A stretch of 49,221 nucleotides of DNA, taken from assembly GCA_037481835.1 (NCBI GenBank), contig JBBFKW010000018.1, positions 1 to 49,221 on the forward strand, read 5' to 3'. Both the position numbers and the translations under genes were made by a program. Below are positions 1-49,221 of the stretch, in pieces (position 1 is the first letter of the stretch; the number at the start of each line of letters is the position of its first letter). Under the pieces are notes generated by a model. That model made no database searches and was not told the origin of the DNA. It saw only the letters and a program-made list of their open reading frames with translations. The DNA is from Desulfosoma sp. (GTDB lineage Bacteria; Desulfobacterota; Syntrophobacteria; Syntrophobacterales; DSM-9756).

Positions 1-25
1 TAGGGGCGGGCCGATGTTCCCGCCC
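1..25 (+). repeat. Probable GTAG-family REP palindrome, truncated at the window start
   Basis: TAGGGGCGGG-CCGATGTT-CCCGCCC: (G)TAG followed by a GGGCGGG/CCCGCCC hairpin. Single copy in the window. Confidence 0.45.
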
Positions 26-57
26 ATCGTTTCTCTAACGCCTGCAGGAGTGCACAC

Positions 58-2781
58 ATGGGACTGTTCAATCTCGAGCGGATGTTCAACCCCAAGACAG
101 TGGCCGTCATCGGAGCCAGTGAACGCCCGGACAGTGTGGGCGCAGCCGTGATGCGAAACCTCGTGGATGGGGGGTTCCCCGGGACCGTTTATCCCATCAA
201 CCCGAGACGCTCCACCGTTCAGGGCCTAAAAGCCTTTCCCAGCCTTCGGGACGCTCCCAGTCCTATCGACCTGGCCATCGTGGCCACGCCCATCCACACC
301 GTCCCGGAGATCATGAAAGAATGCGGTGCCAAGAGCGTGGCGGGGGCCATTATCCTTTCCGCCGGAGGGCGGGAGATAGGGGAGGAAGGCCGGCGGCTGG
401 AAGAGGCCATCGCCCGCCAAGCCGCGGAAGCCAACGTGCGCATCATCGGCCCCAACTGCCTCGGGGTGATCATTCCGGGGGTGAAGCTTAACGCCAGTTT
501 CGCGGCCCACATGCCCAAGGCAGGCCGATTGGCTTTCATCTCCCAGAGCGGGGCCTTGTGCACGGCCATCCTGGATTTGTCCTTGCAAGAAGGCATCGGC
601 TTCAGCCATTTCGTCAGCATCGGATCCATGCTGGACGTGGATTTTGCGGACCTCATCGATTACCTGGGCAACGAATTCCGGGTGACGAGTATCCTCCTGT
701 ACGTGGAAAGCATCCCCAACCTGCGCAAGTTCATGAGCGCCGCCCGGGCCGTCTCGCGCATCAAGCCCATCGTCGTGCTGAAGTCGGGAAAAAGCCCGGC
801 GGGCGCCCGGGCGGCCTCGTCGCATACCGGGGCCATGGCCGGAGAAGACGCCCTTTATGATGCGGCTTTCCGCCGCGCCGGCGTGCTGCGCGTGCAGACC
901 ATCGGGGAACTTTTCGACTGCGCGGAACTCTTGGCCAAGCAGCCCCGACCTGAAGGCCCGCGGTTGGCCATCATCACCAATGCCGGCGGCCCCGGCGTCA
1001 TGGCCGCGGACGCGTTGGCCGAATACGGCTTGGAACCTGCGCCGTTGAGGGAAGAGACGCTGGCGGCGCTGGATGCGGTTCTGCCGCCGTGTTGGAGCCG
1101 CAACAACCCCGTGGATATCCTGGGGGACGCCTCACCCGAGCGCTATGCCAAGGCGCTCCAAGTGTGCCTGGATTCCACGGACATCAACGGCGTCCTGCTC
1201 ATCTTGACCCCGCAGGCCATGACCGATCCTACGGGAGTGGCCCGCCAGGTTGCTTCCATGGCCGCCCGCCGTCCCTGTCCCGTGCTGGCGTCCTGGATGG
1301 GCGGCGTGAACGTGGAAGAAGGCCGAAAAATCCTCAACCAAGCCGGCATCCCCACCTATGCGACCCCGGAGCAGGCCATTCGGGCCTTCATGGAATTGCA
1401 CCAGTACGCCGTGAACCAAAGGATGCTCAAGGAGATCCCCAAGAGGTTCCGGGGGGACCTGACCTTCGACACCGATAGGGCCGCAACGATTCTCCGCAAG
1501 GGGCTCGGCCGATCCAACGGGATGCTCACCGAGGTGGAATCCAAGGGGCTGTTGGAAGCCTACGGCATTCCCACCACGGCGACCCGGCTTGCCACGGACG
1601 AAGACCAGGCCGTCCTTTTCGCCAGGGACATGGGCTTCCCCGTGGTCCTCAAGATCAGCTCCCCGGACATCGTGCACAAGACGGAAGCGGGGGGCATCCA
1701 GCTGGATCTTCAAGACGAGGACCAGGTGCGAAAGGCGTTTCGCGCCATTGTGCAGAGCGCCCGCGCGTACAAGCCGGATGCCGAAATCCAGGGGGTGTCC
1801 GTTCAGCCCATGCTGCGCAGCGCGCAAGGTTCCGCCGGCGTGGAACTTATCGTCGGGGCCAAGAGAGACGACCAGTTCGGCCCGGTTATTCTTTTCGGCA
1901 TGGGCGGGATTCTGGCGGAGCTTCTCCAAGACCGTTCCCTGGGCCTTCCGCCCCTTAACCGGGCCCTGGCGCGGCGTCTCATGGAAGACACCAAGGTCTA
2001 CAAGGTGCTCCAAGGGTACCGCAATCTTCCGCCGGCCAACATGGCGGCCTTGGAAGAGCTGCTCATCAGGTTGAGCCAGCTCGTGACGGATTTCCCGGAA
2101 ATCGGCGAACTGGACATGAACCCGGTGATCCTCCAGCACGGCCGTCCCTGGGCTGTGGATGCCCGGGTGCTGGTGCGACCCAGCGCCGTGCCGTCGCCCA
2201 TGCATCTCATCATCAGCCCCTATCCGGCGCGCTATGAAAAGCATGCCGTAACTTCTTCCGGGCTTCCCGTGTTCATCCGGCCCATCAAGCCGGAAGATGC
2301 GCCCTTGCTGGTGGATCTCTTCCACGTGCTGTCGCCGACGAGCATCTACTTTCGGTTCTTCAGCCCCCTCAAGGAGCTTTCGGAGGACATGCTGGCGCGG
2401 TTCACCCAGATCGATTACGACCGGGAAATCGCCATGGTGGCCGTGGAAGAACCGGGAACGGGCGGGGAGAAACTGTTGGGCGTGGCGCGCGTGATCAGCG
2501 ATCCGGACGGCAAGAAGGCCGAATTCGCAGTGCTCGTGGGCGATCCCTGGCAGGGCAAGGGGATCGGCGCGTTGCTCCTGGAAATCTGCCTGCACATCGC
2601 CAAGGAGCGGGGGATCGAAACGGTGTGGGGGACGGTGCTTCAGGAAAACACGCAGATGCTGGCATTGGGACGCAAACTGGGTTTTCGCATCTGCAGGGTG
2701 CCTGAAACCACGGACTGTGAGTTGACCATTGACCTGCGCCACGTGAGCTTCGACGAGCACGGGCGCATCGTGCCCTCCTGA
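58..2781 (+). CDS. Acyl-CoA synthetase (NDP-forming)-like / GNAT fusion, Pat/Pka-type protein lysine acetyltransferase
   Basis: 907 aa. CoA-binding N-terminus (VAVIGAS, GPNCLG, SQSGA), SHTG motif, ATP-grasp region (LKISSPDIVHKTEAGG) and C-terminal GNAT (IRPIKPED...WQGKGIG). SD AGGAG upstream. Confidence 0.92.
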   Translation: MGLFNLERMFNPKTVAVIGASERPDSVGAAVMRNLVDGGFPGTVYPINPRRSTVQGLKAFPSLRDAPSPIDLAIVATPIHTVPEIMKECGAKSVAGAIILSAGGREIGEEGRRLEEAIARQAAEANVRIIGPNCLGVIIPGVKLNASFAAHMPKAGRLAFISQSGALCTAILDLSLQEGIGFSHFVSIGSMLDVDFADLIDYLGNEFRVTSILLYVESIPNLRKFMSAARAVSRIKPIVVLKSGKSPAGARAASSHTGAMAGEDALYDAAFRRAGVLRVQTIGELFDCAELLAKQPRPEGPRLAIITNAGGPGVMAADALAEYGLEPAPLREETLAALDAVLPPCWSRNNPVDILGDASPERYAKALQVCLDSTDINGVLLILTPQAMTDPTGVARQVASMAARRPCPVLASWMGGVNVEEGRKILNQAGIPTYATPEQAIRAFMELHQYAVNQRMLKEIPKRFRGDLTFDTDRAATILRKGLGRSNGMLTEVESKGLLEAYGIPTTATRLATDEDQAVLFARDMGFPVVLKISSPDIVHKTEAGGIQLDLQDEDQVRKAFRAIVQSARAYKPDAEIQGVSVQPMLRSAQGSAGVELIVGAKRDDQFGPVILFGMGGILAELLQDRSLGLPPLNRALARRLMEDTKVYKVLQGYRNLPPANMAALEELLIRLSQLVTDFPEIGELDMNPVILQHGRPWAVDARVLVRPSAVPSPMHLIISPYPARYEKHAVTSSGLPVFIRPIKPEDAPLLVDLFHVLSPTSIYFRFFSPLKELSEDMLARFTQIDYDREIAMVAVEEPGTGGEKLLGVARVISDPDGKKAEFAVLVGDPWQGKGIGALLLEICLHIAKERGIETVWGTVLQENTQMLALGRKLGFRICRVPETTDCELTIDLRHVSFDEHGRIVPS

Positions 2782-2815
2782 GGAAGGGCTTACGGGCCAT
2801 TGGGGAGGACATCCG

Positions 2816-3772
2816 ATGAACAAAAAGAAAATCCTCGTGGCCGTGGATGGATCTCGATGGGCCATGGATGCCGTCAGGTATGCCACCGAGGTGGGCGACC
2901 CTCAAAGAGCGGAGGTGGTCCTCTTTCACGTGACCATGCCCGTTCCGGAAAGCTTTTATGATGTGGAAAAGAACCCGGCCTTTCGAACCAGCCGCGCTCC
3001 CGCCCGGGCCTGGGAAGACGCGTGGCGCCTTATGATCGAGGATTTCATGGAAAGGGCTTCCCAAGTCCTGAAAAGGGCGGGGTTTGAGGGGGCCGGGGTT
3101 CAGGTGATCATCAAGACCCGGCAGGTGGGCATTGCGCGGGACATCATCACAGAAGCGGAAAAAGGCTATGACGCCGTGGTCGTGGGGCGACGCGGCATGA
3201 GCGACATGAAGGATTTGGTGCTGGGTGGCGTGAGCACAAAGCTGATAAGCCGCCTGAACCGGGTGCCCCTGTGGCTTGTGGGCGAAAAGAAGCGCGCCGA
3301 TGGTTTCCTTGTGGCGTTGGATGCTTCGGAGGAAGCCCTGAAAGCCGTCACCGTCGCCGCCCCGTTCTTGGCGGCCAAACCGCGCCAAGTTTTGCTGCTC
3401 CATGTGATTCGAGGTCTGGATCCCCAAACGGAAGCTCTGGCTCGATTCCTGGCCCCTGAAGACCAGAAGGATTGGCTGAAAAAAGTCTGGGAGGAAATGG
3501 AACGGGCCGCGGGCGCCATGGACGAGGTGTTGGAGAGGGCTTTCATGATTCTGGAAGAGCACGGGGTGCCGCGGGATCTGGTGCAGACAAGGGTCGTGAC
3601 CGGAGTCTCCAGCCGGGCGGCCGCCATCGTGGAGGAAGCCGAAACGAGGGGAAGCGCAACCATCGTCATGGGGCGGCGCGGCTTGAGCCGCGTTGAGGAA
3701 TTTTTCATGGGACGGGTGAGCAACAAGGTGATCCAACTGGCCAAAAAGCATACCGTCTGGATCGTCCAGTAA
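2816..3772 (+). CDS. Universal stress protein, tandem UspA domains
   Basis: ILVAVDGS...VVVGRRG...LGGVS, then FLVALDAS...IVMGRRG...MGRVSNKV. SD GGAGG upstream. Confidence 0.9.
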   Translation: MNKKKILVAVDGSRWAMDAVRYATEVGDPQRAEVVLFHVTMPVPESFYDVEKNPAFRTSRAPARAWEDAWRLMIEDFMERASQVLKRAGFEGAGVQVIIKTRQVGIARDIITEAEKGYDAVVVGRRGMSDMKDLVLGGVSTKLISRLNRVPLWLVGEKKRADGFLVALDASEEALKAVTVAAPFLAAKPRQVLLLHVIRGLDPQTEALARFLAPEDQKDWLKKVWEEMERAAGAMDEVLERAFMILEEHGVPRDLVQTRVVTGVSSRAAAIVEEAETRGSATIVMGRRGLSRVEEFFMGRVSNKVIQLAKKHTVWIVQ

Positions 3773-3930
3773 ATCCCGGCGTGCCTTCGGCCGGAGAGCA
3801 GCCGCGGGCCGGCGCCGGGAAAGGGTGGGCACGGGCTTGAGGGTTTGTGAAAGTTTTCAAGCAATCCATGCGAACTGCCGATTTAGTCTAAGGGAACAGC
3901 ACTGCTGCGACTTTCGAGTGGGAATTCCCC

Positions 3931-5223
3931 ATGGACGTCATCACGACCCATAAGAACGTGGATTTCGATGCCCTGGCCTCCGTTGTGGCCGCATCCCATC
4001 TTTACCCCGACGCCCGCATCGTCCTTCCTCGCAGTATCAACGCCAACGTGCGGGCGTTTCTTTCCATCCACAAGGATCTCTTTCCCGTTCTGAGCCCCTT
4101 GGAACTCCGCCACGACGAGGTCTCCCGCCTTGTCGTGGTGGATGCCAACCGCTGGGAGCGGCTCGATGGCCTGAACCAGCTCATGGGCCGCTCCGACCTG
4201 GAAATCCATCTTTTCGACCATCACCCGGAAATCGGCGACATCCACCCTTCCCAGGGCAAACAGGCCCTGGTGGGCTCGGCCGCCACGCTGCTCGTGCAGG
4301 AACTGGAGAAACGCCGCACAGGGATCGATCCCATCCACGCCACCCTCTTCTTGGCGGGCATCTATGAGGACACGGGACACCTTACCTTTCCGTGCACCAA
4401 ACCCGAGGACGCACGGGCCGCCGCTTTCCTCTTGGAAGTGCAGGCGGACCTGAACGTGATCCAAACGGCTTTGAGGCCGGGCTACGGGCCTCAGCACAAG
4501 GAGATCCTCACCCGCCTCCTGGAAACCGCCCGGCGTACCTCCTTGAACGGCCATGTGGTGTGCTTCGCCGACGCGGATCTCAACGGGCACGTGTCCGGAC
4601 TCGCCTCCGTGGTGGCCATGCTGCGGGACATTTTGAGCGCCGATGTGATCTTCGGCATGTTCTGGGACGCCCGGCGAAAGCAAAGCATCGTCATCGCCCG
4701 AAGCGGATCGGAAAGCGTGGATGTGGCGGCCATCATGAAGCCCTTGGGCGGCGGGGGGCGACCGGAGGCGGCGTCCGCCTTGGTCAAGGGGGCGCGCCCG
4801 GAAGGGGTGGAGACCTGGATTCGGGAGCTTTTGGCGCAAAACGGGCACGCGTCGGTGCAGATTTTCGACCTCATGTCCTTTCCCGTCTTTACCGTGGATC
4901 CGGATGACACGGTGGAGACGGTCCATGAGCAGCTTCGGGAGAGGGGCCACACGGGCGCACCCGTCATGGACGGGGAAAAACTCGTGGGCGTCATCTCCGT
5001 TCGCGACCTCGTCAAATTGGAACGGCCCACCCAGCGTTCGGCTCCCGTCAAAGCCTTCATGAAAAGGGATGTGGTCACCATCGCGCCGCAGGCCTCCATC
5101 ACCACCGCCTTGCGGCTCATGGTCAAACACGACATCGGGCGACTGCCCGTGGTGGACGACGGGCGCCTTGTGGGGATCGTCACGCGATCCGATCTGATGC
5201 TCTACTATTACAACCTCATTTGA
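3931..5223 (+). CDS. DHH/DHHA1 phosphoesterase-like protein with two CBS domains
   Basis: TTHKNVDFD, VVVD, FDHH, GIYEDTG and GGGGR motifs, followed by two CBS repeats (GAPVMD..LVGVIS; GRLPVVD..LVGIVT). Confidence 0.85.
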   Translation: MDVITTHKNVDFDALASVVAASHLYPDARIVLPRSINANVRAFLSIHKDLFPVLSPLELRHDEVSRLVVVDANRWERLDGLNQLMGRSDLEIHLFDHHPEIGDIHPSQGKQALVGSAATLLVQELEKRRTGIDPIHATLFLAGIYEDTGHLTFPCTKPEDARAAAFLLEVQADLNVIQTALRPGYGPQHKEILTRLLETARRTSLNGHVVCFADADLNGHVSGLASVVAMLRDILSADVIFGMFWDARRKQSIVIARSGSESVDVAAIMKPLGGGGRPEAASALVKGARPEGVETWIRELLAQNGHASVQIFDLMSFPVFTVDPDDTVETVHEQLRERGHTGAPVMDGEKLVGVISVRDLVKLERPTQRSAPVKAFMKRDVVTIAPQASITTALRLMVKHDIGRLPVVDDGRLVGIVTRSDLMLYYYNLI

Positions 5224-5452
5224 GGGGAAGAAACGAAGCCTTTAAGGGATGAAAGAGGGCTCGACCGCCATTTCCTTCGCCCATGCGAAGGCAGGGCAAG
5301 AAAGGCCGATTGGAGGGAGAAAAGGCGCGAACGGCCCGGTCAGGGGGGAGAATGCGGGGAGCCGGCCCATATTCTGGCAATCGGGAACCGAGCCGGACCG
5401 CTCACGCGCCGGAGCCGGGCCGCGGAATCGTGCGGCCCGGATACCCCTTTGA

Positions 5453-6775
5453 TCAGTAACCGCCGTCCACATCCACGCCGAAGCGTTCCCACTGGGCCTT
5501 GGCTTCCTGCTGGGCCTTCTCGATTTCCTCGTCGCTCCAGGGTTCGATGATCAGCGTGTCGGCCACCAGTTCCCAGATGTATTTCACCTCGTAAGTTGCG
5601 TCTTCCGGATAATACTTGGGCAGCCGTTTCATCATCTGGTCGTGGCAGTTGGAGCAGCCCACGACGACCACGTCCGCTCCGGCGTTCTTGATCTGCTTGA
5701 CTTTGTAGCGCCCGTGGTAGGCCGACTCCTGCTCGAAGGGCATGGGCCACATGCCGCCGCCGGCGCCGCAACAATAATTCATGCTTCGGTTGGGTTCCAT
5801 GTCCACGAACTGATCGACGCACTGCTGGATGATCCAGCGGGGTTCCTCATAGTAGCCCTTGCCGAAGTTGCGTTCCAGTTCGCGCCCGTGTTTACAGGAA
5901 TCGTGCCAGGTAAAGACCTTGCCCGCATTGCGGCTCTTGTCCAGCTTGATGCGCCCCTTCTCGATGATTTCCTTCAAATAATCGTAGAGATAGATATAAT
6001 CCACGCGGTTATTGGGGTCTTCCATGGAACAGACCTTCATTCCTTTGCGACAGCCATAAGATCCGCCGCCGCAGTCGGGCATGATCATGCGTTTGACCTT
6101 CAGCCGTTTCATGTGGTCGATCTTGCGCTGGGCCAAGGTCTTCGTCGCTTCGTAATTGCCCGTAAAAAGCCCCCAATCCACAGCCTCCCAGTTCGTGGAT
6201 GGAATGGTCCAGTTTTCCTTGGCGGCGTAGAAGATCTTCCACCACCACTTCATGTCTTCATTGTCGGCGAAAACTTCCTTGGAATTGGGGAAAAAGAGAA
6301 TATCCGCCCCTTCCTTGTCGATGGGCACATAAAAGCCGGGACACTCTTCGGCGGCCAGTTCAGCGCCCATGTCGGCCATGAGAAAGAGGTAATCTTCCAG
6401 CGGGATGGCCATGTTGTTGCCGGTGTTGAGGACGTTTTCCACGCCCTTGTGGAGAATGCCGGGAACCTGATCCCGAGGTCTCAGGTGCTTCATGTGCGCC
6501 AGGATGGCCACGATGTCAATGCCCATGGGGCAGGCGTGGGCGCAGCGGCCGCATCCCGTGCATAGCCAGGGGAACTTGGACTGGACGACCTCGTCCAAGA
6601 GCCCGAAGGAGAGCATGCGGATGACCTTTCGGGTGTCCCAGCCTTCCATGCCCGGCGTTCCCGTGATGGGGCAGCCGTTGGAACACGTGCCGCAGGTGAG
6701 GCACAAGGTGAGGTCGAATTTGTTCAGATATTCTTTGACGTCATCCCGGAGTTTCTTCGGAGCCAGCATGTCCAT
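5453..6775 (-). CDS. (Fe-S)-binding oxidoreductase, 2x[4Fe-4S] plus CCG domain (HdrD/GlpC-like)
   Basis: CLTCGTCSNGCP and CTGCGRCAHACP ferredoxin motifs, then WHDSC, CCGAGGG and GCSNC. Confidence 0.88.
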   Translation of the reverse strand: MDMLAPKKLRDDVKEYLNKFDLTLCLTCGTCSNGCPITGTPGMEGWDTRKVIRMLSFGLLDEVVQSKFPWLCTGCGRCAHACPMGIDIVAILAHMKHLRPRDQVPGILHKGVENVLNTGNNMAIPLEDYLFLMADMGAELAAEECPGFYVPIDKEGADILFFPNSKEVFADNEDMKWWWKIFYAAKENWTIPSTNWEAVDWGLFTGNYEATKTLAQRKIDHMKRLKVKRMIMPDCGGGSYGCRKGMKVCSMEDPNNRVDYIYLYDYLKEIIEKGRIKLDKSRNAGKVFTWHDSCKHGRELERNFGKGYYEEPRWIIQQCVDQFVDMEPNRSMNYCCGAGGGMWPMPFEQESAYHGRYKVKQIKNAGADVVVVGCSNCHDQMMKRLPKYYPEDATYEVKYIWELVADTLIIEPWSDEEIEKAQQEAKAQWERFGVDVDGGY

Positions 6776-6902
6776 GAACCTTTCCTCCTTGTTCGATCCC
6801 GTCGCCGCAGCCCGCGAAGCCCTTCGGGCGCCTCGCCCGGCGATGCGGAAAGCCGCTTTCCCACACTCGAGCTTTTCTATGTTCCTTGGGCCGGGAGATC
6901 AA

Positions 6903-6917
6903 ATAGGAATTTCCGAT
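6903..6917. promoter_or_regulatory. Putative operator palindrome ATAGGA-N3-TCCGAT
   Basis: Matches the palindrome at 12537-12551 at 12/15 positions. Lies 128 bp upstream of the CCG gene start. Confidence 0.4.
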
Positions 6918-6935
6918 TGAACGATCTCTTTCTCA

Positions 6936-7658
6936 TTAAAAAGAAAGATAATCTGACAATGAAGAATCAAGGAAGAGGCGGCCGTCCTGGAGGCGAAAGA
7001 CGCAATCGGCCAGGCGGCGCACCTGATCCGTGGAATGGGAAACCACGAGGACCGTCAACTGGCGCTTCAAGTCCAGGAGGAGGTTCTCGATGACCCGAGC
7101 CGCCTTTTCGTCCAGGGATGAGGTCGGTTCGTCGAGGAGCACCACTTCGGGATCCAGGCTCAGGGCTCGGGCGATGCAGAGCCGTTGCTGCTGCCCTCCG
7201 GACAGATGCCGGGCGTCTTCGTAGAGCCGGTCTTTGACTTCATCCCAAAGGTAAGCCTTCATCAGAGCCGTGTAGACCGTCTCCTCCAGGGTGCTTCGGT
7301 CTCGAACGCCCATGATCCTATGGGGGAAGGCCACGTTGTTGAAAATCGTCATGGGCAAAGGGTTCGGCATCTGAAAGACCATGGCCACACGGCGCCTCAG
7401 CGTAGGTGACGGAAAAGACGGGTCCGAGACACACCGCAGGCGACCGTCCAAGGTGATCCACACCTTTCCTTCCATGCGGGCTTCGGGGATTTCTTCCCAA
7501 AGCCGGTTCACGCACATGAGCAGAGTGCTTTTCCCCTGGCCGGACGGTCCGACGATGACGGCCAATTCATGGTCGTGGAAATCGGCGTCAATGTCTTGAA
7601 AAACGAATCGTGTCCCGTAGCGGAAGGACACCTTTTCCAGCCGGATTTTCACACTCAT
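6936..7658 (-). CDS. PstB-like ABC transporter ATPase
   Basis: Walker A GPSGQGKST, LSGGQQQRLCIARAL, LLDEPTS, MVFQMPNPLP. Confidence 0.88.
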   Translation of the reverse strand: MSVKIRLEKVSFRYGTRFVFQDIDADFHDHELAVIVGPSGQGKSTLLMCVNRLWEEIPEARMEGKVWITLDGRLRCVSDPSFPSPTLRRRVAMVFQMPNPLPMTIFNNVAFPHRIMGVRDRSTLEETVYTALMKAYLWDEVKDRLYEDARHLSGGQQQRLCIARALSLDPEVVLLDEPTSSLDEKAARVIENLLLDLKRQLTVLVVSHSTDQVRRLADCVFRLQDGRLFLDSSLSDYLSF

Positions 7659-7672
7659 GGCCGACGTGACCT

Positions 7673-8557
7673 TTATCGTCCGTAAAAAGCCCGGCGCCCC
7701 ACACGACGACGAATGGACAGAGCGACGAGGTAAAGGCCGAGAGAGAGGGTCAAGAGGAGGAGGGCCGCCCCGAAGCCCCGCTCCAATTCCTCGGATGAGG
7801 TGTATTGCGACGATACGTAGTAAATGTAAAAGGGCAGGGCCTCAAAGTTTTCCAAAAGCGACCGGGGCATTCCCGCAAGCGCGACGGCTCCTGTGAGAAG
7901 AATCACCGCGGTGTCTTCGGCGCACCGCCCGATGGCCAGGATGACCCCCGTGGCGATGGCGTTCAGGCTGCTCGGCAAGAGCACGTGCCAGAGATTTTGG
8001 ATGCGGTGGGCTCCGAGACTGAGCGCCGTGAGGCGCAGGGATAAGGGCACCCCTTCCAGGGCGGACTGGACGGCTCGGATCAGATAGGGAAGGACAAGGA
8101 TGCCCAGGCAGAAGCCGGAAAGCACCAGACACGGCCCGATCCTCACCGACACGAACCGATGCAGCGCCAGGGACAAGCTGAAACCGAAGAGGCCGATCAC
8201 GATGGAAGGAATCCCCGCAAGGATGTCAAAAGCGACGCTCAGCATCTTTTTGGTGCGGCCCCGTGCGAATTCGGCGAGATAGATCCCGGCGGCCAAGCCC
8301 ATGGGCACGGCAAAGCCGACGGCCAGAAGGACGACGGCGACGGTGCCGACCACGGCGGGCCACAACCCGTCAAAGACGGGAACTCTTCCAAGCACGGCGT
8401 CCCATGGGGGAGTGGAGCCGAAGAGGAGCGACAATCGCACGGCGGGGGCGCCTCGCCAGATCACAAAGCCGACCACCGCCCCTGCGCCCGAAAGGACCGC
8501 CAGGGCGCTTCCCGCCGCCCAAATTTTCAAGAGGAAAAACCTTGCGGCTGTTTTCAT
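7673..8557 (-). CDS. PstA-like ABC permease
   Basis: LAGIPSIVIGLFG and AIGRCAEDTA motifs. Start moved to ATG 8557 (MKTAARF), which overlaps the stop of the upstream gene (ATGA). Confidence 0.85.
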   Translation of the reverse strand: MKTAARFFLLKIWAAGSALAVLSGAGAVVGFVIWRGAPAVRLSLLFGSTPPWDAVLGRVPVFDGLWPAVVGTVAVVLLAVGFAVPMGLAAGIYLAEFARGRTKKMLSVAFDILAGIPSIVIGLFGFSLSLALHRFVSVRIGPCLVLSGFCLGILVLPYLIRAVQSALEGVPLSLRLTALSLGAHRIQNLWHVLLPSSLNAIATGVILAIGRCAEDTAVILLTGAVALAGMPRSLLENFEALPFYIYYVSSQYTSSEELERGFGAALLLLTLSLGLYLVALSIRRRVGRRAFYGR

Positions 8558-9432
8558 GGGCGGTTTTCCAAGAGCCGAGACCGGAGACTCCAGGCGGCGA
8601 GGGCGACGGCGGCATTCACGGCATAGAGGACCACCCCGCATACGAAAATGGACGCGAATTCCAGGCTTTGGAAATCGGCGGCAATTACCAAAGCGATATG
8701 GGCGGTCAGGGTTCGTGCCGAGTGGAAGAGGCTCGAGGGAAACACAGCGGCGTTTCCGGCGAGCATCAAAGAAATGAGGGTGTCTCCAAACGCCCTGCCG
8801 AAGGCCAAAAGAACCCCCGTGATCAAACCCGCTCGGGCGCACGGCAGGACGACCCACAGGAATTTTTCAGCCGGGCCGGCGCCCAAGGCGCTGGCCGCGA
8901 GGACGTATTCCTTGGGCACCGATTCCATGGCGTCAATGAAAAAAAGCACCATGGTGGGAGTGATCATCAGGGCAAGGACCAGCAGGGCCGAGAGGAGGCA
9001 GCGTCCCGAGCCGGCCTGAACCAGATCCCGAACCGTTGGGACGACAAGAAAGACACCGACGAAACCGTACACGACGGTGGGGATGCTGGTCATGGTCTGC
9101 ACAAAGCGGCGGACGAAAAACGCCGGTTTTGGTCGTCCGAAAATGGTGACGAAAGCCGCACAGCCCAAACTGGCGGGGATCGCCAGGGCCAGGGCCCCGG
9201 AAGACAAGGCGAGACTGGCCCCGATCATGGGCCTGATGCCGTATCGGCCTTGCAGGGGGGCCCAGTCTTGGATGAGGACGCGGAAGACTTGGCCGTGAGT
9301 GAAAAGGGGGAAGGACAAGACGAGCATGTAGACGAAAATGGCCCCGGTCAGCACCGCCGCCGTGATGACCGCTGCCCCCAGGATCATCCGCGCCGCCCGC
9401 TCGGACCTCGATCCGTCGTCCTGTCTTTTCAT
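8554..9432 (-). CDS. PstC-like ABC permease
   Basis: SIPTVVYGF, GRAFGDT and RTLTAHIA motifs. 4-bp overlap with the upstream gene. Confidence 0.85.
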   Translation of the reverse strand: MKRQDDGSRSERAARMILGAAVITAAVLTGAIFVYMLVLSFPLFTHGQVFRVLIQDWAPLQGRYGIRPMIGASLALSSGALALAIPASLGCAAFVTIFGRPKPAFFVRRFVQTMTSIPTVVYGFVGVFLVVPTVRDLVQAGSGRCLLSALLVLALMITPTMVLFFIDAMESVPKEYVLAASALGAGPAEKFLWVVLPCARAGLITGVLLAFGRAFGDTLISLMLAGNAAVFPSSLFHSARTLTAHIALVIAADFQSLEFASIFVCGVVLYAVNAAVALAAWSLRSRLLENRP

Positions 9433-10259
9433 GGGACAGGGATAAATCCCTGAGCCTCGATGATCGCCCTTCCCTCCGGACTGTAAAGGGTATCGAGAAA
9501 AGCCTTGACCAGCGCGGAGGGTTCCCCTTTCGTGTTGCTGTAGAGGCCCCTGGAGACCGCATAGGTGCCGTTACGCACCGTTTCCACGCTGGGGGTCACC
9601 CCGTCCAGGGTCACGGCAGCCACCGAGGCGTCCATGTGGCCGACCGACATGTATCCGATGGCCCCCGGATCCGTGGCCACGGCCGTCTTCATGGCCCCAT
9701 TGGAAGGCACCACGTCGGCCGTTGCCGCCACAGGTCCTTTTTTGAGCGCTTTTTCCCAGAAAACTTCCCGGGTGCCGCTTGCCTCATCGCGCGTGAAGAC
9801 GTGGATGGCCTTGTCCGGGCCGCCCACTTCTTTCCAGTTGGTCACAGTTCCAGCGAAAATGGCTTGGACCTGCTGCAGGGACAAAGATTTCACCGGATTT
9901 TGAGGATGGACCACCACGGCGACGCCGTCCAAAGCCCACTGGTGCACCTTCAAGTTGTAGGCGGCGATTTCCTCATCGGTGGGTTTTCTCCCGGAGTTTC
10001 CAATGTCCACGAGCCCTTCGCCCACTTGCTTGATCCCGACCCCGGATCCGCCGCCGGCAATGGTGATGCGAACGCCGGGGTGGCGGGTCATGATCTCCTT
10101 GGCCAAGGCCTGCATGACGGGAATATGGGCCGTACCTCCGGAAATCTTGATGGTGCCTTCCTTGCCCTGAAAGGCGTCGTAAGCTCCGGCGAAAACCTCC
10201 CCTGCAGGCAGGCACAGCGCGACGCACAAGATCGTGAAGAGCCATGTCCGTGTTTTCAT
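9429..10259 (-). CDS. PstS-like periplasmic oxyanion-binding protein
   Basis: Signal peptide, GGGSGVGIK, IGNSGR and TRDEASGTR motifs. The N-terminal motif is the atypical SGGTAH. Confidence 0.85.
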   Translation of the reverse strand: MKTRTWLFTILCVALCLPAGEVFAGAYDAFQGKEGTIKISGGTAHIPVMQALAKEIMTRHPGVRITIAGGGSGVGIKQVGEGLVDIGNSGRKPTDEEIAAYNLKVHQWALDGVAVVVHPQNPVKSLSLQQVQAIFAGTVTNWKEVGGPDKAIHVFTRDEASGTREVFWEKALKKGPVAATADVVPSNGAMKTAVATDPGAIGYMSVGHMDASVAAVTLDGVTPSVETVRNGTYAVSRGLYSNTKGEPSALVKAFLDTLYSPEGRAIIEAQGFIPVP

Positions 10260-10337
10260 GGGTTTCCTCCCGTAAATTCTTTTGTCTTCCAGAACCGAAC
10301 CGCGGATGCCCCGGGCCTTCGCCTGTCCCGGTCGCCG

Positions 10338-11117
10338 TCACGCCCCTTGGGCCGAAGAAATGGACCGTGCGGCCAGCAAGGCCGCTCCCAGAGCCCCTAG
10401 AACATCGGGGTTTTCGGCGGCCAGGAATCCGTCTCCCACGGCTTCCACCAGGAGTCGGCGCATGCAACGGTTATGGGCGACACCTCCGGCGAAAATGACC
10501 GGCTTTTCCAGGCCCACCCGGCGCAGCATGGCCAAAACCCTCTGGGCGATGGCGGCGTGCAGGCCCATGGCGATATTTTGGGCCTTTTCCCCGCGGGCCA
10601 TGAGGGACGTGGCTTCCGATTCGGCGAAAACCGTGCACATGCTGTTGATCTGGACGCGCTTGTCGGCCCCTAGGGCATAATCGCCGAAATCTTCCAGCGG
10701 GACTTGGAGGGCCGTGGCCATGAATTCCAGGAATTTTCCCGTGCCCGCGGCGCACCGGTCGTTCATTTCAAAGCGCAGGACCTTTCCCGACGCGTTCAGG
10801 GCGATGACCTTCGTGTCTTGACCGCCGATGTCCAAAACGGTGCGCGCCTCAGGGTAAAGGAAGTGGGCGCCGAGGGCGTAAGCCTGAATTTCGGTAACCG
10901 TGTCCACGCGCAGGTGCGCGAAGGTCTCCGCCACCAGCTTCCTTCCGTACCCCGTGGCCATCACGGGCACCCCGTCCGCATCGGCCAGGAGCCGGCGGCA
11001 TTGCCCGATGGGGTCGAAGGTGGTGGGCACCTTGGTCCAAGACCACAGGCCGGTTGCCGGATCCAAGACCACCCTCTCGATGGAACGGCTCCCCACATCT
11101 AGGCCGATGGTGTGCAT
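10338..11117 (-). CDS. ASKHA-family ATP-dependent activase (HgdC/DCCP-reductase type)
   Basis: IGLDVGS, LDIGGQDTK, MNDRCAAGTG, INSMCTVFAESE and FAGGVA motifs. Start is 11117 or 11132. Confidence 0.9.
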   Translation of the reverse strand: MHTIGLDVGSRSIERVVLDPATGLWSWTKVPTTFDPIGQCRRLLADADGVPVMATGYGRKLVAETFAHLRVDTVTEIQAYALGAHFLYPEARTVLDIGGQDTKVIALNASGKVLRFEMNDRCAAGTGKFLEFMATALQVPLEDFGDYALGADKRVQINSMCTVFAESEATSLMARGEKAQNIAMGLHAAIAQRVLAMLRRVGLEKPVIFAGGVAHNRCMRRLLVEAVGDGFLAAENPDVLGALGAALLAARSISSAQGA

Positions 11118-11143
11118 CGCTTCGCGTCTCATGCCCCAAAAGG

Positions 11144-12415
11144 TCAGCGGATCATTTCAATGAAGGCTTCCACCCGGGTCTTGAGCTGTTCCACATCCTC
11201 CATGCTGTAGTCCGTTTCGATGGCCAGCATGGGGATGCCCGCCTCGCGCAGAGCCCTTTCCACCTTGAAGCTTTCGATGCCATAGGGTTGGCAAAAAGAC
11301 AGACCGTAATGAATGACGCCCTTGACCTTGAGGTCCCGGGCCATGGCCACGATGTGTTCCAGCCTTTCCCGGTTGGGGGTGAAACACGCGCAATCGATGC
11401 GCATGTAGCGATCCACCAGGGCGTCCAACATGGCATCCAACGCCTGCCCTTCTTCGTCCACCAAATCCCGGGTGTTACGAGTGCCCACGCAGGATTCTTC
11501 GCCCACGACCACGGCTCCCGAGGATTCGATGATGTAAGGCAGTTTCCAGTTGGGAATGGCCATGGGACACCCGGAAAGCATGACCCTTTGAGCGCCGTCC
11601 ACCACGCCTTCCCCTCGGGCGATCTTCTGTTCCAATTCATCGCACAGTTCGGAAATCTTTTGGGTGAACCGCGCAGGATCGTCGTAAAAGCTCACCTGAT
11701 TGATGAGCAAAACGTCCCGGCCGGAAATGGGGGTCGGTTCGGCGGCACGCAACCGGTTGAGGCGTTGGAGGACGCGGCGGCGGTCATTGATGAGGCGTAT
11801 GGCCTTTTTCAGGCTTTCCGCCGTGATGGTGCGCCCGGTGAGGTTTTCGATCGTCTCTTTGAAGCGAAGGATTTCGGCTTTCCACAGATCCCGGTCGCAG
11901 GCCTGCTTCATCTGCGGGATTTCCATGACGTAGACCGGCGCATAGTCGGCGAAAATCTCGTAGGCCTTTTTCTTGCCGTCGCACGTGGTCTCCCCCACGA
12001 TAAGATCGCAGGATTCAAAAAAAGGGCAGAGCCGGGACAGCTTGAACCCGACGAACGACTTGATGAGGGCGCACGTGTTTCGCGGCAGGATCTTTTCCGC
12101 CTTGTCAAAACCCGCTTCCGCCCCGGCGCACAGGCCCACTTGAATGGCATCCGCCGCATAGACCAGTTCTTCAGGGACAAAAACGCAAAAGGTGCCCACC
12201 ACTTTCCGCCCCTGGGCCTTCGCTTCTTGAAGCTCCTTAATGCGCAGGCCGTGGATTTCCGACAGGACGAAATCGAGGTACTCCATGCCTCGAAGCCGCT
12301 TGTCCTGGCTCAGGTATATGTCCCCATAGAACTTGCCCAAGACTTCCAGAAGGCCCGCATGGGCGTCCAGGTCCAAATTGAGCTTTTCCCACATGGCTTC
12401 ATAGGATCCGGCCAT
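11144..12415 (-). CDS. Double-cubane cluster protein (DCCP; 2-hydroxyacyl-CoA dehydratase fold)
   Basis: 423 aa. Cys77 (GTFC), 115 (RNTC), 145 (ETTC), 309 (EESC), 342 (DCAC) and 375 (SFC) fit the six-Cys DCCP spacing as I recall it. Adjacent to the activase gene. Confidence 0.85.
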   Translation of the reverse strand: MAGSYEAMWEKLNLDLDAHAGLLEVLGKFYGDIYLSQDKRLRGMEYLDFVLSEIHGLRIKELQEAKAQGRKVVGTFCVFVPEELVYAADAIQVGLCAGAEAGFDKAEKILPRNTCALIKSFVGFKLSRLCPFFESCDLIVGETTCDGKKKAYEIFADYAPVYVMEIPQMKQACDRDLWKAEILRFKETIENLTGRTITAESLKKAIRLINDRRRVLQRLNRLRAAEPTPISGRDVLLINQVSFYDDPARFTQKISELCDELEQKIARGEGVVDGAQRVMLSGCPMAIPNWKLPYIIESSGAVVVGEESCVGTRNTRDLVDEEGQALDAMLDALVDRYMRIDCACFTPNRERLEHIVAMARDLKVKGVIHYGLSFCQPYGIESFKVERALREAGIPMLAIETDYSMEDVEQLKTRVEAFIEMIR

Positions 12416-12536
12416 CGACGATCTCCTTTCTCATTCACATGAGGTGACGGGGAACTTTCAAAGACTCAAGTTTTCTTCTAGGAAAACGGATTGCCGGAAG
12501 GCAAATAGGAAAGGGCGAGCCACGGTGATCTCATCC

Positions 12537-12551
12537 ATCGGAAGATCCGAT
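12537..12551. promoter_or_regulatory. Putative operator palindrome ATCGGA-N3-TCCGAT (ATC-N9-GAT, LysR-like)
   Basis: Perfect 6-bp inverted repeat 122 bp upstream of the DCCP start. Confidence 0.45.
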
Positions 12552-12566
12552 AGCTTATAAAAAAGC

Positions 12567-12819
12567 CACGGTCGGAATCGGGTAGGCAGGACTTTCTGGG
12601 TTTGTTGTCTCGCCGGATGCGGATCTGGGTTGGGGTTCGCTTCGCTCACCCCAACCTACGAGTTTCTTCAAGGATGTTGGCCGGCGAATGGAATATGTAG
12701 GTTGGGGTGAGCGCAGCGAACCCCAACAAAAATCTTTTCTATGAAAGTCTCAGCAACACACCCTGACCACAAGACTTTCATCCTTCGCCGCCGCGGCCCG
12801 TTTGTGATGGGGGTTTATC
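12567..12819 (-). repeat. Composite REP-doublet element, copy 1 (inverted, shorter)
   Basis: REP copies at 12629-12659(-) and 12697-12727(+). The flanks are reverse-complement homologous to 29342-29670 and 32821-33147. Confidence 0.8.
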
Positions 12820-12967
12820 GAAAAATGGGGGCTCGGCGGGGTGGACATATGGGGTGCCCGTGAGGGCTTTTGGGGCAGGATCCGGCCGAGGCGGGAGCCC
12901 CAAAAGGCGCGCTGGTGCGAGCGCGCACCTCGTGGGGGGAAGGTGGGGCCTCTTTAGGCCCCAAAGG

Positions 12968-13423
12968 TTAGAACTTCACGGTCTTGATGATGGATTCGTA
13001 TTCTTTGACTTCTTCCGGGGTGAGTTCCCGCCGCAGCAGCCTCTTGTTCACCAGGATGGGGCATCGTTCGTGGAGGGCCAAGGCGACGGCGTCGCTCGGG
13101 CGGCTGTCGAAGATGACTTCCTCGTCGCCGATCCGGGCGATGATGCGGGCGTAGTAGGTGTTTTCCTTCATGGTGTAGATTTCCACCCGCTCAAACTGCA
13201 CGCCGGCCCGCTGCAAAATGGTGAGGTAGGTGTCGTGGGTCAGGGGCCGCTTGGGTTCCACAAAACCCTTTTCCTTGGCGATGGCCGTGATTTCGCTGTC
13301 CCCGACGAACATGAGAAAATACTGGGTGGCGTCTTCCGATTCCTTCAGGATGACCATATTGCCCTGCTGGCGGTCCGTCTTGATGTAGACCTCGTTGGCG
13401 ACGATAAAGTCCTGATTTTCCAT
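12968..13423 (-). CDS. Bifunctional nuclease (DUF151/BFN) family protein
   Basis: PKRPLTHD, TYYARI and DSRPSDAVALAL motifs. SD GGAGGTG precedes ATG 13423. Confidence 0.88.
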   Translation of the reverse strand: MENQDFIVANEVYIKTDRQQGNMVILKESEDATQYFLMFVGDSEITAIAKEKGFVEPKRPLTHDTYLTILQRAGVQFERVEIYTMKENTYYARIIARIGDEEVIFDSRPSDAVALALHERCPILVNKRLLRRELTPEEVKEYESIIKTVKF

Positions 13424-13694
13424 GAGTTCACCTCCAGACGTGTGCGCTGCCGATTGGGGCGTTGCTGACCATTGCAGTGCATTATACCCAAACGGTTTGA
13501 TTTTTCCATCAAGCCTCTCCATTCCCGCGCCCATGGCGTGGAGCTTGTGGATTCATCCCGGCTTTACCCCGGGGGGATTCCCAATCCGGAGGAGCGGGCT
13601 TTGCGATTGCCCAGTCACAGCCCCAAGGGCACAGATCATTGAGGCTCATCTTCGCGAACATCTCTTTCGGGCCCCGGGCTCTTTTGCGCTCAAG

Positions 13695-13723
13695 TTGACA
13701 ACCCCAATGATCGATCCTATAAA
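13695..13723 (+). promoter_or_regulatory. Sigma70-like promoter
   Basis: TTGACA-17 nt-TATAAA upstream of the NifB/NifX-family gene. Confidence 0.65.
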
Positions 13724-13799
13724 AGCGGCGCTGATCGGTTCATGGCATGCAGCGCATCCCCATGAAGACTTTCTCGGAGATCCAAGGAGGAAGAAAAGC

Positions 13800-14180
13800 A
13801 TGAGAATCTGTTTTCCCGCAGCGCACCTCAGTGGCCTCGACAGCGAGGTTTTCGGTCATTTCGGATCGGCCCCGGGCTTTGTCATCGTGGATACGGAATC
13901 CGGGGCTGTGGAAGAGGTTTCCAACGGCGATCTGCACCATGCCCACGGCATGTGCCAGCCCCTCAAGGCCCTGGGAGGGCGATCCGTGGACGGCATCGTG
14001 GTGGGCGGGATCGGCATGGGCGCCTTGATGAAGCTCCAAGCCCAGGGCATCACTGTTTACCGAGCCATGGAAGGGTCTGTGAAGGAGAATCTGGACCTGT
14101 GGCGGCAGGGCAAGCTTCCGGTGTTTTCCACGGAATGGACCTGCGCCGGCCATCACCACGGCGGCGGCTGCGCCCACTGA
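13800..14180 (+). CDS. NifB/NifX-family (dinitrogenase Fe-Mo cofactor domain) protein
   Basis: VFGHFGSAPGF, CQP and VGGIGMGA motifs, with a His/Cys-rich tail. SD AAGGAGG precedes ATG 13800. Confidence 0.85.
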   Translation: MRICFPAAHLSGLDSEVFGHFGSAPGFVIVDTESGAVEEVSNGDLHHAHGMCQPLKALGGRSVDGIVVGGIGMGALMKLQAQGITVYRAMEGSVKENLDLWRQGKLPVFSTEWTCAGHHHGGGCAH

Positions 14181-14199
14181 GCGGACGGGAAGGTGCGTC

Positions 14200-14451
14200 A
14201 TGCCCATTTACGAGTACGTGTGCACCCAATGCGGTCGGGTGTCGGAGCATTTGGTTTTCGGAAAAGACGAGGCGGTGTCGTGTCCCGGCTGCGGCGGCGG
14301 TTCCATGAGGAAACTTCTTTCCGCATCCTCGACGGCCTCGGGGGTGAAGGGGGCTCATCGGGTTCCCGGAGCCGGGGATACGGGCTGCTGCGGGACGAGC
14401 CCCGCCTCCCAAGGCTGTGTTCCCGGATCCTGTTGCGGCAAGGCGCCGTAA
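14200..14451 (+). CDS. FmdB-family zinc ribbon protein
   Basis: MPIYEYVCTQCG...CPGCG...KLLS, with a Cys-rich tail. Confidence 0.88.
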   Translation: MPIYEYVCTQCGRVSEHLVFGKDEAVSCPGCGGGSMRKLLSASSTASGVKGAHRVPGAGDTGCCGTSPASQGCVPGSCCGKAP

Positions 14452-14669
14452 GCGCCTCCCGGCCTTGTAGCCCGGCGAGGCTTCCCCCCATCACGCCGAG
14501 GATAGAGAGCCTGGGCCAGTCCTTCAGGGTCATTGGGGCGCCAGCTTCAGCATCGACGGGGCCGAGCGGTGTGTCGCACCCCGGAAAGCACTGGGGAAGC
14601 AAGTGCCTTTGGGGGAGGGACGGGGTTTATCCCCGTCCTCGAAATTCTGGGGCACGACCGCTTCTCCTT

Positions 14670-14689
14670 GAAGGCCCTCTTCGGGCCTT

Positions 14690-14690
<1 letters not shown>
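14670..14690. terminator. Hairpin between convergent genes
   Basis: GAAGGCC-CTCTTCG-GGCCTTC directly after the cysS stop. Weak U-tract. Confidence 0.35.
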
Positions 14691-16170
<1,480 letters not shown>

Positions 16171-16174
<4 letters not shown>

Positions 16175-16671
16175 GAAGCGGCTCCTTGTTGCCTGTGGAG
16201 CAGGGCGACGGCGCAGGCGGCGATGCCTTCCTGGCGGCCGACGAATCCCAGCCCCTCGGTGGTGGTCGCTTTCACGCTCACCGCGTCTTCGGCCACTTCC
16301 AGAATCCGGGCGAGCGTGCGGCGCATGGGCAGGATGTACGGGGCGATCTTGGGCTTTTGGGCTAAAACGGTCACATCCACATTGACGATGCCGTAGCCGG
16401 CCTGGCGGATCAGGTCGCGCACCGCCCCGAGCAGCACCAGGCTGGAAACACCGCGATATTGCGAATCCGAATCGGGAAAATGGATGCCGATATCCCCCAA
16501 GGCCGCGGCCCCGAGCAGTGCATCGCACAGGGCGTGGCACAACACGTCGGCGTCGGAATGGCCGAGAAGGCCGCGATCAAAGGGAATGGTCACACCGCCG
16601 AGAACCAGGGGACGGCCTTCCGCGAAGGCGTGGACGTCCCAGCCCATGCCGATGCGAAGGTTCATTGTCAT
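16171..16671 (-). CDS. ispF: 2-C-methyl-D-erythritol 2,4-cyclodiphosphate synthase
   Basis: RIGMGWDVH, GHSDADV and KATTTEGLG motifs. Confidence 0.96.
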
Positions 16672-17411
16672 GAGCCGTCCTTTTTGTGGGGCTGGGCCGC
16701 ACCTTCCCTTTCGGAAGTTTCCAGGGTCCATGAAGCCCAGCGGAGGTCGTCCGGCGTGGTGATCTTGATGTTGGTCTTTTCCCCCTCGATGACGGCCACG
16801 CGGACACCCAAGCGCTCCACCAAGGACGCGTCGTCGGTGGCTTCCCACCCTTTCGCCTCGGCCGTGCGAAAGGCGTCTTCCAAGAGGTCCCGCCGAAACA
16901 CCTGAGGGGTCTGCACCAACCACACCTGGTCGCGAGGCATGGTGGCCCGCACCCATCCGTCTTGGACCACTTTGACGGTTTCCACCGCCCGACAGGCGCA
17001 GACGGCGGCGCCGCACCGAAGTGCGGCTTCATAGGTCCTTGCGAAAAGGTCGGCGGAAGCGAATGGGCGAACGCCGTCATGGATGAGCACCCACCGGCAC
17101 GTCTCGGGAAGAGCCTTCATGCCGGCCAGAACGCTATCCTGGCGACGGGCCCCGCCAGCGACAACCGTGACGGGCGGATGGTCGGGCAAGGATTTGAGAA
17201 GAGCCGTGACGGCCGACACGGCCTCCGCCGGCACGACGGCGATAATGCCTTCCAAAAAGGCAAGGGTGCCCAGCCGTTCCAAGGTCCAGAGCAGAAGGGG
17301 TTTTCCGTGGAGCGGGTGGAATTGCTTGGGGTGGGGCAATCCCATGCGAACCCCGGATCCGGCGGCCGGCACCACGGCGAAGGTTTGATCGTTGGAAACA
17401 CAGCCCGTCAC
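16668..17411 (-). CDS. ispD: 2-C-methyl-D-erythritol 4-phosphate cytidylyltransferase
   Basis: AAGSGVRM..PKQF, GGARRQDSV, IHDGVRP, QTPQVF and NIKITTPDD motifs. The start (GTG 17411) is approximate. Confidence 0.93.
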   Translation of the reverse strand: MTGCVSNDQTFAVVPAAGSGVRMGLPHPKQFHPLHGKPLLLWTLERLGTLAFLEGIIAVVPAEAVSAVTALLKSLPDHPPVTVVAGGARRQDSVLAGMKALPETCRWVLIHDGVRPFASADLFARTYEAALRCGAAVCACRAVETVKVVQDGWVRATMPRDQVWLVQTPQVFRRDLLEDAFRTAEAKGWEATDDASLVERLGVRVAVIEGEKTNIKITTPDDLRWASWTLETSEREGAAQPHKKDGS

Positions 17412-17485
17412 GACCGTTCCATCATTGGGAGCACCTGAAGGTTTTGGGGGAAGATGGGGCGTGAAGCCCATCGGCGATTCCGGGA

Positions 17486-17904
17486 GGATGTGGAGGCGCC
17501 CATAAGCCGGGTTCTGTGCCTCCCCGAAAAGGGAGGTCCCGATCATTCCTCTAGGCCCCCCGTTGCCGAGGGGCTCAAGCAGCCGACCCGGGAGCCTCGG
17601 GCGGGCAACCCTCAAACGCTCCCCTACTTGGCCTTGCTCCGGGTGGGGTTTACCGAGCTCCCGGTGTCACCACCGGGACTGGTGAGCTCTTACCTCACCG
17701 TTTCACCCTTACCGAGCACTCACGTCGCCGTCGCGCCGCCCCGGGGCGGCCAGCCGGCGCAGTGAGTGCTCGGCGGTTTGCTTTCTGTGGCACTATCCTG
17801 CTCGTCACCGAGACTGGGCGTTACCCAGCACCCTGCCCTGCGGAGCCCGGACTTTCCTCCCGTTCCTCAACGGAACCGGCGATCGGGTGAGCGCCTCCAC
17901 ATCC
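17486..17904 (-). ncRNA. rnpB: RNase P RNA, bacterial type A
   Basis: Minus strand reads GAGGAAAGTCCGGGCTCC, AGTGCCACAGAAA, AGGGTGAAACGG and ACAGAACCCGGCTTA. The ends pair as a long P1 helix (GGATGTGGAGGCGC/GCGCCTCCACATCC). Confidence 0.96.
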
Positions 17905-17910
17905 GCAGTG

Positions 17911-17939
17911 AAGGTATCCAAAAACGGGGATTTGTGCAA
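17911..17939 (-). promoter_or_regulatory. Putative rnpB promoter
   Basis: TTGCAC-17 nt-TACCTT, ending 6 nt before the P1 5' strand. Confidence 0.5.
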
Positions 17940-18048
17940 GCCGGGGTGTATGTTTCTTCCCTCAGGCCCAATTAGGGGGAGCAGCGGACGAGACGCCCCC
18001 AGGCACAAGAGGCTTCTTTGCCGTAACGTACGTTGTCCCGGCCGGCCC

Positions 18049-18447
18049 TTATTCAATCGGGCGGATGTTTTGGCGAGCCCATTGGATGAGCTGCTCGTGG
18101 GTGGTTCCCTTCGGGAAAAACTCCGCAACGCCCAATTTCTTGAGTTCCGGAATCAAGGCGTCGTCGAAAAAGCCCCCGGCCGTGACCCCGATGTTTTGGG
18201 CGTCGTGGGCCTTGAGCAGCTCCAGGACGGCGGCGAACTGATCGAGGCGCGCTTCGGGGAGGGTGGTGATGCCGATGTGGTCGACGGATTCCTGGAGCGC
18301 CGCGTTCACAATGGCTTTGGGGTCTTCCGACTCGGTGTAGATGACCTCGAATCCCGCTTCGCTGAACGCGGCGGCGAGGCGCATGAGGGCCGCCTCATAG
18401 CCCTGGCCGAACTTGGCCATGAGGATTCTCACCTTCCGCTGACCCAT
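18049..18447 (-). CDS. Stand-alone cobalamin-binding domain protein (methylmalonyl-CoA mutase C-terminal-like), lacking DxHxxG
   Basis: RILMAK..., AGFEVIY, AALQESVDHIG, AGG and LKKLGVAEFFPKGT. Confidence 0.8.
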   Translation of the reverse strand: MGQRKVRILMAKFGQGYEAALMRLAAAFSEAGFEVIYTESEDPKAIVNAALQESVDHIGITTLPEARLDQFAAVLELLKAHDAQNIGVTAGGFFDDALIPELKKLGVAEFFPKGTTHEQLIQWARQNIRPIE

Positions 18448-18645
18448 GGCTTCTCCTCCGAAAGATTCAAAAAAGGCTCTTGCAGACCTCAAGCCCGCCC
18501 ATCGGCGATGCCCCGCCCTCTTGCTCCGGCCTCATCCACGAAAGAGCCGGCACAAGGGCGTTCCCTTCGGGCTCTTCAAGGGGTTTGGGGAGCGGCGGCG
18601 GTGCGGTCCCTTCTTAACCCCGTGACGCGTGGCATCGTCTTTGGG

Positions 18646-18858
18646 TTAGTTTCCCTGGTACTTAAAGGAAATGGCCACTCGAGCTCGATAGGCCACGACC
18701 TTGCCTTCTTCGAGCTTCATGTCGAGCTTGGTAATTTCCGCGATGCGAAGATCGCGCAACGTCTTGGATGCCGTTTCCACGGCGTTTTTGGCGGCGTCTT
18801 CCCACGAAACCGTGCTCGTTCCCACCAGTTCGATGATCTTGTAGACACTTTCGGCCAT
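18646..18858 (-). CDS. Dodecin family protein
   Basis: VYKIIELVGTS..SWEDAAKNAV..A..TLRDLR. Confidence 0.92.
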   Translation of the reverse strand: MAESVYKIIELVGTSTVSWEDAAKNAVETASKTLRDLRIAEITKLDMKLEEGKVVAYRARVAISFKYQGN

Positions 18859-18999
18859 GGGATCCTCCTTTGCGACCCGGCCTCACGGACCGGCTTGGCT
18901 GATGGGCACCACATCCGCCGCCTCTGGAACCCGGGATCTTTCGTGTCCCGATGCTTGCAGAATTTATACACGGTTCGCTGTCCGTCGAACAGCACTTTG

Positions 19000-20019
19000 T
19001 CAAAACAGCGCCAATTGTCGGGAAGGGCGATAGGGACGGCCCAAATGCTCAAAGGCCAGCCGGGTGGCCACGCGGCCTCGAGGAGTCTTCTTCAAGAAGC
19101 CTTCTTGGATCAGGTAGGGTTCGTAGACTTCTTCCAGGGTGTCCTTTTCTTCGGAAACGGCCGCCGCCAGGGTTTCGATCCCCACGGGGCCGCCGTCGTA
19201 CTTGTCGATGATGGTCGAAAGGATGCGCCGGTCCATGCGGTCGAACCCGCGCTCGTCCACATCGAGCATCCTCAGGGCCATGTCCGCCACATCCCGTGTG
19301 ATGGTGCCCCGGGCCCGCACTTCCGCGAAGTCCCGAACCCGGCGAAGAAGCCTATTGGCGATGCGGGGGGTGCCCCGAGAGCGGCGCGCGATTTCGTGGG
19401 CCCCGTTTTCATCGATGGTCAAGCCCAATATCCGAGCCGATCTCAGGACGATCTCCTTCAAATCCTCCACGGGATAAAATTCAAGGCGCAGCACCACGCC
19501 GAATCGGTCGCGAAGGGGCGGGGACAGCAACCCGGCCCGCGTCGTCGCCCCGACGAGCGTGAAGGGCGGAAGGTCCAGTTTGATGGTGCGCGCCGACGGG
19601 CCTTGGCCGATGATGATGTCCAGCTGAAAGTCTTCCATGGCGGGGTAGAGGATCTCTTCCACGACGTGGTTCAGCCGGTGGATTTCGTCGATGAAAAGGA
19701 CGGATCGCGGTTCCAGGTTGGTAAGGATGGCGGCCAGATCCCCCGGCCGTTCGATGACGGGTCCTGACGTGGACCGAAAGGGGACGCCCAGTTCCCGGCT
19801 GATGATGGATGCCAGGGAGGTTTTCCCCAACCCGGGATGGCCGTGGAGGAGCACGTGATCCAGGGGTTCGTTCCTTTGCAGGGCCGCTTGGACGAAAATA
19901 GCGAGTTTTTCCTTGAGTTCCTTCTGGCCGAGGTATTCGTCGAAGGTGCGCGGCCTGAGGCCCGCCTCCAACGGGATTTCGTCGTCCTTCGGCCTCGCTT
20001 CCAGCAGTCGATCCGTCAT
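19000..20019 (-). CDS. ruvB: Holliday junction DNA helicase RuvB
   Basis: [28 protein letters not shown] and [16 protein letters not shown] motifs. Confidence 0.98.
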
Positions 20020-20062
20020 CGGTGGGGTTCTCCGGTCCTCAAACCCGATCCCTGCGCCTTGT

Positions 20063-20674
20063 TCATGCCAAGACCCGAAGCGCTTCCCTCAGGAGCTGTT
20101 CCAGAGTCGGTTTTTCCGTGACGGCGGCCAAAGCGCCTCGGGCTTTTCGAAGCGCCCTGGACGCTTCCGCGGGACGGTATCCCAGGTTCAGGAGCGCCGA
20201 ATAGGCGTCAGCATAGCCGTCGTCTTCTTCTGAAAATTCCGGAGGCGCCGTGGGTGGCGGCTCGGGCGCGGGAAGGCGCAACCGGTCCTTGAGTTCCAGC
20301 AGGATCCGTTCCGCCGTTTTTTTCCCAATTCCGGGAATCTTTTGCAAGCGCTGCCGGTCCTGAAAAAGCACCACCCGGTGCAGCTCATCGGGTTGAATCC
20401 CCGAGAGGATCGTCAGAGCCAGCTTGGGGCCGACGCCGTTGACGGCGATGAGGTGAAGGAACATCTCCTTTTCGGCCATCGTCCCGAACCCGAAAAGCTG
20501 CAGGGTGTCTTCCCGCACGTAGGTGTGCACATGCAAACTCGCCGTCGATCCCACTTCGGGCAGGTCGTAAAACGTGCTCAACGGGACGAAAACACAATAG
20601 CCCACCCCGTGGACGTCCACGATGACATGATCCGGGGCTTTATGGCGCAGACGGCCTTCCAAATGGGCGATCAT
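20063..20674 (-). CDS. ruvA: Holliday junction branch migration protein RuvA
   Basis: VHGVGY, GVGPKLA and [11 protein letters not shown] motifs. Confidence 0.97.
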
Positions 20675-21171
20675 GGGCGGTCGGCCACTCGAAAACGCTG
20701 GGAAGAGGTTCGCGCGTGGATGTGGCAGACGGCCACGGCCAGGGCGTCGGCCGCGTGAGGGTCGTTCAGGTCATGCAGGGCCAGGAGGACTCGAATCATG
20801 TGCATGACCTGGTTTTTTTCGGCTTTGCCGTAGCCGACCACCGCCTGTTTGATTTCCAGGGCGCTGTATTCAAAGACGCGAAGCCCGCCGTGGATCCCCG
20901 CCGCAATGGCGGCGCCACGGGCTTGCCCCAAAACGAGGGCGCTTCGGGCGTTTCGCGAGACGAAGACGTCTTCGACGGCCATCTCGTCCGGGCGGGTGTG
21001 CTCGATGAGGCCGCTGATTTCGGTGAAGATGCGCCCCAACCGCACGGGCAGCGGCAGGGACGCCGGCAAAGGCACAGAACCACAGGTGACGGTCCGAAGC
21101 CGATCCCCGTCGCCGTCCACCACCCCATAGCCCGTGTGGCGGGATCCGGGGTCTATGCCGAGGACGCGCAT
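20671..21171 (-). CDS. ruvC: Crossover junction endodeoxyribonuclease RuvC
   Basis: LGIDPG, LGQARG, GYGKAEK and DALAVAVCH motifs. Confidence 0.97.
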   Translation of the reverse strand: MRVLGIDPGSRHTGYGVVDGDGDRLRTVTCGSVPLPASLPLPVRLGRIFTEISGLIEHTRPDEMAVEDVFVSRNARSALVLGQARGAAIAAGIHGGLRVFEYSALEIKQAVVGYGKAEKNQVMHMIRVLLALHDLNDPHAADALAVAVCHIHARTSSQRFRVADRP

Positions 21172-21189
21172 CCCCGATCCTTTCTCGAC

Positions 21190-21939
21190 CTAGGCGACGG
21201 CGTTGAGGATTTCATCGGGAATGTCGAAGTTGGCGTAGGCGTTCTGCACGTCGTCGTTGTCTTCCAGAGCGTCCATGAGCTTGAGGAGCTGCTGGGCGGT
21301 CTTTTCGTCTTCCACACGGATCGTGGTCTGGGGCACCATGGTCACCTGGGCCATCTCGTAGGCCATCCCGCGCTGGTCGAAGGCGGCTTTGACCTTTTCC
21401 AAATCCGTCGGGGTCGTGATGACCTCGAACTGATCCCCTTGGTCGCGCACATCTTCGGCACCCGCTTCCAAGGCGACTTCCATGAGTTCGTCTTCGCCGA
21501 TTTTGTCCTTGTTGAACACGATGAGGCCGTGCTTTTCGAACATCCACGCGACACAGCCGGCCTCGCCCAGACTCCCCCCGTTCTTACTGAAAATATGGCG
21601 GATTTCACTGGCGGCCCGGTTGCGGTTATCCGTGGTGACTTCCACCAGGATGGCCACCCCTCCAGGGCCGTAGCCTTCATAAATGGCCTCTTCGTAGGCC
21701 GCACCTTCCAATTCGCCCGTGCCCTTCTTGATGGCCCGTTCGATGTTTTCCTTGGGCATGTTTTCCGCTTTGGCCGCAGCGATGGCCGCCCGCAGCCTGG
21801 GGTTGGCTTCCGGATCCCCGCCCCCCATGCGGGCGGCGACCGTCAATTCCTTGATGAGCTTCGTGAAAATCTTGCCGCGCTTGGCATCCTGGGCGGCTTT
21901 CTTGTGCTTAATGGTGCTCCACTTGGAATGTCCCGACAT
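21190..21939 (-). CDS. yebC: YebC/PmpR family protein
   Basis: [22 protein letters not shown] and TDNRNR motifs. Confidence 0.96.
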
Positions 21940-21953
21940 CGGTGCGTCCTCCG

Positions 21954-22553
21954 TTAATCGTTTTTGCCCTTGAATTCCATGGCAAGGACATAAATTTCTC
22001 GACTCTGTTTTCGCGATGCGTCCGGCTTGACCACCTTGACGCGGCGAAAAGACTTCTTAACCCGGGCGAGCAGGGCATGAAAGGCGTCGCCTTGAAAGAT
22101 CTTCGCAAGAAAATGCCCCCCGGGTCGCAACACCTCGTGGGCCACGTCCAGGGCCCTTTCAAAAAGGAGTTCCGATCGGGCGGCGTCGGCGGATTTCACG
22201 CCTGAAGTTTTCGGAGCCATGTCGCTCAGCACCACATCGAAGGGGCCGTACCGACACGCCAGAAGCTCGAGAGCGGCTTCGTCAAAGATATCCTGCTGAA
22301 GCGTCACCACGTGTTCGGGAAAAGGGTGGGTAATGGGTTGAAGATCGACGCCCACCACCAGGCCTTTTGGCCCCACGATGCGGCTGGTGAGCTGGATCCA
22401 CGAGCCCGGCGCGGCGCCCAGGTCCAAGACGCGGTCCCCCCGTCGCACCACCCGGTGCTTGTTTTGGATTTCTCCGAGTTTGTAGACGGCTCGCGCAAGG
22501 TAATGCTCTTTCTTGGCTCGGTGGAAGTAATGGTCCTGGTACGGATGGGTCAT
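21954..22553 (-). CDS. rlmE: 23S rRNA U2552 2'-O-methyltransferase
   Basis: [21 protein letters not shown] and KP.ASR..SRE.Y motifs. Confidence 0.93.
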
Positions 22554-22827
22554 GCCCCGAAAACCCCTAATTATCTCTTATTCCAAACGGAATCGTTCAT
22601 AACACAATCCCGGACCCGTTGCAAACGCCTCGGCTGCGCCCCGGACCGCCTGCAGGCACGAATGGGCCGGGATCAGCCGACGGCCCAGGGACAGGGCCAG
22701 CCGGACGCGGGGCCGCACAAAAGAGGCCGGGGCCGAATCATGGCGTTCCTTTTTATCCAGAAGCCGGGGGAAGGAGGGCTTCTTCACGCCTTTATCCATG
22801 CGGGGCTGCGGGAACTGTCACGATCCT

Positions 22828-24258
22828 TCAGGAATTTTCCCCTTGGAGCATGGGGAGTTTGAGCTGGCGGCGGTCGTCGTTGGCCAGGTAAATCGTCCGG
22901 GAAGGGAAGGCGAAGTCGATGCCCTCCTCGTTGAAGGCCTTCAGGATCGCCAGGCACGTCTTCTGGAGCCAGGCCTGGTAGGCCCAGTACTCGGGAGGAT
23001 GGTACCAGGCGATGACCATGATGTTGAGGCTCCAGTCGTTGAATCCGTTGAAGACGACCCGGGGCGGAAAATCCGGGTGCATGCCCTCGTGGTTTTCCAG
23101 GATTTCCTGAAGGATCTCCACGGCCCGTTCCACCTTCTCAGGCGGCGTGTCGTAGGTGAGGGTGATGTTGGTGAGCCAGCGGATGTGGGGTCGTCTCGTC
23201 ACGTTTTCCACGGGGGAGTTGACCACCTTTTCGTTGGGCAGGGTCACCAGGTGCCCAGTCAGGGTCCGAAGGCGGATGCTTCGAAACCCCACGGATTCCA
23301 CCACCCCGTCCAGGCCGTCCACCAGAATGCGGTCGCCCACCTGGAAGGGCTTGTCGAAAAGGATGGTCAGGGTGCCGAAGAAGTTGGCCACCGACTCCTT
23401 GGCCGCCAAGGCCAGGGCCAGGCCGCCGATGCCCAGGGAGGCGATGAGAGGGCCGACGTCGATCCCGGTCAGAGTCCGGAGAACCATGATGCCCCCCACG
23501 GTCGCCACAAAGATTCGCAGGGTCTTTCCCACCAAGGGGGCCAGCATGTCGTCGATGGTGCTTTCCGTGGTGGCGGCCCACCGCTTCATGCGCACGTCCA
23601 CCACGGTCGCAAGCCGATAGATGACCCAGATGAGGACGATGGTGCCGCCCACGTCTGCGGCCCGGCTGGCCACCGTATGGACCAGGTTGGTGCCGTCGGG
23701 GGATTGGAAATGACCGAAGAGCGGAGACAGGGCCGCATAGACGCCGTAGACCCAGATGAAGAGGGTGAGCGGCTTGTGGAGGGTTTCCAGGGTGAGGGAG
23801 AGCCAGCCCTCCTTTTCGCCGGCATCGGCCAGGCGATGCAGCCGACGCCGCAGAAAGGCGCGCACGAGCCGTTCGAAGACCACCACGACGAAGAGAAGCC
23901 CGGCGCAGACCATGAGCTTGAGCCAGCTGATGCCGTAGAGGACCTTGGCGTCCACCCATTTGCCCAGGCGCCGGGACGCCTTTTGGCTCATCTGGTCGAT
24001 GTTGGCCCCGATCTTTTGGGCCGCCTGGTCGATCTTTTCCGTCTGAACGGGGGTCACCTTTTCCGTGGGCAGGGGAATCAGGGGGGCTTTGGGGCCTTCT
24101 TCCGCCTATCCATTGTCCGGAGCGCTCTGCTGAGCCGATGAAGAAGGGGCCGGTGTCTGCCCCCAGGCGGAACCCGCCGGACCGGCCAGCACCAGCGAGG
24201 CGAAGACAACGATCAGAAGGGTTTGAAAGGGCGTCCGTATCCACGAAACCAAACCCAC
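22828..24258 (-). CDS. MscS-family mechanosensitive channel with in-frame TAG at codon 51 (24106-24108)
   Basis: SD AGGAGG plus GTG 24258 gives a signal peptide in frame with the MscS body (LGIGGLALALAAKESVANFF, KPFQVGD, GVVESVGFRS, GIDFAFP). May be a pseudogene or may restart at GTG 24057. Confidence 0.8.
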
Positions 24259-24372
24259 CTTGCACCTCCTTCTTTCGGCGTGGCCGCTCACAGGGCGATG
24301 AAACGAAACAACACGTTCTGTTTTCAATGCACGCGGGACGTGAGGCCGAATCACCGTTCGCCCCTACATTGG

Positions 24373-24600
24373 TCATATTCCAACGGCCATCAACAACTTT
24401 TTGGTTTCGTCCGAAAGGTTCACAGGAAGAAACATGGATGCTGGATAAAGGTATCCATCCGGTTCGGATAGATCTTCATCCAGTATGCGGAGCATATGAT
24501 GCGCTTCCGCTTCGGGATCCGGCAGCTTGCGATAGATTTTACCCACGATCAAGCTTGCCGGGTTGTCCTTATTGTTGATGCAGACCACGTATTCAATCAT
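24373..24600 (-). CDS. Small hypothetical protein (75 aa), downstream gene of a two-gene module
   Basis: YVVCINN...ASL..GKIY..LPD...LRILDE...YLYP. ATGA-coupled to the upstream gene. Confidence 0.75.
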   Translation of the reverse strand: MIEYVVCINNKDNPASLIVGKIYRKLPDPEAEAHHMLRILDEDLSEPDGYLYPASMFLPVNLSDETKKLLMAVGI

Positions 24601-24839
24601 CGGATCAACCTCTTGATCTTAAAATCCCTGCGACCAATTCCATGGGCTTCGTACCAGTAAATTTCGGCCTCGCAAGTGGTTCCGTCCCCAAGTTGCACGA
24701 CGGCGATACCCTTCATCTTCCGCCAACGTTCCGGACCGTAGTGGCGCTCCAGATATCGCCCAATGTGCACGCCTCGGCCTGAGGCAATGACCTCGATATC
24801 CTTGATCTCACTGAGGATCCATAACCCCTGAACATTCAT
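24597..24839 (-). CDS. Small basic hypothetical protein (80 aa), upstream gene of a two-gene module
   Basis: IEVIASG...YG..RWRKMKG...EIYWYEAHGIGRRDFKIKR. Start ATG 24839. Confidence 0.72.
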   Translation of the reverse strand: MNVQGLWILSEIKDIEVIASGRGVHIGRYLERHYGPERWRKMKGIAVVQLGDGTTCEAEIYWYEAHGIGRRDFKIKRLIR

Positions 24840-25018
24840 CGGGCCACACGCGGATTGGCGATCGTAGGTATCTTCACCGTCCAAATATACCCCATCTTCC
24901 CCGGTCCAACAACGCCCGGCCCTGCAAAGCCGCCGAACGTCGCGGGCAGGGGCGGAGTTCATCGCCGCCCGTGAAGCGTGCGGTGATGGATGGACTCGAT
25001 GAGGGCCATCTCGGCGGT

Positions 25019-25247
25019 TCAGGGTCCCGATGCCCTGCGCCCCTTGAGGTTGAGAAGCTCCACGAAGAGCGAAAAGCCCATGGCGAAGTCGATGGAGCCC
25101 CTTTCGATGTGCCTTCCGAAGCCCTCGGCCACCGGCAGGATGCCGATGAGCGGGAGAAAGCGGAGGGCCGGCATCTTCACGTGGGGTGCCGGTCAAGGTC
25201 ACCAGGGCCGCCGCATTTTCCAGGGTCCACAAATTCTCGAACAGCAT
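25019..25247 (-). pseudogene. TerC-family membrane protein remnant (internal deletion plus frameshift)
   Basis: The N-terminus (ENAAALVTLT) is joined directly to a TerC-like C-terminus in shifted frames (HPT/VKMPALRFLPLIGILPVAEGFGRHIERGSIDFAMGFSLFVELLNLK). Confidence 0.75.
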
Positions 25248-25250
25248 GTT

Positions 25251-26519
25251 CTAAGGAGTCTCCTCTTCCAGGATGTTTTCCGTTTCCCCGTTTCGCACCA
25301 GAAGGACCGACCCCAGGGGTAGGATCGTCCGGTCGATCTCTTCCGCGTAACCGAGGGCTTCCCCGGGCTCGGGCGCCCGCATGCCCAGGAGGGTCAGGTC
25401 CGTCTGCCCGCTCTGCTGCCTCAACACGGACGTGAACGGCTGCCGCGGATCCGCCTTGGTGAAGACCACCAGCTCCGCGTCCATGCGAACCTGGTAGAGC
25501 ATCTTCTGGAGGTGGTTCCGGAGCCCCTCCACGGCTTCTTCCCTGTCTACCACCTGCAAGAGGCGTGTTCGGGCGTCCTGCCACGGCTCGCTCTGCCGGA
25601 GAATGTGGGCGATGAGCAGCATGAGTTCCGCGTTTCGGTCCCGCCCTCTCCACCACACGTCGATGAGGCCGCAGGTGCCGAAGCCCCTTTCTTCATGGGC
25701 CCGGAGAAAGAGCACGGACTTTTTCAGGGAGATGAGCTTGCGCATGAGAAGGAGTTGTTCCGCCTGGGCGGAGCGGCGGCCGGCCCATCCCATGGCGACC
25801 ATGTTGGGCTCCAGACCGGCCAGGCCGTGGGCCTGCAGCAGCGTGACGGCCCCGCGGTAGAGGTCCTCCACGATGCTCGATTCGGTGAAGGCCAGGATCC
25901 CCTTTTCCGTCAGATACTCCTGCATGTAACGTCTGGAGGTCTCCCGGTAGCCTTTTCCGGCCAGGGCCTCCACATCGCCTTCGATGACGTAGTAGAAGGT
26001 GACGAAGCCTCTCCCCTTCGCCATCCATGTGCCCAAGGTGAGCAGATGTTCCTGTTTTTGAGGGGATCGCAGAAAGACCACCAGATTGGGCCGCCAGTTC
26101 TTGATGTGCCAGGGAACGGTCTCCAGGCCCATCAGGCTCAAACGGGCCAAGCTCAGCCAGATGCCGCTGCGGATGTCGCCCCAGTCGTGGCGCAGCGAAC
26201 GCCGCTTCAACAGGAAATAGACTCCGTAGCTGAGGATGATCGCCGCGCCGGTGGCCAGCGGATTGATGAGAAACATGGCCGTATAGCACCCCATGGCGCC
26301 CAGGAAGGAGAGGATCCAGGGAACATTGAAGTGGGGGCGGAAAGACGGGTTTCCCAGGAGCCGTTCCAGTCCTGCAGCCAGGTTGATCATCCCGTAGGTG
26401 TTCAGGAAAAACATGGTGATGATGGAAGCCACGAAGTCCAGGTTGCCCATCCAGATGACGGCCAGGGCGATCAGAATGGTGAGGAGGACCGCCATCCTGG
26501 GTTCGGTGGCGCTGCCCAT
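25251..26519 (-). pseudogene. 5'-truncated cation-chloride cotransporter-like amino acid permease
   Basis: EPR.A, ITMFFL.TYG..N, NPSFRP, KNWRPN and IDVWW motifs. The N-terminal TM helices of the family are missing. Confidence 0.75.
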
Positions 26520-26655
26520 AAGGAACGCGCTTTATGTTAGAGGGCCGCATTTTCAGGTTCTTGCGCGAGCACCATGAACCCGAACCAGCAGATCTAGTGT
26601 GAAAGAACCGTGCTGTCGGGTTGTTGTGCGACCAGCATGAGCTCGAAACAACACC

Positions 26656-26747
26656 TGTGGGAGCGGCGCAAGCCGCGATGAGGGTGGCCGGCAATCCAGC
26701 AAACGGGCGGCCACGCATAGAAAATCGCGCCTTGCGGCGCTCCCACA
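26656..26747. repeat. REPIN-like inverted doublet, second REP family (GTGGGAGCGG...)
   Basis: TGTGGGAGCGGCGCAAGCCGCGAT ... ATCGCGCCTTGCGGCGCTCCCACA, with an internal GTGGCCG/CGGCCAC pair. Confidence 0.65.
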
Positions 26748-26808
26748 CAAAGGTCTTGCTCAGCCTGTCCTATCATTCGCGCCGGGTGGAGCGGGTCGTC
26801 GTGATCCC

Positions 26809-27837
26809 TCATGAGGTTTCCCCTTGGAGCATGCGGAGTTTGAGCTGGCGGCGGTCGTCGTTGGCCAGGTAAATCGTCCGGGAAGGGAAGGCGAAGTCGA
26901 TGCCCTCCTCGTTGAAGGCCTTCAGGATCGCCAGGCACGTCTTCTGGAGCCAGGCCTGGTAGGCCCAGTACTCGGGAGGATGGTACCAGGCGATGACCAT
27001 GATGTTGAGGCTCCAGTCGTTGAATCCGTTGAAGACGACCCGGGGCGGAAAATCGGGATGCATGCCCTCGTGGTTTTCCAGGATTTCCTGAAGGATCTCC
27101 ACGGCCAGTTCCACCTTTTCAGGCGGCGTGTCGTAGGTGCTTTCCGTGGTGGCGGCCCACCGTTTCGTGCGCACGTCCACCACGGTCGCAAGCCGATAGA
27201 TGACCCAGATGAGGACGATGGTGCCGCCCACGTCTGCGGCCCGGCTGGCCACCGTATGGACCAGGTTGGTGCCGTCGGGGGATTGGAAATGGCCGAAGAG
27301 CGGAGACAGGGCCGCATAGACGCCGTAGACCCAGATGAGGAGGGTGAGCGGCTTGTGGAGGGTTTCCAGGGTGAGGGAGAGCCAGCCGTCCTTTTCCCCA
27401 GCCGCTTCCAGCCTCTGGAGCCTTCGGCGCAGCAGCGCACGCACCAGCCGCTCGAAGACCACCACCCCAAAGAGAAGCCCGGCGCAGATCATGAGCTTGA
27501 GCCAGCTGATGCCGTAGAGGACGTTGGCGTCCACCCATTTGCCCAGGCGCCGGGACGCCTTTTGGCTCATCTGGTCGATGTTGGCCCCGATCTTTTGGGC
27601 CGCCTGGTCGATCTTTTCCGTCTGAACGGGGGTCACCTTTTCCGTGGGCAGGGGAATCAGGGGGGCTTTGGGGCCTTCTTCCGCCTATCCATTGTCCGGA
27701 GCGCTCTGCTGAGCCGATGAAGAAGGGGCCGGTGTCTGCCCCCAGGCGGAACCCGCCGGACCGGCCAGCACCAGCGAGGCGAAGACAACGATCAGAAGGG
27801 TTTGAAAGGGCGTCCGTATCCACGAAACCAAACCCAC
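26809..27837 (-). pseudogene. mscS copy with the same TAG (27685-27687) and a 402-bp in-frame deletion
   Basis: Reads WAATTEST|YDTPPEK. Lacks 134 aa, including the pore helices and the beta domain. Confidence 0.88.
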
Positions 27838-27938
27838 CTTGCACCTCCTTCTTTCGGCGTGGCCGCTCACAGGGCGATGAAACGAAACAACACGTTCTGT
27901 TTTCAATGCGCGCGAGAGTCCATAACCTACTGAAAATT

Positions 27939-27966
27939 CTGGATCCCAGCTTCCCCGGGGATGACG
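27939..27966 (-). repeat. CGTC-type REP-like hairpin
   Basis: CGTCATCCCCGGGGAAGCTGGGATCCAG on the minus strand. Single copy. Confidence 0.4.
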
Positions 27967-27998
27967 AATGGGCGTTGAAGGGCTCAAACTAGCCGTTG

Positions 27999-28307
27999 TC
28001 AGACAGGCTCCCAGCGTTCCACAAGCTTCTCTCTTATCCAGCTTGGGTTTCTTCGACAATCGAGTACGGCGATAACCACGACTTCTTTTTCCAGAACTTT
28101 GTAATACACTGCGAAGGGAAATCTCTTGGAAAGAAGCCGGTGGTGTCCATGGACCACGCGATGAATCCCGGCGAAAAATGCGAGCGAATCGATATCGGAA
28201 TAGAGAGAATCCAAAAAATACGAGCCAAGACCCGGAGACAGACTTTCGTAAAAATGATAGCCCTCTTCCAGATCTCTTTCAGCGCTATCAAGGATCTTCA
28301 CCTTCAC
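27999..28307 (-). CDS. RelE/ParE family type II toxin
   Basis: ILDSAERDLEEGYHFYE...GLG..F...KRFPFAVYY...VIAVLDCRRNP. GTGA overlap with the antitoxin gene. Confidence 0.88.
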   Translation of the reverse strand: MKVKILDSAERDLEEGYHFYESLSPGLGSYFLDSLYSDIDSLAFFAGIHRVVHGHHRLLSKRFPFAVYYKVLEKEVVVIAVLDCRRNPSWIREKLVERWEPV

Positions 28308-28525
28308 AGCACGTTCCTCTTGATTCTCTCCTTGGCCTCCTCCCAGTCAGATATGGTTGCTTTTCCAGTTGCCAACGCTTGTTCCCGATCTTTGAGGACT
28401 TCTTCATGCCAATGAGGGGAATCGAACGCAAGATCCTGTCTGGATAAATCGTCCCAAATAGCCTCCATCAGTTGGAGCTTCTCAGCTACGGTCAGCTTTG
28501 AGAGAGGAAAATTGATTTTTTCCAT
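28304..28525 (-). CDS. Addiction-module antitoxin (TIGR02574-like)
   Basis: LTVAEKLQLMEAIWDDL...SP.WH..VL..R...DWEEAKERI. SD AAGGAG upstream. Confidence 0.87.
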   Translation of the reverse strand: MEKINFPLSKLTVAEKLQLMEAIWDDLSRQDLAFDSPHWHEEVLKDREQALATGKATISDWEEAKERIKRNVL

Positions 28526-28725
28526 GCCTTCTCCTTTCTCGGGACGGGCACACGGATACTTGCCCGAGATGCCTATTGACTGTCTCTTCCACAATACCCC
28601 ATCTTCCCCGCTCCAACAACGCCCTGCCCTGCAAAGCCGCCGAACGTCGCGGGCAGGGGCGGAGTTCATCCCCGCCCGTGAAGCGTGCGGTGATGGATGG
28701 ACTCGATGAGGGCCATCTCGGCGGT

Positions 28726-28954
28726 TCAGGGTCCCGATGCCCTGCGCCCCTTGAGGTTGAGAAGCTCCACGAAGAGCGAAAAGCCCATGGCGAAGTCGAT
28801 GGAGCCCCTTTCGATGTGCCTTCCGAAGCCCTCGGCCACCGGCAGGATGCCGATGAGCGGGAGAAAGCGGAGGGCCGGCATCTTCACGTGGGGTGCCGGT
28901 CAAGGTCACCAGGGCCGCCGCATTTTCCAGGGTCCACAAATTCTCGAACAGCAT
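28726..28954 (-). pseudogene. TerC remnant, copy B
   Basis: Same lesion as 25019-25247. Confidence 0.75.
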
Positions 28955-28957
28955 GTT

Positions 28958-29338
28958 CTAAGGAGTCTCCTCTTCCAGGATGTTTTCCGTTTCCCCGTTT
29001 CGCACCAGAAGGACCGACCCCAGGGGTAGGATCGTCCGGTCGATCTCTTCCGCGTAACCGAGGGCTTCCCCGGGTTCGGGCACCCGCAGGCCCAGGAGGG
29101 TCAGGTCCGTCTGCCCGCTTTGCTGCCTCAGAACGGACGTGAACGGCTGCCACGGATCCGCCTTGGTGAGGACTACCAGCTCCGCGTCCATGCGAACCTT
29201 GTAGAGCATGTTCTGGAGGTGGTTCCGGAGCCCCTCCACGGCTTCTTCCCTGTCCACCACCTGCAGGAGGCGTATTCAGGCGTTCTGCCACGGCTCGCTC
29301 TGCCGGAGAATGTGGGCGATGAGCAGCATGAGTTCCGC
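28958..29338 (-). pseudogene. Permease C-terminal fragment, copy B
   Basis: Homologous to 25251-25631 and cut at 29338. Confidence 0.8.
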
Positions 29339-29341
29339 TGC

Positions 29342-29670
29342 CAATAACCCCCATCACGGGCAGCCCCGTGACAAAGAAAAGTGAAAGTCTAGTGGTTACT
29401 GTATGTTACCAAAACTTTCATATAAGGTTCTCGCACAAGCTCCCGGGGGCTCGACTTTCATCCTTGGTTGTGACACCGCGACATGCGACCGTATCCCCGA
29501 TTTTTGTTGGGGTTCGCTTCGCTCACCCCAACCTACATTCGCCGGCCAGCATTCTTAAATAAACTCGTATGTTGGGGTGAGCGAAGCGAATCCCAACGCA
29601 GATCTGGATCCGGCGAGACAACGAACCAAGAAAGTCCTGCCTTCCCAGATTCCGACCGCGACTTTCATAT
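29342..29670 (+). repeat. Composite REP-doublet element, copy 2
   Basis: REPs at 29506-29536(-) and 29567-29597(+, degenerate), with TGAAAGT/ACTTTCA inverted motifs. Colinear with 32821-33147. Confidence 0.85.
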
Positions 29671-29674
29671 GACG

Positions 29675-30317
29675 TGAAAGGCACCATTCCTTCGATCCCG
29701 GGGAGGCCCCAATGGGCGCAGCGCCGTCATCGCCCTGGGAGGTTCGGTAAACGTCCTTTTTTGGGGGCCTGGAATTGTCCGCGTAGAAGACAGCCCCGTC
29801 CAAAGCTACGTGGCCCATGGGACGCTCCGTTACGGGAACCCGCGCCTTCTCCGGAAGCTCCACCCCACAGCGCCGCCCGATCCTTTCTAAACCTCCCGCA
29901 TGCCGCTCAAAACGCTCCCTCAGGGTCTCCTCGGAAGGCGTCGTTCCAATGCCCATGGCCTCGGGGAACCATAGTCCTTGCTCACGCCACGGACGGCCTC
30001 AAAGTCGCTCTTCCCCGTCGTCGAGACCCCGAGGGTGGTTTGCACCACGGCCATGTGCGGACTTTTGGGATGTTCCGCAACCTCATCCCGTTGCTGGGAC
30101 AGCGTCGCGGACTTATCGACCCAAGAGCCGGCCGGGGCCAAAGCCGATGGATTGCTGGAGGTAGCCTCGGGGGATTGTTCGGTCTCAATCTTTTTCATCG
30201 GCGTCCCTGGCAGGTGAGTTCACGAGAGGATCTTCCATGTCACAAAAAGCTAGCGATGGCAATGCCTTACATGGCACATGATGGTCTTAAGGATGTATTT
30301 TCTTTCACGGATTCAAG
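29675..30317 (-). mobile_element. Degenerate 5' part of an IS1380-family element
   Basis: Frameshifted transposase fragments (MKKIETEQS...GKSDFEAV; PSEETLRERF...GHVALD..VF..DNS..KK...DG.API...WCL). Candidate left end CTTGAATCCGTGA at 30317-30305, recognised from memory. Confidence 0.7.
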
Positions 30318-30328
30318 TTTTTGCCCCT

Positions 30329-30358
30329 TTGACAAGGGGCCGGGGGAGCCTTTATGGT
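30329..30358 (+). promoter_or_regulatory. Possible sigma70-like promoter
   Basis: TTGACA-18 nt-TATGGT upstream of the IMPase gene. Confidence 0.35.
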
Positions 30359-30418
30359 CCATGGGAAAAGGGGCGTAAAAAGCGTGGAATATGAAAACCG
30401 TGACAAGGGAGGAGCGGC

Positions 30419-31222
30419 ATGAGTCATGAGGGCGCCGGCATTGGGGAACTTCGGGCATTCGCCGTGGATGTCATTCGGGAAGCGGGACGGGAGGCCATGG
30501 CTTTCTACGGCAAAGGCCGACGGGACGTGAAATTTGACGAGGACCTGGTCACGAAAGCGGAACTGCACCTGATAGGGTTTTTTCACGAAAAACTGCGCCG
30601 GCGCTTCCCGGAACACGAGGTTTTCGGCGACGCCCCTCCCCGAAAAGACTACGTGCACGGCCACAAAGGATACCTGTGGGTTTACGATGCCTTGGATGGG
30701 GTGGCCAATTTCCAAGCCGGCATCCCTCTGTGGGGGACTTCCTTGGCCCTCTTCGAAAATTTCTGGCCCGTCCTCGGAGTGTTTCACATGCCCGTGACGG
30801 GCGACCTCTTTTACGCCGAACCTGAGCGGGGAGCGTTCCTGAACGATCTTCCCATCGGCATCTCGTATTCGGGAGAGATCAACAACGAGAGCCTCCTGTT
30901 CACGTACTCCCGCATGCATGATCATTTCAGGGCCAGTTTTCCTGGGAAGATCCGAAACCTCGGCTGCACCGCCGCCCATATCGGTTATGTGGCCATGGGC
31001 CGAGCCGAAGGGGCGCTCATGCGCAGCGTCTCCTATCAGGATCTGGCCGCCGCCCAGATCATCCTCCAAGCTTCCGGCGGAAGCATCCGGTTCCTGGACG
31101 GAAAGGCCTTTCATCTCAACGAGTATTTCGAATCCCGCCGGGTCGAAGGCACCTTGCTTGCTGCTCCGGACGGTGCCCATGAGACCATACAGGGGTACGT
31201 GAGCGAACTTCGGCAGCCGTGA
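30419..31222 (+). CDS. Inositol monophosphatase family protein
   Basis: DLVT.AE, WVYDALDGVANF, IRNLGC.A and YQDLAAA motifs. SD GGAGGAG upstream. Confidence 0.85.
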   Translation: MSHEGAGIGELRAFAVDVIREAGREAMAFYGKGRRDVKFDEDLVTKAELHLIGFFHEKLRRRFPEHEVFGDAPPRKDYVHGHKGYLWVYDALDGVANFQAGIPLWGTSLALFENFWPVLGVFHMPVTGDLFYAEPERGAFLNDLPIGISYSGEINNESLLFTYSRMHDHFRASFPGKIRNLGCTAAHIGYVAMGRAEGALMRSVSYQDLAAAQIILQASGGSIRFLDGKAFHLNEYFESRRVEGTLLAAPDGAHETIQGYVSELRQP

Positions 31223-31354
31223 TGGGAAAGCGTGAGGGCGGCTCCCGCAAAAAACACTGAAGCGTGCGCCGTGGAGTGCCGATACCCGTAACGTGCATCC
31301 AAGAAGGATCATGTGGAGGGAACGCGGTAAATCCTCAGCGGGGTATGGAGCGCC

Positions 31355-31582
31355 ATGACCACGTGTGTCGACTGTGCCTGGTATTCGGTCTGCGAACCAA
31401 AGGATATCTTTTGTGCATGCGAGGATTTTATCCGACCTGAGGATCTGCAGCGACGCATCGGCCAAGCCCTGTATGAAGAGCTCCTAAGGCACCGCGCCGC
31501 TTCCTGCGGGGAGGGGGAACCTGAAAAAACGAGGGATGATGAGCCCGGTCGGGACCGGGCTCGCCGTGATTTCCGTTCTTAG
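31355..31582 (+). CDS. Small Cys-rich hypothetical protein
   Basis: CVDCAWYSVC...FCAC. SD GGAG upstream. Stop overlaps the convergent bfr stop. Confidence 0.55.
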   Translation: MTTCVDCAWYSVCEPKDIFCACEDFIRPEDLQRRIGQALYEELLRHRAASCGEGEPEKTRDDEPGRDRARRDFRS

Positions 31583-32118
31583 GCCTCGGCGCCTGTGCCG
31601 ACGGCAAAGCCCCGCGGGGGCAATCCCGTCTCCGAAGGCGTGCCGGCGATCTTGGCAAGGAAGGTATCGCCGAGCTTTTTGATGTGCCCGTCAATGTTGT
31701 CGAAATAATTGTAGTGGATTTGCTCTTCTTTGATGATGTCTTCGAAGAGCTTCATGCTGATGGCGTCGCCGTTCTCCTGGCAGACCAGGCGGAACTGATT
31801 GTAGACGTCGATGGTGTCGTCTTCCAGGTTGGCGTCGAAAGGAAAAATGTCGCGAACGTCCTGCCCCTTGATTACTTGGCCGTCGTGGCCTGTGACCGGT
31901 TCCCCGCCCAGTTCCTTGACGCGTTCGGCGAACATTTCGGCATGGCGCATTTCGTCGATGGCGATGAGCTTCATCTTGGCGGCCAGTTCGCCGTAGTCCA
32001 TGTTGTCCAGGTTATAGTGCTGGTTCATGTACTGATGGATGGCCAAAAGTTCCATGGCCCGGGCCTTGTTGAGGACTTCGATCACTTTTTCTCGGCGCTT
32101 TTCCTTGCTTTCCATCAT
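31579..32118 (-). CDS. bfr: Bacterioferritin
   Basis: ELLAIHQY, IDEMRHAE, LEDDTI and EEQIH ferroxidase pattern, with a heme-ligand Met in EMRH. Confidence 0.88.
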   Translation of the reverse strand: MMESKEKRREKVIEVLNKARAMELLAIHQYMNQHYNLDNMDYGELAAKMKLIAIDEMRHAEMFAERVKELGGEPVTGHDGQVIKGQDVRDIFPFDANLEDDTIDVYNQFRLVCQENGDAISMKLFEDIIKEEQIHYNYFDNIDGHIKKLGDTFLAKIAGTPSETGLPPRGFAVGTGAEA

Positions 32119-32269
32119 CGCATCCTCCAAAGTTTTTACCGTCGTGTGGTGTTCCCATCCGGCTTCGGCATCAAGTCTTCTTCATGATAAACACCGGCCG
32201 CCCGCGTGGCAACGGACGGCGGGCGGGTGAGGTGACATGAAGCCGATCGTCCGCGGTGCATCCGGCTTC

Positions 32270-32623
32270 TTAGAGGGCGCAGTCCTGGTGGCCGACTTCG
32301 CAGTAGATGTTGAGCAGGGCGATGGCTACGGCGTGCTTTTTGCCGCGTCGCGAACCCCATAGGGGCCATCGATGCATTACGGCCAGGGTTCTCACAAGGT
32401 GTTCATGGAAGTAGTGGGCCCTTTCGAACTCGCCGTAGGAGCGTCCCGAGACGGGATCCCTCACGGGATACCACACGGGAACCCACCCCTCCACGTTCTC
32501 GTCCAAAGTGTCCCAGACGACGAAGGGATTCACGTGAAAAGGCACCGTCTCCCAGGCAAGCTCAGGCAACGCCAAGTTGTCGTCCAAAAACTCTTCCAGC
32601 AGCGGATCCGGCTTTCGACCCAT
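32270..32623 (-). CDS. Hypothetical protein (117 aa)
   Basis: SD GAGGAGG upstream, protein-like composition, no recognised domain. Confidence 0.7.
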   Translation of the reverse strand: MGRKPDPLLEEFLDDNLALPELAWETVPFHVNPFVVWDTLDENVEGWVPVWYPVRDPVSGRSYGEFERAHYFHEHLVRTLAVMHRWPLWGSRRGKKHAVAIALLNIYCEVGHQDCAL

Positions 32624-32744
32624 GGGAGCCTCCTCGACATGGAATACCGTGCGGCCTCCATTGGCGTATTTTTCACACTAACGGTCATGGCGGGGCTCGC
32701 CACGCCGCATTGATGAAAGATGTCGACAAGCGAGGGTTTTCCCT

Positions 32745-32794
32745 GTAGGAGCCGGCTCCCCGGCGATGCGGTTCGCTGCCAAGGCCGCTCCTAC
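32745..32794. repeat. Compact REP doublet, GTAGGAGC family
   Basis: GTAGGAGCCGGCTCCCCGGCGAT...TTCGCTGCCAAGGCCGCTCCTAC. Confidence 0.65.
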
Positions 32795-32820
32795 AAGACG
32801 CCGAGAGCGCCATTCTTTCA

Positions 32821-33147
32821 CATTGACCCCCATGGCGGGCCGCCTGTGACAACGAAGAATGAAAGTCCGTAGTTACGGTATGTTACAGAGACTTTCATGT
32901 AAAGGATTCTCGGACAAGCTCCAGGGGTTCGAGTTTCATCCTTCGTTGTGAGACCGAGACGTGCGAGCGTATGCCCGGTTTTTGTTGGGGTTCGCTGCGC
33001 TCACCCCAACCTACAGTCGGCGGCCCAAAATGTTCAATAAACTCGTAGGTTGGGGTGAGCGGAGCGAACCCCAACCCAGATCAATATCCGGCAAGACAAC
33101 GAACCATGAAAGTCCTGCCCTGCCGGATTCCAACTGCGACTTTCACA
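32821..33147 (+). repeat. Composite REP-doublet element, copy 3
   Basis: REPs at 32984-33014(-) and 33045-33075(+). Confidence 0.85.
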
Positions 33148-33274
33148 TTAACCTGGAACGAAAGTCCACGAAAAGAAGAAGGGCGACTCTCTTGATGGTT
33201 CGGTTTTTTGATGCCATGGTAAGCGCGGTCGTTTTCCGTTGAACGTCACGTGAACACGGGTAAAGGAAAAGCTC

Positions 33275-34141
33275 ATGAGGTTCTGTCCGGAATGCGGGAA
33301 GCCCCTTCAAGAGAAGGCCATTGACGGGCGGGAGCGGAAAGTTTGTTCGGATCCGGCATGTTCCTACGTCTTTTGGAACAACCCCACCCCGGTCGTCGCT
33401 GCCGTAGTGGAGTGGAACGGCGCAGTGGTGTTGCTGCGGAGCAAAGGCTGGCCCCGGCGCTTTTTCGGCATTGTGGCTGGCTTTCTCGAAGCCGGGGAGA
33501 CCCCGGAAGAGGGAATTTTGCGAGAAGTTCGCGAGGAATTGGGCCTCCAGGGTCGCATCGTTGATTTTCTCGGCCATTATGCCTTTGCGGAAAAGAATCA
33601 GACCATCGCTGCATACCATGTGCGGGCGGAAGGAAACTTGGTGCCGGGGGACGAAATCGCCGAGGTGAAGATTTTGCCGCCGGAAAAGGTCAAGCCGTGG
33701 GATGCGGGCACGGGGCCCGCAGTTAAGGAATTTCTCAGACGCCGCATGGGAGGAGCGGCTGTGGAACGATACGTCCCACCCGGGGAACAACTGGTGCTTG
33801 CCGTTTACGTGCAGGATTTGGGAAAATCGTGCCGGTTTTTCCAAGACTTCGGCTTCGTCCTCAGCCGAAGGGACGGTCCGTTTGTGGAACTGCGGTGGGA
33901 GGATTCTCTTTTGTTCCTCGTGGAGCGGCCAGAGGCGAAGCCGCCGGAAACGCCGGTGGGGAACATCCGCGTCATGGTTCCCGATGTGGAGGCGATCTAC
34001 GAAAGAGCCCGGAAGTCAGGCCACCCCATTGTGACACCCCTGGCGGATCGTTATTATGGGCTGAAGGATTTCGTCGTGGCCGGCCCGGACGGCATCCACC
34101 TGCGTTTCGCGACCTTTCGAACCGAAAAGGAACAGGGGTGA
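33275..34141 (+). CDS. Zn-ribbon NUDIX hydrolase fused to a VOC/glyoxalase domain
   Basis: FCPECG...C....C, Nudix box GFLEAGETPEEGILREVREELG, and C-terminal VQDL.KS..FF...DRYYGLKDF.V.GPDG. Confidence 0.85.
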   Translation: MRFCPECGKPLQEKAIDGRERKVCSDPACSYVFWNNPTPVVAAVVEWNGAVVLLRSKGWPRRFFGIVAGFLEAGETPEEGILREVREELGLQGRIVDFLGHYAFAEKNQTIAAYHVRAEGNLVPGDEIAEVKILPPEKVKPWDAGTGPAVKEFLRRRMGGAAVERYVPPGEQLVLAVYVQDLGKSCRFFQDFGFVLSRRDGPFVELRWEDSLLFLVERPEAKPPETPVGNIRVMVPDVEAIYERARKSGHPIVTPLADRYYGLKDFVVAGPDGIHLRFATFRTEKEQG

Positions 34142-34170
34142 CCGCAAACCATGCCGCCTTACCCGGCTCC

Positions 34171-34266
34171 CCAAGACCCCATGGCTCAATGCCCAAATGC
34201 TTCAATGCCTCAACGACCCAACGACCCAACGACCCAACGACCTAATGACCTAATGACCTAATGACC
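34171..34266 (+). repeat. Octamer tandem repeat, about 12 units
   Basis: Degenerate units, then CAACGACC x4 (34211-34242) and TAATGACC x3 (34243-34266). Confidence 0.85.
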
Positions 34267-34286
34267 CGCTCTCCAAAGGATGACCC

Positions 34287-37049
34287 ATGCGTGACACTCA
34301 TTGGACGAAAACGATGGATGTTTCCGGACATCTCGTGCGGATCGTGGATATGGACGCCCTGGCGAAGGATTTGGGTGTGGACCTGGGGCGCCTTCCCTAC
34401 TCCATCCGGGTGCTTTTGGAAAACGTGGCGCGAAAGATGGACGGCGTGACCGTGAAGCCCTCCGATGTGGAAAACGCGGCGCGATGGAGCCCCCGCGCGG
34501 CAAACCCGGTGGAAGTGGCCTTTTATCCCGCCCGGGTGCTCATGCAGGATTTCACTGGAGTTCCCGCCGTGGTGGATTTGGCGGCCATGCGCGACGCCAT
34601 GAAGGTGTTGGGCGGCGACCCGCGGCGCATTTCGCCTTTGGTTCCCGTGGATCTGGTCATCGACCATTCGGTTCAGGTGGATGCCTACGGCACGGAGCGG
34701 GCCCTGGCGATCAATACCACCAGGGAGTACGAAAGAAACCGGGAACGCTACGCGCTCCTCAAGTGGGCGCAGAAAAGCTTCGACACCCTGCGCGTGGTGC
34801 CGCCCCGATCCGGCATCTGTCATCAGGTCAATCTGGAATTTCTCTCCCACGTGATCCTTCGGGAACGAGCGGCCTCGGGCGAAGTGCCCTGGGCCTATCC
34901 CGACACCCTTGTGGGGACGGATTCCCACACGACCATGATCAACGGCCTCGGCGTTCTGGGCTGGGGGGTGGGGGGTATCGAAGCGGAAGCGGTCATGCTG
35001 GGGCAGCCATATTGGATGACCCTGCCCGAGGTGATCGGCGTGCGGCTTGTGGGCCGCCTCGGCCCCGGGGTCACCGCCACAGATTTGGTGCTCCATGTGA
35101 CGGAGCGGCTTCGGGCATACAACGTGGTGGAAAAGTTCGTGGAGTTTTTCGGGCCCGGGCTTCGGGAGCTCTCACTTCCGGACCGGGCCACCGTGGCCAA
35201 CATGGCCCCGGAATACGGCGCGACGGTCGGCTATTTTCCCATCGACGCCGTCACCATCGACTATCTGCGGCTGACCGGAAGGGAAGATCAAGGGGCCGTG
35301 GCGGAGGCCTGCAGCACGGCGCTGAAGATCTTTGCCGAAACGGGCCGGGAGCCGGAATATACGGACATCGTCGAACTGGACCTGGCGTCCGTGGAGCCGT
35401 CCCTTGCCGGTCCCGCGCGGCCTCAGGACCGCATGGCTCTGACGGAAGTCAAAACCCGTTTCGCCGACGTTTTGGGATGCCGCTACGACCCGAGCGTCCC
35501 CAAGATCCAGGTCTCGGTTTTCATGAACGAATCCGGGTGCCGAACCGAAAAACTCAAGGCATGCGCCCCGCTGGGGCAGCGTTTTTTCCCGGTGGACATT
35601 CACGGGCGCCTGTCCCGCATCGGAGACGGCAGTGTGGTTTTGGCGGCCATCACGTCGTGCACCAATACGTCCAACCCGTCGGTCATGATCGGGGCGGGGC
35701 TGCTTGCGCGAAACGCCGTGCGACGGGGTCTGAGCGTCCCCCCTCATGTGAAAACGTCCCTCGCCCCCGGGAGCACCGTTGTCATGGAATACCTGGCCCA
35801 TGCGGGGCTGCTGCCCTTCCTGGAGGCCTTGGGCTTTCACGGCGTCGGGTTCGGGTGCACCACGTGCATCGGCAACAGCGGCCCCTTGCATCCCGCCGTG
35901 GAAAAGGTCATTAAGGAAGAAAATCTCAACGTGGCAGCGGTGCTTTCCGGAAACCGCAACTTCGAAGCCCGCATCCACCCGCGGGTGCGCTCCAATTTTC
36001 TGGCGTCCCCCATGCTCGTCGTGGCCTTCGCCTTGGCGGGTCGGATCGACGTGGATATGGCGCGGGAACCTCTGGCTCTGGATCCCAACGGCGATCCGGT
36101 CTATCTGGAAGAACTGTGGCCTTCGCCTGAAGAAGTCCAGAGGATCGCTCGGACCTCGGTGAGGAAGGAATTTTTCCAAAAGGCCTACGGCGCCGTGTTC
36201 GATGGAGACGAACTGTGGCGGGACCTTGGCGTTTCGGAAAGCACGACGTTTTCCTGGGATCCGCAGTCCACCTACATTCGAAAGCCACCCTATTTCGACA
36301 ACATGGCCCTTGAGCCCCATCCGCCCGCCGACATCCAAGGGGCGCGGGCTCTGCTGGTCTTGGGCCGTTCCGTGACCACCGATCACATTTCGCCGGCGGG
36401 GTCCATCCCTGAAGATTACCCGGCGGGGCGGTACCTCAAGGACCGCGGCGTGGATCCTGCCGATTTTAATTCCTACGGGGCTCGTCGAGGTAACCACGAG
36501 GTGATGATGCGCGGCACGTTCGCAAACATCCGCATCCGAAACCTCCTGGCAGGAGGCAAGGAAGGCGCCTGGACGAAGAAATTTCCCGAAGGGACCGTAA
36601 TGTTTGTCTACGAAGCCGCCATGGCGTATGCGGCGGAAGGGACGCCCCTCATCGTCCTGGCCGGGGAAGAATACGGCACGGGTTCATCCCGGGATTGGGC
36701 CGCCAAGGGAACAGCGCTTTTGGGGGTGCGTGCCGTGATCGCCCAGTCCTTCGAGCGCATCCATCGCAGCAACTTGGTGGGCATGGGCGTCCTGCCCTTG
36801 GTTTTTGAAAAAGGGGAAAGTTCGGAGTCCCTGGGGCTGGACGGCACAGAAATCTTTGACATTTCGGGGCTCGGCGACATGGCGCCTCGAAAGAAGCTTC
36901 AGGTTCGGGCCATGAAAGCCGACGGGACGGCCGTATCCTTTAGCGTGACGGTCCGCCTGGAAACGGATATCGAAGTGGACTACTTCCGCCACGGCGGCAT
37001 TTTGCCCTACGTGTTGAGGAAGCTTTGCAGGCAGGGCGCCGCAATGTGA
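34287..37049 (+). CDS. acnA: Aconitate hydratase A
   Basis: RVLMQDFTGVP, DHSVQVD, DSHT, AITSCTNTSNP, GCTTCIGNSG and GSSRDWAAKG motifs. Confidence 0.96.
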   Translation: MRDTHWTKTMDVSGHLVRIVDMDALAKDLGVDLGRLPYSIRVLLENVARKMDGVTVKPSDVENAARWSPRAANPVEVAFYPARVLMQDFTGVPAVVDLAAMRDAMKVLGGDPRRISPLVPVDLVIDHSVQVDAYGTERALAINTTREYERNRERYALLKWAQKSFDTLRVVPPRSGICHQVNLEFLSHVILRERAASGEVPWAYPDTLVGTDSHTTMINGLGVLGWGVGGIEAEAVMLGQPYWMTLPEVIGVRLVGRLGPGVTATDLVLHVTERLRAYNVVEKFVEFFGPGLRELSLPDRATVANMAPEYGATVGYFPIDAVTIDYLRLTGREDQGAVAEACSTALKIFAETGREPEYTDIVELDLASVEPSLAGPARPQDRMALTEVKTRFADVLGCRYDPSVPKIQVSVFMNESGCRTEKLKACAPLGQRFFPVDIHGRLSRIGDGSVVLAAITSCTNTSNPSVMIGAGLLARNAVRRGLSVPPHVKTSLAPGSTVVMEYLAHAGLLPFLEALGFHGVGFGCTTCIGNSGPLHPAVEKVIKEENLNVAAVLSGNRNFEARIHPRVRSNFLASPMLVVAFALAGRIDVDMAREPLALDPNGDPVYLEELWPSPEEVQRIARTSVRKEFFQKAYGAVFDGDELWRDLGVSESTTFSWDPQSTYIRKPPYFDNMALEPHPPADIQGARALLVLGRSVTTDHISPAGSIPEDYPAGRYLKDRGVDPADFNSYGARRGNHEVMMRGTFANIRIRNLLAGGKEGAWTKKFPEGTVMFVYEAAMAYAAEGTPLIVLAGEEYGTGSSRDWAAKGTALLGVRAVIAQSFERIHRSNLVGMGVLPLVFEKGESSESLGLDGTEIFDISGLGDMAPRKKLQVRAMKADGTAVSFSVTVRLETDIEVDYFRHGGILPYVLRKLCRQGAAM

Positions 37050-37079
37050 TACGGGTTGGCGAGGCCCGCCGTGGTTGTT

Positions 37080-37174
37080 GTTGGGGTTCGCGTCACTCAC
37101 CCCAACCTACGTTCCCACGGTCGGCCCGGGCAGAATGTAGAGTGTAGGTTGGGGTGAGCGCAGCGAACCCCAAC
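37080..37174. repeat. REP inverted doublet between convergent genes
   Basis: REPs at 37080-37110(-) and 37144-37174(+). Confidence 0.85.
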
Positions 37175-37201
37175 ACCTTAATCTGTTTTGCCGCATTGGC
37201 G

Positions 37202-37561
37202 CTATTTTTTAAAAAACAAATACACCGCCAGGGCCACCAAAATGGCCGCAAAGATTTTCTTGAAATGGGCGGTGGAAACATGTTCCACCAATCGGGCGCC
37301 GATCTGTGCGCCCACGATGCCGCCGATACCGAGCAGGAGGCCGGCCCGGTAATCCACGTTGGCCAATTTGTTATGGGCGACGAGGGCGGAGATGGAAATG
37401 ACCAAAATGGCGAGAAAGGATGTGCCTACGGCGCGCTGGGCGCTAAACCCGTAGAAGAGCAAAAGCGGGACCATGAGGAAGCCGCCGCCCAGACCCGTAA
37501 AGGAGGCTCCGATACCCACGAGAATGCCGCTGGAAACCAAGATCCACCATGTCGCCGTCAC
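37202..37561 (-). CDS. Half-size TauE/SafE (TSUP) family membrane protein
   Basis: GLGGGFLMVPLL, AVGTS and GAQIGA motifs. GTG start at 37561 is inferred. Confidence 0.82.
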   Translation of the reverse strand: MTATWWILVSSGILVGIGASFTGLGGGFLMVPLLLFYGFSAQRAVGTSFLAILVISISALVAHNKLANVDYRAGLLLGIGGIVGAQIGARLVEHVSTAHFKKIFAAILVALAVYLFFKK

Positions 37562-37801
37562 CGTGTCGCTCCCTTTCCTTTGGCTGTCGTTTTTTCCCAC
37601 TTTGCCGTCACGATCATAAGCCCTCACCCGCTACCGCTTGTCCATCAAGGAGCCCTTCCTTTTCCCATGAAACGAAAGGCGCGGCCTTCCGCGCCTCCAT
37701 CGGCAAGATTGGCTCAGCACGTCTCGGATTCGACATAGCGCTCAGGCGATCGTACCGCCTCCATTGGCAATGACAAACCCATGCTGGGACGTTTCCTGGG
37801 G

Positions 37802-37887
37802 TGCCTGGGGCGGGGATCGAACCCGCACGGGCACAAGGTCCCAAGGGATTTTAAGTCCCTTGTGTCTGCCGATTCCACCACCCAGGC
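37802..37887 (-). tRNA. tRNA-Leu(TAA)
   Basis: Acceptor GCCTGGG/CCCAGGC-A, anticodon arm AGGGA-CTTAAAA-TCCCT, long variable arm and GGTTCGATCC T-loop. CCA is not encoded. Confidence 0.96.
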
Positions 37888-37949
37888 ATCGGCGCAAACG
37901 CTACCATAGGCTCGCGGGCCGTGACAAGCATCAAGGGACGGACCGTGTG

Positions 37950-38990
37950 TCACAAGGTCGGGTCACAGAAAAAGGTCACGAGACTTTTCACGAGCTGCGC
38001 CATAAAAGTAAAATCCAGGGTTTCCAAAGTGTCGTCGACGGTGTGGTAATAGGGATTGCGATAAAAGGCCGAGTCCGTGACCATGACGGCGGGGTACCCT
38101 GCATCCCAAAACGGCGCATGGTCGCTCAGCCGCACGGACGGGATGGGCCAGCCGTTCAACGGCACCGTCAAGGTGACCACGGGAAGGTTTGGGTTTTTCT
38201 TAAAGGCCTTTTCCACGGCACGGAGCAGGGCACGGGAAGATCCGTTGCCCACGATGCCGATGAAGTCCCCGGTCGGCGGGTAATTCATAAAACCCAGCGG
38301 AAAGGGATAACTTTGACATCCCGGCTGCCGGCACGTATAGCCCACCATTTCCAGACAAATCATGCCGTCGATCCGTTCTTTCGCCTTCTTGGCGTTCTTA
38401 GCACGCACCCGGCTTCCCATGGCGCGCGTCCCGTACGCCGGAGGTTCCTCCAGGGCAAAGCCGGCGAATTGCACGGAAACCTGTGACGCCTCTCCGCAGG
38501 CCGCGGCGTGGAGGATGCGGGCGGTTTCCAGCAACACCGCCACCGCGCTGGCGTTGTCGTCCGCGCCCACGGTTCCCGCCAGGGAATCATAGTGGGCCCC
38601 GACAAGATACCGTCGGGGCGAATCCTCCGATCCGGTTTCGGCCAAGATATTGGCCACGGTCGTCTCGCCGTAAGGGTAAGGCTCTTCCCACACTCGAAGC
38701 CCCGCCTTTCGGAAGACGTCCCCGAGATATTGTGCGGCGCGCCTGTGGCCCACCGGATTCGCCACGCTGCGCTCTCCAATGTCCACCGTGAGCACCTGCA
38801 CATGGTACCTGAGGGCGGCTTCCAAGGCCGCCATGTCATCGAAAAATCGCGCCGCGGGATTCATGGCCCCTTCCTGCATCCCCCAACACAAGCCTCCCGC
38901 CGTAAAGACCCAACAGGCCGCAAGGCCTGCCGCGATCCCTCTGGGCTTCCAAACCGGCACGCTCACCCCCCGGAAATCGTTCCTTGGCAT
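37950..38990 (-). CDS. M28 family metallopeptidase
   Basis: GAHYDS, GADDNASA, LEEPP, LEMVG, SDH and YYHT motifs. Start uncertain. Confidence 0.87.
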   Translation of the reverse strand: MPRNDFRGVSVPVWKPRGIAAGLAACWVFTAGGLCWGMQEGAMNPAARFFDDMAALEAALRYHVQVLTVDIGERSVANPVGHRRAAQYLGDVFRKAGLRVWEEPYPYGETTVANILAETGSEDSPRRYLVGAHYDSLAGTVGADDNASAVAVLLETARILHAAACGEASQVSVQFAGFALEEPPAYGTRAMGSRVRAKNAKKAKERIDGMICLEMVGYTCRQPGCQSYPFPLGFMNYPPTGDFIGIVGNGSSRALLRAVEKAFKKNPNLPVVTLTVPLNGWPIPSVRLSDHAPFWDAGYPAVMVTDSAFYRNPYYHTVDDTLETLDFTFMAQLVKSLVTFFCDPTL

Positions 38991-39039
38991 GAGATATGCT
39001 TATCTCAACATAAAATAATCCGTCGGGAAAGGGCATCCC

Positions 39040-39252
39040 ATGAAGGTGATTTCCATGCAAGAATACATGGAACGGCGAGCTCGGGCGCGCGAGAGGGCGC
39101 TCTATTTGGCCATCGAGCAGGAGCAACGGCACTTTAACGCAGCCTGGGATAATCTGCAAAAACTTCCCCCCCATCTCGTGGTCCGGATCTTCCAAAAGAG
39201 CCTCAAATATGGTCTCTTGAACCTTCAAGACATGCACAAGAGGTTCGATTGA
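39040..39252 (+). CDS. Hypothetical protein (70 aa)
   Basis: Clean ORF just upstream of fumC, no recognised domain. Confidence 0.55.
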   Translation: MKVISMQEYMERRARARERALYLAIEQEQRHFNAAWDNLQKLPPHLVVRIFQKSLKYGLLNLQDMHKRFD

Positions 39253-39278
39253 GGGCTCTCGAATGGGGGGATAAGACC

Positions 39279-40676
39279 ATGATGGCAGAAGATGGAAGAC
39301 TGGAAAAGGACACCCTGGGCGATGTGCTGGTGCCTCGATCGGCTTACTACGGGGCTCAGACACAAAGGGCCGTGGACAATTTTCCCATAAGCGGCACCCC
39401 CATGCCGCGGCCCTTTCTGGAGGCTTTGGCTCTCATCAAGGAAAAAGCCGCGGAAGTCCACGCCGCCGACGGGCGGCTGGATCCCGCCTTGGCGGACGCC
39501 ATCTGCCAGGCCGCTCGGGAAGTGCGATCCGGAAAGCATTGGGACCAATTCCCCGTGGATGTGTTCCAGACGGGTTCCGGGACGTCCACCAACATGAACA
39601 TGAACGAAGTGCTGGCGGGACGGGCCAATGAGATCCTCACGGGACGCCGTGGAGGAAAACATCCGGTTCACCCCAATGACCATGTGAACATGGCCCAGTC
39701 CAGCAATGATGTCATCCCCACGGCGCTCCACATCGCCGGGTGGTGTGGGATCCGGGACAAAGTCCTGCCGGCCTTGGGCCGCCTCGAAGAGACCTTGCGC
39801 CGAAAGGCGGAAAGCTTTGCCGATGTCATCAAAATCGGCCGCACTCATCTGCAGGACGCTCTGCCCGTCACATTGGGTCAGGAATTTTCCGGCTATGCGC
39901 GCCAGATCGCCCTGGGCCGGGATCGGCTCCGTGCGGTGGAGCCGCGCTTGAGTGAAGTGGCTCTTGGAGGCACAGCCGTGGGAACGGGAGTCGGGGTGCC
40001 CCCGGGTTTCGTCAAGAAGGTGTTGGACCGGATCAACGCCGAAACGGGAGGGGCATTTCGGGAAGCCGAAAACCATTTCGAAGCGCAAAGCGCCCAGGAC
40101 GCCGTGGTGGAAACCGGCGGGGCCTTGAAGACGGTGGCCGTGAGCCTTTACAAAATCGCCAACGATCTCCGATGGCTCGCTTCAGGGCCGCGGTGCGGGC
40201 TCAGCGAAATCCGGCTGCCGGCGGTGCAGCCGGGATCATCCATGATGCCGGGAAAAATCAACCCCGTCATCCTGGAAGCCGTGATTCAAGCCGCCACCCG
40301 GGTCATGGGAAACGATGGGACCCTCACTTTGGCCGGACAAGGGGGCGTTTTCGAACTGCACCTCATGCTGCCGCTCTTGGCTTACACCCTGCTGGAATCC
40401 ATCGAACTCATCGGCAACAGCGCTTCGGTCTTGGCTGATAAGTGCATCCAGGGGATTCAGGCTCACCGGCAGCGATGCGCCGCCTTGGTGGAACAGAGCC
40501 TGGCCCTGGCGACCTCGCTCGTTCCCCTCTTGGGCTACGACAAGGCGGCGGAAGTGGCCAAGAAGGCCTACGAGGACGGAGTCACGGTGCGGGAGGCGGC
40601 CCGATCCTTGGGGATCGCCCCTGAGGAAACCATCGATGCGGCTTTGGCGGATGTGGTTCCTCGAGACCGGCGCTGA
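39279..40676 (+). CDS. fumC: Class II fumarate hydratase
   Basis: YYGAQTQRA, QTGSGTSTNMN, KIGRTHLQDA and GSSMMPGKINP motifs. Confidence 0.92.
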   Translation: MMAEDGRLEKDTLGDVLVPRSAYYGAQTQRAVDNFPISGTPMPRPFLEALALIKEKAAEVHAADGRLDPALADAICQAAREVRSGKHWDQFPVDVFQTGSGTSTNMNMNEVLAGRANEILTGRRGGKHPVHPNDHVNMAQSSNDVIPTALHIAGWCGIRDKVLPALGRLEETLRRKAESFADVIKIGRTHLQDALPVTLGQEFSGYARQIALGRDRLRAVEPRLSEVALGGTAVGTGVGVPPGFVKKVLDRINAETGGAFREAENHFEAQSAQDAVVETGGALKTVAVSLYKIANDLRWLASGPRCGLSEIRLPAVQPGSSMMPGKINPVILEAVIQAATRVMGNDGTLTLAGQGGVFELHLMLPLLAYTLLESIELIGNSASVLADKCIQGIQAHRQRCAALVEQSLALATSLVPLLGYDKAAEVAKKAYEDGVTVREAARSLGIAPEETIDAALADVVPRDRR

Positions 40677-40804
40677 GGCGGATCGTCAAAGATGTGACGG
40701 TGCGGGCCAAGGGAGAAGGGTGGCGGATGGGACGCGCGGCCGGAGGGAGCGGCCCTCCAAGGGTTTTTTGAAACAAGGACGCGGGTGGCCCTTGGGGGAG
40801 ATGG

Positions 40805-40984
40805 TGGGGTTTGCGGCGCTGAGTCTAGCAGGTATTTGATGTTGGGGTTCGCTTCGCTCACCCCAACCTACATCTGGGGGTTGGTGCGCTGAGTCTAACG
40901 GATATTTCATGTTGGGGTTCGCTTCGCTCACCCCAACCTACATCGACATCTCTTGATGTTGGGGTGAGCGAAGCGAACCCCAAC
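40805..40984. repeat. REP cluster: two 70-bp tandem units plus an inverted copy
   Basis: REPs at 40841-40871(-), 40911-40941(-) and 40958-40984(+, lacks GTAG). Confidence 0.85.
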
Positions 40985-41133
40985 GTGCCTTTCCACATCC
41001 TGATGGAGAGGGGGAGGGAAGGCCTGCTTCTTGCTAAAGGTGGAGGAAGGCTGAGGCGCGCGGGGAAAAGAGCCGTCGGCGTGAGCCCCGCCCGGTTGCG
41101 AGGGAAAAAGCTGCCGCAGAGGAGGAAAACCCG

Positions 41134-42201
41134 GTGGGCGTGTCTTTCATTCGAAAAACCATCCCGAGCCCCACGACAGGGACGAGTGCGTCCGTAAGCC
41201 ATGCGCCGACTTTGGTTCGCGCCATGGGACAGCGGCTTTTTGAAAACGTGCTTCGCGGCCAAGGACAACCCATCCCGGATTCCGTGGCCGCTCCCGGAGA
41301 AGAGCTGGCGCTCATGGAAAACGCATCCCAAGCCCCCAATCTTTCGGGGGTGCGAGCAGCCGTGCAGGGGGCGGATCCCGCCACACGGCAGGCCATGATC
41401 ACGGCCGCCTACATCAAGGCGTCCGCCTTGGGGTCGGGAGCTTCGCCGTGGAAAACGCCGGGCGTCCTCGGAACGTCCTTTCGAGGGATTTCAGGGGGCT
41501 TGTCAGAGGTTCCAGCGACGGCGGCTCTCGAAGGCCCCCCAACGGAAGGGCGCACGGGTGCGGGCCAGGAGGGGCTCGGAAGCCTGGCCGCAAGATTCGA
41601 ATCCGGATCCCTCGGTAGTGAAGCCGTGGGCTACGATCCCGGAGGCGGCACGTCTTACGGCCTCTACCAGATCGCTTCCCGAACCGGCACCATGGAGCGC
41701 TTCCTGGATTTTCTCGCCGTGCATGAACCCCGCTGGGCACAGCGCCTGAGAGCCGCCGGGCCGGCCGATACGGGCGGATCAGACGGGGCCATGCCCCGGG
41801 TGTGGAAAGCCATTGCCCGGGAAAACCCCGAAAGGTTCGCGCAGCTCCAGCAGGCCTTCATTCGCGAGACCCACTATGAACCGGCCCGCCGCGCCGTGGA
41901 AGACGCTACGGGGGTTGATCTGGAAAAGGCGTCCAGGGCCGTGCAGGAAGCGCTGTGGAGCGCCTCCGTGCAGCACGGGCCGGGGCGGGCCGCCGACATG
42001 TTCATCCGGGCGCTGAAATCTCAAGGACTTGGGGGGAGTCCCGTGGACGAAGCGGCCCTCATCCATTCCGTTTATCGGGATCGAGGCCGTTCGAGCCGCT
42101 TCTTTTCGGGATCTCTGCGAGAGGCTCTCTTGCGCCGTTTTCAACAAGAAAAGGCCATGGTCCTCGCCATGCTCACGGGTGAGAACGAAACGACGGCCTG
42201 A
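41134..42201 (+). CDS. Protein with C-terminal lysozyme-like domain (VgrG3 C-terminal-like muramidase)
   Basis: LGSLAARFESG...GYD..GGTSYGLYQ...F...Q..FI..THY.P...WS.SVQHG...RF..E. Low-complexity N-terminus. Confidence 0.68.
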   Translation: MGVSFIRKTIPSPTTGTSASVSHAPTLVRAMGQRLFENVLRGQGQPIPDSVAAPGEELALMENASQAPNLSGVRAAVQGADPATRQAMITAAYIKASALGSGASPWKTPGVLGTSFRGISGGLSEVPATAALEGPPTEGRTGAGQEGLGSLAARFESGSLGSEAVGYDPGGGTSYGLYQIASRTGTMERFLDFLAVHEPRWAQRLRAAGPADTGGSDGAMPRVWKAIARENPERFAQLQQAFIRETHYEPARRAVEDATGVDLEKASRAVQEALWSASVQHGPGRAADMFIRALKSQGLGGSPVDEAALIHSVYRDRGRSSRFFSGSLREALLRRFQQEKAMVLAMLTGENETTA

Positions 42202-42207
42202 GAAGGG

Positions 42208-42244
42208 ACCGGCGAGGGCGGCTCGAGCCGCCCTCGCCGGTTTT
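42208..42244 (+). terminator. Intrinsic terminator
   Basis: Perfect 34-bp palindrome ACCGGCGAGGGCGGCTCGAGCCGCCCTCGCCGGT followed by TTT, between convergent genes. Confidence 0.75.
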
Positions 42245-42284
42245 GCAAGGGCCGAAGGATGAAGAAGTCTCGCCGTCTTCGGGC

Positions 42285-44237
42285 CTAAGAGGCCAACTCT
42301 GGGAGGTTCCGGTAGAACTCCAAGGCTTCAGGGTTGGCCAGGGCGTCTTTGTTCTTCACGTCCTGGTTGTGGATGACTTTGCGCACCGCCAGCTCCACCT
42401 TCTTGCCGCTGATGGTGTAGGGGATATCCGGAACGGCGATGATCTTGGCCGGCACGTGACGCGGCGTGGTGTTGGTCCGGATGGCGGTCTTGATGCGGTT
42501 GATAAGGGCGTCGTCCAGCACGCACCCTTCCCGGAGCTTCACGAAGAGGATGACCCGCACGTCGTTGTCCCAATCCTGGCCCACGACGAGGCTGTCGAGA
42601 ATTTCCGGAATGGTTTCCACCTGTCGATAAATTTCGGCGGTGCCGATGCGCACCCCGCCGGGATTGAGGGTGGCGTCGGAACGCCCGTAAATGATCACGC
42701 CGCCGTGTTCGGTGATTTCGATGAAATCACCATGGTGCCAGACGCCCGGGAACACGCTGAAATAGGCGTCCCGGTATTTCTGCCCGTCCGGATCGTTCCA
42801 AAAGTAGATGGGCATGGACGGAGCGGCCGCCGTGCAGACCAGTTCACCCTTTTGGCCGATGACCGGTTTTCCGTTTTCGTCCCAGGCTTCCACCTTCATG
42901 CCCAGGCCCCGGCACTGCAGTTCCCCCGCATAGACCGGGCCCATGGGGTTTCCTAGAGCAAAGCACGAAATGATGTCCGTGCCGCCCGAAATGGACGACA
43001 GGCACAGGTCCGCCTTGATGTCCCGGTAGACGTATTCAAAACTTTCGATGGCCAGAGGCGACCCCGTGGACAAAACGGCCTTGAGGGGGCTCAGGTCGTA
43101 GGTTTCCTTGGGTTTGACGCCGGCCTTTTCCACGGCCGCCAAATATTTGGCGCTGGTTCCGAAGATGGTGATCTTTTCGTCCTGCGCCATCTGCCACATG
43201 GCTCCCGGGTCGGGGTAGAACGGGGACCCGTCGTAGAGGAGGACGCGGGCGCCCAGCATGAGGGAGCTCACGAGCCAGTTCCACATCATCCAGCCGCACG
43301 TGGTGAAGTAGAAAATGGTGTCGTCTCGGGTCACGTCTGTGTGGAGTTTCAATTCCTTGAAGTGCTGGATCAGGGTGCCCACAGCCCCGTGGACGATGCA
43401 TTTGGGAATGCCCGTGGTGCCGGACGAGTACATGATGTAGAGGGGGTGGTTGGCGGGCAGCTGTTCGAAATCGATGGTCAAGCCGTTTTCCTTGGCCATG
43501 AAGTCGTCCAGGAGGACGCCGTTTCGCACGCGGTCGGCATCGGGATGGGCCTCCGTGTAGGGGATCACCACCACCTTTTCGATGGTGGGCAGTTCCTTGA
43601 GGATTTCGCTGATGCGTTCCAGGGAATCGAAGGTCTTGCCGTTGTACTGGTAGCCGTTGGCGGTAAAAAGCACCCGGGGCTGGATTTGGCCGAACCGGTC
43701 CAAAACCCCTTTGATGCCGAAATCCGGGGAGCACGACGACCACACGGCGCCCACGCTGACGGAGGCCAGCATGGCCACGACCGTTTCGATCATGTTGGGG
43801 ACAAAACCGGCGATCCGGTCTCCCGGCTGGATGCCCATGGCCCGCAAGGACGCCGCGAGGCGCGCCACCCGGTCATAGAGCTCGCCATAGGTGATGTGCA
43901 CCGTCGGGCGGCCTTCGCCCTTGAAACTCAAGGCAATGTGGTCGTCTCGATACCGCAGCAGATTTTCGGCGAAGTTCAACCTCGCCCCTTCAAACCAGCG
44001 GGCGCCCGGAAGCTTTTTCACGTCGTCCACGACCTGATCGTAGGAACGGCTGACCGAAAAGCCCGCATAGTCCCACAAGGTCGCCCAAAATGTGGGGATT
44101 TCTTCAATGGACCACTGGTAAAGGTCGTCGTAAGTGCGGAACGCTGTGCCGTGCTTCTCGTTCACATGCTGCAGAAACCGGAACATGTTGGTGCTTCGCG
44201 CGCGCTCTTCGCTCGGGTGCCAAAGCAGTCGACTCAT
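42285..44237 (-). CDS. Acetoacetate--CoA ligase
   Basis: YSSGTTGIPKCIVH, TTCGWMMWNWL, SGGTD, GRSDATLNPGGVRIG and PYTISGKK motifs. Confidence 0.94.
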   Translation of the reverse strand: MSRLLWHPSEERARSTNMFRFLQHVNEKHGTAFRTYDDLYQWSIEEIPTFWATLWDYAGFSVSRSYDQVVDDVKKLPGARWFEGARLNFAENLLRYRDDHIALSFKGEGRPTVHITYGELYDRVARLAASLRAMGIQPGDRIAGFVPNMIETVVAMLASVSVGAVWSSCSPDFGIKGVLDRFGQIQPRVLFTANGYQYNGKTFDSLERISEILKELPTIEKVVVIPYTEAHPDADRVRNGVLLDDFMAKENGLTIDFEQLPANHPLYIMYSSGTTGIPKCIVHGAVGTLIQHFKELKLHTDVTRDDTIFYFTTCGWMMWNWLVSSLMLGARVLLYDGSPFYPDPGAMWQMAQDEKITIFGTSAKYLAAVEKAGVKPKETYDLSPLKAVLSTGSPLAIESFEYVYRDIKADLCLSSISGGTDIISCFALGNPMGPVYAGELQCRGLGMKVEAWDENGKPVIGQKGELVCTAAAPSMPIYFWNDPDGQKYRDAYFSVFPGVWHHGDFIEITEHGGVIIYGRSDATLNPGGVRIGTAEIYRQVETIPEILDSLVVGQDWDNDVRVILFVKLREGCVLDDALINRIKTAIRTNTTPRHVPAKIIAVPDIPYTISGKKVELAVRKVIHNQDVKNKDALANPEALEFYRNLPELAS

Positions 44238-44455
44238 GAAAGCCTCCGTTTTCCATGAAATTCGTCAATTTCCCCAGATGCCCTCCGCATCCTTCCATCC
44301 GCAGGCCATCGGTTGAGAAGGCCGAGCATCCGCAGAAACTGAGGCATGTGTCGCGAGAAGGCGAGGGGCGACGGCCACGAATAGAAGCGCACCGCCATGC
44401 TAGCAAGTTTTGGATGTGAACAAAAGTTTAAAATACGCAAACTTTCCCGGAAGGC

Positions 44456-44806
44456 CTAAAGTTCCGGGGGACCTGCCGGGATGAGGCAGATGATGCGCAA
44501 AGGCTCATCGGAGGTGTTCTTAATCTGGTGTTCTTCGTTGGGAGGGATGAACACGGCGTCTCCCTGGGCGATGGGAACCCATTGGCCTTCTTTGTAGGCG
44601 GAGCCGCGCCCTTCGTGGACGAAGATTTCATGTTCCCAGTCGTGGGCGTGGCGTGGGGTGTGGCCGCCCGGGTTGATTTCGAAAAGGCGCATGCAAAAGC
44701 GGCGGGCGCCGTCTCGAGCGCCGATGAGAAGGCGGCCGGTCACGCCCCGGGCGGCTTCGTTATCGAAGAAGGTGCCGGGAATGTCCTTGTAGGATTGGAT
44801 TTTCAT
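44456..44806 (-). CDS. Cupin domain protein
   Basis: PGGHTPRHAHDWEHE...GD.VFIP.NEEH. SD AAGGAG upstream. Confidence 0.9.
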   Translation of the reverse strand: MKIQSYKDIPGTFFDNEAARGVTGRLLIGARDGARRFCMRLFEINPGGHTPRHAHDWEHEIFVHEGRGSAYKEGQWVPIAQGDAVFIPPNEEHQIKNTSDEPLRIICLIPAGPPEL

Positions 44807-44907
44807 GGTTAAGACTCCTTTCAATGGATGAGGGTTGGTGCCCGCAGTCCGGCGCACACCGCTTTCATTAGAGGATCCGCTTCGGTGTGGCAAGTGAGGA
44901 GGCGTTC

Positions 44908-45741
44908 ATGAGCCGCTTTTTCGGCGCTCGGGTGCCGCGATGCGTCCGCCATGTCCATGTGAACATGCCGTGGGTGATGCTTCCCAAGTACCTGAGCGTC
45001 ATCGAAGAAGAGAGATTCCACCTGGAATTGGGCTTCACGGGGGAGGATCTGGACCGTTTGGACTGGAAGTCGCTGGATGGTTCCATCGCCCTCCTGCGCT
45101 CCTGGGGATGCACCCTCACGCTCCATGGGCCCTTTTGGGAACTGTGTGCCGGAAGCTGCGATGCGCTCATCCGCCGGGTGACCCTTTTGCGGTGGCACCA
45201 GATCTTGGATGTGGCCGCACGGGTGAAACCTGAACATGTGGTGTGCCACACGGGCTTCGACCCCAGGCACCACCGGGACCAGAAAAGGGCGTGGGTTTCC
45301 AGGGCGTTGACGCTCTTGGAGCCGCTGGTGGATCGAGCCGAGCGCCTCCAGGTGTGCCTGTGCTTGGAAAATGTGTGGGAAGAGGATCCATCGCTTCACC
45401 AAGACATCCTTTCCCGGCTGGATTCGCCTTTCTTGGGCTTTTGCCTCGATGTGGGACACCAGCACGCTTTTTCTCGAACGCCCCTTTCGGTGTGGCTGGA
45501 GGCTTTAGGCGAGCGGCTTTTGGAGGTGCACCTGCACGATAATGACGGGCGCGGGGACGATCACCTGCCGGTGGGCATGGGCACCATTGATTTCGGGCTT
45601 CTTTTTGAGACCCTGATGCGCAAAGGGCGAAAGCCGCTGCTCACCGTGGAGCCCCACACCAAGGAGCATCTGGTGAAGACGCTGTTAAACCTGGACAAAA
45701 TGCTCCCGGCCGGCGAGATGGAGCGAGATGGAAACATGTAG
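44908..45741 (+). CDS. Sugar phosphate isomerase/epimerase (AP endonuclease 2 TIM barrel)
   Basis: TLHGPF, CHTG, LENV, LDVGH, HLHDNDG..DDH and VEPH motifs. Confidence 0.87.
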   Translation: MSRFFGARVPRCVRHVHVNMPWVMLPKYLSVIEEERFHLELGFTGEDLDRLDWKSLDGSIALLRSWGCTLTLHGPFWELCAGSCDALIRRVTLLRWHQILDVAARVKPEHVVCHTGFDPRHHRDQKRAWVSRALTLLEPLVDRAERLQVCLCLENVWEEDPSLHQDILSRLDSPFLGFCLDVGHQHAFSRTPLSVWLEALGERLLEVHLHDNDGRGDDHLPVGMGTIDFGLLFETLMRKGRKPLLTVEPHTKEHLVKTLLNLDKMLPAGEMERDGNM

Positions 45742-45768
45742 GTTGGGGTGAGCGCAGCGAACCCCAAC
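45738..45768 (+). repeat. REP singlet
   Basis: GTAGGTTGGGGTGAGCGCAGCGAACCCCAAC. Confidence 0.85.
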
Positions 45769-45820
45769 AGAGGTTTTTCGGGCGCTTTCCCGGGAAAACC
45801 CCTAGTTGAAAGGAGCGGCA

Positions 45821-46153
45821 ATGATGGCCATTGTGGAGGTCAGTGTGGTCCCCTTGGGCACGGGGGGAACCAGCCTGAGCCCCTATGTGGCGGGGGCGGT
45901 GGAAATCTTGGAGGCCAGCGGTCTTTCTTACGAATTGACAGCCATGGGAACCATCATCTATGGAGATTTGGACAGGATTCTGGAAACCGTTCGGGCCATG
46001 CACGAAAGTTGTTTCCAAAAGGGCGTGCGTCGGGTCCTGACGCAGATCAAGATCGACGACCGTCGGGATCGGGCGAGCACGCCGGAGGACAAGGTCCGAT
46101 CCGTTTTGGAGAAAACAAGGCGTTCGCCGTCCCGGCGGACCGATGCGGTGTGA
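45821..46153 (+). CDS. MTH1187/YkoF thiamine-binding family protein
   Basis: VSVVPLGT...SLS.YVA, MGT and RV.T.IKIDDRRD motifs. Confidence 0.9.
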   Translation: MMAIVEVSVVPLGTGGTSLSPYVAGAVEILEASGLSYELTAMGTIIYGDLDRILETVRAMHESCFQKGVRRVLTQIKIDDRRDRASTPEDKVRSVLEKTRRSPSRRTDAV

Positions 46154-46160
46154 GGAAGAC

Positions 46161-46391
46161 ATGCGCGAGTTGGTGCATTATCTTGTGAAGGCTTTGGTGG
46201 ATCAACCGGACAGGGTGGTTCTGGAAGAGAAGGCAAGCGGGGATACGGTGCTTTTTGAATTGTCCGTGGCTCCGGAAGACATGGGCAAGGTGATCGGCAA
46301 GAACGGAAAGACCATCGAGGCGTTGAGGACCGTGGTGCAGCTTGCGGCAACCAGCGCGGGCAAGAAGTGCCGCCTGGAGGTTTTGGGCTGA
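46161..46391 (+). CDS. KH-domain RNA-binding protein (KhpA-like)
   Basis: LVDQPD.V and DMGKVIGKNGKTIEALRT motifs. Confidence 0.88.
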   Translation: MRELVHYLVKALVDQPDRVVLEEKASGDTVLFELSVAPEDMGKVIGKNGKTIEALRTVVQLAATSAGKKCRLEVLG

Positions 46392-46445
46392 GGCGCTCCG
46401 AAGGGAAGAGGGACGAACCTTTTGCGAGGACGCGGAGGAGAGGGG

Positions 46446-48911
46446 ATGACCACACATTTTAGGGAACTCGCGGTGGAAGAGCTTCGTGCGAGCGTGGATC
46501 CGAACGCTTTTCCCTTTGACCACACAGGGGTGCTGCCCCCCTTGGAGGAAGGCGTGGTGGGTCAGGAAAGGGCCATTGACGCCATCAAGTTCGGCATGGG
46601 CATGAAGGAAAAGGGCTACAACATCTTCATCGCCGGTCCCGCCAAAGCCGGGCTCACCTACATCGCCCGGACCTTCCTGGAAGAGCAGGCCAAGAAAGAG
46701 CCGACGCCGCCCGATTGGTGTTACGTCTACAACTTCAAGCAACCGGACGAGCCCAAAAGCCTCCGACTTTCTCCAGGGCGCGGCAAAGAACTCAAGAAGG
46801 ACATGGAATCCTTCATCCAAACCCTGCAGGCCAAGATCCCGGAAGTGTTCGACAGTGACGATTATCGGGCCAAGGAAGCGGAAGTGCACCAGGGGTTTGA
46901 ACGGCGCCGGCGTCAGATCATCGACGAGCTGTCCGAAATGGCCCGGGAAGAAGGCTTTATCCTGCAGTTTTCCCAAGTGGGCATGGTGATCATTCCGGCC
47001 AACAAAGAGGGTCAGCCCATGAGCCAGGAGGAGCTGAGCGAGCTGACCGATGAGGAAAAGAAAGCCCTTCGGGAAAAAAGTGATGAGCTGCAGGAGAAGA
47101 TGAAGGCGGCCATTAAACGGATCCGGCAGGCCGAGGCCGAATTCAAAGAAAAGCACGCCAAACTCGACAACGAAATCGCCATGTTCGTCGTCGGGCAGCT
47201 CATGGAGCACTACATCGAAAAGTACGAAGACGAACCGGGCGTGCTGGACTACTTCAAGGCCGTCCAGGAAGACATCCTGGAAAACATCGAGGAATTCAAG
47301 AAAAAGCCCGAAGGCCAGCAGCAGATGGGCCCGTTTCCCATGCCGCCCCGGGAAGCGGCCATGCGCAAGTACGACGTCAACGTCCTCATCGACAACTCGG
47401 AAACCCAGGGCGCCCCGGTGGTCATCGAATCCAACCCGGCGTACCCCAACCTTTTCGGCAGCATCGAAAGGCAGGCGTGGTTCGGGGCTTTGTTCACCGA
47501 TTTTACCATGATCAAACCCGGGGCCCTACACCGCGCCAACGGCGGCTATCTCGTCATGAAGGCTTTGGATCTCTTGAAGTGGTACCTTTCTTGGGAAGCG
47601 ATCAAGCGGGCCTTGCGCGACGGGGTGATCAAGATCGAGGATCTGGGCGAACTGTACGGCATTTTCAGTACACGGACCATCCGTCCCGAACCCATTCCCA
47701 TGGACGTGAAAATCGTCCTCACGGGCGACCCCTACCTTTACTATCTCCTCTATATTTACGACGACCGGTTTCAAAAGCTCTTCAAGGTCAAAGCACACCT
47801 GGACGATCAAATGGACCGCAAGGAAGACACCGTGCTCCAATGCGCCCGCATGATCAGCCGGTTCTGTCAGGAAAACAAAATCCGCCATTTGGATCGCACC
47901 GGCGTGGCCCGGGTGCTGGAATACAGCATGGAGGCCACGGGCGATCGGGACAAGCTCAGTTTGGAGTTGGGCGACATCAGCGATCTCCTTCGGGAAGCCA
48001 ATTACTTTGCCGCCCTGGACAACGCGGAATTTATCCAGCGGGACCATGTGCACCAAGCCGTGCAAAAACGCATTTACCGGGCCAACCTCGTGGAGGAGCG
48101 GGTCAAGGAACTGGTCAAAAAAGACATCTTCTGGGTGGAGACCTCCGGTGCCAAGGTGGGGCAAGTCAATGGCTTGTCGGTCCTCATGACGGGCGATCAC
48201 GAGTTCGGCAAACCCAATCGGATTACCGCCACGGTGTCCGTGGGTCGCGAAGGCGTTGTGGCCATCGAACGGGAATCCAAGCTGAGCGGCAACATCCACA
48301 CCAAGGGGGTCATGATCCTCACGAGCTTCCTCAAGGAACGCTTTGCCCACAACAAGCCCATCTCTCTGACGGCCACCCTGTGCTTTGAGCAGAGTTACGG
48401 CATGGTGGAAGGGGACAGCGCCTCCAGCACGGAACTCTACGCCATCCTGAGCGCCCTGTCCGGCGTGCCCATCAAGCAGGGGATCGCCGTGACCGGATCG
48501 GTCAGCCAGAAAGGGGAAATCCAGCCCGTGGGCGGAGTGACGCAAAAGATCGAGGCCTTTTTCGACATTTGTGCACACAAGGGCCTGAGCGGCGACCAGG
48601 GCGTGATCATCCCCGAGAAGAATGTGCGCAACCTCATGCTCAAGCAGGCGGTGGTGGATGCGGTCAAGGAAGGGAAGTTCCACATCTGGCCCGTGAGCCG
48701 TATCGAAGAAGGAATTGAAATCCTTACAGGCGTTCCGGCCGGGGAACTCCAGCCCGACGGCACCTATCCCGAAGGGACCATCTTCCGGAAGGCGGATGAC
48801 CGGCTCAAAGAAATCGCGGAAATCGTCAAGAAATTCGGCAAGGACGAAGACGGCGGAGGCCGACCTTCGGAAGAAGGCGGCGGGGGCGGCTGCCCGAGCT
48901 GCGATCGGTAG
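46446..48911 (+). CDS. Lon-family protease, LonC-like
   Basis: GQERA, PGALHRANGGYL, GQVNGL, FEQSY..VEGDSAS and GGVTQKIE motifs. Walker A is degenerate. Confidence 0.9.
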   Translation: MTTHFRELAVEELRASVDPNAFPFDHTGVLPPLEEGVVGQERAIDAIKFGMGMKEKGYNIFIAGPAKAGLTYIARTFLEEQAKKEPTPPDWCYVYNFKQPDEPKSLRLSPGRGKELKKDMESFIQTLQAKIPEVFDSDDYRAKEAEVHQGFERRRRQIIDELSEMAREEGFILQFSQVGMVIIPANKEGQPMSQEELSELTDEEKKALREKSDELQEKMKAAIKRIRQAEAEFKEKHAKLDNEIAMFVVGQLMEHYIEKYEDEPGVLDYFKAVQEDILENIEEFKKKPEGQQQMGPFPMPPREAAMRKYDVNVLIDNSETQGAPVVIESNPAYPNLFGSIERQAWFGALFTDFTMIKPGALHRANGGYLVMKALDLLKWYLSWEAIKRALRDGVIKIEDLGELYGIFSTRTIRPEPIPMDVKIVLTGDPYLYYLLYIYDDRFQKLFKVKAHLDDQMDRKEDTVLQCARMISRFCQENKIRHLDRTGVARVLEYSMEATGDRDKLSLELGDISDLLREANYFAALDNAEFIQRDHVHQAVQKRIYRANLVEERVKELVKKDIFWVETSGAKVGQVNGLSVLMTGDHEFGKPNRITATVSVGREGVVAIERESKLSGNIHTKGVMILTSFLKERFAHNKPISLTATLCFEQSYGMVEGDSASSTELYAILSALSGVPIKQGIAVTGSVSQKGEIQPVGGVTQKIEAFFDICAHKGLSGDQGVIIPEKNVRNLMLKQAVVDAVKEGKFHIWPVSRIEEGIEILTGVPAGELQPDGTYPEGTIFRKADDRLKEIAEIVKKFGKDEDGGGRPSEEGGGGGCPSCDR

Positions 48912-49008
48912 CGTTGTGTCATGCGGCCGCCGCCCGTTGGGGCCAAGGCCGAGCCGACCAGGATGGGAGGGAGCCGTCGCTTTCCGGAAGGCGCCGAGAT
49001 GGAGACAT

Positions 49009-49039
49009 GTAGGTTGGGGTGAGCGCAGCGAACCCCAAC
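49009..49039 (+). repeat. REP singlet
   Basis: Identical to 45738-45768. Confidence 0.85.
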
Positions 49040-49146
49040 CTTCTAACGGGGTGGCTCCCGCCCTTTAAGGCGGACAATCCCGCTCGCAGAGGGCCCCCAT
49101 CCCTCGCTTTGTCGCCGGGGAAAATGCATGTTGGCGGGCGTGCTTT

Positions 49147-49221
49147 TTGTTGGGGTTCGCTTCACCCATTGTTGGGGTTCGGTTCTTTCATTGTTGGGGT
49201 TCGGTTCTTTCATTGTTGGGG
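49147..49221 (+). repeat. 22-bp tandem repeat derived from a REP half
   Basis: TTGTTGGGGTTCGCTTCACCCA, TTGTTGGGGTTCGGTTCTTTCA x2, and a partial fourth unit at the window end. Confidence 0.85.

Follow-up and report, generated by a model that had tools for sequence, protein, structure and literature searches.

What does a Pst-like ABC importer do beside the double-cubane reductase DCCP? The question is raised by a cluster of seven genes at positions 5453-12415, all on the minus strand, in a stretch of 49,221 nucleotides of DNA from Desulfosoma sp. that was analysed as a whole (the window). The answer that we prefer, with a rough probability of 0.45, is that the cluster may consist of selenium-acquisition genes, in which an importer of a selenium oxyanion would be co-regulated with a DCCP-based reduction yielding selenide. 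The observations that bear on it are the gene content, the conserved linkage, the selenium genes nearby, the changes in the pocket of the binding protein and a shared cis-element. The features of the locus are as follows.

12537..12551, minus strand: distal T-N11-A dyad, reads ATCGGATCTTCCGAT; candidate LysR-type recognition site
12502..12512, minus strand: proximal box TTTCCTATTTG, ~90 nt ahead of the DCCP start
11144..12415, minus strand: DCCP, class-I type with N-terminal extension (NF040772, PF06050, solved structure)
10338..11132, minus strand: DCCP reductase/activase, a BcrAD_BadFG ATPase (PF01869, 181 bits; TIGR00241, 210 bits)
9429..10259, minus strand: periplasmic binding protein "clade A" of the PstS superfamily, with altered anion pocket (TIGR02136, PF12849)
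8554..9432, minus strand: PstC-like permease (TIGR02138, 163 bits)
7673..8557, minus strand: PstA-like permease (TIGR00974, 182 bits)
6936..7658, minus strand: PstB-like ATPase (TIGR00972, 243 bits)
6900..6917, minus strand: T-N11-A box, reads ATCGGAAATTCCTAT then TTG, ~125 nt upstream of the CCG gene
5453..6775, minus strand: HdrD/DsrK/HmcF-like CCG protein with two [4Fe-4S] motifs and a CCG domain (profile matches)
5415..5440, minus strand: GC-rich hairpin directly 3' of the CCG stop codon (sequence inspection)

The activase gene starts 11 bp after the DCCP gene and the binding-protein gene 78 bp after the activase gene. The binding protein/PstC-like and PstC-like/PstA-like junctions are 4-bp ATGA overlaps (the PstA-like start was set at the ATG overlapping the stop codon of the PstC-like gene), and the spacings ahead of the PstB-like and CCG genes are 14 and 160 bp, respectively. 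No phoU is present within the cluster. This confirms the layout described in the sequence-only reading, with DCCP, activase, pst-like genes and the CCG gene on one strand, short or overlapping gaps and no phoU. The hairpin likely marks the end of the transcription unit; the consensus terminator scan did not call it because a T run is absent.

The window DCCP scored 504.7 bits against NF040772 (cut-off 350) and 428 bits against PF06050 (HGD-D fold), and aligned colinearly over its full length with the solved DCCP 7YYL/6ENO (E 1e-143). Ten of its cysteines (77, 96, 115, 130, 145, 258, 309, 342, 344, 375) align with cysteines of the solved DCCP, including each of the putative ligands C77, C96, C115, C145, C309, C342 and C375. 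With spacings of 18/18/29/163/32/32, the protein is not matched by the seven-cysteine ligand regular expression of the preprint on DCCP. The adjacent activase clears the TIGR00241 cut-off of 125 and is the ATP-dependent reductase expected of such a pair. Both the class-I N-terminal extension and the adjacent BcrAD_BadFG activase are shared with DCCP/DCCP-R of Carboxydothermus hydrogenoformans (6ENO, 7YYL), whose physiological substrate is described as not known (PMC7317905; PMC9351452). Unlike that system, the window gene belongs to a conserved cluster that also encodes an ABC importer and a CCG protein, and has a box in common with a SelD island.

Among the NCBIfam models, the CCG protein matched HmcF, DsrK and TmcB best, with scores that fell far short of every cut-off (175 vs 750, 157 vs 400). 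It resembles DsrK, HmcF and HdrD in its two ferredoxin-type cluster motifs and CCG domain, but looks soluble, is linked to DCCP and has no membrane partner encoded alongside. With an identity of 87-88% in five sister genomes and 95% in G003, it is the best-conserved protein of the cluster in these genomes.

The association of DCCP and importer, on which the earlier interpretation had been built, turned out to be conserved and non-random. We found orthologs of the binding protein (at least 56% identity) in 24 of 61 related genomes, at 25 places; 14 of these were within 5 kb of a DCCP-family match, 7 were not and 4 lay on contigs too short, which makes 14 of 21 assessable places. A wider survey covered 80 public clade-A loci, 76 of them new, from several orders. 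The four-gene transporter unit was constant across this set, with DCCP as its most frequent other neighbour cluster (12 of 80 loci); by tblastn, DCCP or the activase was detected within 5 kb in 11 of the 76 new loci. At least six arrangements of DCCP and importer occur, including same-strand upstream, divergent, convergent and downstream ones. From the 81 DCCP-family matches above cut-off in the 61 relatives, we calculated that a random locus would fall within 10 kb of a DCCP in roughly 0.6% of cases; the observed adjacency is far above chance.

Selenium genes, identified by tblastn, Pfam and NCBIfam, recur in the neighbourhood of clade A. SelB or a SelB paralogue is near the transporter in L010, L012-L014, L033, L039, L042, L063 and L081, SelD in L041, L066, L072 and L102, and YedE and/or DUF3343 in L017, L018, L020, L049, L072 and L102; L039 also has a YedF-like protein and an SclA-like desulfurase. 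For example, the gene order in L102 is DCCP-activase-YedE-DUF3343-SelD-importer. Adjacent LysR proteins scored 260 (L039), 280 (L067), 212 (L085) and 301 bits (L104) against NF040786 (cut-off 250). A tRNA-SeC is encoded in L033, L039, L042, L063 and L081, and a SeC-shaped 92-nt tRNA-Cys(GCA) in L010 and L029-L031.

The control set comprised 20 loci around the Pho-linked PstS paralogue, drawn from the same order. Strict selenium markers (tblastn) were present in 17 of 96 distinct clade-A loci compared to 0 of 20 control loci, and DCCP, activase, SelB, SelD, YedE, YedF and DUF3343 were each absent from all 20 controls; a tRNA-SeC was ~8 kb off in one of them. Among 14 DCCP loci without the importer, YedF and SelD follow in one (G053), while YedE and DUF3343 are ~4 kb off in another (G058). 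SelD occurs in 17 of 18 clade-A genomes (G087 is the exception), but since 275 of the 301 genomes sampled across the phylum have it anyway, the phyletic profile is uninformative.

The clade-A gene neighbourhoods are the same as the YedE/YedF/DUF3343/LysR_Se set of Lin et al. (2015), and the box is shared with YedE. On the other hand, YedE is a secondary-transporter-like membrane protein and the importer here is of the ABC type; the set as described includes no ABC importer, and the term "ABC" is absent from the text of that paper. DCCP itself co-occurs with SelD (955 of 970 proteins) and often adjoins selenium loci, according to the Haft & Gwadz preprint. Against the selenium reading, the window genome also encodes YedE, named as a putative selenium transporter, and in about three in four clade-A loci the available flank contains no DCCP and no selenium marker.

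The promoter regions provide a further connection. The 11-mer TTTCCTATTTG has exactly two copies in the 3.63-Mb genome (0.47 expected), the second one being upstream of YedE in the LysR_Se-YedE-DUF3343-SelD island (contig C9). The distal 15-mer is 32 nt upstream of the proximal box and ends 122 nt before the DCCP start; the YedE promoter has the same pair of boxes at the same 32-nt spacing. The genome has 54 matches to the generic dyad pattern, and therefore the dyad alone is not specific. In 7 of 7 genomes of the family TTTCCTATTTG is found upstream of DCCP, invariant save one base in G004. The third and last genomic copy of the 10-mer TTCCTATTTG is within the CCG-upstream box at 6900..6917, and an equivalent box precedes the CCG gene in G001, G002, G003, G005 and G008. 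With at most one mismatch, the element is upstream of the binding-protein gene in 9 of 77 clade-A loci, while it turned up in 5 of 400 random windows and in none of the 20 controls. In L079 and L104 the element precedes a binding-protein gene that is beside LysR_Se.

The same LysR-type box would govern the DCCP-activase-importer genes, the CCG gene and the distant YedE-DUF3343-SelD island, with LysR_Se as the probable regulator. In sister genomes the element precedes the DCCP, CCG and binding-protein genes separately. The importer's own copy makes co-regulation better supported than obligatory co-transcription.

Separate boxes are also what one would expect if the importer and DCCP shared a selenium-responsive regulon and nothing more, the DCCP not acting on the ligand of the importer. 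Candidate DCCP functions would then be processing of organoselenium compounds, of a carrier-bound selenium species that came in via YedE, or a selenium-independent backup reaction. We regard this alternative as unlikely, even though each unit does occur alone: G003 has DCCP-activase-CCG without the importer, while G029, G048, G054 and G087 have the importer with no DCCP match over cut-off, and G087, 100% complete by markers, also has no SelD over cut-off; these cases count against the selenium reading as well. The alternative is also favoured by DCCPs elsewhere that stand beside a different ABC system, SAO (described in the Haft & Gwadz preprint), or beside corrinoid methyltransferase clusters linked to methyl-selenide (as reported in PMC10418091). 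Conversely, DCCP is the most frequent neighbour of the clade-A transporter, and in the window as well as in several relatives the DCCP, activase and importer genes share a strand with spacings of 11-110 bp, in which the scan called no terminator.

The scores of the binding protein against TIGR02136 (225.2 vs 206.6) and PF12849 (146.8 bits) place it in the PstS superfamily, and its N-terminal hydrophobic leader, read by eye from the translation, looks like a signal peptide. The clade-A pocket is made of G42, T43, A44, H45, S72, G90, R91, R157, S161, G162 and T163. Phosphate in C. perfringens PBP-1 is contacted by S11, T12, S13, S41, S59, R125, S129, G130 and T131 (PMC5381212), which align, in this order, with G42, T43, A44, S72, G90, R157, S161, G162 and T163. 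We see that the clade-conserved Gly42, Ala44 and Gly90 replace the residues for the fourth oxygen and the proton of phosphate (S11, S13, S59); in the alignments, Gly90 falls opposite Ser59 of 4Q8R and the Asp of 4EXL. Neither a proton-accepting Asp (D-type) or Ser/Thr (S-type) nor the neighbouring hydroxyls are found, and the position that accepts the phosphate proton in both known PstS types, as described in PMC5381212 and PMC13614923, is Gly in clade A.

The pocket motifs of the Pho-linked paralogues are GSTT and SSR, compared to GGTAH (77 of 80 loci) and (S/T)GR ([ST]GR in 72 of 80) in clade A, where a His is gained beside the Gly/Ala/Gly substitutions. Judged from the residues, these changes would fit any ligand without the fourth OH of phosphate, or a larger anion, and do not single out selenite; together with the gained His they say "not phosphate" and leave the identity of the ligand unspecified.

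Alternatively, the importer may carry some other oxyanion, in which the fourth OH is missing or replaced or which is a larger tetrahedral one, and DCCP may reduce it; sulfite, thiosulfate, selenosulfate, phosphite, arsenate, tungstate and molybdate are candidates. The hosts are sulfate reducers and syntrophs, and the phosphate/phosphite couple is very negative and would suit an ATP-driven reductase. We nevertheless find this rather improbable, as both the recurrent neighbours and the promoter box in common with YedE are specific to selenium, and the clade-A neighbourhoods show no recurring genes specific to sulfur, phosphonate, arsenic or molybdenum/tungsten. An importer of the TupABC/ModABC/WtpABC type was rejected, since the PDB matches of the binding protein at E 1e-3 included no TupA, ModA or WtpA structure and the cluster has two permease genes, where a single one would be expected.

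Compared with PstSCAB, the importer has the same four components, two permeases and fold family and keeps the Thr/Ser/Arg/Ser-Gly-Thr anion ligands. It differs in missing the PstC, PstA and PstB equivalog cut-offs (163 vs 196, 182 vs 193 and 243 vs 343), in the Gly/Ala/Gly pocket and in its context, with neither PhoU nor PhoBR. The sole phoU of the genome is on another contig with phoR, phoB and pstC-pstA-pstS-pstB, and the PstC, PstA and PstB of that locus pass the equivalog cut-offs. Hence the window importer is not the phosphate system of the genome; had it been the only one, the earlier proposal would have been undone. Nor is clade A tied to Pho genes in general: PhoU was beside the transporter in 1 of 100 loci fetched, while the control loci had PstC/A, PstB, PhoU, PhoR and PhoB as neighbours (PhoU in 14 of 20, PhoB or PhoR in 18 of 20).

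In L055 and L077 the immediate upstream neighbour is a PafA-like alkaline phosphatase, whose neighbour cluster covers 3 loci, and an apgM-type mutase forms a neighbour cluster in 4 clade-A loci. Taken together they amount to a weak phosphorus signal, which counts against selenium.

That the importer is simply a second Pst system for phosphate (Pst2), relaxed in its selectivity and near DCCP by chance, is very unlikely: many bacteria have two Pst systems, the binding protein passes TIGR02136 with phosphate-binding proteins as best PDB matches (E 1e-43) and the PafA-like phosphatases precede 2-3 loci, but all three equivalog cut-offs are missed, Gly replaces the phosphate-proton acceptor, PhoU adjoins 1 of 100 clade-A loci while the paralogue of the same genomes is always Pho-linked, and several orders share the linkage to DCCP and selenium genes.

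We return to the selenium-acquisition reading, in which genomic context suggests what the importer binds, what DCCP acts on, and which regulator controls the genes and in which direction. The Pst-derived importer would take up a selenium oxyanion, most likely selenite, with a binding protein that keeps the PstS anion clamp and has lost the three residues for the fourth oxygen and proton of phosphate. The activase would hydrolyse ATP and feed low-potential electrons to DCCP, as shown for the Carboxydothermus enzyme, and DCCP may reduce the imported selenium species, or an intermediate, towards selenide for SelD. By analogy with DsrK, the HdrD/DsrK-like CCG protein might pass on electrons or act as the reductase of a thiol-bound selenium intermediate. 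Reduction of selenite to Se(0) needs no low-potential electrons, and a strongly reducing couple comes in only at the step from Se(0) to selenide, which we count against this reading. Of the uptake and reduction of an oxyanion or phosphorus compound proposed in the sequence-only reading, an uptake-plus-reduction module still appears most economical, while for phosphorus the context favours selenium instead.

A related arrangement is the SAO locus of Haft & Gwadz, where an ABC importer is beside DCCP and activase in selenium-using anaerobes; their preprint proposes SAO import followed by reduction by DCCP. The SAO subunits, however, are unrelated, contain selenocysteine and come with a MerB-like lyase, whereas the window importer derives from Pst and lacks a Sec codon. 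Neither "phosphate" nor "PstS" appears in the text of the preprint.

According to PMC13188914 and PMC9312934, selenite enters plants, yeast and E. coli through phosphate transporters, and prokaryotes have no known selenium transporter that is specific and of high affinity. Clade A might be the missing dedicated high-affinity selenite importer of anaerobic bacteria and class-I DCCP with its ATPase the dedicated reductase that makes selenide for SelD from the selenium taken up; these, with YedE, YedF, DUF3343 and the SelB-paralogue/tRNA-ReC backup would form a LysR_Se-controlled selenium-starvation regulon; this wider proposal is possible but doubtful. The conserved DCCP-importer cluster, with its apparent tie to selenium genes, gives a testable guess at the role of both the enzyme and the transporter.

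Seven genes run head to tail on the minus strand of the window, from 12415 to 5453 (window ORFs). They are listed here in transcriptional order, with scores in bits followed by the model cut-off, together with the two genes that flank the DCCP promoter region.

First gene, minus strand: DCCP (double-cubane cluster protein), NF040772 504.7 (cut-off 350), PF06050 428
Second gene, 11 bp 3' of DCCP, minus strand: activase/reductase, TIGR00241 210 vs 125
After a 78-bp gap behind the activase, minus strand: PstS-family binding protein, TIGR02136 225.2 vs 206.6
After the binding protein, joined by ATGA overlaps, minus strand: two permeases, PstC-like and PstA-like, best models PstC 163/196 and PstA 182/193
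After the permeases, minus strand: ATPase, best model PstB, 243 vs 343
160 bp after the ATPase gene, minus strand: CCG protein with two ferredoxin-type cluster motifs and a CCG domain
12971-13423, minus strand: bifunctional-nuclease-domain protein (PF02577)
13740-14180, plus strand: NifX/NifB-type Nitro_FeMo-Co domain protein

The ORFs and the Pfam and NCBIfam scores bore out in every particular the sequence-only reading of DCCP, activase, Pst-like and CCG genes clustered on one strand. Both permeases and the ATPase fell below every equivalog cut-off, despite having PstC, PstA and PstB as their best models. The CCG protein resembles HmcF, DsrK and TmcB but scores far under their cut-offs; inspection of the sequence revealed a GC-rich hairpin 3' of its stop codon. 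Residues 7-423 of the DCCP aligned with 6-422 of the solved Carboxydothermus DCCP (7YYL/6ENO, E 1e-143), with ten cysteines paired with cysteines of the solved protein. Given this alignment, the window protein carries an N-terminal extension like that of the 'class I' enzymes of PMC7317905 (section 11). The seven-Cys regular expression from the Haft & Gwadz preprint did not match the window DCCP because two spacings are slightly different. The closest solved structures to the binding protein were phosphate-binding proteins (4Q8R/4GD5, E 1e-43; 4EXL, E 1e-39). We regard these sequence matches to solved PstS and DCCP proteins as decisive for the predicted fold of both window proteins.

An Rfam scan of window positions 5300-13600 at E 0.1 gave no match, and thus no known riboswitch or leader in this region. 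Consensus scans did not rise above a shuffled background, returning 3 promoter-like sites (2.1 expected) and 6 terminator-like sites (10 expected), with no minus-strand terminator in the 78-bp gap between the activase and the binding protein. Upstream of the DCCP promoter lies a palindromic element of 113 nt (12622-12734) with 38-nt arms that are 89% complementary; having 351 BLAST matches across the genome, 30 of them on the window contig, it is a dispersed REP-like repeat. Neither the PF02577 gene nor the Nitro_FeMo-Co gene recurred beside the cluster in other genomes. Elsewhere in the window, plus-strand positions 58-2781 encode a 907-aa fusion of an ADP-forming acyl-CoA synthetase with a GNAT domain at the C-terminus, the architecture of a Pat-like protein acetyltransferase. 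Positions 3931-5223, also on the plus strand, encode a DHH/DHHA1 protein with two CBS domains; it matches positions 1-428 of the 880-position A-adding tRNA nucleotidyltransferase model, the nucleotidyltransferase half being absent. In the CysS ORF at 14690-16540 (minus strand), some 120 additional residues at the N-terminus precede the TIGR00435 match, which may reflect a mis-called GTG start, and a second CysS-like gene, 26% identical, is present on another contig (C1).

The importer (binding protein, two permeases and ATPase) is not the only phosphate-type system of the genome, as the sequence-only reading had allowed it might be. The separate canonical locus is present on contig C16, where the sole phoU of the genome stands with phoR and phoB, divergent from pstC-pstA-pstS-pstB, and where PstC, PstA and PstB pass their cut-offs (284, 210 and 413 bits). 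The DCCP-side importer is therefore a second, divergent system.

In PBP-1 of C. perfringens, phosphate is reported to be bound by S11, T12, S13, S41, S59, R125, S129, G130 and T131, with S13 proposed to accept the proton and with one oxygen crowded by S11, S13 and S59 (PMC5381212). In the alignment these residues map, in order, to G42, T43, A44, S72, G90, R157, S161, G162 and T163 of the window protein; G90 also pairs with the Asp residue of 4EXL, a D-type protein. The proton of phosphate is described as being accepted at this place by Asp (D-type) or by Thr/Ser (S-type) (PMC13614923). At the two motifs concerned, Pho-linked paralogues have G-S-T-T and S-S-R, the host's canonical PstS has G-S-S-T and A-S-R, and the clade of the PstS superfamily that holds the window protein (clade A) has G-G-T-A-H and (S/T)-G-R. 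We observed that G42, A44, H45 and G90 were invariant in 15/15 aligned clade-A members, while GGTAH was found in 77 and [ST]GR in 72 of 80 wider loci. The clade is discrete: 18 of 301 sampled genomes of the phylum scored at least 372 bits on the clade profile, and the next best scored 251. As judged from the alignment, the predicted change of the pocket is confined to one spot, and the ligand would be an oxyanion that either lacks the fourth OH of phosphate or is larger. Selenite would fit the altered pocket, and its transport by phosphate carriers is documented (PMC9312934, PMC13188914); the pocket alone cannot separate selenite from sulfite, phosphite and the like.

A survey of DCCP neighbourhoods for this transporter clade, which the sequence-only reading had proposed, showed that the linkage is conserved. 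Among 61 related genomes, binding-protein orthologs (at least 56% identical to that of the window) were found in 24, at 25 places. Linkage was determined from coordinates relative to DCCP-family hits and from 20 fetched places. Fourteen places were within 5 kb of a DCCP hit (the host G000, G001, G002, G004, G005, G007, G008, G014, two in G023, G021, G032, G033 and G043), seven were unlinked (G016, G025, G029, G040, G048, G054 and G058), and four on too-short contigs (G024, G026, G027 and G038) could not be judged and were left out of the count. The chance expectation, estimated from 81 DCCP hits over the cut-off in the 61 genomes, was about 0.6% per locus. In G014 the activase-adjacent DCCP gene is only a 102-residue fragment, with a full paralog 4.4 kb away. 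In the unlinked G040, the binding-protein gene has, at a distance of 2.3 kb, a 76-residue remnant with 80% identity to DCCP (L025, 12748-12963), and an intact DCCP is on another contig; the remnant looks like a relic of the linkage. Gene order varied from DCCP-activase-importer-CCG in the window to DCCP-activase-CCG-importer in five sister genomes and DCCP-activase-importer in the neighboring family.

For a wider scan, the clade profile was run against one genome per species, which gave at least 528 relatives, and the best 80 loci were taken (58-74% identity); four were places already in the relatives set, leaving 76 new. These best 80 loci came from Syntrophobacterales, Desulfobacterales, Syntrophales, Syntrophorhabdus, Desulfuromonadales/Geobacter and Desulfobulbales, and the binding protein-permease-permease-ATPase unit was constant in all of them as far as the contigs extend. 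When flanking ORFs were clustered, DCCP was the commonest other neighbor (12 of the best 80 loci), and in 11 of the 76 new loci tblastn detected DCCP or activase within the flank that the contig offered, placed variously on the same strand, divergently, convergently or downstream. Flanks of at least 3 kb were available upstream in 56/80 and downstream in 51/80 loci, and hence the neighbor counts are lower bounds. The two modules also occur apart. The importer was found without DCCP in several genomes, and G003, of the same genus, has DCCP, activase and CCG genes (L153) that are 95%, 86% and 95% identical, with both promoter boxes present, while no clade-A importer was found in this 95% complete genome. 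The host itself also encodes another HGD-D family member, a distant one that is accompanied by an activase-like gene (contig C10:44318-47408; NF040772 198 bits, below the cut-off).

After DCCP, the next most frequent neighbor cluster was SelB, in 8 loci. Targeted tblastn searches with the host genome's own SelA, SelB, SelB paralog and SelD located a SelB-type gene adjoining the importer in L010, L012-L014 (identical to places L029-L031), L033, L039, L042, L063 and L081. Of these, L012 and L013 belong to the cultured relatives Desulfacinum infernum and D. hydrothermale. In L041 and L066, SelD lay immediately upstream of the importer on the same strand; it also adjoined the importer in L072 (immediately downstream) and in L102. 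Scanning operon-adjacent ORFs with Pfam and NCBIfam, we found LysR proteins in L039, L067, L085 and L104 whose best family was the selenium-type NF040786 (260, 280, 212 and 301 bits, cut-off 250), a TusA+DsrE (YedF-like) protein and a SclA-like desulfurase in L039, DUF3343 in L049, L072 and L102, and a YedE-like protein in L102. In a second round, tblastn also picked up YedE in L017, L018, L020 and L072 and additional LysR matches in L069, L071, L079 and L090. For example, the order in L102 is DCCP, activase, YedE, DUF3343, SelD, importer, while in L063 the tRNA, SelB paralog, an ORF, DCCP and activase share one strand and the importer is divergent.

ARAGORN identified tRNA-SeC in L033, L039, L042, L063 and L081, and, next to the SelB paralog in L010 and L029-L031, a SeC-shaped tRNA of 92 nt whose anticodon is GCA. 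A tRNA of this type, tRNA-ReC, is reported to decode UGA as Cys (PMC13582414). The host has such a pair on contig C21 (4209-7326), its SelB paralog scoring 278 bits on TIGR00475 and being 34% identical to the main SelB. A SelB paralog beside a tRNA-ReC/SelC*-type 92-nt tRNA was also noted in L033 and L063. The pair directly adjoins the importer in Desulfacinum and G002; in L033 a CysS paralog sits between the two.

Counting only SelB-type, SelD, YedE, YedF and DUF3343 genes, a selenium marker was present in 17 of 96 distinct loci, 10 of which also had DCCP; about three quarters of clade-A loci had no informative neighbor. The presence of SelD in 17 of the 18 clade-A genomes proves nothing, as SelD is nearly universal (275 of the 301 sampled genomes); the 18th, G087, had no SelD over the cut-off and no DCCP. 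Among 14 DCCP loci without the importer, one had adjacent YedF and SelD and one had YedE and DUF3343 nearby, with no selenium marker in the other 12. The host genome already has a YedE, which NCBI names a putative selenium transporter. The signal for phosphorus was weak: PafA-like phosphatases in L055 and L077 (the cluster spans 3 loci) and an apgM-type mutase in 4 loci.

As a control we used 20 loci of a paralogous binding protein of the same order, 36-42% identical to that of the window. All 20 were Pho loci: PstC/PstA-type genes came next in 20/20 (PstC undetected in one), and PstB was found in 18, PhoB in 17, PhoR in 16 and PhoU in 14. None of the 20 had a tblastn match to DCCP, activase, SelB, SelD, YedE, YedF, DUF3343 or the LysR query; in one, ARAGORN placed a tRNA-SeC about 8 kb off. 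PhoU appeared in 1 of 100 fetched clade-A loci (L053), with a whole canonical pst-phoU operon just upstream. On that contig the phoB-pstSCAB-phoU-phoR set (1-6500) and the clade-A operon (10001-13260) adjoin, which makes them a natural pair in which to compare both systems.

An alignment of seven genomes of the family showed a conserved block, ATT(T/A)CCTATTTG, upstream of DCCP. The 11-mer TTTCCTATTTG occurs exactly twice in the host genome (0.47 expected), about 90 nt upstream of DCCP (12502..12512) and, on contig C9, between a selenium-type LysR gene and YedE. The 10-mer version recurs at one additional site, in the box at 6900-6917, some 125 nt ahead of the CCG gene. The C9 island comprises LysR at about 76.3-77.2 kb (NF040786, 301.7/250), YedE (TIGR04112, 493/200), DUF3343, a Sec-containing SelD and YedF (TIGR03527, 210/110). 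In the DCCP and YedE promoters alike, the box is preceded, at a distance of exactly 32 nt, by a second T-N11-A 15-mer ending in CC(T/G)AT; at DCCP both elements fall within 12502-12551. Such a two-box T-N11-A layout is typical of LysR-type regulators. The generic dyad ATNGG-N5-CCNAT has 54 occurrences in the genome, so the case rests on the specific 10/11-mer. A sigma-54 reading of the box was rejected by eye, the GG and GC elements being 17 nt apart, not 12.

The box precedes DCCP and CCG in G001, G002, G005 and G008, and in the last three also the binding-protein gene; in G007 an exact copy is upstream of DCCP only. In two distant loci (L079 and L104) it stands upstream of the binding-protein gene beside a LysR gene resembling the selenium type. 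With at most one mismatch, it was found upstream of 9 of 77 clade-A binding-protein genes, compared to 5 of 400 random windows and none of the 20 control loci. As to a Pho-regulated promoter of the transporter's own, in sister genomes the importer does have its own promoter, of the DCCP type, since the box precedes the binding-protein gene there, and by its context this promoter is not Pho-like. In the window, we read a single box as serving DCCP through the PstB-like gene and a second as serving CCG.

The proposal of an uptake-and-reduction pathway is partly right. The genes form a conserved cluster, distinct from the phosphate system, with a putative role in uptake plus reduction; the neighbors are of selenium type, and selenium is a likelier substrate than phosphorus. 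DCCP and the importer may be linked by co-regulation as members of a selenium regulon and not by strict channeling of a substrate. The correlation of DCCP with selenium is already in print in the Haft & Gwadz preprint, and a gene-neighborhood hint dates back to 2015. Our literature search found no paper linking a Pst-like ABC system to SelD, SelB or DCCP, nor any publication on the Pst-derived importer clade and its altered pocket, on the selenium neighborhood of this clade or on the shared LysR-type box.

According to PMC7317905 and PMC9351452, the physiological substrate of DCCP has not been known since its first description, and, according to reviews from 2022 and 2026, a high-affinity transport system specific for selenium has yet to be identified in prokaryotes (PMC9312934, PMC13188914). 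Both questions become directly testable with named proteins. TIGR02136 would label clade-A proteins as phosphate-binding, despite the changed pocket, the selenium neighbors and the shared box. If the selenium assignment is true, many 'phosphate ABC transporter' annotations would be wrong in sulfate reducers, syntrophs and Geobacter relatives, and selenium would have a defined entry route in organisms that rely on selenoenzymes for hydrogen/formate metabolism.

Follow-up and report, generated by a model that had tools for sequence, protein, structure and literature searches.

The A–B locus and its slot in a tandem duplication

The window analysed here, a whole 49,221-nt stretch of a Desulfosoma sp. 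contig, carries two small genes, A and B, which lie between mscS and a TerC remnant in one of the two copies of a tandem duplication (Table 1). The stop codon of A overlaps the start codon of B by four bases (ATGA, 24597–24600), with a Shine–Dalgarno sequence (AAGAGG) located 9 nt ahead of the B start. An earlier note, made from the sequence letters, had described two ATGA-coupled genes with products of 80 aa (basic, containing WYEAHGIG) and 75 aa, and that description holds, the isoelectric point of A being 9.5. A scan of positions 24200–25300 for sigma-70 promoters and terminators returned no sites. The window as a whole is GC-rich and contains many long spurious antisense ORFs.

Table 1 Coordinates of the features discussed in the text, ordered by position in the window.
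Feature	Positions	Strand	Description
Duplication copy A	22822–25631		Intact MscS, A–B pair, TerC remnant, part of the transporter fragment
MscS	22828–24057		PF00924, PF21082, PF21088
Slot A	24339–24886		Without counterpart in copy B; sole such stretch besides the mscS deletion
Gene B	24373–24600	minus	75 aa, pI 4.7; predicted SH3-like barrel and C-terminal helix; putative antitoxin
Gene A	24597–24839	minus	80 aa, pI 9.5; contains WYEAHGIG; putative toxin
Leader of A	24840–24938	minus	~100 nt; homologous to leaders of attC-flanked A–B cassettes from other phyla
Possible decayed attC remnant	24929–24987	minus	Filters off, 8.6 bits, E = 0.07 over 1 kb; non-significant alone
SLC12/AA_permease transporter	25251–26519		C-terminal fragment
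Duplication copy B	26803–29338		MscS with 392-bp internal deletion, ParE/antitoxin pair, TerC remnant, shorter transporter fragment
MITE-like repeat fragment	27912–28014		Repeat of ~150 nt; left end of slot B
ParE-family toxin, slot B	27999–28307	minus	PF05016, E = 2.6 × 10−5, 25.2 bits against a cut-off of 23
Unstab_antitox, slot B	28304–28540	minus	PF09720, E = 1.2 × 10−16

When the halves of the region are compared by BLASTN, the duplication copies are 96–97% identical (22822–23158 against 26803–27139, 97.3%; 23551–24335 against 27130–27914, 95.9%; 24880–25631 against 28588–29338, 97.2%), and only two stretches remain unaligned: 23159–23550, which is missing from copy B together with an internal part of mscS, and the slot itself (24336–24879 against 27915–28587). 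Junction alignments place the breaks of slot A at ~24339 and ~24886, reproducing the boundaries first proposed for it. The 53-aa TerC remnant gives zero Pfam matches by itself and aligns with the intact TerC of a related locus (L001; PF03741, E = 1.9 × 10−48).

Slot B had been read as a TIGR02574-like antitoxin plus a RelE/ParE toxin, and this assignment holds through PF09720 and PF05016 (Table 1), with the antitoxin scoring 28 bits against TIGR02574, under that model's cut-off of 31.9. A MITE-like fragment at the end of the slot B insert provides the final ParE codons and stop; the parent repeat (~150 nt) has inverted ends and 24–25 matches in each of the two carriers of the locus from another genus that are described below. 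Folding of the slot B junction gave no structure above shuffled sequences (z = +1.0).

Family size, hosts and pairing

A and B are real genes that have no family name. In agreement with the earlier note, which recognised no named domain in either protein, no family was found for A, B, their divergent relatives or their fused forms in Pfam, NCBIfam, PADLOC or PHROGs: A matched nothing in Pfam at E ≤ 1, the component models of PADLOC-DB 2.0 yielded 0 families for any of these proteins, PHROGs gave no match below E = 0.02 (with single proteins or all 30 A members), and the A and B profiles found nothing below E = 0.2 among PDB sequences. In the ESM Atlas, A and B each fell into unnamed clusters only. 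Three A/B motif strings occurred in no paper in a full-text literature search, and the papers returned by word searches gave context, with no description of the A–B family among them.

At E ≤ 1 × 10−3, homologues numbered 390 for A and 457 for B (90% clusters), and the A profile recovered 1,974 representatives of 50% clusters (678 at E ≤ 1 × 10−10). Relatives of A are encoded by 403 of 185,579 species genomes and on at least 586 metagenome stretches. Judged by their record titles, the species genomes that carry A belong to the Chloroflexota, Planctomycetota, Acidobacteriota, Armatimonadota, Desulfobacterota, Nitrospirota, Nitrospinota, Bipolaricaulota, Omnitrophota and Proteobacteria, with one DPANN archaeal bin among them. 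Across phyla, both A and B retain 60–80% identity. The pair was found on one of 72,556 plasmid records, a 485-kb megaplasmid on which RefSeq annotates both A and B as 'hypothetical protein'; no credible tblastn match was found in the INPHARED phage records with two different A queries, and one A–B pair was located on an IMG/VR viral contig. A match on another viral contig (L185) proved spurious.

Pairing and gene order are near-obligate. Among the 80 loci taken from species genomes, B starts 0–25 nt after A in 79, the sequence of the only exception (L068) ending 179 nt after A; a further 80 loci, drawn from metagenomes and more divergent, have B after A in 76 cases. Of the four metagenome misses, two end 77 nt after A; the others are L090, which has room for B and contains only a B-like remnant in another frame, and L161, in which an intact A occupies a cassette and B is shortened by the next attC. 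The co-occurrence of homologues, one of the checks that had been suggested for the pair, is thus borne out, in the same order in both sets. Pairwise distances of A and B across 144 pairs were strongly correlated (Mantel r = 0.87; 0 of 500 label permutations reached this value), which indicates co-inheritance of A and B and is not by itself a sign of co-evolution. The two proteins also occur as natural single polypeptides with A followed by B (P0398, 166 aa on 24 contigs; P0408; P0411). One locus (L063) has a B-like gene without A, adjoining an unrelated 72-aa ORF.

Predicted structures and wider occurrences of the A domain

Protein A has a signature that is invariant in its relatives, GRWRKxKG...E.HWYEAHGIG, with positions G21, G35-x-G37-x-W39-R40-K41-x-K43-G44, E59-x-H61-W62-x-E64-A65-H66-G67-x-G69, K74 and K76, all of which, together with A19 and L30, are at least 95% conserved over the 144 pairs. 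Its model has the element order β-β-α-β-β-β (pLDDT 86.6), and that of B is an SH3-like barrel with a C-terminal helix (pLDDT 86.6). The earlier note had called for structural searches, and these were productive for B, which matched many SH3 domains in Foldseek (probability ~1.0, E ~0.02), and not for A, for which the best PDB match was Rad52 at only E = 0.07 and TM 0.34; Rad52 was rejected as the fold of A. The weak fold matches of A (Rad52, PC4 and YdbC-type single-strand binders) include none that is convincing. The two proteins are oppositely charged, with a median pI of 10.1 for 30 A proteins against 4.5 for 30 B proteins. A DNA-binding domain is present in most type II antitoxins, and B gave no HTH, RHH, AbrB or Phd match among the Pfam and NCBIfam models.

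Among predicted viral structures, Foldseek matched A to three gut-phage proteins at 27–28% identity, two of them with TM 0.73 and 0.72 (E = 6 × 10−4 and 8 × 10−4, rmsd 2.4–2.5) and the third (99 aa) with TM 0.63 (E = 7 × 10−3); one of the three is a 451-aa protein labelled 'minor capsid protein'. In three protein clusters, an N-terminal HNH nuclease (PF01844) is fused to a C-terminal A domain. Ten longer A-domain sequences were examined, and five have unrelated-looking N-terminal extensions, which are probably over-extended ORFs or read-through calls; Pfam domains in other long A-domain proteins are scattered, single cases. The only recurrent long forms are the three HNH fusions and the A–B fusions. 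Two further apparent HNH matches, at L092 and L128, turned out on inspection to be free-standing A genes.

Mobility as an integron gene cassette

The DNA flanking A–B is unrelated from locus to locus. We scanned 150 flanking ORFs, and those with Pfam matches were mostly housekeeping genes; seven matched ParE, CopG, HEPN, HicB, DUF4160, DUF2442 or DUF433, which we take to be toxin–antitoxin-linked families, two were restriction–modification genes and one was Cas3-like. Non-coding DNA on both sides of A–B is shared within groups of loci that span different phyla, and the element on the 3′ side has attC cores (GCCTAAC...GTTAGGC) enclosing an imperfect hairpin. When 13 such sites are aligned, 11 of the 19 predicted pairs show a compensatory change. 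A covariance model built from these 13 sites was searched against the window plus the 80 genome loci and then against the metagenome set. The former search gave 43 matches at E ≤ 0.1, of which 38 lie on the gene strand (of the five on the minus strand, four are plus-strand sites read in reverse with a weaker match). At E ≤ 1 × 10−3, 17 of the 80 genome loci were matched, 12 of which had supplied training sites; the sites in L004, L009, L016, L025 and L041 were new, and several training loci had extra sites. In the independent metagenome set, 25 matches were found in 12 of 81 sources, and all 25 were on the gene strand. Sites occur on both sides of A–B in L130, L133, L141, L151 and L167, delimiting cassettes of ~0.6 kb. 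In many loci, A–B is thus an attC-flanked integron gene cassette, and the pair moves in this form.

Toxin–antitoxin cassettes of Vibrio have their own promoter. In the divergent A–B subfamily, A starts only 33–42 nt past the upstream attC, which leaves these cassettes little room for one. The ORF that follows the A cassette in L161 appears BrnT-like by eye. Toxin–antitoxin genes are reported to be abundant in integron cassettes (PMC10661359).

With default filters, the covariance model found no attC match in the window; with filters off, a possible decayed remnant appeared at the leader end (Table 1). The leader of A begins with an attC R′-like core (GTTCGGC, 24932–24938), and because of this core and the homology of the leader to those of cassettes in other phyla, the chromosomal A–B pair of the window probably descends from a cassette.

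History of the locus and asymmetric change in A and B

The order TerC, A–B, MscS also occurs in Desulfacinum infernum (L001) and in a Desulfacinum bin (L002), at 90–98% nucleotide identity. Whole-genome searches found the locus in 2 of 20 other relatives, both of which represent another genus of the family, and in none of three genomes of the window's own genus; the window genome itself has a single A gene. Copy B of the duplication keeps the first ~50 nt of the A–B leader (24887–24938 corresponds to 28594–28645). From these sequence comparisons, A–B would be the older occupant of the slot, and the ParE pair would have replaced it in one copy after the duplication, having arrived by a route other than integrase exchange. 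The earlier note had spoken of two modules swapping places. The same slot does hold different pairs in the two copies, but the exchange was not a clean one of cassette for cassette, as a piece of the leader was kept and a MITE-like fragment is present.

Across the window and its two closest relatives, dN/dS was 0.57–2.4 for A (from 4–8 non-synonymous and 1–3 synonymous changes) and 0.05–0.13 for B. The radical changes in A are R27G, G37E and H61Y in the window, W39R in L001 and K41N in L002, at positions that are at least 95% conserved in 78 other sequences (G37, W39, K41 and H61 are also conserved to this level over all 144 pairs). In the same three copies, B has only three changes, which are shared and conservative. 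Five of the nine lineage-specific A changes fall on the 24 conserved positions of its 80, for which a binomial estimate puts the neutral chance at about one in ten. Such asymmetric selection is the pattern that would be expected if a harmful A had been blunted independently in each lineage with B still needed, and a neutral model is also possible. Given R27G, G37E and H61Y at otherwise invariant sites, the A protein of the window may be attenuated, that is, weak or inactive.

Comparison with known systems

A toxin-first gene order is found in HigBA, MqsRA, HicAB and BrnTA, and A–B resembles these pairs in being small, co-oriented and overlapping, with a basic followed by an acidic product, a charge pattern that fits a toxin-first order. 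Like toxin-first type II pairs, A–B is mobile and patchy in its distribution, and its slot is also used by a ParDE-type pair. In vapXD, the antitoxin gene comes first. B is predicted to be, like VapX and VapY (SH3-fold antitoxins that partner the VapD nuclease; PMC11980593), a small SH3-like β-barrel without a classical DNA-binding domain, a likeness of fold; in contrast to the VapD toxin, A matches none of the VapD/Cas2 models, and its predicted elements run β-β-α-β-β-β. Toxin–antitoxin gene cassettes of chromosomal integrons are the subject of PMC13108822 and PMC10661359, and related A–B loci share with them a size of ~0.6 kb, bracketing by attC and a position in same-strand attC arrays. In contrast to such cassettes, the A–B pair of the window lies outside an integron, with only the R′-like core of the leader and the weak attC remnant, and the divergent A–B subfamily is almost without promoter room.

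The occurrences of A in longer proteins suggest a further comparison. Some members of the phage MuF family (PF04233) are polymorphic toxins, whose toxin domain is C-terminal and followed by an immunity gene downstream (PMC5576092), and by the reference list of the same paper 'minor capsid protein' is the name for phage SPP1 gp7, treated as a MuF protein. An A-like domain inside larger predicted phage proteins would be reminiscent of MuF polymorphic toxins, a likeness of modelled structures only that we regard as a lead, and A makes up the C-terminal half of the HNH fusions, as toxin domains do in polymorphic toxins. By the tests run, A–B appears to be no member of RelE/ParE, HicAB, BrnTA, VapXD or any PADLOC system, and the best reading is that of a new toxin–antitoxin-type family, with neither partner assigned to one already described.

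Proposed mechanism and alternative explanations

On balance, and with modest confidence, we favour a coupled, selfish, cassette-borne module in which A would be a toxin acting on nucleic acid and B an acidic SH3-type antitoxin. A–B would then be a type II toxin–antitoxin (or toxin–immunity) module that is complete in its two genes, has the toxin gene first and moves horizontally. The loop G-x-G-R-W-R-K-x-K-G of A, together with the strand bearing E59, H61 and E64, might bind and possibly cut nucleic acid, and B would bind A one to one and mask its basic surface. Through the ATGA overlap and the AAGAGG site, translation of B would be coupled to that of A. The module would spread largely as an integron gene cassette and, after fixation in a chromosome, as here, A would tend to gain attenuating mutations with B retained.

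Arguing for this proposal are the pairing, the co-inheritance, the fusions, the charge pattern, the slot shared with a ParE/PF09720 pair, the mobility, an effector-type A domain and the asymmetric decay. Against it, B has no recognisable DNA-binding domain; 60–80% identity across phyla is unusually high for such a pair; in L161 an intact A stands beside an incomplete B, and L090 has only the B-like remnant; promoter room is scarce in the divergent cassettes; and almost no plasmid record contains the pair, with none found among records of cultured phages. The suggestion in the earlier note of a toxin–antitoxin or defence module, possibly toxin-first, therefore gains from the pairing, gene order, charge, fusions and mobility, the predicted SH3-like fold of B and the changes at invariant sites of A beside a conserved B, and is tempered by the DNA-binding domain not recognised in B and the possible attenuation of the A protein in the window.

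Several other explanations would share part of this evidence. A–B might be a two-gene anti-phage abortive-infection cassette, with A as the effector, B restraining it and infection setting it free; this overlaps the toxin–antitoxin proposal, the main difference being the function under selection. Integron cassettes are reported to hold many small phage-defence systems, most of them unpredicted by current tools (bioRxiv 10.64898/2026.03.17.712381; PMC12614218), some neighbours of A–B are restriction–modification, Cas3 or toxin–antitoxin genes, and one pair lies on an IMG/VR viral contig. We nevertheless consider a dedicated defence role unlikely, as A, B, their divergent relatives and their fusions match no PADLOC model and the Pfam-matched neighbours are mostly housekeeping genes, not defence islands. 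Decidedly unlikely, in our view, is a non-toxic nucleic-acid-binding heterodimer (for instance a regulator, or an accessory protein for single-strand binding, that is small and has a partner subunit) travelling as passive integron cargo. It would accommodate the weak fold matches of A to Rad52, PC4 and YdbC-type single-strand binders, a very high conservation of the sort seen in proteins with a fixed cellular partner, the A-only cassette of L161 and a B without the usual antitoxin DNA-binding domain. However, the patchy spread (403 of 185,579 species; none of three same-genus genomes and 2 of 20 other relatives), the unrelated genomic contexts, the ParDE pair in the sister slot and the relaxed, radical evolution of A beside a constrained B are all better accounted for by a selfish module than by a housekeeping factor.

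The polarity of the pair could also be the reverse, with B as the toxin and the basic A binding DNA as antitoxin or autoregulator. Classical type II operons begin with the antitoxin gene and antitoxins bind DNA, the MazF and CcdB toxins are likewise built on an SH3-like barrel, and A is basic. We hold this to be highly improbable: B has only 75 aa and is acidic, a B-like gene exists without A at L063, A is the domain that occurs in HNH nuclease fusions and, by structural match, within larger predicted phage proteins, and invariant residues are altered in A and not in B, although an active toxin requires its antitoxin to remain intact. That the two genes are chance ORFs or annotation artefacts might be suspected in a GC-rich window in which long spurious antisense ORFs are plentiful, but the hundreds of homologues of each gene, the purifying selection on B, the confident folds (pLDDT 86.6 each) and the conserved pairing refute it, and we give it practically no weight.

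Implications

If A is toxic and B neutralises it, the favoured toxin–antitoxin reading would add a family in which both partners lie outside described families, and a large one, with about 1,970 clusters at 50% identity and 403 species. Integron biology would likewise gain a widely shared cassette from the Chloroflexota, Planctomycetota, Acidobacteriota, Armatimonadota and Desulfobacterota; to our knowledge, the functions of cassettes in such environmental phyla are almost all unknown. The invariant GRWRKxKG and E-x-H-W-Y-E residues provide a ready set for mutation, and the natural variants G37E, W39R, K41N and H61Y are candidate attenuated alleles.

A wider, more speculative possibility, about which we are doubtful, is that A founds a new nucleic-acid-targeting toxin fold, used as a free cassette toxin, as the C-terminal module of HNH fusions and as a 'minor capsid'/MuF-type polymorphic-toxin domain in phages, with B representing a new SH3-type family of nucleic-acid-mimic antitoxins or immunity proteins and the pair ranking among the most widely shared integron cassettes outside the Proteobacteria. 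The link through HNH and phage structural-protein fusions would then join toxin–antitoxin, polymorphic-toxin and integron biology via one small domain.

Cassette context and partners of A and B

Between the upstream integron recombination site (attC) and the start of the putative toxin gene A lies a leader of approximately 100 nt, which occurs in two conserved variants common to several phyla (see table), both with the 3′ end ...GTGAG(T/C)(A/G)(T/G)GATGGATG; these variants could represent a promoter/operator or a structured 5′ untranslated region. For the divergent subfamily, the distance from the upstream attC to the start of gene A is only 33-42 nt. Three attC matches, a ParE gene and an A-B pair share one 4-kb contig (L013), which is binned as the DPANN archaeon Candidatus Iainarchaeum, and this contig represents an integron array of archaeal origin, or else a bacterial contig that was binned wrongly.

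At one locus (L063), an unrelated ORF that matched no family lies upstream of a B-like gene; this arrangement may reflect partner swapping or an orphan antitoxin. At another (L161), A is intact and the next attC ends B, the putative SH3-like antitoxin gene of the same cassette, after approximately 25 codons; the open reading frame that follows appears BrnT-like, judging from the sequence by eye. The A domain is also found at the C terminus of a small family of proteins of approximately 185 aa (clusters P0428, P0431 and P0432), joined to an HNH nuclease domain (PF01844) with weak similarity to the IscB and Cas9d HNH domains (NCBIfam). The A domain of these fusions carries GSWLK in place of GRWRK, and the closest free-standing relative found (at L090) is followed downstream by just a B-like remnant.

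Coordinates and loci of the features discussed.
Feature	Sequence	Coordinates	Remark
Leader variant, group 1	L003, L005-L007, L010, L011, L013, L062		
Leader variant, group 2	L004, L008, L016, L025, L027, L041, L049, L050		
attC matches	L013	1400-1529, 2257-2391, 2923-2998	same strand
B-like gene (76 aa) with upstream 72-aa ORF	L063	1642-2087	ATGA-coupled
Intact A, cut-off B and following ORF	L161	58-861	in integron array
ORF following A and B	L161	592-861	
Truncated MITE-like repeat	window	27912-28014	left end of slot B
80-nt direct repeat	window	29443-29522, 32921-33000	86% identity; beyond the duplication
Segment of approximately 3.7 kb	window	22783-26518	MscS, A-B, TerC remnant, transporter fragment

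Repeats and probable origin of the duplicated segment

A MITE-like repeat of approximately 150 nt that carries inverted ends (CTGGGAGGCTGTCCGA ... TCGGACAGGCTCCTAG) is represented at L176-L183 and, as a truncated copy, at the edge of slot B (the stretch of duplication copy B that holds a ParE-antitoxin pair), where it supplies the final codons and stop of the ParE gene. Two related genomes (G005 and G008) each contain 24-25 matches to this repeat; those in the window's genome are short and partial only.

The segment containing A-B shares 90-98% identity with a locus from a different genus within the family, and it is absent from three genomes that belong to the window's own genus; a separate TerC-like stretch, with 78% identity, lies on another contig of the window's genome. 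TerC and the transporter, truncated in the window, are intact in the related Desulfacinum infernum locus (L001). The segment appears to have been acquired by transfer and tandemly duplicated afterwards.
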